In this document: positions 1 to 64,000 of the stretch, piece by piece
Layout: every line of letters starts with the position of its first letter
Numbering within the stretch: position 1 is the first letter of the stretch
Assembly: GCA_002104905.1 (NCBI GenBank)
Contig: MCFE01000177.1
Span: forward strand, 62,001-126,000
Direction of reading: 5' to 3'
Length of the DNA: 64,000 bases
Source: Basidiobolus meristosporus CBS 931.73
Lineage: Eukaryota; Fungi; Basidiobolomycota
Program-made: the position numbers and the translations under genes
Notes under the pieces: model-generated
What the model was told of the DNA's origin: nothing
What the model saw: only the letters and a program-made list of their open reading frames with translations
Database searches by the model: none

Positions 1-203
1 ATTGACCAAGTTAAAATCCAGTCTGGCAGGTAATAGCTTGTAGATCTTGTTGGCCTTCTGTATCTGAGTAGCATGGGTTCTCCAGTTGTTTGATGGATTA
101 CAACAAAATAGCCAGGTTTTCCCAAGTACAAGGGCAAACTTGCAGCTCTCAAATATATAGGCCTGTGGATAATCTTCATAGTCATTGATCTTCATCCTTA
201 CTG

Positions 204-1352
204 TCAGAGTAGTATGGTGATTATGTGAGAGTTCCCATCAGCTGTTGAGACTGAAGTTGATTTGGTGGGTTCCAAGTTGATTCCAGCTTTCAAAGCAAAT
301 TGCTCTGGCATATACTCATGCAATGCTCCTGAGTCAATCATGATTTTGGCAGTTACTCCATTGATTACTCTATTAAAGTATAATAGCTTTCCTGAGTTTG
401 AGGTCATCTGGGAATGGTATTCTTCTGTCATATGGAAGGTGAGTTCTGAGTCTTCTTCAAGTTCATCCTCCATGTTACTATGCCCCTGGGCCTCAATATG
501 GTTAAAGGTTCTTGATGGCTGGTATCCACTTCTTCTCTGAGGGTAGTACTTTGCAATATGTCCCTGCTGGTGGCAATTGAAGCAAAGTCCTTTCTTCTTA
601 CATTCTTCTGAGGTAGGATTCTTCTGCATAGTGTCTATTTCCATTGGCACTGCTTCTGATTGTCTTCTTTTATAGTGATTATAGCTTCTCTGATTAGTCA
701 TTGTGGGCTTCCCAACTCAAAACATGGCTAAGTCATAGTCAATGGTAATCTTGATGGCTTCTTCAATAGTCTGAGGTCTTTGATAATTTACTTCCTTACA
801 AGTTCTTTCTTTTGACCCACCAATAAAGTATTCAACTTGATTCAGAGGGTCCATGCTTTCAATTTGTCCAAGTAAACACCTATCTTCACAGATGTACTCT
901 TGGACCATTCCTCTCTGTCTGAGTGTCTTCAACTTTCTAAATAGTAGTGTCTGTTGGTGTGGGGGCTCAAAGGCATCCTGAATTTCCGACATAAACTCAT
1001 CCCAGGTAGAGATTGTAGAGGGTCCCATCATGGTGGATGACCTGATCTTGTTGTGGTACCACAGTAAAGCTGCATCTGCCAGGTAAGTGGCTGCATAATG
1101 TAACTTGCTTTTGGTAGCAATTCCCTTAGCCTTGAAAGCTTCTTCAATCTGGAAGAGCCAAGTTCCCAGGTTTTGATTGACTCTACCATGGTACCAGTTG
1201 ACTTTCACACTAAAGTTGCTCTTGACAGGGTTTTGCTGGCTTTGGGCCATGGTAGTCATTCTTTGTTGTTGCTGGCTAAGGATCTGGAGTAACAGTTGCT
1301 GCTGGGCCAGGATTTGCTGCATAGCATTCTTCCATTCTTGATTTTTGGACAT
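204..1352 (-). pseudogene. gag-protease of Gypsy family A (frameshifted between capsid and zinc knuckle/protease)
   Basis: ORFs 717-1352 (retrotransposon Gag capsid) and 204-701 (Zn knuckle plus DSG protease) are in different frames. Confidence 0.9.
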
Positions 1353-1410
1353 CTTGAGGGAGGCTTCTTCTTTCTTCAGGAGGGAGGTCTCTGCTCATCA
1401 CTGCTACCAA

Positions 1411-1777
1411 TTTTACAAGTCTTTGTATAAGAGTTGTAGAGGAATAGGGAGTTCAGCTAGTATTGTATTCACTAAAACTTGAACTGATCTTCATTGAGGT
1501 TCCAGCAGCTCCTTACATACATTTTGCCAGATCAATTGCTGACTAATTATATTTCCTAATGTAGCTTGTGGCTGATGACTCATATGATGCATTATCACCA
1601 CCCAATAAGATCCTACTTAATATATCTATTTCTGTCTGATAAGGATCTGCTGATTCATTTGCTGACTAATGCTACTGATTTGATAGATAATACTGATATA
1701 TTGATAACCTAAACATATACTAATTGATTTGACTAAAAACTGATCTAACTTAAACATTCTAGCGGCAGTTCATAACA
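1411..1777 (-). repeat. 5' LTR, Gypsy family A
   Basis: 367 bp, homologous to the other family A LTRs. Adjacent 1401-1410 reads TTGGTAGCAG on the minus strand (PBS). Confidence 0.93.
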
Positions 1778-3582
1778 ATCAACCATTACGTTTCATCTCA
1801 GACTTGCTGAAGAGGTCTGCTTTTTGCTGTTTTAGTGCCTCCTGGTCACCTGTATCTGCTTATAGATTGCCCACAAAGACACCCAGGATAACCATTCACT
1901 TTTTAAGCTGTTTCACATTTACTGTGATTGCTAATCCTACAAGAGAAACCCAATCTTCATAGATGTATGTCAATCTGATTTTACCATGCTCTACAAGCTT
2001 GCTTCAGCAATTTCCTAAGTCTGCACACTTTACAGGGGCCTTTTGCATTGATAAAGCCTTCTGATGATTATATCATCCCATAGCTGGCCAGTGGTTGCAG
2101 TGGCTTTTTGATCTGAGCTATCCTGAGATACAAGATCCCTGCACTTGATCAGATTCTGACTCTTGTCATCAAACAATCTGTACCCTCAAGTACCTTTGCA
2201 ATGGGCAAAAAAGGTCCCTTTTCTACTTTTGTTTCCTACCTTGAGCATTTTTTGCCAGGGAAGTGATAGATAAGTCATAGCCAAAGATCCAAAAGTACTG
2301 GAGGTCAGGTTTTTTGCCTGTAACGGCTTCACAGGGTGTAGAATCACACACTATTGTTGTTAGGCATTTATTTCTGATTTAAACTCAGGTGGCAACAAAT
2401 ATAGTCCAAAATTTGTAGTCCATTTATTTTTATGTAGCATAGAGCTTTGCATCTCTGGTATTATCATATTTGCTTGGACTGCAACTTCATTTTACTGTAG
2501 AGTATGTGGAACAGTGATCTGTAGATGTATGCTGGTTGATAAGCAGTACATTGCAAACTCCTTAGAGCAGTATTCCACTTCATTGATTCTTCAAAGTACC
2601 TTCAATTTAGACACAGTTTGTGTTTTTGCCATATTTTGGTAAATGTCTCTGAAGCATTGTCCTTAGTCCCAAGACTATCAATATTCCAAAATTCAACATT
2701 GGGCATTGTCATATTGTTGATAACTTGTCATTGTTGCATTGTCTATGATTCGGATCTCTACTCTGCCTTCAATACAGGATGTGGAGGCAGTAATGGAGAT
2801 ATTACCTGGCTCTGCAGGTTGTTCCACCACACTGGAGTGGATTTCAACTGGCTATGCTTCCAGCTTGTGGGAGCACAGCTGTATTTTTGTAGGTAATTCT
2901 TCTTGGCTATCATGGTATTGTGTCTGTTCTGGGCTGACTGTATTAGTTGTAGAAACTGCAGCTTTTTTTCATGCATCCCTGTCTCTCTTTTCAACCTGAT
3001 GTTTCTTTGCCACATATTTGTGGCCTTCAGCTGTCCTTTTAACAGGCTCTAGAGAAAGCCATAGGTTTTTGTCACTGCCAGGCTCTATACCTCTACTTTG
3101 GCTGGGTGCCTTCTGTACTCCACTGGGCTCTTTACTTGATAAGTGCATCATCAATGCAACTGCTTCTGCCTGATTGTCACTTACTGCCACTCTTCTGGCT
3201 GCCTGACCTTTGTTTGCTGCTTGTGTAGAGATTTTAGTTCCACTTGTATCAGGACTGATAGAAAGCTGTCTCCTATGCTATGGTGGGTACTTTTATGGGC
3301 ACCACCATTGTGCTTCAAGGAATGCAAAGTGTTCCTCTGCCATTACATAGGGAAATGGCACAATTATTGGCTGTGATATAAGGTTACAGGAGTTACTTTT
3401 TTGCAGCAAAAACATTACACTAGTTCTGTAGAATTCTGCTACACAGTTTTAAATCTGGTACTCACTCCTTGCCCTTGCCTCCTTCCTATAGCTCCCCAAT
3501 ATGTCCTTCCTCCCATAGCTGACCTTACCTAGATAGAACACTACCTATATAGGAAAGTGCTCAAACCTCTGTTTTATAATAT
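1778..3582 (-). mobile_element. Decayed DNA-transposon-associated ORF region (copy 1 of a repeat also at ~21.1-22.6 kb, ~43.5 kb, ~54.9-55.4 kb)
   Basis: Patchy nucleotide similarity, e.g. 2680-2930 versus 21500-21740. It continues at 12648 after the Gypsy nest, matching 22530-22680. No CpG. Product not identified. Confidence 0.55.
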
Positions 3583-3771
3583 AGTTACAAGTCTTGATAC
3601 AAGAGCTGTAGAGAAATAGGGGGTTTAACTAGTATTGCATACACTAAAACTTGAGCTGGTTTTTATTGAGGTCCCAGCAGCTCCTTATATACATTCTGTC
3701 AGATCAAAGGCTGACTAATTGGATTACCTAATGTAGGTTGTGGCTGATGACTCATTTGATTGCATCATAAT

Positions 3772-4139
3772 TGTTATGATCTGCTGCTTGAATGTTTAAG
3801 TTAGATCAGTTTTTAGTCAAATCAATTAGTTTAAGTTTAGGTTATCAGTATATCAGTATTATCTATGAAATCAGTAGCATTAGTCAGCAAATGAATCAGC
3901 AGATCCTTATCAGACAGAAATAGATATATTAAGTAGGATCTTATTGGGGGATGATGATGCAATCAAATGAGTCATCAGCCACAAGCTACATTAGGAACTA
4001 CAATTAGTCAGCAATTGACCTGGCAAAATGTATATAAGGAGCTGCTGGAACCTCAATGAAGATCAGCTCAAGTTTTAATGAATACAATACTAGCTAAACT
4101 CCCTATTCCTCTACAACTCTTATACCAAGGCTTGTAACA
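3772..4139 (+). repeat. 5' LTR of full-length Gypsy A
   Basis: 368 bp, TG...CA termini, direct repeat of 8353-8720. Confidence 0.97.
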
Positions 4140-4197
4140 TTGGTAGCAGCAATAACCAGAAACCTCCCTCCTGAAGAAAGAAGAAACCACCCTCAAG

Positions 4198-7100
4198 ATG
4201 TTGGACAATTAAGAATGGAAGAATGCCATGCAGCTAATCCTGGCCCAACAACAACAGTTACTCCAGATCCTCAGCCAACAGCACCAAGGAATGACTACCA
4301 TGGCTCAGAGCCAGCAAAGCCCTATCAAGAGCAACTTTAGTGTGAAGGTCAAGAGGTACCATGGCAGAGTCAATGAAAACCTGGCAACTTGGCTCTTTCA
4401 GATTAAAGAAGCTTTTGAGGCTAAAGGAATTGCTCCAGAAAGCAAGTTGCATTATGCAGCTTCTTACCTGGCAGATGCAGCTTTACAGTGGTACCACAAC
4501 AAGATCAGGTCAGCCACTATGATAGGATGCTCAACAATCTCTACCTGGGATGAGTTTGTGCTGGAAATTCACAATGCTTTTGAACCTCCACACCTGCAGA
4601 TACTACTAAGAAGGAAGTTAAAGACACTCAGACAGAAAGGATTGGTTCAAGAATACATCTATGAGTACAGATGTTTATTGGACAAATTGACAGAATGGAC
4701 CCCCTGGATCAAGTTGAATACTTTATTGAGGGGTTGAAAGAATGAACTTGCAAGGAAGTGAATTGTTGAAGACCTCAGACTATTGAAGAAGCCATCAAGA
4801 TTGCCATTGACTATGACTCAGCTATGCTTGGAGTTGGGAAGCCTACAGTGACTAATCAGAAAGGCTACAATCATTATGAAAGAAGACAGTGAGAAGCAAT
4901 ACCAATGGAAAGAGACGCTGTGCAGAAGAATCCTACCTCAGAAGAATGTAAGAAGAAAGGTCTTTGCTTCAATTGCCACCAGCAAGGACATATTGCAAAG
5001 GACTGCCCTCAGAGAAGAAATAGACACCAGCCAACAAGAACCTTCAACTACATTGAGTCCCATGAACACAGTAATGTGGAAGATGAGCTTGAAGAAGACT
5101 CATAACTCACCTTCCACATGACAGAAGAATACCTATCCCAGATGACCTCAAACTCAGGAAAGCTATTATACTTGAACAGAGTAATCAATGGAGTACCTGC
5201 CAAGATCATGATTGACTCAGGAGCATTGCATGAGTACATGTTAGAGCAATTTGCTCAGAAAGCTGGAATCAACTTGTAGCCTACCAAATCAACTTCAGTC
5301 TCAACAGCTGATGGGAACTCTCAGATAATCATCATACTACTCTGCCAGTAAGAATGAAGATCAATGACTATGAAGAAGACCTACAGACTTATACATTTGG
5401 GAACTGCAAGTTTGACCTTGTACTTGGAAGAACCTGGCTATTTTGTTGTAATCCATCAATCAACTGGAGAACCCATGCTACTCAGATCTAAAAGACAACA
5501 AGACTTATGAGCTATTACCTGCCAGGCTGGATTTCAACATGGTCAATTCCAGTGTGTGTGAGACAAGTGAACTTAGCAACACCCAGTTCTGTAGAGCACT
5601 TAGAAAAGGTACCCAGATGTTCCTCATGGCAGTATTACAGTAGGATTCTGCTATCCCACCACCCCAGCAGGCCCAGACTCTCTTGAAGAAGTATTCAGAC
5701 ATGTTTCCAGATGAGTTTGTAAGCCTACCACCAGTCAGAGATGTGGATCATCCCATTGACACAGGAGATAGCCCTCCAGTGAGCAAGACACCTTACAGAA
5801 TGAGTCCATTGGAACTGGAGGAAATGAAGAGACAAATTGATCAGCTATTGGAGCAAGGATACATCAGACCCAGCAAGTCACCTTGGGGAGCACCAGTGCT
5901 TTTTGTAAAAAAAAATGGAACACTTAGGATGTGCATTGACTACAGAGCCCTCAACTCAGTTACCATCAAGAATAAGTACCCCATACCTTAGATTGATGAG
6001 CTTTTGGACCAACTCAATGGAGCCACCATATTCAGCAAGATTGACCTCATGTCAGGATATAACCAAATTAGGGTGAAACCAGAAGATATCCCTAAGACAA
6101 CATTCAGGACCAGATATGGACATTACAAGTACTTAGTCATGAGTTTTGGCCTCACTAATGCCCCTGCAACATTTGTGATGCAGATGCAGACTGTCTTTCA
6201 GGAGTATTTAGACAGGTTTGTGATGATCTACCTGGATGACATATTGATATACAGCAAGACAGAAGAGGATCACTTGGTACACATTGAAAAGGTCTTGAAG
6301 AAACTAAGAGAGAACAAGCTATATGGCAAGCTAGCCAAGTGTGAATTCTTCAAGGAACACGTTAAATTGCTGGGACACATAGGGACTGGCACAGGTGTGA
6401 CCTTAGACCCTAAGAAGGTTGAAGTTATCAAGAACCTGAAGCTGCCCCACAGCATTTCAGAACTCAGATCATTCCTTGGAATGGTTTCCTATTATTGGAG
6501 ATTTGTCAAGTCTTTTGCAAGTATTGCAGCCCCTTTAACTGATATCCTCAAGAAAGACAACACCTATAAGTGGGACATAGCTTGTGAGACTGCCTTCCAG
6601 ATGCTCAAGAATGAACTTGCTAAGCTGCCAAGCTTAAGAATACCAGACTTCAGAAAAGAGTTCACTCTGTGCACAGATGCTTCAGATTATGCAATAGGTG
6701 GAGTGTTGAGCCTAGAACATAAGGGAAAGGACCACCCTGTTGCCTTTGAATCCAAGAAACTGAACTCAGCAGAGCAAAGCTATCCAGTCCACCAGAAGGA
6801 GATGCTTGCTATAATACACTGTTTGAAAACATGTAGATGCTATATTGATGGAGTCAAATGCACTATTAAGACTGATCAAGCCTCCCTCAAGTATATATTT
6901 ACTCAGAAGGTACTCTCTAGAAGAATGACAAGATGGAGTGAGTATATTCAGCAATTTGACTTGGAGATTGTCTACAGCGCTTGAAAAAACAACACAGTTG
7001 CTGATGCCTTATCAAGATTAGATCAATTTTACTTAGAGATTGCCTACTGCCCTGGAAAAAACAACATGCTTGCTGATGCCTTATCAAGATTAGAACAAGT

Positions 7101-8291
7101 TGTACAACTCAACTTGGTGCATGAATCAGATTGGCCTAGCCTATTACCACAGTACTTGAAAGACCAAGCCATTCCTAATGAGGTGGATGAACCCTAGCCC
7201 AAATAGTTGATGAACGCCCTATTGCCTATTGCCCTTATGTTTCTTGCCTGGATTTAATACATAAGCTACACAATGGTTATGGACATCTTGGGATTGAAGG
7301 AACCTATAGCCTTGTGAAAGCCAGAGCATGGTGGCCCAGAATGAAACGAGATATTGGGAAGCTAGTGAAAACATGCCCAAACTGCCAAATCAATCAAGGC
7401 CAGCCACAAAGAATTGCCAAACTCTTCCCTTTGGAGCCTGTAAGACCATTTGAGAGATGGGGAATGGACTTTATTGGAAGACTGCCAACCACCAGGAAAT
7501 GCAACCATTGGATCCTAGTAGCAATTGACCATGCCACTAAATGGCCAGTTGCTCAAGCTGTACCAATAGCCAGTGAACAAGAAGTTGTAAGTTTCATTTA
7601 CCATGAGATCCTGATGAAGTTTGGATACCCTGTGGAGATCTTATCTGATAGAGGAGCAAGTTTTATGGCAAAGACATTAGAGGCTTACCTACAAATGCAG
7701 CAGATTAAACACTTGAAAATCTTGGCATATCACCCCAGAACTAATGGAGTCACTGAACGCTTTAATGGATTATTTGGAAAAATGCTGACCAAGTATGCAA
7801 ATGGAGCTGCCAGTAAATGGGGTGAGTATATATATCAAGCACTTTTTTGCCTGCAGAGTTAGAGTGCTCAACACTACCCAACAATCACCATTTTACTTAG
7901 TGTATGGATGTGAACCAAGGATTCCCAGAGATCTCACACAACCAAAGCTTACAGACACCTTAGAAGATGAACTCAGTCAGCCAAGTAGACACCAGCAGCT
8001 GGAACAAAGACATCAAGAGGCACAGAAAAGTATCTCAAAGTGAAGAAAAAAATGAAGCAGAGATTTGATAAGACTTTAGCACCAGAAACTTTGAAAGTTG
8101 GAAGCTTTGTATTACTAAGAAACAACACTTGGAAGAAGTTTGAGCCACAATGGACAGGACCATTCAAGATCATCAGAGAATGTCTATTTGCAACTTACCA
8201 ACTAGTGGACAAACAAGGCAATATCTTGGAAGACTTAGTGCATAGGGACAGACTCAAGCTTGCAAAACTTGCTGATAATACTGAACCATAA
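4198..8291 (+). pseudogene. gag-pol of Gypsy A (capsid, CCHC, protease, RT, RNase H, integrase) with several stops and frameshifts
   Basis: Motifs [62 protein letters not shown] and WTGPF. No chromodomain seen. Confidence 0.95.
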
Positions 8292-8352
8292 AGATATTGG
8301 TATCACAAGAAAACAGATTCAGGAGAACCCTCTCAACTTTAGTAGTGGTGAA

Positions 8353-8720
8353 TGTTATGATCTGCTGCTTGAATGTTTAAGTTAGATGAGTTTTTAGTCA
8401 AATCAATTAGTTTAAGTTTAGGTTATCAGTATATCAGTATTATCTATGAAATCAGTAGCATTAGTCAGCAAATGAATCAGCAGATCCTTATCAGACAGAA
8501 ATAGATATATTAAGTAGGATCTTATTGGCTAATGATGATGCAGTCAAATGAGTCATCAGCCACAAGCTACATTAGGAACTACAATTAGTCAGCAATTGAC
8601 CTGACAAAATGTATATAAGGAGCTGCTGGAACCTCAATAAAAATCAGTTCAAGTTTTAGTGAATACAATACTAGCTAAACTCCCTATTCCTCTACAACTA
8701 TTATACCAAGACTTGTAACA
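8353..8720 (+). repeat. 3' LTR of full-length Gypsy A
   Basis: 368 bp direct repeat of 3772-4139. Confidence 0.97.
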
Positions 8721-11264
8721 TAATCACCCAATAAGATCCTACTTAATATATCTATTTCTCTCTGATGAGGATTTGCTGATTCATTTGCTGACTAATGCTA
8801 CTAATTTGGCAGATAACACTGGTACACTGATAGGCTAAACAAATAACTAATTGATCCGATTAAAAACTGATCAAATTAAAAAATTCAAGCTGTAGATCAT
8901 AATATTCTCCCCTTCCAAAGTTGAGAGGGTTCTCCTGAATCTTTTTTCTTGTAATACCACTACCTTGATAGTTCAGTATTGTTGGCAAGTCTTGCAAGCC
9001 TGAGTCTGTTGCTATGAACTAAATCTTCCAAACACTCCCTTGTTTGTCCACTAGTTGGTAAGTTGCAAATGGACATTCTCTGATGATCTTAAAAGTACCT
9101 GTCCATTGTGACTAAAGCTTCTTCCAAGTATTTTTTCTTAGCAATACAAAGTTCCCAGCTGTCTATGACTCCAATATTGTAGTCTTATTGAGTCTCAGCA
9201 TTATCTTTTCTGTACTTTGAGATACCTTGTCCTGTGCCACTTGATGTCTTTGTTTCAGCTGCTGGCGTCTGCTTGGCTGGCTGAGTTCATCTTCTAAGGT
9301 GTCTCTAAGCTTTGGCTGTGGGGGATCTCCTGGAATCCTTGGTTCATATCCATACACTAAGTAAATGGCAATTGTTGAGTGGTATTGTGTACTCTGACTC
9401 TGCATGCAAAGAGTGTTGGTCTATATACTCAACCCATCTACTGACAGCTTCATTTGCATACTTGATCAGCATTTTTCCAAATAGTCCATTAAACTGCGCA
9501 AGGACTACATTAGATCTAGGGTGATATGCCAAGGTTTTCAAGTATCTGATGTGCTGCATTTCCTGGTAAGCTTCCAATGTCTTTGCCAAAAAGTTTGCTC
9601 CTCCATTTGGATAGAATCTCTACAGGGCATCAAAGCTTCATAAGGATCTCATGGTAGATGAAACTTACAACATCTTGTTCACTGGCTGCAGGTACTACTT
9701 CAGCCACTGGCCATTTGGTGGCATGGCCAATTGCTACTAGGATCCAACAGTTGCATTTCCTGGTAGTTGGCAGTCTTCTAATAAGGTCAATTCCTCATCT
9801 TTGAGATGGTCTTACAGGCTCCAAGGCAAAGAGTTCAGCAATTCTCTGTAGTTGGCCTTGGTTGATTTGGCAATTTGGGCATGCTTTCACTAGCTTCTCA
9901 ATCTCATGTTCCATTCTGGGCCACCATGCTCTGGCTTTCACAAGGCTGTTAGTTCCTTCAATTCCAAGATGTCCATATCCACTGTGTAGCTTATGTATTA
10001 AATCCAGGCAACATAAGGGCAATAGGCAATAGGGCTTTCATTAACAATTTAGTAGAGTGCTTCATCCCAGATTATCTCCTTGATCTCTTCATCCACCTCA
10101 TTGGGAATGACTGGGTCCTGCAAGTACTCTGGTATTTAGCTAGGTCAATCTGATTGATGCACCAAGTTGGGTTGTGTAGCTTGTTCTAATCTTTGTAGCT
10201 TCTTCAAGACCTTTTCAAAGATCATCAAGTGATCCTCCTCTGCCTTGCTGTGTATCATTATGTCATCAAGGTAGATTAACACAAACTTGTCTAAGTACTC
10301 CTGGAAGATAGTTTGCATCATGGTCATGAATGTTGCAGGGACAATGGTGAGGCCGAAACCCATGACTAAGTACTAGTAATGCCCATATCTGGTCCTGAAT
10401 GCTGTCTTAGGGATGTCTTCAGGCTTCACCCTAATCTGGTTGTATCCTGACATGAAGTCAATCTTGCTGAATATAATGGCTCCATTGAGTTGGTCTAAAA
10501 GCACATCAACCGCAGGTATGGGGTACTTATTCTTCGTGGTAACTGAGTTGAGGGCTCTGTAGTCAATGCACATGTTGAGTGATTGATCCTTCTTCTTCAC
10601 AAAAAGTACTGGTGCCCCCCAAGGTGACTTGCTGGGTGTAATATATCCTTACTTCAATAACTGATCTTTTTGTTTCTTCATCTCTTCCAACCCTAATGGA
10701 CTCTTTCTGTAAGGTGTCTTACTCACAGGATGGCTATCTTCTGAGGCAATTACATGATCCCCATCTCTGACTGGTGGTAGGCATACAAGTTGATCTGGAA
10801 ATACAACTGAGTATTCCCTCAAAAGAGCCTGGACTTTCTGGGGTACTGGAGTAGTGAAATCCTCCTGTAACACTGCCATAAGGAACACCTGGTGTCTTTT
10901 CTAAATGCTCTATCAAACTGTGTCTTGTTAAGTTCACTTGTTTCACTCACACTGGATTGACCAAGTTGAGATTCAATCTGGCAGGTAATAGCTCAGAGGT
11001 CTTGTTGTTTTTCTGGATCTGAGTATTTCTTCTCTGAGGGTGGTACAGTGTAATATGTCCCTGCCTGTGGCAATTAAAGCAAAGTCCTTTCTTTGGACAT
11101 TTGTTGGAGATAGGAATCTTCCGTATAGCATCTATTTCCATTGGCACTGCTTCTGATTTTCTACTTTCATAGTGATTATGGCCTCACTGACTAGTCATTG
11201 TGGGCTTCCCAACTCCAAACATAACTGAGTCATAGTCAATGGAAAACTTGACAGCTTCTTCAAT

Positions 11265-11633
11265 TGTTACAAGTCTTGGTATAAGAGTTGTAGAGGAATA
11301 GGGAGTTTAGCTGTTGTTGTATTCACTAAAACTTGAACTGCTCTTTATTGAGGTTCCAGCAGCTCCTTATATACATTTTGCCAGATCCATTGCTGACTAA
11401 TTGTATTTCCTAATGTAGGTTGTGGCTGATGACTCATTTGATTGCATCATCATCACCCAATAAGATCCTACTTAATATATCTATTTCTGTCTGATAAGGA
11501 TTTGCTGATTCAGTTGCTGACTAATGCTACTGATGTCATATATAATACTGATATACTGATAACCTAAGCATATAACTAATTAATTTGACTAAAAACTGAT
11601 CTAACTTAAATATTCAAGCAGTATATCATAACA
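11265..11633 (-). repeat. Solo LTR of Gypsy A inserted in the gag of the host element
   Basis: 369 bp with TSD CAAT at 11261-11264 and 11634-11637. Removing it restores the gag sequence gcttcttcaatagtctg seen at ~756. Confidence 0.95.
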
Positions 11634-12283
11634 CAATAGTCTGTGATCTTAGATAATTCACTTCCTTGCAAGTTCTTTGGTTGAACCCATCAATAAAATA
11701 TTCCACTTGATCCAGGCAGTCCATTCTTTCAATTTATCTAAGTAGACATCTATATTCATAGATATACTCTGGAACCATTCCTCTCTGTCTGAGTTCCTTC
11801 AACATTCTTCTTAGTAGTGTCTGTTGGTGTGGGGGCTCAAAAGCATCCTGAATTTCTGACACAAACTCATCCCAGGTAGTGATTGTAGAGCATCACATCA
11901 TGGTGTCTGACCTGACCTTATGTGGTACCACTGTAAAGCTGCATCTGCCAGGTAAGTGGCTACATGATGTAACTTGGTTTTGGGAGCAATTCCCTTAGCC
12001 TTGAAAGCTTCTCCAATCTGGAAGAGCCAAGTTCCCATGTTTTCATTGACTCTGGCATGATGCCGCTTGACCCTCACACCAAAGTTGCTCTTGAAAGGGT
12101 TTTGCTGGCTTTGGGCCATGGTAGTCATTCCTTGTTGCTGCTGGCTAAGGATCTGGAGTCGCAGTTGCTATTGTGCCAGGATTTGCTGCATAGCATTGAT
12201 CCATTCTTGATTTTTGGACATCTTGTGTGAGGCATCTTCTTTCTTCAGGGGGCGGGGAGGTTTCTGATTATCACTGCTACCAA

Positions 12284-12647
12284 TGTTACAAGTCTTGGTA
12301 TAAGAGTTGTAGAGGAATAGGGAGTTTAGCTAGCATTGTATACCCTGAAACTTGAACTGATTTTTATTGAGGTTCCAGCAGCTCCATATATATATCTTGC
12401 CAGATCAATTGCTGACTGATTTTATTTCTAAATGTAGGTTGTGGCTGATGACTTGTTTGATTGCATCATCATCACCCAATTAGATCCTACTTAATGTATC
12501 TATTTCTGTCTGATAAGGATCTGCTGATTCATTTGCTTACAAATGCTATTGATACATAACACTGATATACTGATAGGCTAAACATATAACTTATTGATCT
12601 GACTAAAAACCGATCTAACTTAAACATTCAAGAGGTAGATTATAACA
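12284..12647 (-). repeat. 5' LTR of the host Gypsy A element
   Basis: 364 bp family A LTR followed on the minus strand by PBS TTGGTAGCAG and gag. Confidence 0.93.
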
Positions 12648-13874
12648 TTATACCCTCTAGCACTTAGGCCCTCTGAGTCAGATATTTATGAATAACAAAC
12701 CAAGACAGGTATAGTGGGATAGATTCTTGCAGCATTGTAACAAAAGTCTCCATTACCTTGCTACCTTCTATTGGAAACTATTTTCTCCAGTATTGTGGGT
12801 GATATAGAGGGGCTACTTTACATGAAGATGTGGAATTTTGTTTCACAATTTGTAGCAAAATATAGGTATGCTAGTCCAGAAGTAATAAAGCAATTAGAAT
12901 TTAGCATATACACAGTATTCAAGCAACAAGTCAGTGACAGGATTTGAGCTGCTTAAATACATGCACACTATCAAGCAATTTCAAGAAAAGACTGGCGTAA
13001 TACTAGCATTGCTTCAGCTGAGCTCCAACTTTCCCCACCAAGGTTACTTATAAGGTATTGGGTACCAGCTCATATTACACAAGTAGACATTCATGTTGGG
13101 GGGAAGCTAGGTCAGCTTGCCTACATGCTGAACTCAGATATCAACCAGCTTTTACTTCAATCAATAATTGCAGTTAGCAGTAGTAACAAAATATCAGCAA
13201 TATTGAATCAGAACACCAGCTAAAAATTTCATAAAATTCCACTTTGACTCTTCTCATAGCATTGTAAGGCCAATTGTGTAGATATCTGCCACTACTATAG
13301 TCATCACCTACTCTATCTTGCAGGGTGTGTACAGATCATGAGATGTTGCTACATCATTTGAAAGCTACCTGAGGAGCTGATATGTGGGGAGATATAAAGA
13401 CAAATAAGCTCAGAAGTACTGCCATATCTAAATCTCTGCATGACTATTAGCTTCAAATACCTCGGTGATGAGATCAGCTTGCGTAATGGTGATAGCCAGG
13501 AAGAATGGGATAATAATCAGCAGATATATATACAGAAACACTGAGCCCTTTAGCATTAAGAAGCCAAGCAGCCGCAATGGATGTGTAGTCAGTTAAGTAG
13601 CCTTGGACTCAACAAGTGGCCAATTACTGATAGGAAAGTTTTGCCAAATTAAACTTGGTCTCTCCATGACACAAACTAGTTTCTATACCATCAAAAACAG
13701 TGTTGATTCAAAAAGAACCAGAGCCCACAAATATTTTTGATTTGAAGCCTGTAGGGACAATGGTTATATTGGTTAATTACTAAGATATAAATGGTGGATA
13801 TTCAACAGGTATTTATTGCAAATGTAGCGGCAATCAAACCTATGCATGAAAAAGACCTGTTTTACCGGCAATAC

Positions 13875-14242
13875 TGTTGAAATATTGGACTATTTGGTAT
13901 CATTCAGCAGCTAAAAATTTACTTAACAATTCTAGGCTAGTCTTAGTCACTGTAGGACTCATTTACTGCCTTAACTTTGCCACTTTCTCCAGATATATGA
14001 TCTTATGATTATTCCCCTATAGTCAGGATCAAATTAGCACTATACCAAACATTATGTACTAACCCTGAAACTGTTACAGAATGCTCCTGAATATTGAGAA
14101 ACCCTCCCTACTTAGTGTTGCAGCTGTATTACTTCTACAAAGGTATAAATACTGAGCTTCTTTATGAATAAACAACAGTTCAACAATTATCACTATTTCT
14201 TGATAAGTTCCTTATATCCAAATCACTTCTTAAATTGCAACA
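13875..14242 (+). repeat. 5' LTR, Copia A
   Basis: TGTTG...CAACA termini, 368 bp. Confidence 0.98.
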
Positions 14243-14278
14243 GGTTATGAGCCCCAATTGCCTTAATCTATTCTAAAG

Positions 14279-17200
14279 ATGACTTCTACCAGCAAACAAA
14301 GCAATACCAACATCTTCCCTGTAAAGGAGAGGTTTGATGGGAAGAACTACAGACTTTGGAGAATCAAGATGCAGATCCACCTTGAGGAAAGAAAGCTTTG
14401 GAACATAGTAACAGGAAAGGAAGTTGAGCCCAAAGGAACAGCAGAAGATGTGGAGAAGTTTCAAGAGAAGGAGAGAAAGGCCTTCAATGCAATATGCATC
14501 AATGTGCAAGACTCCTTCATTGGACAAATCCATGCCTCAAATACTGCCAAAGCAGCATGGGAATCCTTAGAGAAGATCTTTAGAGCAAAGTCAGTATCAA
14601 GCAAGCTTTATTTGAAACGAAAGTTCTTCAACATGAGAAAAAAGCCAGATGATGACATGCTACAACTCATTACCAGAATGGAGACACTTGCAGAAGAACT
14701 TTACAGTATTAATGCTGGTGTAGATGATGAAGAAAAGATACTCTGTCTGCTTTGCAGCCTACCAGACGAGTATGAGCCACTCATACTTTCTTTTGAAAGC
14801 AGAGAAGACAACTTGACTTTAGACTATGTCAAAGGAAGACTTCTCCATGAAGAACTCAGACGTAATGATCAAGCAGAGAAAATTGAAGATAATGCTTTAT
14901 TCAGTTCAGAAAGGCATACAGAAAAGAAGGGAAAGCAACAAAACCAAAGAAAACCTGGCTGCTGTAACTACTGTAAGAAGCCAGGACACTGGGCAAGAGA
15001 ATGCAAGAAGAAACAAGCAGACGAAAAGCAGAAACTAGAGCAGGCAAACCATATAACTACTGATGCACAGTTATTTGTCACTGTACAAGAGAGTGCAAGT
15101 AACCAAAGTAATGAATGGTATATTGACTCTGGAGCATCACAGCATATTTGTGGTATAAAGGATTGGTTCAGCAACTTAAAGACTATTCCCGTAAGAAAGG
15201 TTTATCTGGGAGATAACTCTGCATTGGAAGCTACCGCTAGTGGGTCTATACAACTAAATATGAGTGATAACTCAGGGGCAACAACAGCAAAACTGACTGA
15301 CGTACTCTATGTACCTGGAATAGCTAAGAACCTACTCTCAGTCAGTAAAGCAACTATTCAGGGACTGAAATTCGTTTTTACTAAGCTGAGCTGCTCAATA
15401 TTGAGTGAAAATGGACAAAATTAGCTTTGGGAATCAGAGATCACAATATATACAAGTTACAATGCAAGATCATTGTACCTGAGTATGTCAACATTGCTGA
15501 AACTGATGAAACCAACTGGGAGACGTGGCATAGGAGGCTAGGACACATAGGGGAACAGAAAATGAGCCAATTGGTGAAAAATCAGCTTGTTTTGGGCCTA
15601 AAATACTCAATTCCGATCAAATTGAATGTTTGTAAGGGATGTTCATATGGCAAACAAGCTAGGCAACGTTTCAAGAGCTCAGAAGGCATTAATACCACCG
15701 AGATATTGGCTATTGTACACTCAGACATATGTGGCCCCATGAGAACACTGTCCTTTGGAGCCAAGAGATACTTTATGACGTTTATTGATGACAAGACAAG
15801 ATATACATGGGTGTACTTCCTCAAAACAAAGGATTAAGCTTTAGAGACATTTAAGCACTTCAAGAACATGGCAGAAACACAAACTGGGTGTAAATTGAAG
15901 GTACTACGAAGTGACAATGGAGGAGAATACTGCTCAAAGGAGTTTGCAAAATACTGCTTGTCTACTGGTATACTTCAACAGACCACAGTTCCTCATACTC
16001 CACAGCAAAATAGAGTAGCAGAACGTGCAAATAGAACAATAGTAGAGATGGGAAGATCTATGCTACATGATAAGGGAATGGACTACAAGTTTTGGGCTGA
16101 ATCTGTTGCTACCGCTGTATACATCAAGAACAGATGCCCAACAACAGCACTACGTGAATCTACACCCTTTGAAGCATATACAGGCAAAAAACCAGATCTC
16201 CAGCACCTCAGGATCTTTGGCAGTGATGTTTTTTATCACATCCCTGACAAAAAGCGCTCAAAGTTGGAACCAAAGAGTAGAAAAGGGATCTTTCTTGGGT
16301 ATTGTGAAGATACTAAAGGGTATAGAGTGTATGATGGCAAAATTCAGAAGCTGATCAAGAGCAGGGATGTTGTATTTGAGGAGAATTCAGATCAGAAAGC
16401 CACAGAAATCATTGGCCAGCTGCCTGATGATGCAATCAACACAAATGAGGAAGATACGTACCAAATCCAGCCAGAGATGGAAGATACTTCTACCAGTTCC
16501 AGATCAGATCAGATTATCCCAGTTAGGAGATCTACCAGAATAAGAAGTGCCCCTGGATCCTGGTGGCAGACATCCAATGATCATGAAGAAGCTTATCTTG
16601 CCTTATGTGCCAAACCTCAGAATCTGGAACAGGCAATGCAAGGTCCAGATGCTACTAAGTGGCAACAAGCCATGCAGGAGGAGTACCAATCACTGATCAA
16701 GGCAAAAACGTGGGAACTGGTAGATTTACCAAATGGGAGAAAGCCAATAGGATGTAGATGGGTCTACAAGATCAAGATAACCTCAAATGGTGCCGTTGAT
16801 AAGTACAAGGCTAGATTGGTAGCTAAAGGCTATTCCCAGATCCAGGGACTAGACTTTAAGGAAACATTTGCTCCGGTTGCCAAGTTTAACTCTATTAGGA
16901 CAGTTCTAGCCCTGGCAGCTGTACACAGTCTAGATCTACACCAAATGGACGTCAAAACAGCCTTTCTAAATGGGGACTTGCAAGAAACTATATATATGGA
17001 GCAACCAGAAGGTTTTACCGATCCAAAAAGCCCCCATAAGGTGTGCAAACTTAGAAAATCGTTGTATGGGCTTAGGCAGGCACCCAGAGCATGGTATAAC
17101 AAGATTGACACATATCTAGAGGAAATTGGGTTCTCTTGTAGCACTGCAGATCACAGTATATATGTGAAACAGCTCAAAAAGGGTGTGATCATCCTAGTTC

Positions 17201-18162
17201 TTTATGTGGACGACCTAATTATAGCTACAAGTGATCAAGAGGCACTTAAACAGACAAAATCAGATCTCTTCAGCAAGTTTGAGATGAAAGATCTTGGAAA
17301 ATTGAGCTATTTTCTTGGAATTGAGGTCAAATTTGACATACCTACGCAGAAAATTGTGCTGAATCAGTCTAAGTACATCAGGGACATTCTTAGACGCTTC
17401 AAAATGGAAAATTGCAAGCCTGCAACAACCCCTATGGACAATAACCTAAAATTAAGCAAATCTCAGCCAGTTATGGATGAAAACGGCTCAAATATGGACC
17501 AAAACTTTCCCTATCAATCAATGGTCAGTAGCCTAATGTACTTGATGGTGTCTACACGTCCAGATATTGCAGTAGCAGTTGGAATAGTCAGTCAATTCAT
17601 GCAGAATTATGGATCAGATCAAATTGCAGCAGTCAAGCGGATTTTCAGATATCTACAAGGTACCATAAATATGGTACCGGAATACTCTGGAGCAGCTAAT
17701 AGGCGAAAATTTGATGGTTATAGTGATTCAGATTGGGGTAGAGATCTGATTGACAGACGCTCCACCACAGGCTATGTATTTCTTTATGCTGGTGCAGCTA
17801 TTACTTGGAATTGCAAGAAACAACCAACTGTGGCACTATCTACAACTGAAGCCAAATATATGGCTGCATGTCAAGCAACTAAGGAGGCTATATGGCTACA
17901 AAAATTATTCAAAGACTTAGGTTTTAATTCAGGTGAACCAACATGTATTTACAAGGATAATCAAAGTTGTATTTCATTAGCTAGAAATCCTACTAATCAC
18001 GCCAGAACTAAGCACATTGATATACAGCATCACTTTGTGAGGGAAGCTGTAGAAAATAACTTAGTAGAGCTGGTTTACTGCCCAACTGACAAAATGGTGG
18101 CAGACATATTGACAAAACCACTAGCTAGGCCACAGTTTGAGATCCTTAGAGAGAAATTGTGA
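14279..18162 (+). pseudogene. Copia A gag-pol, interrupted by one frameshift (~15420) and one in-frame stop (15835-15837)
   Basis: Motifs CNYCKKPGHWAREC, WYIDSGAS, WHRRLGH...[30 protein letters not shown] and ADILTK across ORFs 14279-15424, 15427-15837 and 15868-18162. Confidence 0.95.
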
Positions 18163-18189
18163 TTAAGAAATTATTTAGTTGAGGGGGAG

Positions 18190-18558
18190 TGTTGAAATAT
18201 TGGACTATTTGGTATCATTCAGCAGCTAAAAATTTACTTAACAATTCTAGGCTAGTCTTAGTCACTGTAGGACTCATTTACTGCCTTAACTTTGCCACTT
18301 TCTCCAGATATATGATCTTATGATTATTCCCCTATAGTCAGGATCAAATTAGCACTATTACCAAACATTATGTACTAACCCTGAAACTGTTACAGAATGC
18401 TCCTGAATATTGAGAAACCCTCCCTACTTAGTGTTGCAGCTGTATTACTTCTACAAAGGTATAAATACTGAGCTTCTTTATGAATAAACAACAGTTCAAC
18501 AATTATCACTATTTCTTGATAAGTTCCTTATATCCAAATCACTTCTTAAATTGCAACA
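18190..18558 (+). repeat. 3' LTR, Copia A
   Basis: 369 bp, near-identical to the 5' LTR. Confidence 0.98.
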
Positions 18559-19035
18559 AATACAAGGTGTATGACTACTTTGAAAAGCACATACTGAAAG
18601 CAATTAGGCTGAGGTGATAGAAGTATGTCATATGCAGCAGGTAAGCACACTTGTAAGTGGTGGTGAGCAGGAGGCCATAATTTTTATTACTTAAGCAATA
18701 TGCAGAATTACCACTCTTGTCAAGAGTTGCTCCTAAACTAGCATAATTCTTTAGTGGAAAATATGAGTGGCAAAAGGGGAGGTGACAAATTGAAATTACT
18801 TTTTGTAATTTGACATGGAAGTATCATATTGAACTATCTGAATGTTGCCATATTGCTGTATCTATGTCAACCAAGGTCCACAAAAGGCTGCAAAATCACT
18901 ATAACATTCTTTGCTATATAGGTACCAGTTGAGGTCTTCTCAAATGAATTCAGACCACATTGGAGCCACCCAAAGCCATGCCAACTTTGCAAAAAGACCA
19001 GTGTGTTTACTACTATGATTCCTTGTATGGACAGA

Positions 19036-19766
19036 GGACTTGTTTGGTTGGAGAGTGCCACCTTGATCTATGAGTGCCAAATAATGCCATAGTGTGCCAG
19101 AGAGGCGAAGTGAACATATACTTGGCCACAGAGTGTGAAACATAGCTCTGCATCTACATGCAAAGCCACCCCTGTGTTTCACCATGATGTAGGAGAAAAT
19201 CTATTTTTTGACATTTTTGTGTGAATCAATGTTGTGCAGGATGTGCAAGATCACAGAAGAACTGAAGATATGCATCAGGCAATCAATACCCATGGCACTC
19301 TGAATCTAGCTTTTGTGGCTTGTAACATGTCAGAAAATGCATGGTGCCATCTTAGTCCACTGATACAATCTGGCACTATAAGTGCTTTGTATAGATCTTA
19401 CTTTAGGGCTAATTATTAAATATAGTGCCAGATAGTACCAGTGGACCAAGATAGTGCCATGCATTTTCAGACTTGTTACAAGCCACAGGAGCTAGATTCA
19501 GGGTGCCACGGATATTGAGTATTGGGTGTATATCTTCAATCCTGTTTTGCTTTCACACATCCTGCACAACTTTGACCTAAAAAAAAAGGTCAAAGAATGG
19601 ATTTTCTCCAACACAATGGGTGAAACATAGGGGCAGCTTTGCATGAAGATGCAGCGCTATGTTTCAAATTCTGTGGTCAAGTATAGGTTCATTTGGCCTC
19701 CCTGGCAGACTATGACAGCATTTAGTACTCATGGCTCAATGTGGCACTATCCAATGGAACAAGTCT
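19036..19766. mobile_element. Foldback/MITE-like palindromic element, copy A
   Basis: Inverted arms 19036-19380 and 19421-19766, 40-bp spacer, flanking AGA/AGA. Confidence 0.88.
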
Positions 19767-19902
19767 AGAGCATTACTGTCATAAACCCATTATAAAACTG
19801 CTCTGAGGGTAGCAACTCTCAGGTGGCTGACATTGTAGGATCTTTTGAAGTATTAGAGCAATACATTGGAAGTGAATTGGAGAATTAGAAGATTTTCATA
19901 AT

Positions 19903-20634
19903 AGACTTGCTCTGTTGGATAATGCTGCATAGAGCCATGAGTGCAAAATAGTGCCATTGCAGACAAGAGAGGCATAGCAGACCTGAACTTGGTCACCGAG
20001 TGTGAAACATAGCTCTGCATCTTCATGCAATGCTTCCCCTATGTGTCACCCATTTTACTGAACAAAATTCATTTTTTGACCTTTTTTTTGGATCAATGTC
20101 GTGTAGGATGTGTAAGAGCACATAAGGACTGAAGACATGCATCTGGTACCCAATACCCATGGCACCCTGAATCTAGCTCCTGTAGCTTGTATCATGTTAC
20201 AAAAATGCATAGCAGGATCTTGGTCCACTGGTGCTATCAGGCACTATATTTAAATATTAGCTCTAAAGTATGACCTATACAAAGCACTTAGAATGCCAAA
20301 TAGTACCAGTGGACCAAGATAGTACCATTCATTTTTGTGACACAAAACAAGCAACAGGAGCTAGATTCAGAGTGCCATGGGTATTGAGTACCATGTGCAT
20401 GTCTTCAATCCTTCTGTGCTCTTATACATCATGCAGAACATTGATTCAAAAAAAAGGTCAAAAAATGAATTTTGTCCAGTACAATGGGTGAAACATAGAG
20501 GCTGCTTTGCATAAAGATGCAGAGCTATGTTTCACACTCTGTGGCCAAGTATAGGCTTGCTTGGTCTCCCTGGCACACTGTGGCATCATTTGGCACTCAA
20601 GGCTCAATGTGGTATTATCCAATGGAACAAGTCT
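19903..20634. mobile_element. Foldback/MITE-like palindromic element, copy B
   Basis: Termini AGACTTG...CAAGTCT, 40-bp spacer 20249-20288 in opposite orientation to copy A, flanks AAT/ATT. Confidence 0.88.
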
Positions 20635-21099
20635 ATTCACTTGTTGATTTATGAGTTGCAATACAACATTTATATTTATTGCAGAAATACATATGTATAC
20701 CCATTTAGTCATTATTAGGGAGTTCTCAGGAGCATATGGGCCAAGTTTCAGCACATTTGGACAAATTTCAGATTTTCCTCATATTTTGTACTTCATTAAT
20801 TCCCAATTATAAGCAAATATCTTACAAACTAATTTCTAAGTTGATAATCTGAAATTCATCATCTCACTAAGACCTAGCTCATATATATTAATAGTCAGGT
20901 GGACTCCAATTATATCAATAGGTGCCTCATTGCTGTATCTTAACAGCTGACTTAGATTGGGCCTACCCATCATGACAAAGCTATCTTTCTTATGGCTTTC
21001 TGCATGCAATATCATCTGACAAAAGTTTTTAAGGAATACTTGGGTTCTATCTCTATCCAGATTTGAGCGGACTACAGTCTCAAGCTTTTCAATTGACCA

Positions 21100-22620
21100 T
21101 TGTTTAGCTGCAATCCCCCAAGTAACCAGCTTCTTAACATACTAATATGCAGAGCTCATCATTCTCAGAAATGTCAGTGTACAAAAAGTGTTCATATTCT
21201 AATCAGCAAAAGTGTTACTATCTAAAACTTGACAGGAAATCAGCATTGTTCACTAGCTACAGAGATGTATATTATCTTTGCCAGTATTTGAGCATACATA
21301 GGAAAGATTCAAAATTAGTAAACAATGCCTGCTATGAGTGTTATTTACAAGCAGTGTCACTAGGGTGGGATGGCAATTGGAATAGATTCATGCGCATACC
21401 AGCACTACCAGGTCCAGCACCTCATCTGTTAGTCTTTGCAATATTCCGGTGCATATTCTTAAGCACTGCTCATTGAGAAGTGCAGCAACCTCTTAATGAG
21501 CCAATTGATATTACAAAATTCCACTGTAAGCATTGCTATAGTCTTTTGAGTTGTTACCATTGTTGCTTTGTCTCACAGTGGGATCTCAATGCTGTCTATA
21601 ATGCAGGACATGGAGGCTGTGGTAGGCAGATTGAATTTCTCTGCAAACTCATCCACCTTGCTGGATTGTAGCTCAACTAGCTGTACTTCCAACTCTTCAG
21701 AGAGCAGCTTTTGTCTTGCTGGTTATTCTTTTTGGCTATGATGGAACTCAGCCTGTCCTGGGCTAACAGCATTAAATGGTGAGAACTCCAGCTGTTTTCT
21801 CATGCTTCCCCATCTCTGGCTTGGGTAGACCATTTCCACTTTAGCCTTTTTTTATTACTGCCAAGTGCATATTGTATTGTACTCTGTATTTTCCTTGATG
21901 AATGTAGCACTGGTGCATCCAGTTTGGCCTGCTTGTCCATTGCCAGCTCTATCCTGACAACAAAATGTTTCTTTCCACTTGATTGGAGCTTCCAGCCCTG
22001 CTTGTGATGGGCTCCTGAGAAAGCCATGAGTTTTTAGCTCCATCAAGTCCTTCACTGAGACTGTGTCTGAGTGTTTCTTTTACTAAATAATATTTTCTCC
22101 TTAAAAAATACTGCTCTGATGCATCTGTTACTGCCTGCCTGGCTCTTACTGACCCTATTCTGGCTACCCAAGATTTCTTTACTACTTGTTTGGAGCATTC
22201 AGCCCTGCTTGTGGCAAGCTCTTGAGTAAGTCAGTAGTCTCAGCCATGGCACACTTATCCTTCTGCCTCTGATAGTCTCTGCTCTTCTTCAGATACTTGC
22301 TTAGCATATCAATGCAGACCAAAAATCTGTTTGCCGGCTTGAATCCTGGATAATGCTCAGGGTACAAGTAAAGAATGTGAGTACTAAATGTAATACCCAT
22401 TCTTTGCCCAAGAGCTCCTCCCAAGTTCTGCCCAAAGTCTCTCCAGTATCCTCCTTATGAGTCACTCATATATCCTTCCTCCTCTTCCTGTCCTCACCTA
22501 ATGAGAATGCTTACCATAACATGAAGGTGCTCACACCCCTATTTTAAAACACATTGCTTATTGCATAAGCCCCTCTCAAAGACATAAATATATACCCAAC
22601 TGAGACAAGTGGAAGGGGAC
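21100..22620 (-). mobile_element. Decayed second ORF and upstream region of the CACTA-like element (unidentified product)
   Basis: Homologous to 2400-3580 and 54900-55400. Lies divergently from the transposase fossil. Confidence 0.45.
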
Positions 22621-23608
22621 AAACTTTTCAATGTAATAAACATAGTCTTTATTACCTTGCTACCTTTTATCAGAAGCTATTCTGAATAGAGTGGTACTGA
22701 CTTGATCTACAAGCTCTCCCAACTACCAAGTACAGTCAGTAATAGCCCACAAAGCACACTCTGCTTAGTCTTAAGTTCCTGGTGGTCCCATGGTACGCTG
22801 GCCTTAAGGTGTTGGCATACTAGACTTCTGACAGCCTAAACTAGATAGCTAATGCTAATAACTAATCAGGGTAAACATCATATGGGGATAATGCTAATAA
22901 TATGGGCAAAAGAAGAATGGATTATACTGATAAGGTAAAAAATTGATAAGTACAACATAATAGCTATATGAGTAAACTTGTCTGTGGGAGGTATGTTTAC
23001 ACTACCACACCACAATTTTATTTATAAAGCTAAATATGGTGGGTCATCATTGAATCTTGTATTCATGTATGTGCAATATCTCAAATACAAGACTGTTTTA
23101 AATTCATATGAGTATTGCCCAGAAAAATGATACAATAGCATTACATTGTTGAGTGTCAAACTGCTTACCCCATGGACAAGAATACTGTTATTCAGCTCTA
23201 TAAGAGAAGAGAAAAAGACCATGTGGCTGTTGTAGTAGCCTCTCAGCCATGATGTATGCAGGCGGCACACAAATTATCACAAGGATCATGGTCAGTGTTT
23301 TGCCATGCCAGCCATATTTGACCATTCTTCAGTCACTATTGTACTAAAAATATCCTGCTGGCCAGTTTATACTCCTACAATGACACCTGGCCATACTTGT
23401 CACCTTGGGCAAACTGAGTCAGGTGAGTTTGTGACACCTTTAAGCTCACCCAGCCTTCTTAATATGACACACAGAGTAATAGCTCTGAAGAAGCAGGCTG
23501 ACTGATAGATTGTGAGCCTTTGTCACCTAACAACAATACCCTGCATGAGCCAGGCAAAGACCCAATATTCAATGAGACAACACCTGTGAAAAAATTGCTT
23601 AGGATACT

Positions 23609-24342
23609 AGACCTGTTCCGTTGGATAGTGCCACATTGAGCCATGGGTGCCAAAAGATGCCACAGTGTCCCAGGGAGGCCAAGTGAGCCTATATTTGGCC
23701 ACAAAGTGTGAAACATAGCTCTGCATCTTCATGCAAAGCAGCCCCTGTGTTTCACCCATTGTACTGGAGAAAATCCATTTTTTGACCTTTTTTTTTGGAT
23801 CAACATTACTCAGAATGTGTGAGAGCACAAAACAATTGAAGACATGCATCTGGTACTCAATACCCATGGCACTTTGAATCTAGCTCTTATGGCTTGTATT
23901 GTGTCATAAAAGTGCATAGCACTATCTTGGTCCACTGGAACTATCTGGCACTATAAGTGCTATATATAGGTCTTACTTTAGGGCTAATATTTAAATATAG
24001 TGCCTGATAGTACCAGTGGACCAGGATAGTGCCATGCATTTTTGTGACATGATACAAGCTACAGGAGCTAGATTCAGAGTGCCATGGGTATTGAGTACCA
24101 GATGCATGTCTTCAATTGTTTTGTGCTCTCACACATTCTGAGTAATGTTGATCCAAAAAAAAAGGTCAAAAAATGGACTTTCTCCAGCACAATGAGTGAA
24201 ACACAGGGGCTGCTTTGCATGCAGATGCAGAGCTGTGTTTCACACTCTGTGGCCAAATATAGGCTCACTTGGACTCCTTGGCACACTATGGCATCATTTG
24301 GCACTCATGGCTCAATGTGGCACTATCCAACAGAACAAGTCT
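23609..24342. mobile_element. Foldback/MITE-like palindromic element, copy C
   Basis: 734 bp, arms 23609-23955 and 23996-24342, 40-bp spacer, TSD ACT/ACT. Confidence 0.92.
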
Positions 24343-24722
24343 ACTTTATGAAGTCAAGTGAGCTCAGTAACCCATCCACTGGTGAATGATGTGGTGTTGT
24401 GGCTAGAGTTGTGCCACTAATTACAGCAATGGGGGCTTTGATGATTTTCTATTACTTCTTGCCAAAACCATTCCAGGATGCAACTTACCATGTACATGGT
24501 TTAAGTTGATAACCATCATGTGGCTGGCAACACATGACCCAGAGACTCTCCTGATTCCAGCATGTGATAACAGATACATGGCATTCACATCAGATTATGC
24601 CACCATTGCATGGTGTCCAACTTGTCAGGAATCCACCACCATTAGGGGAAAACACTGTACACACTGAAGATATATTGCAGTAATATCGCATCTAAAGAAG
24701 CTTTTGCAGTCTGATAAATATT

Positions 24723-25456
24723 AGACTTGTTCCGTTAGATAGTGCCACATTGAGCAATGCATGCCAAATGATGCCATAGTGTGCCAAGGAGGCCAAGTGA
24801 GCCTATACTTGGCCACAGAGTGTGAAACACAGCTCTGTATCTTCAAGCAAAGCAGCCCCTGTGTTTCACCCATTGAGCTGGAGAAAATCCATTTTTTGAC
24901 CTTTTTTTCTGGATCAACATTGTACAGGATGTGTGAGAGCACAGAGGGACTCAAGACAAGCATTGGGTACCCAATACCCATGGCACTCTGTATCTAGCTC
25001 TTGTAGCTTGTATCATGTCACAAAAATGAATGGCACTATCTTGGTCCACTGGTACTATCTGGCACTATATTTAATTATTAGCCCTAAAGTAAAGCCTATA
25101 TAAAGCACTTATAGTGCCAGATAGTACCAGTGGACCAAGATAGTGCCATTCATTTTTGTGACATGATACAAGCTACAGGAGCTAGATTCAGAGTGCCATG
25201 GGTATTGGGTACCCAATGCTTGTCTTGAATCTTTTTGTGCTCTTACACATCCTGCACAACATTGATCCAAAAAAAAAGGTCAAAAAATGGATTTTCTCCA
25301 GCTCAATGGGTGAAACACAGGGGCTGCTTTGCATGAAGATGCAGAGCTGTGTTTCACACTCTGTGGCCAAGTATAGGCTCACTTGGCCTCCCTGGCACAC
25401 TATGGCATCATTTGGCACTCATGGCTCAATGTGGCACTATCCAACGGAACAAGTCT
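24723..25456. mobile_element. Foldback/MITE-like palindromic element, copy D
   Basis: 734 bp, arms 24723-25069 and 25110-25456, 40-bp spacer, TSD ATT/ATT. The paralogous empty site at 56061-56080 has a single ATT. Confidence 0.93.
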
Positions 25457-28400
25457 ATTGCAAGGCTATAAAGTACTGCACTAGCCATCAATCAAGTGCA
25501 ATCATATCCAATATATTTGATGGTTTACATTAGAAGCTGCTAAAAAGCAAAGGCTACTTTCAAGGTATTTGCTACCATGCCTTTGCCTTACACTGTGCCA
25601 GCTAATCCTGAGGGTCACTGATTCTCATCAGCTGGTATCTGCTACCTATCTTACAGTATCAGAGCAGAAATCTTGCAGTAGTCTCACTGCTAACTGGTCC
25701 TAAACTACCATCAAATCTGGATAGCTCCCTGTATCCAATACTGGAGGAGCTTTGTATGCTTTCCAGTGTGACAACAGTAAATGGCCATCATGTCAAAGCA
25801 CATATTAGTATTTGGACTGGAGATACCCCAGCCATTAGCAAGATATCTGGCACTTCTAGGCATGATTAATGGTATTGCTGTCAAATGTGTGAGAACAAGG
25901 GCGTTACTTCATAACTCACACGCATTATTATTATCCAAATATCAACACTAAGAACATCATCTTGCTACAAAGAAAATGTACAGAAATCAGCATGCAATTT
26001 CAGTAAAGTTAGCAAGCTGTAAGCCATTGGCTGGAATATGGAATTAATTGCAAGCTTGAGATACTTAAGATAGAGGGTATATGTTGGAGTAAAAGCTTAC
26101 CACTGAGAGCAATGCATTTGCATTTCACTATATTCCTATACTGATGGCCAAGTTGTACATGGGGCATTTCAAGCAATATGAGCCCTTTGAGATAATAGAG
26201 CAATTTGAAGGAATGGGCAAGATATTACAAAGTATCTGCTGCCCTAAGAGCTTCTCATAGGCTCCAAGTAGTGCTCATATGCATATGCAACAATACAAGT
26301 ACAAGGACTGGATGAATTAAATATGTCCTTATTCAGGTGGCTGTCAGAATACACTTCTACTAAGAGTACATTGGAAGCATTGGGGGTCATATGTGGACAT
26401 TGCAGGAATATTTATCCAGAAGCATATCACCAATGCCAACTTGACACATATACAGTTTTTGTGGAGGGAGCTTGTCACAGGACTTGAGTGACTATACTAC
26501 AAGCATTAAGCTGAGACACAGATCTCTGCTTCTACTGTATCCTTTCTCCACTCCATCTTGCTTGGTGTGTGGAGAATATTGGGCTGTGCTTCACCTTTTG
26601 GGAGCTTCCTATGGAGCACATGTGTGGGGCAGTAAGAAGATAAGTCAAGTGGCAGGTACTACCATATCCCAGTCTCATCAAGAATATTAGCTTCAGGTCT
26701 GTCATGGATGTGACGAGTTGGCGCATAGAGGACAGCCAAGAAGAGTTGGAAAATATTGCAGACAGATGTGCATATGGAGACACTAATACTTATGGTATTG
26801 AGAAGCTAAGCAGCCCCAACGTGTGGGCAATCAGTCAAATATTGCAAAGTTGGATTGAGTGCAACAAGCAACTAATTTGTATTGCAAAAACTCTACTAAA
26901 GTATGCTAAGAAAACCAAGTTCCTTCTAGAAAGTTCTACTACATTATAGCAACCTCTTGGAAGCCTCAAGTCAATGTAACTTAATGAAACATTCTACAGA
27001 ATCTTCCCATAGGATTTATATAGTCCCATACCTTATGTGGTGGTTACATGCCATATGACCTGGTCACATGATCAGCCAACCCCTGACATATCCCCATTTC
27101 ATAAGCTAATATGTTCTTTAGTATATTTCTGTCTTGGCACACTTATTATGCCTCACCCCTTGAACCCCATCAGTATTAGCCAATATCTCTTGGCATCCAT
27201 ATTACCAAAAAGTATTTATAGTCTTATCCCCCCTTATGTATTCCTCAGTCTGATAAACACAGGTCTTGAATAAAAAGTCTAGCCTTGGAAATCTGCCTTG
27301 CCTTGTTGATCCACACCTAATTCCTTTCCTAGTATGGCCTTGCCTAGCCCTAGTCTCCTGCCTTGTGTCTATCCATAACAGCTTTATCAAATTACTCTTG
27401 ACTTATCTGTGGATCTCTGCCTTTGACCCACAGTTCTTGAGAAGAACTTGTAAAGGAATAACCACCATAAGCATCACCCTGAATTTTTTTCTAGTCTAGT
27501 CCTCTAAAGGCAAAGTTACTTTTCTTTGTAAAATTTTTGGGCCAAGCTGCATTTATTTTATTACCCTGCTGGTGTAGTTTACAGTTGTTACAGCGTTAGA
27601 AGCTTTAGTACAATACTCTATTAAAGGAAGTTAAAGCCAGTACCTTCTGAAGTGACACTAACTTATTCAAAGTTGGAGATTGTAGCTCAATAATTATATT
27701 CTTGACTAACTAGTGGCTTTATAACCCACATATTAGCCAGTAGTATTGGGTATTCTTGAACAAGCTCAAGAAACCTTTCTACCTCCTGCAACCCCAACAT
27801 GTCCAGTATAGAGTATAACTTTGCAAGTGTCATGGCTGCCATTGCCCAGTAGCAACAACACAATACATATCTCTGAAACACTGTTGCTCAGCTTTAGAGC
27901 CAAAATACTCAACAGTCTATCCATACTCCCTCCTACCATGACCCCAAGATCACTTCCACTACCAAGTTCAGTGGCTCCTAAAATGAGTTCCAAGGTTTCA
28001 TCAACATAGTCAAACACCACTTGTTGCTATAACCCAATTGGTTCCCAACAGATCAAGCAGAAGTTGGATGCACCTCCAATTTACTCACTGAAACTGCCCA
28101 GAAATAGTTCTCCCCTCTACTCAGTGACTACCAGGCCTTCCTCACAGAAATGGAGCTAACATTTGGCAACATTGACCAAGCCAGGACTGCTGCCAACAAG
28201 ATCAAGAACATGAAGCAAGGAAACAGACCTGCATCTGCCTTTGCTTCTGAATTCTGCCTACTAACCAGTGACTTAAGCATTTGGGGTGATGCTGCCATAA
28301 CTAGTCAGTTTCAAGATGGACTTAATGATGAAGTCAGTGACCTACTACTCACACTCCCTGACCCAACTACCTTGGGTGAAGCTATATATCAAGCAAACCA

Positions 28401-29669
28401 ATATGACAAATGACTTTTCCAGAAGAAACAAAAGTTCTGGCATACTCACCAGCCAACCCCCTTCCCAGTAATCCAGTCACCCAGTACTAATCCTGATGAT
28501 CCTATGCAGCTTGACAGTGCCAAATACAAGAAACATACAAAAGAAGAAAGGTCCAGGGGTCAACAGGCAAACCTCTGCCTTTACAGTGCCCAACCATGCC
28601 ATTTTGTCAAGTCATGTCCCAACAAGAAGTCCAGCTTCAGACTCTTGCAATCATCAAGTAGACAGCATTCTCCACAGTTTGTGGGAAACACCGGTATCCA
28701 GTTACAATAACAGGCTTGTAACTGGACCCTCCAATGAAAATTCAACACATTCAAGAAATATCCTACGCTACCAAGTCCATCCAGTCCTTAAGAATGCCTG
28801 TCAACATTCATATCCCTGAATCCAGTCCTGTCCATGACCTTGCCCTCATAGATTCTGGTGCTTCCTCCAGTTTCATTGATCAGTTCTTTGTCCAGAAGCA
28901 CAAAATCCCCACTATCCTGAAATCCTGTCCTGTCCAAGTAGCAGTATTTGATGGAAGATCTCTCTCCTCTGGTGCTGTTACCCATGAGACATGTCTACTC
29001 CAGCTGTCCAGTACTGGTCACCAGAAGAAACTAGCCTTTAACATCATCAACCCTCTCAACTACTCCATAGTCCTTGGAAGCTCATGACTTGGTCACCATA
29101 ACCTAGCTATCATCTGGAAGACCAAAACCCTGACATTTTCCAGAGTCCATTGGGTCAACTCCGTGAAAGCACCTGACTTCTCAGGTCAAGAAGTATCTTT
29201 CCCCAAGCTACACCGGATGCAAGAACCCAGCATTACTGAAGGAACCCCCTCCAATGGAATGCCCACCAAGTACCAAGAGTTTACCCATGTCTTTGATAAG
29301 AGAGCAGAACTATTCCTAGCACATAGACCCTATGACTGTCCCATTGACCTTGAAGATGGATAAACCCCACCTTTTGGCCTTACCTATAACCTCTTGCAAC
29401 CTGAGTTGAACAAACTCCATGGCCATTTCCAAGAAAACCTCCATAAAGGTTTTATTCAGCACTCTAAGTCCCCAGGTGGTGCCCCAATCCTCTTTGTTGA
29501 ACAAAAGGATGGTACCCTAAGAATGTGTGTAGACTACTGTGCACTGAATAAGATCACAATCAAGAGCTGGTACCCTTTGCCCCTGATCAGCACCCTGTTG
29601 GATCAATTTTCTGCTGCCAAAGTGTTTACTAAAATTGGGCTCAGAGGAGCTTATAATCTTGTCAGGATT

Positions 29670-30912
29670 TGTGGTAATGGAAAGTATTCCATTACTACAA
29701 TATCTCTGAACCAATATTGCACTCATTTCTTTATTTTGCTTTTTGCTATCGTAACACACAAGTGAAAGATCAAGAATTTCCAACTTTGAAGAACAAATGC
29801 TCCAGACCCTGACAAGCAATCCACCCAAGAATATTATGCCATATAGAACACGTAGTAGCCAACACATGTTTCAAATTACAGCTCATTTGAAGCAGTACTT
29901 AAGGAGTTATGACCAAAAGAGTCTAACTATTATATATACCATGCCTTATTGCTAGGATTACTATGGTGACTTTGATCACGTGTAACTTTCAAACCAGCCA
30001 ATCAAATCACGTAAAATTTTCACAGGTGCTGCGCCTATGTCCGATCTGGGCCACTGCAAAATTTTAGCTTTGTATCACGTGTATTGCTTGCGCAATCACC
30101 CAAAAACTTTGATCCTTCAAAATTTTCATATATATGACTTCCCCAGCTGAAAAATAAGGAGAGAGCATCTCTTTCCAGAATCTCCACACTACAATTACAA
30201 GTTTAAAGGTTATAAGACTTCCCCTGCATCACTTGCACTGTTGAGTATTTTGACTTTGATCAGTACTACATCAGTAAAGAGACTGCAAAGCTCACAAGAA
30301 TCCAATCTAAGTTCTACAAGAAACTACCACTTTTCTGTCGGGAAAGTCCCCTCTAAGAAGCCCCTTTACTCTAAAGACACCCCTTTAGATACCCCTTTAG
30401 TCTAAAGACCCCTTTAGAGACCCCTTTAAGAAACCCCTTTACTCTAAAGAAGCCCCTTTAGGCACCCCTTTAGTGTAAAGTCCACTTTAGAGACCACTAC
30501 AAGAAGCCCCTTTACTCTAAAGACACCCCTTTAGTCACCCCTTTAGGTCTAAAGACCCCTTTAGAGACTTCTACAACACACCCCTTTAGGTTAAAGGGGA
30601 GTTCAGAATTTCCATATTAGGAAATATTTTCTCAGAAAGGAAAGTGACTTCTAAATAAGGAAAAGTTACTATAAAAGTAAATAAGCCCATTAGTCAACAG
30701 AAGGTCAGAACACTGCTGTAGAAGTGATAAACACTGCCTACAGTATATTTTGAGCCCAAGATTGAGGAAATTAGTGAAAGTTATATCTTCTATTGGTATA
30801 TTAAACTCCCAATTAACTATTTCAGTATTAGCATACTGGAAGTTGTTGTATATTGTTGATTAGCCTCTACATTGTAGAACAAGCCCCAAACTAATCATAA
30901 TACAACACAACA
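29670..30912. repeat. Solo LTR of an unrelated family (1243 bp) inserted in the chromovirus RT
   Basis: TGT...ACA termini and 4-bp TSD GATT at 29666-29669 and 30913-30916. Excision restores [14 protein letters not shown]. Confidence 0.9.
30345..30600. repeat. Minisatellite with CCCCTTTA core and 73-bp higher-order unit (x3)
   Basis: aagaa(g/a)cccctttactctaaaga recurs at 30355, 30428 and 30501. There are 14 CCCC runs. Confidence 0.9.
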
Positions 30913-33799
30913 GATTGAGCCTGGCAATCAATGGAAAACTGCCTTCAGAACAAGATATGGTCACTTTGAATATAAAGTAATGCCAACTGGCCTCATCAAT
31001 GCCCCAGCTGTCTGAGGGACTAGGTTATCTTATAAGCTTAAATAGAACAAGAATGGACCCCAAGAAAGTAGAGTCATTCAATCCTGGCAAACTCCCTGCT
31101 CTGTAAAAGAAACCAATCCTTCTTTGTATTTGCCAACTTCAACCGCAGATTCATTGCCTACTACTCCAAGATAGTCACTCCCTTTACAAAGCTCACCCAG
31201 AAAAATCTGCCCTTTGCCTGGCATAAGGAACAGTCTGAGTCCTTTGATTTTATCAAGAAATCCTTCCTGTGTGCCCCACTGCTTGCCCACCCTGACCCTG
31301 AGAGACCTTTTATCATAGAAAACTGATGCCTCTGACTTTGCCCTTGGTGCCATCCTTTCCCAGCATGATGACAAGAATGTGCTACACCATATTGCATTCA
31401 CCTGCAAAAATTCACTCCAGCTGAAGTAAACTATGACATATATGACAAGGACCTACTTGCAATCAGTGTTACCTTTGAACAATGGAGACACTATCTTGAT
31501 GGTGCAGCTCAAAAGATAAAAATCTTTTGTGACCACAAGAACCTTGAGTACTTTACCACCTCAAAAGTACTGAACCAGACCTGTTCAGAATGATGGAGTA
31601 TTCCCTTGAAGAAGGGGATGATGCCAGTTTGCAAATGAAAAACCCTGTACTTAACAAAAGACATTTTGAGCTCCTTGCAACCCAGTCCTCCAGTTTCATA
31701 GCTCCTCTTCTCCTTGAGAAAGTCAAGACCAGCCAAGCCACCAACTCCACAGCAGCAACAATCAAGAAATACCTCAAGTCTCCCACAGACCCACTACCCA
31801 AGTTCCCAAACCTCCAGCACCTACATCTAGTCAATGATATCATCTATCACTGGCACCAACTGTTTGTCCCAGACCTTGATACCCAGTTGGATATCATCCA
31901 CTCTTGCCATGATAAAATGGCTGCAGAACATTTTGGTACTGCCAAAACTATGAATGAAATCAAGAGAGACTTCTGGTGACCCAAGATGATATCCCTTGTC
32001 AAGAAGTACCTCCAATCCTGTGACACATGTTATTGTGCAAAATCTGCCAGACACCAGCCATATGGACTTCTTCAACCCTTGCCAGTTCCTAACCAGCAAT
32101 GGAAGTCAATTTCAATGGACTTCATAAGCAACCACCCAGAGTCCAACAAATTTACTTCAGTCCTGGTAGTGGCAGATAGACTCACAAAGATGGCTCACTT
32201 CATTCCCTGCTCCAAGAATATAGATGCCAAGGAGACTGCCCACCTAGTAATCAAGAACATTTTCTGGCTCCATGGTTTCTCAAGTGATACTGTGTTGGAT
32301 AGAGGACCCAAGCTCATATCAAAATTCTGGAAATACTTTGTGCACTATCTTGGTGTGCAAGTCAAGCTCTCAACTGCTTCTCATCTGCAGTCAGATGGTC
32401 AGACAGAGAGAAATAACCAGATCCTTGAACAATACCTCTGGTGCTATATCACTATCAGCAAGGCAACTGGACCCTGCTGCTACCACTTGCAGAATTTGCC
32501 TATAACAACTCATGTCATAGTGCAACTGGTCTCACACTATTCTTTGCAAATTATGGTTTCATCTGCAATTTGATATTCAGATTTCAACACGCCCTATGAG
32601 CCCCTCAGCAGCTGAACATGTGTCAGCAATTCTAGAAATCTAAGAAACACTCTAGAGAGAACTCTCCTTATCCCATGAGGGGTACAAGAAGCTTGCAGAC
32701 AACAAACAGTAGCCTAGCCCCAAGCTTAATGAAGGAGATTCAGTATGGCTCTTGAGAAGAAGCATTGTTACCAGCTACCCTTGTGACAATTTAGACTATG
32801 AGAAACTAGGGCCATTGAAGAAGAAGAAGAAGCTTGGTCCAATTTTATACCAACTACAGTTGCCACCAAGTATGAAAATCCATGACACATTCCACGTCTC
32901 CCTACTAGAACCCTTCCATGAAAGTACTCTACCTAACTGGCACCCAGTAAATCCCCTAGCCATCCAAGTAGACAAACACCAAGAGTTTGAAGTTCAGCAA
33001 GTGTTGGATTCAAAGTAAATCAGATCCCACCTTTACTATCTGGTGGACTGGGTGGGTTATGGCCCAAATGATCAAACTTGGAAACCAGCAGCTAACCTAA
33101 CAAACTGCCAAGATCTAGTTGCGCTATTTCACCAGACATACCCTTACAAGCCAAAGCCAAAAGCTTGAGGAGAGCCCCTTAAAAGAGGAGAAGAGTGTCT
33201 CAATCACATGTCATCCCTGGCCTCCAATTTTCAAGCCAAATCAAGTCAGCAAAGAAATCCAAGTTCCTTTTAGAAAGTTCTACTACATTAGAGCAACTTT
33301 TTGAAAGCTCAAAGTCATCATCACACAATGAAACATTCTATGGAAGCTTTCCATTGGAATTTATGTAGTCCAATACCCTATATTGTAATTACATATCATA
33401 TGACCTGGTCATGTGATCAGCCAGCCCCTGACATATCCCCATGTGATATTCTAGCTTGTTTGTTAGTATATTTCTGTCTTGGCACTCTTACTGTGCATCA
33501 CCCCAGAACCCCATTGGTATTAGCCAATATCTCTTGGCATCCATATTGCCAAAAAGTATTTATAGTCCTATCCCCCCTTATGTATTCCTCAGTCTGATAA
33601 ACACAGGTCTTGAATAAACAGTCTTGCCTTGGAAATCCTCCTTGCCTTGAAAACACAACTTGCCTTGTTGATCTACACCTAAGTCCTTTCCTGGTCCTGC
33701 CTTGCCTAACCCTACTCTCCTACCTTGTGTCTATTCATAATAAATACTGCATCTTGAATATGGAACTTGATGATGACATAATGCTGATAAAGCTGCCTA

Positions 33800-34630
33800 T
33801 TTCAAGCTAGGTAAAGTTAGTCCATTCTAGTTAGCCATTTACATGGATAATCTTTTTGCAGATTCCAATAACCAAGAAGTATCACAAGAAGCTAAATACA
33901 GCTTTTGTAAGGAGCTCAGCATCTCTGATACTCAAGGGCTTGGTTACTTCTTGGGGATACAGTTTTCCATACACTGAAACACCTAATCACACAGCTTAAG
34001 CCAGACCTGGTATTGTCAAGATATATTTCAGATGTACCAAATGATAATGTTTAGAAAGGCAGTCTCCATAGTGGAGACAAGCCTTAGACTGGTTGGTACT
34101 CAGCTAAATCCAGTAAGCTTGGTGCCATCTGTAAGCTTAGATTTCTCCAGCCACCTCCAAGCTGGTAGCTTGCTATACATCAAACCTAGAACATGCTGAG
34201 ATATTTCATATTCAATGGGAGTTGTCAACTGGTATATTCAGAGCCATGAATCAAATCATAGAGTAGTAGCTGAGTGAATCTGTAGGGAGAGTTTTAGAGA
34301 GAGAGGAAGTGATTGCAAGAACAAGTAGACTTTGTGGCTTTCACTTGATGGTTTTTAAATGTAAAAGTAGTATTTATACTTTTGCATGGTCTTGGCATAA
34401 CTAACATGTGAATATGAGTATATAGGTCCCAGAAGTATATGCGTAAAGTTTGGGGCTGCTTGGACAACTTTGAGAATCTTCATGTTCTAGGTACCTAGTG
34501 TTATGATGAAAACTTTCTAAGTAAACTTCAACAAGGAATATGGTCAGTATTTTCTAAGATTTGTAGGTAATAATCCAACTAACTGAATTTGGTGAATAAT
34601 CAGATGGAATTTTGAATTTTTATATCAGAA
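33800..34630. mobile_element. Old Copia B debris: RT fragment (+) and inverted LTR (~34281-34627, -)
   Basis: 34070-34140 resembles 59905-59980. 34281-34627 is a diverged reverse complement of the 349-bp Copia B LTR. Confidence 0.65.
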
Positions 34631-35034
34631 TTTTCAGATATTTCAAATGAACAGCTGATATATGCCAAGGATTAACCTAAAAGAATGTGGTGCACAATCT
34701 TTGGGAGTACACTTATGCTGATTGATTATGAGAACAGAAGACACACATTGCGCCACAGGATACACCTGACTCTACTACAAAGGAGCAGCTAATCATCATT
34801 CCATTTTGCAACCAGCTGTAGTATTATGCACCATGGTAGCATATCTTATGGCAGCCTGTGATGCTACAAGGCTCTATTGAAAATTTGCAGTTGGAGCTCA
34901 CTGGATTTAGGCAGCCATTCAGTAGAAATTAATGGTATTTTGCTGGTATTCAGCTTGTGTTTCTGCTTCAAACTTTAGTTAAAATATTTGGTGGGAGTAT
35001 TGAGTAGCTGATAGCTTATATATATGCTAGTTAA

Positions 35035-38000
35035 TGTTGAAAAAGCTCATAATTCTGCCTAAATACTATCCTAAATTAGTCACTTATATCATTACCTTCA
35101 AATCTTAGGGAATACTGATCAAATTTCTTGTCAGGATTTACTTAAATTATTTTTGCTAAAATAGCAGATACCCATAACAAGAAAATTCTCAAAGTTGTCC
35201 AAACAGCCCCAAGCTTTGCACACATGTTCTGGGAACCTTTCTGAATCTATTCTACTTGTTTGCAATGCCAAGCCATGTAAAAGTATAAATACTACTTTTA
35301 CATTCAATATATCATTAAGTGAAACCACATAATCTACTTGTTCTTCTAATCACTTCCAATATCTCCAAGACTCTTGCAACAGGTTATGAGCCCTGAGCTG
35401 TCACTCTCTGCAGTATCTACTACTGCTATTACTGGAATTTTCTCCTGTGCTGAAAACTTGGAAATTCTTCATTACAAAGTTACTGCCTGGAGAAGAACTG
35501 TAAAATCTAATTAGGAGAATTACCCTGCTGGTGAATAAGATGAAATTTATGGGCATACTAACTACTGATGAAAATGTGTTAGTAACCTTCCTCAATAGCC
35601 TGACAGACAGGCTTCAGGGCCTTACATCATCCCTAGAGTCCAGAACCAAAGATTTGACCTTAAATCATGTATATGGAAGGTGCCTGGATGAAGAATTAAG
35701 AAAATTAAGTGCCAACAAGAAGGAAGAAGAAAATGCTTTAATAAGCAGCAATAAAAAACAAAGGAGATACCCATGACCTTTTAAAGGCAATATCAACCTG
35801 TTTTGCCACTACTGCAAAAGGAATGGACACATGTCACACTGGTGCATCAAAAGAGAGATAGTCAGCAGAAAAAGCCTGAATATGGAAATGCTGTAACAAC
35901 TGAAGATAGACTATTCATATCTGCACAGACTATGGTCACAAATAAGAATTCTTAGATGTGGTATATTGACTCTGGAGCATATCAACACTTTACACACAAA
36001 AAACAACTTTTTACCCAATACCTAAAAATTCCAATTAAGAAGGTTTTCATGGGTGACAGTAGAACACTTAATTCAGTGGGAGAAGGAACTATTGAAGTGA
36101 ACCTTAGAAGCAGCAAAGAAAGCTGTACACTAACCTTTAAAGAAGTACTCTATGTACCAGAAATAGTTAAGAACCTACTATCTGTAAGCAAGGCCACAGC
36201 AGAAGGACTCAGTTTCATCTTTGACATTGTGGATGCAGGATCACTGATCAAAATGGTGCCCATATTGATTCAGGTATCAGAGATCAGAATTTATACAAGT
36301 TGACTTATATTCCATCATATGTGGAAGCCACTATGAGTAACTTAACTTAAGAAACACCAATGATATGACCCAGGACATTTGGGCACATCATTTTTGATCA
36401 ATTATGCAAAATGATCAAAGATCAGCTAGTTTCTGGCGTAAAATTGAATCCCCATCTAGTTTGGATCACTGTGTAGCCTGCATAAATGGGAAACAAGCCA
36501 GACAACTGTTCAAGAGCTCTGGTGTAATCAAAACCAAGAAAAAACAAGATCTTATTAACTCAGATCTGTGTGGACATATAAAATTTATCCTTAGGCGGAT
36601 TAAAGTATTCAATCACTGTTATTGATGATTATACAAGATGAATGTGGGTCTACTTCATGGAGAGAGCAGAAGTTGCTCTCTCTAAGTTCAGGGAGTCTAA
36701 AGCCATGGTGGAGAGTGAAACTGGTGAAAAAATCAAGAAAATACACTCTGTCAATGGTAGAGAATATACATCAAAACTCTTCACCCACTTCTGAAAATTC
36801 ATGGGATAAAGCCAGAGACTACTGTACCATACTCCCCACAGCAAAATGGAGTAGTAGATTATGTAAACAGAGCAACAATAGATACGGCAGGATCTGATAT
36901 CCATATTCAAAAATTATCCCATGATTTTTGGGTGAATCAGTTGCCACTGTAGTATACCTTAAAAATAGGAGTTATAACAGAATACTTTGTGAATCTACTC
37001 CATCTGAAGCAAGGTATGTATACAGACTAATTGCAGAACATCTAAGAATATTTGGGTGTACAGCATATGCAAAGAAACTACCTGGAAATCAGTCATTATG
37101 TGAACCAAAAAGTGAAAAACACATATTTTTAGGTTACTGCAATGAGAGTAAAGCATACAGACTCTAAAATGGCAAAGTAAAGAAGCTAATCAAGTCCAGG
37201 GATGTACTGTTTGAGGAAAAATCAAAATTATCACAAAAAATGTTACCAGATGATGATGAATATTTGATCTCAAGTCCACTAATAGTCAGAATTGAATCAG
37301 AGCAAAACAATGACAACTGTTTCACTGCAGAGGACTCTGCAGCCATGATTTAGCCTGAATCAGTGTCCAGGAATATTGCAGAAGTGATCACTCTAGTATC
37401 AAATGCCTGGAGATCCAACTGGACAAGAAAGTGCCCAAATTCCTATATTAATGAGGGTACAAACATAGCCTGTGCATATTCAGTCCATAATGATGATCCC
37501 CAGACTGTAAAAGAGTCCCTTAGTAACCCTCAGACAGAGTTTTGGAGATCTGTAATGACTGAGGAATGCCAGGCCCTGATGAACAATCAAACTTGGGACT
37601 TAGTCAAATTACCAATCAACTAAAAATCATTTTGATGCAGATGGGTCTTCAAGACAAAAACAAGGCTTACGGTGTAGTGGGGTGACAGTGACACCCACTG
37701 ACAGATGTGCTCATTCCCTTATTTTCTACTTCCCTATATCTCCACTACACTTATTTTAGTTTTATCCCATTTGTCTTACCCAATCAGTACTGTCCCATAA
37801 GCCGGTTGACTATGACACCTGCTTACCTTATTGCATAAGTTAACCCTCTCTTTATGTAAGATTACTAGCTATAAGTACTTCTATATTAGGCAAGTACCCG
37901 TGCCAGTACCCGTGACACATGATCAGCCCGTGTCACCATCCCTGCCATTTCCATACCATATATGGTATCCCCATGTTACACAGGTTTCAGAATACTGATT

Positions 38001-40877
38001 CCTGATTGGTTGGATGTGCTGTGCCTCTTAGAACCTTCTGGCACCTACTTAGAACATTCTTAGGTCATTCTGATGTCATTAAGATTTCTATTGATCTCCA
38101 GAACCTTCTGGAACACCATGATTAGTAATCACTTAGCCAGTGAGAAAAGTATATAAGGGAGGCTATCCCTCAACAATAAATCATCATCCCTTTTATCAAT
38201 ATACCGACTTGTTGATTAGTGTGATCACTGCTACCTGCTGCTACCTGAACTTCCAACCCTAGACCACAGGACACTCCCAGGAAACCACGCTGACAGCCAA
38301 CTGACCTTGGAGGCACTACTTGTGAGGAATACTCAGAGTAGGTATCTTTTATTATATTTGATTCTTTCCCAAGTTTGTTCTTGTACAGGCAAAGATACTT
38401 TTCTGTCTTTGTAACTATTGACCAAAGCTGCATTCTTATCAAGTCCCTGCTGGTGGAGTTTACAGTTGTTTTGACTTTGGAAGCTTTAGTACATTGTCAT
38501 CTCAAAGGATGCTGAACCCAGCACATACTTTTGTTAAGACGCCAACTAAGTTGGGGATTGTAGCTCAATAGTTTTCCCTTGACAAGCTTGTGGCTTTATT
38601 CCCCTTCACATTAGATTAGAGACAGAACCCAAGTATTCCTAGCAAGCTTTTGCCAGAGGTTATCGCACCCAGTGAACACCCCACACACAAAACACTTGAG
38701 AAGTGTTGGACGTATCTCTCCCTTGGACTTATACACCACCACAACGGTACAATTGAAAGATACAAAGCAAGACTTGTGGCCAAAGGATACTCTCAAACAA
38801 AAGGACTTGACTATACTGAGACCTTTGTACTAGTAGCCAAGTTTAATTCCATCAGATTAATATTGGCTATTGCAGCCAAATATAAGTTTTTTATTCATCA
38901 AATGGATGTAAAAATTGCATTTTTGAGCTGAGAACTTGATGAGAATGTGTGTAATGATCAGCCTGATTGGTTTGCTGGTCTTTCCAACAAAGTATAAGGC
39001 TGGTGGTACAATTGAAAGATACATGGCAAGACTTGTGGCTGAAGGATATTCTTGCACCCAAGGACTTGACTATACTGAAAGCTTTGCACTGGTTGCCAAG
39101 TGTAATTCCATCAGATTGATATTGGCTATTACAGCCAAATGTAGGTTTTTTATATATCAAATGGATGTAAAAACTCCATTTTTGAACTGAGAACTTGATG
39201 AGGATGTGTGTAATGACCAGCCTGATGGGTTCACTGATCAAGATAATTCCCACTTGGTCTGCAAGCTCAAAAAGTCTTAATATGGTCTCAAACAATCACC
39301 AAGAGCCTGGAAATGCAAGGTAGATTCTTATTTGGAATCTTTGAGTTTCAAACAGAGTAATGCTGACTATAGTATATACTATAAGCCAAATAGAGCAAAT
39401 CCAAATCTATTTGCTCTATATGTGGATGATTCTATTATAGCCACTAACAACCTAACAATGTTGAAAGAGACTAAATCCAGCCCATCTAAAGAGCTCAAGA
39501 TGTCTGATCTAGGAGAACTCAGTTACATCTTAGGATGGGTTAGGGATTGGCCAAGCCAATGGAGCAGGCCCAGCGCACTGTGAGCAGGGTGATGCCAACA
39601 CCAGACAAGTGTTGAATGCGTGACTGGTACTGCTAGAACCATCACCACCAAGACAAGACAAAGAGATAAAGTTCTCCATAGGCAGAAGTACCTAGACTAT
39701 CACCCTGAGCCAATTCAAGTATATTCAAGATATACTAAAGAAGCACCAAATGGAAGACTGTAAACTGGCAGCTACCCCAATGGAGTCAAACCCTTGATTG
39801 GTCAAAACGCAACCAAATCAAGAGATCTTGATGCCATCTGAAAGCCCTGAATTTCCTTGTTAATCAGTGATAAGCAGTTTGATGTATATAAGATGTCCAG
39901 ATATCCGTTATTCAGTGGGAATTGTCAGCCAGCATAATCAGAACTATGGATCCAATCAAATTGCAGTTGTTAAGCAGATTTTTAGATATCTAAAAGGAAC
40001 TGTTGATATCTGCTTAAGATATACTTATAAGTATTCAGAACAGGATCCTGTGGGATGCTCTGATGCGGATTGGGGACAAAATTTGGAAGACAGATGATCC
40101 ACCACAGGATACACCTTTCTTTACTACTAAAGGAGCAATATCATGAAATTCAAGAAAGCAACCAACCATAGCACTTTCCACCACAGAGGCAGAGTATATG
40201 GTAGCCTGTGAAGCTAAAAAATAAGCAATGTAGTTAAGAAAGCTTTTTGCAGCTTTAGGCCTATGTCAAAAAATGCCTATTTCTTTATTTCAAGATAAAC
40301 AAGGATGTATACAATTAGGTAGAAATCCAACTTCTTATGCTAAAACTGAGTACATAAATATTAGACATCAGTTCATATGTGAAGCTACAGAGAATAACTT
40401 AGTTAGCTTAGCTTACTGTACTTCAGATGAGATGATTGCAGACATATTTACAAACCATTAGCTAGAGACAAGATTGGATGTCTTAGATCAAATTTAGGAC
40501 TAGTCAGTGTGAATACTTAGCTGTGTAGGGGTGTTGTAAAATTTGTAATTCCACCTAAATACTCACCCAGCTTAGTCACTTAGAGCATTACATCAATCCT
40601 AGGGAATACTGACCAAAGTCCTTGTTGGGATTTACTAAGAATATTTTCACCAAAATACCAGGTGCCTAGAACATGAAAATTCTCAAAGTTGTCCAAACAT
40701 CCCCAAACTTTACACACATGCTCTCAGGATCTTTCTCAGCCTATTCTATGTGTTTGTAATGCCCACACTATGTAAAAGTATAAATACTACCTTTGCATTC
40801 AATAAATCATCAAGTGACAACCACATAAACTACTTGCTCTCCCAATCACTTCCAACATCTCCAAAACTCTTACAACA
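35035..40877 (+). mobile_element. Old full-length-like Copia family B element, heavily decayed
   Basis: LTRs 35035-35381 and 40532-40877. 5-bp TSD GTTAA. PBS GGTTATGAGCCCTG at 35382-35395. Internal fragments are collinear with 56707-60651. Confidence 0.92.
37673..38743. repeat. Solo LTR-like insert (1071 bp) in the RT of the old Copia B
   Basis: Termini TGTAGTGG...CCACCACA, 4-bp TSD ACGG at 37669-37672 and 38744-38747. 38390-38650 is homologous to 27500-27770 of the chromovirus. Confidence 0.85.
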
Positions 40878-41031
40878 GTTAAAGTGGTGCGCCCCTGAAA
40901 AGAATGCCTGCTTGCTTCTTGTGAAGTTAGTTACTCCAATATTCTAGACTGTCACATTAGGTAGGTTAGAACCTGGCTGATAGTACAATTGTATTCAGCT
41001 GACCTTGCTTTAGCTTTTTCCTAGGAAAAAG

Positions 41032-41377
41032 TGTTGTAAGCTTTGTACTTAAGTCAGAGTACCCAGCTGATTTAGTCACTAAGGTTATTGCTTACAAGTT
41101 TCAAAGAGTTCTGCCTAAACTTCTTGTTGGAGTTTAGTTACAATATCTTCACCAAAATATTAGGTAACTCAAACATTATATTGCTTAGCAATGCTAAACA
41201 ACTCCAGACTCTGAGCATACATTCTTGGAATCTTCCTAGCCACATTTTACATGCTGCTTTGCCAGTATCATTTACATGCATAAATACAACTCTCACATTG
41301 CATTAATTATTATGTAAAAACCATGCATGTGCCATATCCTCCCAATCACTTTCAATATTTGCAAGTCTCTTATTTTA
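41032..41377 (+). repeat. Highly degenerate Copia B LTR
   Basis: Recognisable blocks (ttcaccaaaata, ctcccaatcactt), followed by leader aagctgtcactctc. Confidence 0.65.
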
Positions 41378-43125
41378 GATGATGTGTCACAAGCTGTCAC
41401 TCTCCGGAATATTCACTCAGTAATTATGAGTTGACCTACTGCTGGAAGGCTGGATAAATGTAGCTACTAGGTCTGCAGAGTGGAAATAAAGTTGTTGCAA
41501 CAGGAAAGAGGCCATTGGATTATTGTTATTGAAGAATATTAACCTTGTGGTAGTGTAGGAAGAGAATTTGTTGAGTACTAGACAGCTTTGACAATTCTAG
41601 ATGCAGATACAATGGTGAAAATGGCTCCTACAGGGCTTGTGTATTGTAGATCAGGGTCTAAACAAGTTATCTCATATTCCTCTACATCTGAAGTTAACCT
41701 TACAGGCTTAAGTGGAGAAACATTGATGCTTTGGTGCAGGGTATTTTGCCAATTCAATTTGTTTATTCACACAAGGTGATTAAAAATCAGCCAATATGCA
41801 AATAAAAGCTTATCCCCTAGCAGGTCTAAAGCCCTGTGAAGCCGGCATATATGGGATATAGGCCAGACTACTGCTCAGGAGCTCTGCACTAGTCAAAGCT
41901 GAGAAAAAACTGGATCTAATCAACTCAGCTCAATGTAGATGTATGTAACACTTATTCATAGGTGGAAAAGCTTATTTAAATGCATTTATTGAGCACCATG
42001 AGGGCATGCATAGGTTAACCCAATGGACAAAAAGGAAGAAGCTCTGCTCAAAAATGAGGGTGTGAAGACGTGATAGAGCAAAAACTGATATAAAAAATGG
42101 AGAGAACATGCTCTGGCTACATTAGCATATCTCTCTGAAAACTCTTTATTCAATTGTGGAACATATATGAGTCAGAACATGAGACCATTATACTATGCTT
42201 GCCTCAAGAAAACAAAGTGCTATGATGTGCAAGCAGACTCATAACTACTATGACATGGTTTATATTTCTATGATTAATAATTGCCTTGTGATTCTTTGGG
42301 GAGATCAGTTTCTATGGCTCTACATTTTAAAAGAGGAGTTAAACCAGAGTACTCTGTGATTCTACTTCATATGAGAAAAGATACGGATGTTAACCAAGTG
42401 CAGAGTACCCCAGATAACTTGGCTGCACACCACATGCTGCCATTTGTGTAGTCAATACTCAGGCTAAAAGGTGTGAAATGTGTACTATTTGGCCACAACC
42501 ACTTGGAGAATAAGAATCAACAGAAGGCCAGTGCAGTACTAATATAAGATCAGCTGAACTTCAATATTCACAGAAGTCACACCTCTTAGTATCTCAGATA
42601 CTGGCTTTACAACAGAAAAGCAGATATTCTTTCAAGGGAAGACCCACTAGCATTCATCCCAAACATGCTGAATAGCTGCTAATCTCTTCCACTAAAATTG
42701 TGAATAAGAGACACCTGCTGAATACCAGCTAAAAATCTAATGACAGGTAGCTAGGTTTAATTCTAACATACCAACTGTGCCCATTTCTACCAATTATGTG
42801 CTTTTAACTTATGAAATAAGTTTATCAGCTGCATATTTGAATAGGGAAATTGATAAGGACCTTTACATAGACAGGCCTGATGGACACATTGACCAAGGCA
42901 GCCCCCATTTGGAGTGCAAGCTTAAAAAATCACCATGCAATCTCAAACAACCATGAAGAACCTGGAATTACAAGAGAGATTCCTACTTGGAATCTCTGTA
43001 TTTTTAATGAGTTACTGCTGATGATGATCTCTTCTATACACCAACATAACAGGTCTGGCACTATTAGTCCTATAAATGGCTTATCTTATCAAAACTACTG
43101 ATAACCAAAAAATGCATGAAGAAAT

Positions 43126-43472
43126 TGAATCCAGTTTTGTAATTACACTTAAATATCCACCTAACTTAATAACTTGTTTCCTTGCCCATAAGTGTTAAAG
43201 AATGCTAACCAAGTTTCTTGTTGGGACTTATCTTGAATATTTCATCAAAATATCAAGTACCCAAAACATTAGAAACTTCAAGGTTGTCCAAATAGCCCCA
43301 CACTTTGCACATATATTCTTGGGACCTTTCTAAGCATATTCTACATGCTTTTCTTGCCAGGATTTGTAAAAGTATAAACACCACTTTTACTTTTCATTGA
43401 TCATTGAGTGAAAACCACATAATCTACTTGTTCTCCCAATCACTTCCAATATCTCCAAAAACCCTTACAACA
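43126..43472 (+). repeat. Copia B solo LTR, at the edge of the CpG-depleted block
   Basis: Similar to 56327-56675 and ends ttacaaca. No clean TSD. Confidence 0.8.
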
Positions 43473-45152
43473 ATTAATTGGTGAAAACTGCGGCTTTTGT
43501 CACATGCTTCTCTGTCTCTGGCTTGGGTAGACTTTCTTTCCTTTTCTTTACCTCTAACACTGTCAGGTCCTTCACTGCTACTTTGCCAATTGTCAAGTAC
43601 TTTTCAAGCACGGATTTTGGCTTGGAAAGATTGGCCATACAAATTCACAAGGGCAACTCTTAGACCATGGACCTGGCCTATCAAAGATTAGGGCCGAACC
43701 TGTAGGCTCTGGTCAGTCCGGAACAGGCTCGCCTATGGATATTTGGTGCACTTAACGCGCTCACTCAACGCCTGGGAGAGCTAGGAACCATCTGTGATGG
43801 TGCAAAAGGGATGGCGGGTCAAGGGCAAAGTCTGTTCAATGTTCCAGGCGGGCATTTCGGGGATGGCTTATGCCTATCAGTGGAGACGAGTCACTTCTGG
43901 TCGCAAAAAACCTCTCATAACTCACCAGTCTCGAATTGACCTTTCCGTCCGATCGTTCCACTTGAGGTTTGGGTTAATCTTACAGTCAGAACTACCGTTC
44001 TGAGGAGCACTCGCCCGGTGCAACCACATCCACCATGCATGAGATGGGCATGTAACCCCCAAGAGTGTAGCTGATTCGCCTACTCAGATGTGGAGAATAG
44101 ACGACTTACAAGAGACGAGGTGGCCGCTAAATTCAACCGCCCAAGGGGATTCGAGGTGACTGGAGTTTATCGACAATGTGCAAGCGCCCAATGAGCATTT
44201 CAGGCTGCCAATTTATCCTTTGGTCGGCGTCATGGTGAAAATGCACGCGAAATCATCCTAGCATCTATAAACCACTCCCCAGCGTATATTTAGCATTTTC
44301 CTGGGTAACGATCAATCACTCACCATTGCCATATCTGGGGGGTAGGAGTGGATTGGCTCCAGCGTAGATCTCAGGAAAGTTTTCTACGGCAGCAGCCCAC
44401 CACCAATGACCTGGAGCAAACGGCGTGACGGGAACACGCGCTAAGAGGATTCCAGCCACAGTGGTGACCACCCCTGGAATCAACGGCTCAACTGCTGGAT
44501 TCTACAAAGTCGACTAGACAAGTAATATCAATGTGAAGTGCACGATAGACTGACCGGTTGAAAATGGTCAGCCAGTTGCTTGGTATGGCATCGGGACGGA
44601 TCATCCACGGCCAATTGCCCGCCACACTGGAAATTATTTTTAGACTTCAGGAGCCAACCCCATTCCGTTGCATGTGGTGTCCAGATTAAATTTAGGTTTT
44701 GGCTTTTGTGCCACTGACGGCGCATTAGCTGCAGCAGACACCGCGGTCAGTTAGTTGGTGGAATCAACCGGTCGAAAGACCTTGCGCATGCCAAATTTCT
44801 GGGCGGCAGGAGCTCCAACAAGCCCACGGCATCTGGGTTACAAGCGTACCTTCGGGTGGCGCCTGGTTTCCTCCAAGGTGGATTCATCCGCCGTATACGG
44901 GATTTCCCAGCGTGCCTATCTACCGGCGCTCACCTCGAATTGGGGAAGGTGGAAACCTTCCGAGCTGGATGTGTGCCCCGTACGCAGAGTTGTCTACGTT
45001 AGCGCCAGCACGCCTCGTGTCACCCTCGCATTACTCGAACTGTCAGCAATTACCAATTGATCAATCGCCACTCCGGCATTTCCATGATCTCATAGGCACT
45101 GGTTCCCTAAACTGGGTAATCCTCTTCTCTCCCCATAAGAGGTCATCTTCTT

Positions 45153-45158
45153 TATAAA
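45153..45158 (+). promoter_or_regulatory. Putative TATA box of the deacetylase gene
   Basis: TATAAA about 45 bp upstream of ATG 45202. Confidence 0.5.
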
Positions 45159-45201
45159 CCACGGCCCTCCCCATCATCTCTATGGTAATTCACATTTGAC
45201 A

Positions 45202-46518
45202 ATGAAATCAGCCCTTGCTTTACTCATCACCATGTTGGCTGCAGCATCCATTGAAGCTGTCCCCGAGCATGGCCGCTGTGGCTCCGGCCTGGGCTCCTGC
45301 GCACCCGGCTATTGCTGTAGTAAATGGGGCTACTGTGGCACCAGCACGATCTATTGCACTGTAGGCTGTCAAAGCAGTTTCGGCCGTTGCGATGACTCCC
45401 AGGCGACAACCACCACCCAGGCTACCTCAACATCGACCCCTTTGAAGCAGCGCAATGAGCAGTGTGGTTCCGGATTCGGCGCCTGCGCACCAGGCTTGTG
45501 TTGCAGCGAATGGGGCTGGTGTGGTTACTCACCCGACCATTGTACCGGTGGATGTCAAGCCCGGTTTGGCCAGTGTAGTCCCGACAAGCCTACAACCACC
45601 TCCACCTCCACCGTTAACCCAACCCCAGGAACACTGAGATATCTTGATCAGAAGTGTGGCTCCGGCGTGGGCTCTTGTGCGCCAGGCTTGTGCTGCAGTC
45701 AATGGGGATACTGTGGCTACACATCCGATCACTGTGCCACGGGTTGCCAAAAGGAGTTCGGTGGTTGCGACAAGAACAAGGAGGCTAAGGTTATTACCAA
45801 ATGCACTGCTCCGGGAACTTTCGCCATCACCTTTGACGATGGGCCCAGTGTGTTGACCTCAGGGTTACTCGACTACCTGGATAGAGTGAATGTCAAGGCC
45901 ACCTTCTTCGTTAACGGACACAACGAAAAGAACGCAGACACCGGAAACCCTATCTTAAGCATCTACGACTTGGCCGACGTCGTCAAGCGTGCCTACAAAT
46001 CCGGACATCAAATCTGCTCGCACACCTGGGCTCACACCGATCTCATCACGGTCAGTGAGTCGAGGGTTGTCTACGAAATGACCAAGCTAAACCACGCCTT
46101 CGCGAAGATCCTCAACAAGGTCCCTACCTGTATGAGACCCCCGTACGGCGACACTGATGGCCCGTCTCGCAAGATCCTCCAAAAGATGGGCTACATCGTT
46201 GTGAATTGGAATGTCGACCCTGTCGACTGGAACCCTGTGAATTCCATCGATGAGATGTACCAGGAGTACATAGACCAGACCAGCTCTGCCAACCCACGCT
46301 TTGGGAAATTCATCTCCCTGAACCATGACGTCTGGAATACCACGGCTGACTTCCGACCCGAGAATTATCCCAAAACCATCCCCCTCGCTCAGCGCGCCAT
46401 CGAATACCTCCTGAGCAGAGGATGGAAATTGGTCAACCTTGCTGACTGTTTGAGAAGCGGGCCTCTCTACCGCGAGCCCAATCCCTCCGATGACAGTTGT
46501 GGGAAGGCATGTATTTAG
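45202..46518 (+). CDS. Secreted chitin deacetylase (CE4/NodB) with three N-terminal CBM18 (hevein-like) modules, intronless
   Basis: Signal peptide MKSALALLITMLAAASIEA. Three CG....G.C..G.CCS.WG.CG.....C..GCQ..FG.C repeats with Thr-rich linkers. CE4 motifs TFDDGP, HTWAH, RPPYG, DPVDW and LNHD. True ATG is at 45202. Confidence 0.95.
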   Translation: MKSALALLITMLAAASIEAVPEHGRCGSGLGSCAPGYCCSKWGYCGTSTIYCTVGCQSSFGRCDDSQATTTTQATSTSTPLKQRNEQCGSGFGACAPGLCCSEWGWCGYSPDHCTGGCQARFGQCSPDKPTTTSTSTVNPTPGTLRYLDQKCGSGVGSCAPGLCCSQWGYCGYTSDHCATGCQKEFGGCDKNKEAKVITKCTAPGTFAITFDDGPSVLTSGLLDYLDRVNVKATFFVNGHNEKNADTGNPILSIYDLADVVKRAYKSGHQICSHTWAHTDLITVSESRVVYEMTKLNHAFAKILNKVPTCMRPPYGDTDGPSRKILQKMGYIVVNWNVDPVDWNPVNSIDEMYQEYIDQTSSANPRFGKFISLNHDVWNTTADFRPENYPKTIPLAQRAIEYLLSRGWKLVNLADCLRSGPLYREPNPSDDSCGKACI

Positions 46519-48847
46519 AGGGCTTGATTGGCATTGATTAACTGGTTGAAATAAACGGCCTATTCTTACGGTCCTGGACAGAAGACCTACACTTAGACCC
46601 AGGTATTTGATTGGCTGGTGGCTTGAATTGGGAATGGGCTACTATCGTCCGTCCCCTGTTTGGCGAACCTATGTATAGATGGTTGATGGGAATTGATCGA
46701 GCAGTCTGCCAATTCATCCTTGAAAAATAGCCGCGGTCGAAGCTTGGTAACCAATTGATTTCTTGCATCCGCGATGCTTCTTTGGGTTGGTGTGATATCG
46801 GTCGCGCAGCAAGATGATGAATCGTTGAGAACGCTCTATCCGGGTCGCAATACCAAGGCCACTTGCACTTGGTAATCAAGGCACTTGTTTTCTTGAATGG
46901 AATGGAATCCCATATGATGAAATCCCGATCCAAGTGGCTTAGAAGCTAGTACCAGCGGACTACGTGGACTGTACGTACTGACGGTGTAGATCAGTGAAAA
47001 TCCCACGAAAGCAGCGGTCTCTGAGTATTCATCATGGCCACACCTATTGATGTATATTAGAAGTTATATGACCTAATCTCATACCTGGCCAGTAGGTTGG
47101 AAACTCATTTGGCAAGAGATTTTCCCTCAAGACGTCGCGAGTAGATGGAAACCCCCCACGCTCTGCACGCATCTTTCCACCATAAATCCCGATTTCATCG
47201 GCCAGGGTTCGAACATCGTTCCTTTATGTTGGCTCAATAGCCCAGCGGGGGAAAATCCCCCCAATCGCTTCAGGTAAAAATCATGCTTTTTCGATGTTTC
47301 CCGATCACACCCAGGTTCCCACCATTTCCGTTTGGTTTACGTATTGTGTTGGTGAGTAGTAGCTACTACGCAATAGTATTCAAGGTGTATAGCCAGAATA
47401 GGTCGATCAAGCGGGTAGTGGTGGCTGCTTTCACTTGAGCATACTCTGGTTGGCTTTTTGTAGATCTTCGTGGAATGATTACATGGTTTATCACGTACCG
47501 ACACCTTTCCCATACGGATGCTGCCGAATCGATTATAGGTCAACGGGGATTTTCATGAAGATACAGCTGTCAGATATGCTGGTCAGTTTGGTCTCTTGAA
47601 TGGTGCCAGATAGAGTGGCTCTTAGATATCGGATACACATCTCGAGGTGGCCCAATCATGGATTGGTGTGTTCCAACTGTTACGGACCTACAACGATGAA
47701 AGCGAGCCTCTGAGTCTATTTGTGGAGGTCATGTCGTGCCGGTCATCAGAGGAGACTTTACTACTGGATTGAGCCATGCTGTGTTAGCCCTCATCTTCAA
47801 TGGTTGTGCTGAGAAAGAGTAAACACTCAGTGCTATTTGGTGTGATGGTATCTGGGCCGATTTGAAACCTCTAGCATAACCACCCTATGCCTGGGAATCC
47901 ACTGATTCCTCGACCTTCTTCTAGGTGGGGTGACAACTGTGGAAAGGAGAATACTTCTGTAGGAGCACACATTGCATACGCCCTGATCGCTCGTCACCAC
48001 CGATATATGGAAGAGACCGACTGTCGTACTTCTGATGGCGGTCAGAATCTCCAAGCCTCGTCCACGTAATAAAGCTGGAATAGGCTGGCCTCAGTAGGGG
48101 GATGACCAGTATTATGTAGCTTTTGAATGATGGCCCGAGAGAAAATAGGCTAGACAACTTGGCGGCCATCGGCAATGCGTGTCCATAGCTCGAAATCGGC
48201 ATGTCCATGTCACAGTTACCCTTCAGCAGCAATCCCTGCTGGGTTGAGTATATATCATCCACGACAATCACCTGAGGAGATGGATGTCCTAATCCAGCGA
48301 GGCGGTCGGTCAGAGAGGCACCCCCGCCTCCCAAAAGGCGCACCCCAGACTGGTTCGGTTGGTATATTTCAAGCCCAGCGCATCTAAGTTAAAAATATCC
48401 CGTAGCCGGGGTTGGAGATACCCACCATTCGACAGCATTGGTCGCGAGGGATGGGAGTTTCTCGAATATCGCGAGCTGATTGGTGTGCTCTAGCAGTCCG
48501 AAGTTGGTGTAAAGAGCCAATTGCATGAGGAGGAAGTCGCGCGGGCTCAATGGAATTGGGGATACACAAGAGCGATCAGTCGAATCGTCATCTCATCCGT
48601 AGAGGGGTACATTCCCATGCTCACAGTAACCTACGTGGAACAGACCCGTGACGTCTGAACCCTCTGAATCGGCCGTCATTTTCTGATACCACGAATGTTC
48701 CTTTAGAGGTTCCCGGCAGGAGATTGGGGGCGGACGAGCTGACGAACGACCAGCTCGTGGAAACTGCCAGCGAAAGGGCTATTTTTAAGCGAGGTCGGCA
48801 TGAAGGGGAGCGTTACCCGAAGATTGCGGCCTCGTACTGGGAGAGCT

Positions 48848-48854
48848 ATAAATG
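48848..48854 (+). promoter_or_regulatory. Putative TATA box
   Basis: TATAAAT about 55 bp upstream of ATG 48908. Confidence 0.45.
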
Positions 48855-48907
48855 AAGCCAGGTGTCCACATTACTTCCGCCAACCAACCCCCCCCCCCCA
48901 CTTTGAA

Positions 48908-49704
48908 ATGATCCTCCAATCCATTCTAGCCATCTTTTCGATCGGCCTGTACCCGTTGTTCGCACACGCAGACCTCTATATCACCAGCCCGGTGAACTCC
49001 ACCTGGTCGGTGAATTCCGAGCACTATATCTCCTGGTACGTCAAATAAATCACCCCTCGCCATTCGACCCGGGCTAATCAAGTGTCTTAGGTTCGCCAGT
49101 GGGAATCAGTCCCATACCAACACATCGCTGACCCTGATGAACGGCCCACAGCTCAATCTTTTCCCCATCCTGGAGATTTCCCCGGCAGTCTCGGTCTCCA
49201 CTGGCAAGTTCCTATGGAAGGTTCCCGGGGACTTGGCCATGAGCGACACGTATGTCATCCGGGCGGGAAGCGGGGACCAGGCGTCCTACAGCACGTACTT
49301 CACCATTCAGTCCCAGCAAGCCCCCGACAACAGCTCACTCATTCTGACCAGCCCATCGGGCGGTGCATGGGCCCGAAATACCGATCGCAACATCACATGG
49401 TGGGGAATATCGCTGAACACATCTCCGATGTACGACTTACTAACCAGTGACTTCCTCTTCCTCGTTCCCACTCATTAGGAACACACGCGAAGGCGCGCAA
49501 CTGCCGCCCGTGATCAAGCTGGATTTGATGTCAGGAGATCCGACCAACCTGACCATCGCCAAACCCATCGCAGATCAGGTCAACACTACCGCTTTGTGGT
49601 TTCCATGGACGGTGCCTACCGACGTGGTGCCTGGGAACTATGTTGTCATGGCCACGGCCAATCAGACGGCCTCGTATAGTTCGTACTTCCAGATCACCGA
49701 GTAA
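48908..49704 (+). CDS. Secreted protein of two tandem Kre9/KNH-like (Ser/Thr-rich GPI-family N-terminal) domains; exons 48908-49035, 49091-49399, 49479-49704 (220 aa)
   Basis: Signal peptide. GT-AG introns of 55 and 79 bp with GCTAAT / ACTAAC branch sites. Spliced length 663 nt stays in frame. Two repeats of ITSP...W......I.W ... L.LM.G ... W.VP......Y.......SYS.YF.I. Family assignment is from pattern recognition. Confidence 0.8.
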
Positions 49705-50086
49705 AGACACCAACACCCCCTCTACCGATCAATCCATTCCAAATAAACAACCATGATTCAACCCCACCATGTCCAAGTATCGACTGGTTGCATAGCCACC
49801 ATCCCTCGAAATTGTCATGCAAACCCCATGATTACCTTGGGTGTCGATGCATTCCGTACCCACCCTTTGTACCACTGTTGCAACCGTTGCACGAATGGTG
49901 AGTACACTCAGGGTCCGTGGGCCTCTGGCAATCAGGGCGCCACTTCGACCCCGTCATTTCACTTCAACTGGTCCCACCCAAACGTACAGCTTGGGGGAAA
50001 AGCACACCAACGCGCACATGACATCAAACTCATTATTTATTACATTTTGCAAGGTGAATCCGGCGAACCCTCTAATCGACTCCATC

Positions 50087-52356
50087 TTAGATCCCTCTTT
50101 CCACGAATGACTGCAGGATACCTTCGACAGTGGCTGGGTACTCTCTGAGCTCGACCGAGTCGCCGACTAGCACCGTGTTGGCCTGGACGAACAGCTTACG
50201 GGGCTGCTTGTGAGAGATGACGATGTCACGGAGGGACTTCCACTCGTCGGGGACCCGGGTCATCTCAGCATACAACGCGGAGCCGGCCTCGAAGTCGGCC
50301 GTAGCCTTGTAGATCTGGAGCTTCTGGAGGAATGCGTGCATCGCCGGCATTCCCACCGAGTGAATCTTGCTGCGATCCAGGGTGATCACGGCGTCGGTAT
50401 TGTCTGCGTTGCGCTCGATCTTCACGAAGTCCTCCCCAGCCTCGAGGAGCACGCGCATGATGGCGTATCGGGCCATCATGTGGGCTTGGCCCCATTTCTT
50501 CGCGGTAGGATCGTAGAACTCCAAGCCGAGTAGACCGGCACGGGCCATGGACAACCATCCGATGTACATGATGTCGTCGGCAAGTCCGACGTCGTGGCTA
50601 GAGTCGGTGTGGCCGAACACCTCAAGCGCCTCCTTGTCGGTGGAAAGGAAGAGGGCGACCGATTCGGCACGGCACTCCTCGTATGACGAGGAGATGTTTT
50701 TGAACACGGATCCCCATGTTTGGCCTGGCTTGTACCAACTGGTGATGGGCTTCTTGGTGACCGGGGACACAGGAGGATTGCTCTGATCGAAGTTGAATTT
50801 CCCAGGCTCCTGCTCGGCGAGCAACTTGCCGGAGCCGTGGCCGAGCAACTCGTGGAGACCCACTTGAACCTCGAACGCGGGGCCCTTAAGTTTCTCGAAG
50901 AGGGCACGGTCTTGTTCGTTCAAGAATGGGTACTTCTCGCTAGGGGCCTTGGCGTTCAGGATGTTACCAAGACTAACATTCTTGAAGCCATAGGTCTGTC
51001 GGATGTCGTCATAGTTGGGGATGTTGATGCCTAAATCACCCCGGAGACTATTAATATCTCCAAACATGCGAGGCGGATTAGTGGCCACTTACCGGCAGGA
51101 ATGCCCCCGGTGGCAAAGGACATCACCTCCAAGGATGTGAAATCAGGCTTGTTGAACTTGTCCTTCTCGAACTCGACTCCCCTGGGAACAGAAACGGTAC
51201 TCAGTCAGCGGAGAGGGGTTGGGGAGAGATGGACGGCAGACACTTACCAAGGCAACTTCGAGATGAATTTCTCGGCGTTGTCGACGAGGACACCGAATTT
51301 CTTGGTGCGATCCTTATTCACCATAGCAACGAAGCCTTCCCACTCGGCACGGATACCAGCGGGGTCGCGATAGGTCTCGATGAAGCCAATGTTAGACTCC
51401 ACGGTAGGCCCGATGTCCTTGATCCAGAACTTCTGGGACTCCTTGTGTGCCTCAATGGAGCCAGTGGTGAAGCTCTCTGCGTACTTCTCCAACATCTGGC
51501 GCTGGTTGTCGTTGGCAGCATACTTGATAGCGGCCTGGATTTCGTCGGCGACCTTACGCATGGTCTCGTGGTAATCACCGTAGGTGATCTTCACGGACTT
51601 GCCCTCGGGAGTCTTGTGGACTTGGGGCTCCTTTTGCTGCGCGGAGGCGATCCTCACCTCAAACTCTGAGTCGGAAATCTTGAACAATCTACAAAGCCGC
51701 GGTTAGCACGGTATTCAGAATGCCCTCCTCCATCCCCAACCAAAGGCCTACCTGGTGTTGAGAGAGTCCACATCGATGGACTCAAGGTATCTCTGCACCT
51801 CCAGAATGTCCTTCTTCGCCACATTCTCCGAGTAGTAGTTCGACACGTGTCCGTCGTCCACGTATCCAAGTAAGTTCTTCGACTCGGGGGTGACGGAGTA
51901 GATGTTCTGTCGGACGGCCTCGAACAGCTCAGTCACCTTCTGGTTGGCCTTGGCTTTCACAATGGCCTCCAGGTCAGCTTCGGAGACGCGAGGGATAAAT
52001 TTGGTGTCGCCAAAGGATTTGTAGTTGGCCAGGTTGGAGAGGAATTGGCCCGCGTACTGAAGCCAGTGCTGGAAGGCCTCCTCACCGACTCCACTGGCAG
52101 CACGCAACTTCTCCAAATCCACCAGCTTTCCAGTGCTCTCTTCCTTGAACAAGGACACGATGAAGTCGAAGATCGTCTCGCTCTCCTTGGTTGTCTGGTT
52201 AAGCAACGCACGAGCGCCGTACCAACTGGCTCTGCTGATGTGGTGGGCATAGTGCTTCTCTTGTTCGTTCAAAAGCTCAAAGTGAGGGCGAATCTCCAGC
52301 TGGCAGACTGGGGCGTTTAGGTCAGCGTAGTATTGAGATTCCTTACTTGTGGTCAT
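50087..52356 (-). CDS. DPP3: Dipeptidyl peptidase III (M49); exons 52356-51752, 51688-51248, 51181-51093, 51030-50087 (692 aa)
   Basis: Catalytic HELLGH and EECRAE motifs. GIPAG|INIPNYDDIRQ..GFKNVSLGN is restored by splicing. Three GT-AG introns of 63, 66 and 62 bp. Spliced length 2079 nt. Confidence 0.97.
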
Positions 52357-54899
52357 GTTGGGTGGAGACAAAGGGAGGTTGTAAGTGGCTCAGTTGCGAA
52401 GACACTCGCTTATATCCAGGCCCATGACGAAATCTCTTACGAATGATGAAACCTAACTGTGCTACACTAATCAATGTTGGAAGACGAGGTTCTATTGGCC
52501 AAAAATGGCAAGCCTCGATTGTTCGCATCGCTTCGTAGGTTGGATTGAATGCTGAGGAGCCCGCAACCCAACCCTGGGGTTGGTGAAGATGGCTCCATTG
52601 ATTCCAAATTCCCATGCATCCTTCGCATCCTACCAACATGGTAATACCATTGGCCAAAAATAGCGTTTTTTCGCGCTTGGTTTAGCTCCAATCATCGAGA
52701 TCAGCTTCAGCAAAGGCCCGTTCTGGGATTAGCTTACGGAATTGTCTAATCATTTCTCCCATGTTTTGATCGCAATACCTGTCAATTCGAGGGGCATTTG
52801 TGAGGACTATCCCCTGATTCCTGGCGACAGACATAGTCATCTGGAAAGTGCAATTATCGTCGGTTTCACCTCATTTGATCTAGTTTATGCGTGCTACCGT
52901 GATGCTGAACCTAACAATACCAAACTTGACTTGATTCGCACTTTGACATTTGATATTGACGCTGTAACAATTGCACCACCTTTGTCTCGCTAAATGAAGT
53001 CCAGTGGGTTGCTGATGATGGTGCACACTCGGTTGAATTGATTATCCTTGCGCCCAAGCAGCCTACTGATGTAAAGGGTATTATTCAGATGACCTTCTCC
53101 AGAAGAAGCAGAGGAAGCGTGAAAATGGGTGTCTTCATAATCATTGCTGTGATACTACGCTGACTACGAAGCTCCTAGCCAAGAATGTGATTCTCATCGA
53201 TCATCGGATGGCTCCACGCTAGCTGCCATAGGGTTGGATGCTGGTCGGGTTAGCAGTTCAACGCGCCCAGCTACATGGCACCTACTTGGGTCTAGTTGGT
53301 TGCTTATGACTGGGCAGGTGATCAACTACGCTTTCACTGGTATTTTGACTGGGAAGATTTCGACAACTGTATCCAAAGATGGAGTTTTTGGGATTCTTCG
53401 GGAAACCGTTTCAATGCTTATTCTTATTTCCGAAAAGTTATGCGGAGTATGGAATGTCACCAATTCTCCACCATTCTTTAGAGTAGCACAGGTGGAGACT
53501 GTTCAGTGCTGTGGAATATGGCATAAGAAGTAACGGCTGCGTGACACGGCGGCTAAATGATTTTCCGCTGAAGATAGGTCAAAGCGAAAAAGGTGTTCTT
53601 TGGTTGCTGAAATCAATTACATAATTAACAATATTAGTAATAGACTCTAGGTATGTTATTAATGCTCTGTGCTTATATCTGGCCAATTAGCAAAAATCAC
53701 CCGGATTTTAATCACGCTATATATTTTCTTACGTAATGGATTATCTGCAATATACAATTGGTAATATCTCAAATATGCTCCAGGGTTTTCAAATATTGGA
53801 TAGTTTCTTCACATTGCATGCCCTCTATATGTGCTACAGTTAGTTGATTCAACTTCAGGATTCCTCATTTCATCCAAACTTCTACTTGGCCAAGTCATGG
53901 ATATTACCAACTATAATACAAGAACTTATCCATAAAATGCTTACTTGTGCAGATTATTTAATTATGTAGGTGTAATCCCAGAGAGGATATACTTCTACTA
54001 CAACATGATAGGCATTTGAGGCTGCAACAGATGCTTGCATGGCATTGAGTTGTGGAAATCTAGTGATTGTACTTCTATACTATTATCACTTATGTTGGTT
54101 AGTTTGTAGCTCATGCACATACCATTTGCAGCTTATATTCATTGTTGGAAATAGCTTAGATTAGCAGCAATGATGCTCAATAGGTGATGCATATCAGATA
54201 TTTAGAAATTATCCAACAATTATTGCAAATTTCTCAAATATACTTGAATGCTCACCAAACACCATCATTAAGACTTTGTCTTACTAATCTTAGATACTTC
54301 ATATGACATCTTTTGTTGGAATTAATTTTAGATATATCAGTAGTATAGTTAGCACCTTGATGTGGGCACTCTCAAAGTGGCCCATGAAGCCCTAAGCTAT
54401 GTATATATATTCTTGTGGCCTTCTGGGTATATTCCGCATGCTTGTATTGCCAAGAGCAGTTATACCACATTTATTTTGAGTATATCATCAAATGAAAACC
54501 TCAGAGTGTACTTGTTCTCCATATCACACTTAATTCCTCCAAAATTTTGCCCCTAGCTATGAGCATTGAGCTGTGACTTCCTACATTGCCTATTACTGCT
54601 TCAACTGGTATACTTCCAACTACTCAAAAGCTGGCTATATATTCCTATGAGAAATTATTGTGATGGTCCCTTCAAGGGGACATCTCAAAGCTCAATTCCC
54701 ATGACTCAGAGTTATTGATGGTGCAGGTCATTGTGCAAGAGCTGCTGAAACAAGAATTGCACCTCAGATTTCACTAAAAACATGGTATAAAATTTTCATC
54801 ACAACAATTCCTAAGTTGCAATTAATTGGTTCTCTTTCATTTCTCTCACATACTAATCCTGGACACTGATTCACCTACAATTGTGTACATTGAATGACT

Positions 54900-55400
54900 A
54901 TTGCCTCTGTCTCACACTACTACTTTCCACATCAGCTGGTACTATTACTTTTCATGCAAAGAAATTAGTAAAATTCTGTGAATCTTCCATTTTAACTAAA
55001 TTGTAAATTGTGCTGACCTTTTAAGTCCCTATACCCAACACTACTTTTAAGCCCAATCTCACACTCAATTATTGGCTCCATTGAAAGTTTCTGTTCAACA
55101 TGTGTTTCTGCTGCAACATTGTTGCCCATGGCTTTGGCATGAACTCTGTATATGTAAGCCATTATTTGTTCACTGGTTCCCATATATGATATGCTTTAGC
55201 TGGCACTGCAAGATCTATCACTTCATATGCTGGTTAGTGTAATAAATGCTTGCAATACTCAAGTGTGTTTTCTTTTGCACTGCTGTTGAAGAAGCACTGC
55301 AACCAATAGGTGATCCTATTGATGCTCCACAATTCCACTGTAGGAACTGTAATTGTTCCCAATTTCTTGACATTATTGCTTTGCCAGTCAGTGAGATCTC
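54900..55400 (-). mobile_element. Further decayed copy of the CACTA-associated second ORF
   Basis: 55200-55400 resembles 2500-2760 and 21500-21590. Confidence 0.45.
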
Positions 55401-55747
55401 TGTTGTAAAATAGATAATTCTACTTGAATATTTGCTTAACTTAGTCACTTAGATCATTATGTGAAAATCTTAGTGAATACTGACAAAATTCCTTGTTAGG
55501 ACTTACATGGAATATTTTCACCAAATATCAGGTACCCAGAACACAAAAATTTGATAAGTTGGCCAGTTAGCCCCAAGCTTTGCACACATGTTATTGGGAT
55601 ATTCCTCAATCTATTTTACATGTTTGTTGTGCCAAAATTATGAAAAAGTACAAGTACCACTTTTATATTCAATAAATCATCAAGTGAACACCACAAAATC
55701 TACTAGTTCTCCCAATCATTGCTAATATCTCCAAGACTCTTACAACA
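55401..55747 (+). repeat. Copia B LTR with decayed PBS/leader, at a deletion junction
   Basis: tgttgtaaaa...ttacaaca followed by ggctataatccccaagctgtcactc, then an abrupt switch to transposase sequence. Confidence 0.85.
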
Positions 55748-55772
55748 GGCTATAATCCCCAAGCTGTCACTC

Positions 55773-56326
55773 AATAATGGAGGCTTTGAGTACTTACTTC
55801 AACTTCCTGCCTACTTCATATTGGGATGCAATCTACCATGTGCATGGTACATATGGACAACCATCATGCAGCTGGCAACATATAACCCAGAGACTATCCT
55901 GATACCTGCATGTGTTAATAGTTGCCTGGCATGCATATCCAAAAGTGCTACACATGGAAGGTATCCTACTTATTAGGAGCCCACTTCCTCAGAGGAAAAA
56001 ATTTTTCACATTCTGGTTGGATTCCAAGGATACCCCATCTAAAGAAGCTGATGCAGTCCAACTAATATTGTGAAGCTATAAAAAAATGTACTCATCATCA
56101 ATCAGACCCAAACATTTTGCTCAACAATAAAGCAAGGGCTATTTTGAAGGTTTGTGTTGCCATGCCTTGCCTTGGTACTGATGGTATCTCATTTACCAAG
56201 TACTCTGCTGGCAAATCTTGTTGGCCACTGATCCTCATCAACCCAAATCTGCTGCCAGTCTCACAGTATCAGAGCAGAAGTGCAATAGTAGTCTCACTGA
56301 TATCTGTTCCTAAGTCACCTTCTATG
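55773..56326 (+). pseudogene. Second CACTA/EnSpm-type transposase fragment
   Basis: Translates to CLGTDGISFTKYSAGKSCWPLILINPNLLPVSQYQSRSAIVVSLISVPKSPS (family pattern TDG...S.WP....NLPP..R...PGPK.P). Paralogous to 24420-24720 plus 25460-25710. Confidence 0.75.
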
Positions 56327-59300
56327 TGTTGTAAAAATTTGTATTTCCACCTAAATATTCACCTAACTTAGTCACTTAGATCATCACCTTCCAATCCTAG
56401 AGAATACTGACCAAATTCCTTGTCGGGATTTACTTAGAATATTTTCACCAAAATACCAGGTACCCAGAACATGAAAATTCTCAAAGTTGTCCAAACAGCC
56501 CCAAACTTTGCACACATGTTCTTGGGACCTTCCTTAGCCTATTCTACGTGTTTGTTATGCCAAGACCAGGTAAAAGTATAAACACTACTTTTACATTCAA
56601 TAAATCATTAAGTGAAAACCACATAATCTACTTGTCCTCCCAATCACTTCCAATATCTCCAAGACTCTTACAACAGATTATGAGCCCCAAGCTGTCACTC
56701 TCTGCAATGTCTACTACTGCTATTACTGGAATTTTTCCCTCTGCTGAAAAGTTGGATGGCTCTAACTACCAAGTGTGGAAGGTGAAGATGAAGATGCTGC
56801 TACAAGAAAGAGGCCTTTGGGATATTGTCATGGGAGAAGAATGCCCTCCTAAAAACGTGGGAGAGGAAGCCTTAAAGTACCAGAAGAAAGAACAAAGTGC
56901 CTTTAACTGCATTTGCCTTAATGTCAAGGACAAATTGCTAATTCAATGCTCAAGAGCAAAAACGGCAAAGAATGCCTGGAAGGCATTAGAAGACACCTAC
57001 CAGTCATGTTCAGCTGCCAAGAAAATGTATCTGAGAAGAAAATTCTTTACTACAAAGATGCTGCCAGGAGAAGAAATGAAAAATCTAATTAACAGAATTA
57101 CCCTGCTGGTAGATGAGATGGACTCTGTGGGCGTACCAACTACTGATGAGGATGTGATAGTTACCATCCTGAATAGCCTGACAGACAAGTTTCAGGGCCT
57201 TGTATCAGCCCTAGAGTCCAGAACTGAAGATTTGACCTTAAATTACGTATATGGAAGGCTCCTGGATGAAGAATTAAGAAAATCAAGCGCCAATAAGAAG
57301 GAAGAAGAAAATGCTTTAATAAGCAATGATAACCAACAAAGGAGGTACCCAAGACCCTACAAAGGCAACAACAACCTATTTTGCAACTACTGCAAAAGGA
57401 AAGGACACACATCGGACCGGTGTTTCAAAAAGAGAGATTATCAGCAAAAGAAGCCTGAATATGGAAATGCTGCAACAACTGAAGATAGACTATTCATATC
57501 TGCACTAAATATGACCACAAACAAGGATTCTCAGATGTGGTATATTGACTCTGGAGCTTCTCAACACTTTACACACCAAAAAGAACTTTTTACCCAATAT
57601 CAAGAAATTCCAATTAAGAAGGTTTTCATGGGTGACAATGGAACACTTGATGCAGTTGGAGAAGGAACTATCTAAGTAAACCTTAGAAGCAGTGAAGGAA
57701 GCCATACACTGACCTTTAAAGAAGTACTCTATGTACCAGAAATAGCCAAGAACCTACTCTCTGTAAGCAAGGCCACAGCAGAAGGACTCAGTTTCAGTTT
57801 TGACAATTCTGGATGCAGGATCACTGATCAAAATGGTGCCCATATTGCTTTGGGCATCAGAGATCAGAATCTATACAAGTTGACTTATATTCCATCATAT
57901 CTGGAAGCCAATATAAGTAACTTAAATGAAGAAACACCAATGCTTTGGCACAGGAGATTTGGACACATCAATTTTGATTATTTGTGTAAAATGATCAAAG
58001 ATCAGCTAATTTCTGGAGTGAAAATTGATCCCCCAGCTAATTTGGAGCACTGTGAAGCCTGCATATATGGGAAACAAGCCAGACAACCGTTCAAGAGCTC
58101 TGGGTTAATCAAAACTAAGAAAAAATTAGATCTAATTCACTCAGATCTGTGTGGACCTATGCAAAATTTATCCTTAGGCGGGATGAAGTATTTAATCACT
58201 TTTATTGATGATTATACAATATACACATGGGTCTACTTCATGGAGAGAAAGGAAGAAGCTCTGTCTAAGTTCAGGGAGTTTAAAGCCATGGTGGAGAGAG
58301 AAACTGGTGAAAAAATCAAGAAAATACGCTCTGACAATGGTGGAGAATATACCTCAAAACTCTTCATCCACTTCTGCAAAATTCATGGGATAAAGCAAGA
58401 GACTACTGTACCATACTCCCCACAGCAAAATGGAGTAGCAGAACGAGCTAACAGATCAATAATTGATATGGCAAGATCTATGATCCATGATCAAAAATTA
58501 TCCTATGATTTTTGGGTGGAATCAGTTGCCACTGCTGTATACCTTAAAAATAGGAGTTATAACAGAATACTTTGTGATTCTACTCCATTTGAAGCATGGT
58601 ATGGATACAGACCAAGTGCAGAACATCTAAGAATATTTGGGTGTACAGCATATGCCAAAAAACTGGCCAGAAATCAGTCAAAATTTGAGCCAAAAAGTGT
58701 AAAATGCATATTTTTGGGCTACTGCAATGAGAGTAAGGCATACAGACTCTACAATACCAAAGCAAAGAAGCTGATCAAGTCCAGGGATGTGTTGTTTGAT
58801 GAAAATTTAAAATTTTCACAAAAAATGACATCAGATGATGACAAAAATTTGATCTCAAGTCCACCAATTGTCAGGATTGAATCAGAGCAAAACAATGAAA
58901 ATTTTTTCACTCCAGAGGACTCTACAACCGTGGTTCAGCCAGAATCAGTGCCCAGGAATATTCCAGAAGTGATCATTCCAGTATCAAATGCCCGGAGACC
59001 AAATTGGACAAGAAATAGCCCAAATTACTATATCAATGAGGGTACAAACTTAGCCTATGCCTATTCAGTCCATATTGATGAGCCCCAGACTGTAAAAGAG
59101 GCCCTAAATAGCCCTCAGACAAAGTTTTGGAGATCTGCAATGACTGAGGAATATCAGGCCCTGATGGAAAATTAAACTTGGGACTTAGTCAAATTACCAA
59201 TCAACCGAAAATCAATTGGATGCAGATGGGTCTTCAAGACAAAATACAAGGCTGATGGTACAATTGAAAGATACAAAGCAAGACTTGTGGCCAAAGGATA

Positions 59301-61011
59301 CTCTCAAACAAAAGGACTTGACTATACTGAGACCTTTGCACCGGTAGCCAAGTTTAATTCCATCAGATTAATATTGGCTATTGCAGCCAAATATAAGTTT
59401 TTTATTCATCAAATGGATGTAAAAACTGCATTTTTGAATGGAGAACTTGAAGAGGATGTGTATATGAACCAGCCTGATGGGTTTGTTGACCAAGATAACC
59501 CCCATTTGGTCTGCAAGCTTAAAAAGTCACTATATGGTCTCAAACAATCACCGAGAGCCTGGAATTGCAAGATAGATTCTTATTTGGAATCTTTGAGTTT
59601 CAAAAGGAGTAATGCTGACTATAGTATATACTATAAGCCAGATAGAGCAAATCCAGTTCTATTAGCTCTATATGTGGATGATCTTATTATAGCCGCCAAT
59701 AACCTAGAAACATTGGAAGAGACTAAATCCAGCCTATCTAAGGAGTTCAAGATGTCCGATCTAGGAGAACTTAGTTACTACTTAGGGATTAAGTTCTCCA
59801 TAGACAGAAGTACCCAGACTATTACCCTAAGCCAATTCAAGTATATTCAAGATATACTAAAGAAGTACAAAATGGAAGACTGTAAGCCGGCAGCTACCCC
59901 AATGGAGACAAACCTTAACTTGGTCAAAACTCAACCAAATCAAGAGAGCTTGGTGCCATCTGAAAGCCCTGACTTTCCTTATCAATCTATGGTCGGCAGT
60001 CTGATGTATATCATGCTTGGAACACGTCCAGATATCTCATATTCAGTGGGAGTTGTCAGCCAACATAATCAGAATTATGGATCTGATCATATTGCAGCAG
60101 TTAAGCGGATTTTTAGATACCTACAAGGAACTGCTGATATCTGCTTAAGATACACTTATAATGATTCAGAACAGGATCTTGTGGGATACTCTGATGCTGA
60201 TTGGGGACGAAATTTGGAAGACAGAAGATCCACCACAGGATACACCTTTCTTTACTGTAAAGGAGCAATTTCATGGAATTCAAGAAAGCAACCAACCGTA
60301 GCACTTTCTACTACAGAGGCAGAGTATATGGCAGCCTGTGAAGCTACAAAAGAAGCAATGTGGTTAAGAAAACTCTTTACAGATTTAGGCCTATGTCAAA
60401 AAACGCCTATTACTTTATTTCAAGATAATCAAGGATGTATACAATTAGGTAGAAATCCAACTTTTCATGCTAGAACCAAGCACATAGATATTAGACATCA
60501 TTTCATACGTGAAGCTATAGAGAGTACCTTAGTTAGCTTAGTTTACTGTCCTACAGATGAAATGATTGCAGACATATTTACCAAACCATTAGCTAGAGAC
60601 AAGTTTGAATATCTTAGGTCAAAATTAGGACTAGTCAGTATGAGCATTTAGCTGAGTGGGAGTGTTGTAAAAATTTGTATTTCCACCTAAATATTCACCT
60701 AACTTAGTCACTTAGATCATCACCTTCAAATCCTAGAGAATACTGACCAAATTCCTTGTCGGGATTTACTTAGAATATTTTCACCAAAATACCAGGTACC
60801 CAGAACATGAAAATTCTCAAAGTTGTCCAAACAGCCCCAAACTTTGCACACATGTTCTTGGGACCTTCCTTAACCTATTCTACGTGTTTGTAATGCCAAG
60901 ACCAGGTAAAAGTATAAATACCACTTTTACATTCAATAAATCATTAAGTGAAAACCACATAATCTACTTGTTCTCCCAATCACTTCCAATATCTCCAAGA
61001 CTCATACAACA
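56327..61011 (+). mobile_element. Ty1/Copia family B, near-intact element
   Basis: 349-bp LTRs 56327-56675 and 60663-61011 (7 differences). PBS gattatgagcccc. PPT gagtgggag. Flanks CTATG / GAAAA do not form a TSD. Confidence 0.96.
56707..60651 (+). pseudogene. Copia B gag-pol, single frame with two premature TAA stops (57673-57675, 59173-59175)
   Basis: ORFs 56548, 57850 and 59287 share one frame. Motifs CNYCKRKGHTSDRC, WYIDSGAS, HSDLCGP, SDNGGEY, LYVDD and ADIFTK. Confidence 0.95.
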
Positions 61012-61950
61012 GAAAATTCCAGTATTAGCAATTGTAGACATTGCAAAGAGTGACAGTGTGGGGCTCATAACCTGATGTAAAAGCCTTGGAGATATAGGTT
61101 TAGGAAGGTCCCAAGAAAATGGGTGCAAAGTTTGGGGCTATTTGGACAACTTGGAGGATATTGTGATATGGGTACCTGGTATTTTGGTGAAAATATTCCA
61201 AGTAAATCCTAACAAGAAATTTGGTCAGTGTTCTCTAAGACTTTTAGATAATGATCTAAGTGACCAAGTTAGATGAATAATTAGGCGGAATGACAATTAT
61301 TTATAACACAGGCCTCAGAAGTAATGAAGACCAATACAAACTTCCCCTTGAGGAAGTACTCCATATACCAGATGTAACCAAATACCTCCTATCTGTAAGC
61401 AAGGCCACAGGAGAAGAATTCTAACTCAGTTTTGACAATGTGAATGCATTACCAACAATCAAAATGGTGCCCATACATGCTCTGGGTGCCAGTGATCAGA
61501 GTCTATACCAGCTAAATTATATTCCATTATATCTGGCAGTCAATATAAGCAGCTTAAATGAACAACTACCAATGCCTTGGCACAGGTGATTCTGACACCT
61601 CAATCTGATCTGTTTGAGCAAAATGGCCAGATATTGGCTAACTTCCAAAGCTGTATATCTTAAAGGTAGGAGTTATTGCAGAATACTTTATGATTCTACT
61701 CCATTGAGGCATGGTATGGATGTAAACCAAGTGCAGTGCACCCAAGAATATTTGGTTGCATGGCATATTCCAAGAAGCTGCCCAGAAATCAGTCTAAATT
61801 TGGGCCCGGGAGTGTAAGATGCTTTTTTTTTTAGGGCAACTGCAATGAGAGTAAAGCATGCAGACTCTACAATACCAAAGAAAAGAAGCTGATCAAGCTC
61901 AGGGATGTGTTGTTTGATGAATATTCAAAACTTCACAAAAAGTGACATAA
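61012..61950. mobile_element. Copia B debris: inverted leader, PBS and internally deleted LTR (61012-61308, -), then scrambled pol fragments (+)
   Basis: 61061-61072 is the reverse complement of GGTTATGAGCCC. 61073-61308 is a reversed LTR. 61320-61950 matches pieces of 57680-58820. Confidence 0.85.
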
Positions 61951-61968
61951 GCCAGAAGATTCAAGTGT

Positions 61969-61974
61969 TTTATT
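61969..61974 (-). terminator. Putative polyadenylation signal AATAAA of the stand-alone gag gene
   Basis: AATAAA on the minus strand about 300 nt after the stop codon, at the edge of the CpG-rich segment. Confidence 0.4.
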
Positions 61975-62273
61975 TCGCTCACCACATACAACATCACCTA
62001 TTGTGAGTACCACTCGTTGGGTGAGCCTACTTCAATTGCATTCACGTAAGTTGAGATCATTTGGATAAAATACTGCGGTTGGTAAAGCGGGGGAATTTCG
62101 ATTTTGGGCTTGAGGCTTCCGTGTCAACTCATGTCATCAGTGTCTGCAGAGGTAGCCCCTGTTGTGGGTAGTCGTCGACTTGGGGTGGTTTTCTCATACG
62201 CGACCAGCAATTTGATTCAATGCTTAGGCAGATTGCATGTATGTACTTCAGGTGGTGTTGTCGATCATCTCAG

Positions 62274-63050
62274 TTACTCGGCCATTGTCGAATTATCAGT
62301 AGTATCTTTGGTGGGGACCAGCTTAAAATATGGGCAATTCTGGATGATATGATCCGTTCTCCGGCATCCCAAGCAGCGGCGTGGTTGTCTGAAAGGGGGT
62401 TTCCAGGCTGTGTTCTCGTTTGGTAAAGTCTTCCGAAGTATCTCTGCCACCTCCACTTCCATTTTATTCACCCTCTTGGTCAGGGCCTCAATTTCCAAGT
62501 ACCGGGGTTTCGGGGTAGTGGTGGCTAAGCTGAAATGCCTTCCATTTCTTATCATGTCATATTGCTCTTCCTCCTCGGCATAAGCAATAGCTTCATCCAT
62601 AGTTGCGGGTTTACATCTGCGCACCTCTAATCTAATCCTTGGATTAAGTACACCCAAAAAGATCTGGACCCTCTCTTGCTCATCATTATATTCTAGTTGA
62701 GAGAGTAGCCGCACTACTTGTGTGGCAACCTCCGATACTGCTTTCTCATCCTGTCGTAGAGAGCGAAGAGTTTGTCTCCAAGTATCGATTCGGGCGGCGG
62801 TAACATATCTCTCCTTGAATCGTTCTTTAAAGGTCGGCCAGTCCGTTAGCTCCGATTCGCGGGCTTCAAACCAGATAGCTGCCGAGTCTCTCATATAGGC
62901 TCCGGCAATCATTGGTAGCTCCTCAAATCTCCAATGGTTGACACGTTGACCGATCTCGCATTGTTTCAGCCAGCCTATAGGGTCCTCTTCGACATTCCCA
63001 GAGAAATTTCGAACTGTAAACAGACATATTCCATTGGTCGTTGTAGTCAT
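62274..63050 (-). CDS. Stand-alone Ty3/Gypsy-type Gag (capsid plus CCHC zinc knuckle), 258 aa, candidate domesticated gene
   Basis: Pattern FSG...EDP..WL / A..YM.D.A..W / W..FK.RF / L..LRQ / F...L...IR.EV....P.TMDEAI..A, and C-terminal CLGCRRTDHIIQNC (CX2CX4HX4C). Uninterrupted ORF, CpG-rich. Confidence 0.85.
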   Translation of the reverse strand: MTTTTNGICLFTVRNFSGNVEEDPIGWLKQCEIGQRVNHWRFEELPMIAGAYMRDSAAIWFEARESELTDWPTFKERFKERYVTAARIDTWRQTLRSLRQDEKAVSEVATQVVRLLSQLEYNDEQERVQIFLGVLNPRIRLEVRRCKPATMDEAIAYAEEEEQYDMIRNGRHFSLATTTPKPRYLEIEALTKRVNKMEVEVAEILRKTLPNENTAWKPPFRQPRRCLGCRRTDHIIQNCPYFKLVPTKDTTDNSTMAE

Positions 63051-63265
63051 AGTAGGCAGAAATCCTTCGTTTTAGGTAGGCTTACTTGATAAAGGGCACC
63101 GGCTGCAGGCAGCAAATCTGCAATCACTAATAAGCAGATGTTCTCACTAGAACGTCAGGGTACAGATCGTGAGGCTAGTGGTAGATTCGGGGAAGTAAGA
63201 AGGAATTATCTCTGGCACTACTTCCTGGGGGCTATATTCTGCCCTTCGTTCATTCATCTTGTGGT

Positions 63266-63273
63266 TATTTATA
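63266..63273 (-). promoter_or_regulatory. Putative TATA box (TATAAATA) upstream of the stand-alone gag
   Basis: About 215 bp upstream of ATG 63050 on the minus strand. Confidence 0.45.
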
Positions 63274-64000
63274 GTTGCGCCGAGTTGTGGTTTCACTGAT
63301 GCACTTCAGATCTGGTATTCGTTTCAGCAATTAGCAGCTCATTGCAGCAGCAATAAGAAGCACAATTGAAGCATATCACTCCCTGACAAAGCAGATAACC
63401 GGGAAGCGCTTACGTAGATTTGAAGTGACGACAGAAAAGTGTTTCTCAAGATGTTGTGACCGGTACTGCAGAAATACTCTCAAGTCAATATTCGACTCTG
63501 CTGACTCACCATTCGCTTTCCAGCCCAGAGGTACTCTTCCATGTTGTGCCGGCTATCTTGATGTGATTCAAAGTACATACAGTTTCATACAATCATTTGT
63601 GATTTCTCATCTCTTGATCCATGCCTGATTCCTGCCCACATACTATGGCTTTGGCTAAATCTTGCTTTCTTTTAGGTTTTAGACTGGAATGATTTCACGT
63701 GAAATAGCTGCTCTGATGAGATGCAGATATGTAGACTGACCATGATGACAGGCCAGGAAAGAAGGGAACAAGCGTCCTTTGTCCTAGATTGCCTGATAGC
63801 GGTAGGATTCGTGTATTGTTGTTTTCTCGGTGAGCATTTACCAGGGCGAGGGTTTCTGGCTTTACCGATATCCCCCGGAGTCACTTTCAGTGGATAGTTT
63901 AAGGGCTAGGCGAACTGTGGGGATTGTAACAGCAAAAAATGGTTACGCTTGTCAATTACGCCATTGGCTGAACGATGTTCTAGATAAATCGTTACGGTCG

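Follow-up and report, generated by a model that had tools for sequence, protein, structure and literature searches.

A complete Ty3/Gypsy-type Gag, with a capsid of two lobes, a spacer helix and a single CCHC zinc knuckle, is encoded by an intact ORF of 258 aa in the 64-kb stretch of Basidiobolus meristosporus CBS 931.73 DNA analyzed here (the window). The reading we prefer, to which we give roughly even chances, is that a Ty3/Gypsy element, either low-copy or newly arrived, left only its gag here, as a remnant or as a deletion derivative. The evidence reaches no further than an unusually well-preserved gag leftover; the fungus could have adopted the gene, which is probably not yet a host gene.

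The ORF occupies 62274..63050 on the minus strand in a single exon and runs from ATG to TAA, with an A at -3 of the ATG; it begins and ends where a gag naturally does. Its product matched both Ty3/Gypsy-type Gag family profiles in Pfam above the curated cut-offs: Retrotrans_gag (PF03732) with 43.2 bits (cut-off 24.1, 4.7e-11) and Ty3_capsid (PF19259) with 30.7 bits (cut-off 29.1, 2.6e-7). All invariant and near-invariant columns of a 37-sequence family alignment are preserved in it. There is a single CCHC zinc knuckle of the form CX2CX4HX4C at residues 226-239 (62334..62375, minus strand), detected by pattern match, and it lines up with that of the closest relative (P0001); a search of the protein with the Pfam zf-CCHC model found nothing at E<=1. 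The ORF stops 19 residues past the knuckle. The initial annotation had described an uninterrupted ORF with Gypsy-type capsid signatures and such a knuckle, and the ORF list, the two Pfam matches and the pattern at these residues bear this out. A spliced gene model was rejected, as an in-frame stop lies 7 codons before the ATG and there is no convincing acceptor. A chance ORF was also rejected because of the Gag family and capsid fold matches.

The capsid domain covers residues ~11-170 (62541..63020, minus strand). AlphaFold2 modeled it as an all-helical N-lobe and C-lobe, with a pLDDT of ~97-98 across residues 11-170, and the secondary structure of the model shows a long spacer helix at residues 183-208 (62427..62504, minus strand) that leads from the capsid to the knuckle. 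Foldseek matched the model to the capsids of Arc, dArc1, dArc2, PNMA2, PEG10 and Ty3 (E 1e-4 to 3e-2), with a TM (target) of 0.66-0.67 for dArc1, dArc2 and Ty3, and a phmmer search of the PDB with the Gag as query found the Arc capsid at 8.5e-4. The comparison with Ty3 and Arc capsids that the initial annotation had suggested yields a confident two-lobed capsid that matches both. If translated, the Gag would probably self-assemble through its capsid lobes and bind nucleic acid through its knuckle.

Gypsy elements of the zygomycete fungi Calcarisporiella, Mucor, Absidia, Umbelopsis and Smittium encode the nearest relatives of this protein, either as Gag or as Gag-pol. A HMMER scan of 1.84 billion representatives gave 737 matches, the nearest of them 31-34% identical to the query; none of the 737 exceeded 34% over a long stretch, and a self-cluster was not among them. 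Together with the Pfam matches and the confident capsid fold, the identity of these nearest relatives (Gypsy Gag or Gag-pol, at <=34%) supports the leftover of an element, and the source would be a divergent Ty3/Gypsy lineage with known relatives in 'zygomycete' fungi. Two relatives, L002 (the closest one) and L004, carry gag as a separate ORF that stops ~15 aa past the knuckle, followed by pol in an overlapping frame; in L002, pol is reached by a -1 frameshift and the protease domain starts ~500 nt after the gag stop. From this layout it follows that the boundaries of the 258-aa ORF are simply the ancestral TE ones, which is a further point in favor of a leftover. More generally, Ty3/Gypsy (Metaviridae) Gag, such as the Ty3 capsid (PDB 6R24) and those of Mucoromycota and Zoopagomycota Gypsy elements, shares the Pfam matches, the two-lobed capsid and one near-C-terminal CCHC knuckle with the protein described here, and the Gag of L002 and L004 also resembles it in ending shortly past the knuckle. 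It differs from Ty3/Gypsy elements in that no pol follows, that LTR, PBS and PPT are not in view and that its identity to known Gag is at most 34%.

Closer kin were sought in several ways. A word-index protein search with the Gag (candidates of 142-451 aa) returned nothing, and a scan of metagenome contigs found no close kin. The gene is present in one copy in the 64-kb window, and the lack of a second gag copy in the window, in the protein collections and in the metagenome contigs counts against the leftover reading. A control word search with the gag of the resident Gypsy family A was equally blank, however, and a missing orthologue or close relative is therefore uninformative either way. 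The family A gag itself (753-1193, minus strand) is only 24% identical to the 258-aa Gag, in line with the low identity reported initially. Neighboring genes in the window include a chitin deacetylase (CDA) gene and a DPP3-like gene, the latter read exon by exon. Look-ups of the exact Gag and CDA sequences gave no record, and a host gene of the window had a best match of 82% identity. Following the CDA family led to four B. meristosporus loci (L001, L005-L007), none of them syntenic: the CDA gene was the sole match there (78% nt), with no DPP3 neighbor and no match to gag or its flanks.

The downstream flank (61967..62273, minus strand; CpG o/e 0.75) was analyzed by translation, tblastn and a PPT search. 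It is ~310-320 nt long and gives way to truncated Copia sequence at 61951-61966. Each of the three frames contains 4-6 stops in the 322 nt that follow gag, and none is open. No pol similarity was found in 61000-64000 by tblastn with six pol-bearing relatives and the start of the L002 pol, the gag ORF alone giving matches, and the locus thus lacks the adjacent pol of a complete LTR retrotransposon. The earlier claim that neither a D[S/T]G motif nor pol occurs in ~300 nt therefore stands as regards pol similarity, but the absence of the motif alone leaves room for a truncated pol, because the protease domain of the closest relative begins farther from the gag stop than this distance. The closed downstream frames are the stronger fact.

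In the Gypsy relatives checked, by continuation of the ORF or in the downstream DNA, the sequence just after the knuckle is coding, either for a pre-protease part of pol or for a Gag-pol linker. Here the same stretch has 4-6 stops per frame versus 0 in the 258 gag codons, which argues against the leftover reading. A plain deletion would require a breakpoint within ~10 nt of the gag stop; otherwise gag would have been preserved through the decay of pol, and this would point to selection. The gene might also be an old neutral relic in unmethylated DNA, whose gag frame stayed open by chance. Such a relic would fit nearest relatives that are only 31-34% identical and the lack of visible sister copies, but 258 stop-free codons next to 107 codons with 4-6 stops per frame are unexpected under equal neutral decay, the conserved family residues are all kept and the structure model is very confident. 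We regard this explanation as very improbable.

The upstream flank (63051..64000, minus strand) is non-coding, has a CpG o/e of 0.68 and continues past the window end. It is unique in the window, showing no similarity elsewhere in the 64 kb, no ORF with family matches and no Rfam match above threshold. A single sub-threshold Rfam match to a snoRNA was rejected, and the search for tRNA genes found none. No TGG, as in a canonical PBS, occurs within 460 nt upstream of the gag ATG, and no purine run of >=8 that could serve as a PPT occurs in the 322 nt downstream of gag, so that the locus shows neither the canonical PBS nor the PPT of a complete LTR retrotransposon, although non-canonical priming is conceivable. 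Self-comparison of 61800-64000 detected no repeat common to both gag flanks and so no LTR pair in view, but the window ends 950 nt upstream of gag. The initial annotation had likewise seen no PBS and no repeat shared by the two flanks. That none of LTR, PBS and PPT was found around gag in the window is a point against the leftover reading.

Beyond the downstream flank lies old, rearranged Copia debris (61013..61951, plus strand), which is 77-87% identical to the resident element Copia-1 and has only 3 CpG per kb (o/e 0.08). By self-BLAST and alignments, the junction between this CpG-depleted debris and the CpG-normal block was placed at 61951-61966. The Copia homology breaks off there inside the integrase, at the position matching 58834 of Copia-1, and the CpG-normal block begins at this end or <=15 nt from it. 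Since the CpG-normal block abuts truncated Copia debris in a sea of TEs, a rearrangement has occurred here, and the junction is among the observations that support a leftover. It also raises the possibility, which we consider quite unlikely, that the whole CpG-normal block represents the terminal part of a mobile element nested in the old Copia integrase, either gag-only and non-autonomous or rearranged, with its 5' LTR beyond 64000. A nested insertion would start, as this block does, <=15 nt from the mid-integrase end of the Copia homology, and with the window ending 950 nt upstream of gag, a long LTR and leader (at least ~1.1 kb together) could hide the matching repeat. However, the block shows no TG/CA terminus where it meets the Copia debris, the 322 nt following gag contain no polypurine tract, the flanks have no repeat in common and no TGG is found <=460 nt from the ATG.

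The composition of the gene sets it apart from the resident TEs, as it retains CpG. The ORF contains 35 CpG in 777 bp (o/e 0.81), exactly the number estimated at first as about 35, while every other TE in the window has a CpG o/e <=0.3. The coding span of Copia-1 (56548-60651, 4.1 kb) holds 26 CpG, and its LTRs, which are 98% identical to each other, have a CpG o/e of ~0.2; resident TE families carry inherited CpG depletion even when young, as Copia-1 does. The TpG/CpA value of the gag ORF is 0.98, with no excess, and thus the gene has no long methylated past. Codon usage is different. The GC3 of gag is 0.48 versus 0.65-0.78 in the host coding segments of the window, and its host-vs-TE codon log-likelihood of -0.28 is inside the TE range, in support of a leftover; this argument is suggestive only, because B. 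meristosporus host genes have a GC3 of 0.48-0.63. The sequence regime of host genes that the initial annotation had assigned to the ORF is therefore seen in CpG and in the lack of a TpG/CpA excess, but not in codon usage.

Under the preferred reading of a gag-only leftover, the source element may have been low-copy or newly arrived and may have bypassed the CpG-eroding silencing (presumably 5mC) that marks the other TEs of the window. The absent TpG/CpA excess would fit a family that is new to the silencing system or unnoticed by it. We propose that, because it never passed through this silencing, the gag is still fresh-looking and intact.

That a Ty3/Gypsy gag was co-opted specifically in the Basidiobolus lineage is, in our view, possible but rather doubtful. 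The gag would then be a single-exon host gene, equipped with a promoter and a poly(A) signal of its own, unmethylated and kept intact through selection. Several observations agree with this. The gene is whole from its natural start to its natural stop, with all family-conserved residues kept, and has non-coding, CpG-normal DNA on both sides, the downstream frames being closed where the checked Gypsy relatives encode pol. Its CpG o/e of 0.81 without TpG/CpA excess compares with ~0.2 in a Copia with 98%-identical LTRs. LTR, PBS and PPT were not found around it; within the limits of the window, what is seen is an intact gag-derived ORF without pol and LTRs, as in a co-opted gene. A possible promoter element, TATAAATA, is present at 63266-63273 (minus strand; motif search), 216-223 nt upstream of the ATG. 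All candidate TGG sites lie farther upstream than this element, and a transcript that started from it would be without a canonical PBS; TATAAATA is a common motif, found 11 times across the two strands of the window. An AATAAA lies at 61969-61974 (minus strand; motif search), 300 nt after the gag stop. These positions agree with the ~215 bp and ~300 nt given by the initial annotation, as does the A at -3.

Other observations speak against co-option. With roughly one AATAAA per 2.1 kb on each strand of the window, the motif is weak evidence for a poly(A) signal, and this copy is 3-18 nt from the rearrangement junction. Compared with the host genes of the window, gag looks TE-like in codon usage and GC3, and no orthologue or close relative was found, although the searches were uninformative by the resident-gag control. 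The base rate is also very low, with thousands of gag-bearing TE copies per genome versus very few co-opted genes. Of the domesticated capsid gene proposed initially, the complete, free-standing and CpG-retaining Gag with non-coding DNA after its stop is upheld, but the host-gene status is not supported, the codons being TE-like and the ORF ending in the normal layout of the closest Gypsy relatives. As a matter of speculation, a co-opted product would assemble into particles resembling capsids or disturb the assembly of Gypsy elements; RNA-binding particles and restriction of family A, the functions suggested before, are equally speculative.

Animal Arc/dArc1, PNMA2, RTL/SIRH and PEG10 are also stand-alone, Ty3/Gypsy-derived capsid genes without LTRs, and animal capsids are among the best structural matches of the Gag. 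The resemblance to Arc, PNMA2 and PEG10 reflects common Ty3/Gypsy ancestry, not orthology, and animal co-opted gag proteins have only 16-21% sequence identity to the 258-aa Gag. What marks the animal genes as co-opted is that they have syntenic orthologues, evolve under purifying selection and are expressed. In Saccharomyces, the Ty1 p22/p18 proteins are Gag-derived restriction factors encoded by the element itself, p22 being an N-truncated Gag from an internal promoter of full Ty1. By analogy, a Gag-only product could poison the assembly of related particles. In contrast to p22, a full-length Gag stands alone here, and its 24% identity to the Gypsy-A Gag makes co-assembly with that family doubtful.

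Co-option of gag in fungi has a precedent in Crtg12-14, single-copy gag-derived genes (Wang & Han 2021, PMC8321522). Ty1/Copia was the source of Crtg12 and Crtg13, Bel-Pao that of Crtg14, and all are found in Dikarya and conserved across families (PMC8321522). The Basidiobolus gag differs from them in being Ty3/Gypsy-derived, in an early-diverging fungus and with no orthologue found.

If the gene is a leftover, it is a small curiosity, a member of a very divergent Gypsy Gag lineage (<=34% identity to anything known) that was spared the CpG erosion of its neighbors, and it speaks to the selectivity of repeat marking in Basidiobolus. A co-opted gene, by contrast, would make this the first reported case for a Ty3/Gypsy-derived gag among fungi as a whole, and likewise the first for an early-diverging fungus, the published three being of Copia or Bel-Pao origin and in Dikarya (PMC8321522). 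Capsid-gene domestication, as in Arc, PNMA and RTL, would then extend to early-diverging fungi and to fungal Ty3/Gypsy sources. Judging from its full capsid and zinc knuckle, such a protein could make RNA-carrying particles or act against retroelements, and the gene would offer a simple, single-exon model for the role of a free-standing capsid gene in a coenocytic fungus.

The gag ORF (62274..63050, minus strand) runs from ATG to TAA over 258 aa and encodes an intact Ty3/Gypsy-type capsid protein with a CX2CX4HX4C knuckle, as the initial annotation had proposed. Its Pfam matches to Retrotrans_gag (43.2 bits) and Ty3_capsid (30.7 bits) both exceed the curated thresholds, a pattern match places the single knuckle at residues 226-239, and all invariant and near-invariant columns of the family alignment are preserved. 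The AlphaFold2 model, built on an alignment of 37 sequences, is very confident (mean pLDDT 86.9; about 97 at residues 11-170). From the N- to the C-terminus, the protein comprises a predicted capsid N-lobe and C-lobe, a long spacer helix (183-208) and the knuckle. The top matches in a structural search with this model were the capsid domains of Arc, dArc1, dArc2, PNMA2, PEG10 and Ty3, with TM (target) values of 0.66-0.67 against the dArc and Ty3 capsids. Comparison with the PDB by sequence only also picks up Arc (8.5e-4).

No relative was found by a word-index protein search, nor any close kin by a metagenome scan. HMMER, run in full against 1.84 billion representatives, gave 737 hits, the best only 31-34% identical; those with names are Ty3/Gypsy Gag or Gag-pol from Calcarisporiella, Mucor, Absidia, Umbelopsis and Smittium. 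The closest relative (P0001; 30% identity over 240 residues) is encoded on a 2.1-kb contig, on which gag stops 15 residues past the knuckle and pol, with a DSGAG protease, lies in the -1 frame and is already open shortly upstream of the gag stop. At the locus of another Gypsy relative (L004), gag, PR-RT-RH and IN are adjacent ORFs. Thus a stop just after the knuckle is ordinary for this lineage and, taken alone, does not indicate domestication. Three further gag-like sequences were observed. In Umbelopsis isabellina (GCA_027595865.1, L003 2178-2957), a gag-like gene of 259 aa shares 28% identity with the window Gag across the capsid; the following gene encodes 687 aa without any Pfam domain, direct repeats of at least 40 nt are absent from 10 kb, and this is apparently another stand-alone gag in a zygomycete genome. 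A 1182-aa protein of Drosera rotundifolia (P0004) has about ten successive Retrotrans_gag domains, the product of an odd gene model or of a tandem gag array, and a 376-aa protein filed under a Bacteroidetes metagenome-assembled genome (P0017) is probably eukaryotic contamination of the bacterial bin.

No orthologue of the window Gag was found. The gag of Gypsy family A, resident in the window (211 aa, 717-1352, minus strand, CpG observed/expected ratio, o/e, 0.03), was used as a control and was equally blank, with no close relative in a word search of a 5.8-billion-cluster collection. Public sets therefore cover Basidiobolus TE proteins poorly, and the absence of an orthologue is uninformative. 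Synteny was examined through the chitin deacetylase encoded at 45202-46518 (plus strand), a secreted protein with three CBM18 modules whose identity is 82% to a Basidiobolus ranarum protein and 79% to a B. meristosporus one, values that mark the window as coming from a Basidiobolus species. The four B. meristosporus loci reached via this family have no more than that gene in common with the window, and synteny was not established.

CpG counts divide the window into two sharply distinct states. The host gene island (43500-53600) has o/e 0.7-1.0 and includes, adjoining the TE block, a DPP3-like (dipeptidyl-peptidase III) candidate gene in three ORF pieces, named by eye (50087-52371, minus strand). 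Copia and Gypsy sequence, about 50 kb (1-43500 and 53600-61951), has o/e <=0.3 and TpG/CpA in excess (1.2-1.7), and gives way to host DNA very sharply. Within this TE sea, 7 kb (27000-34000) show strongly negative GC skew (-0.17 to -0.25). The same two-state pattern occurs at a B. meristosporus locus (L001 5000-8000), and this landscape implies that CpG methylation of repeats in Basidiobolus is probably efficient and long-standing. Copia-1 (56326-61013), a full-length element with its coding region in three ORFs, has 352-bp LTRs that are 98% identical; both are already at o/e 0.2 and none of their seven mismatches lies in a CpG dinucleotide, so the depletion was inherited from the master copy and did not follow insertion. 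Resident families thus carry inherited depletion, and TE-derived sequence free of depletion and TpG/CpA excess has not long been subject to repeat silencing in this genome.

The gag ORF is such a sequence, with 35 CpG (o/e 0.81) and TpG/CpA 0.98, and both flanks are also host-like (o/e 0.68 and 0.75). The switch of state coincides with a structural junction. Beyond Copia-1 lies older, scrambled Copia debris (61013-61951), composed of an inverted LTR/leader piece (61013-61309) and two internal pieces on the plus strand that carry internal deletions, and Copia homology breaks off mid-integrase at 61951-61966. It is doubtful that a mobile gag-only element has nested in the Copia integrase, so that the block would be its end and its LTR would lie beyond the window. 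We give about even odds that the ORF is a gag-only remnant, or deletion derivative, of a Gypsy element which was low in copy number or newly arrived and escaped CpG erosion.

Other parts of an element are missing around gag, in agreement with the initial annotation. There is no pol similarity in 61000-64000, where pol-bearing relatives match the gag ORF alone; no repeat is shared by the two flanks, no TGG (primer site) occurs in the 460 nt before the ATG, the 322 nt that follow the ORF contain no purine run of 8 or more, and no tRNA or Rfam features were found. The two motifs reported earlier are present: a motif search located TATAAATA at 63266-63273, and AATAAA, a common motif in the window, lies at 61969-61974, with 3-18 nt separating it from the Copia junction. 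Past the stop codon, each frame of the 322 nt contains 4-6 stops, the random expectation, against none in the 258 gag codons, whereas in those Gypsy relatives for which continuation or downstream DNA was checked the sequence immediately following the knuckle is coding. A rearrangement could have broken the element no more than about 10 nt from the gag stop, which is possible and would be a coincidence, or gag may have been retained as pol decayed, which would be a sign of selection. A neutral relic accounts for a small remainder of the probability. The closed frames, together with retained CpG in the ORF and flanks and the lack of LTR, PBS and PPT, keep alive the idea that gag was genuinely co-opted as a host gene, although base rates strongly favour TE leftovers and we consider co-option rather unlikely.

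Codon usage is TE-like. GC3 of the gag ORF is 0.48, against 0.65-0.78 in four host coding segments of the window and 0.33-0.51 in TE ORFs, and its host-versus-TE codon log-likelihood, which leaves out CpG-affected codons, is -0.28, within the TE range. This is only suggestive, because GC3 of B. meristosporus host genes reaches as low as 0.48. The earlier proposal that the ORF shares the sequence regime of host genes holds for CpG and, measured against the host segments of the window, not for codons; overall, its observation stands and its interpretation is partly supported. The three published fungal gag co-options, two from Copia and one from Bel-Pao, are all in Dikarya (PMC8321522), whereas the gag described here is Ty3/Gypsy-derived and belongs to Basidiobolus. 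If true, its co-option would add to the three fungal gag cases known.
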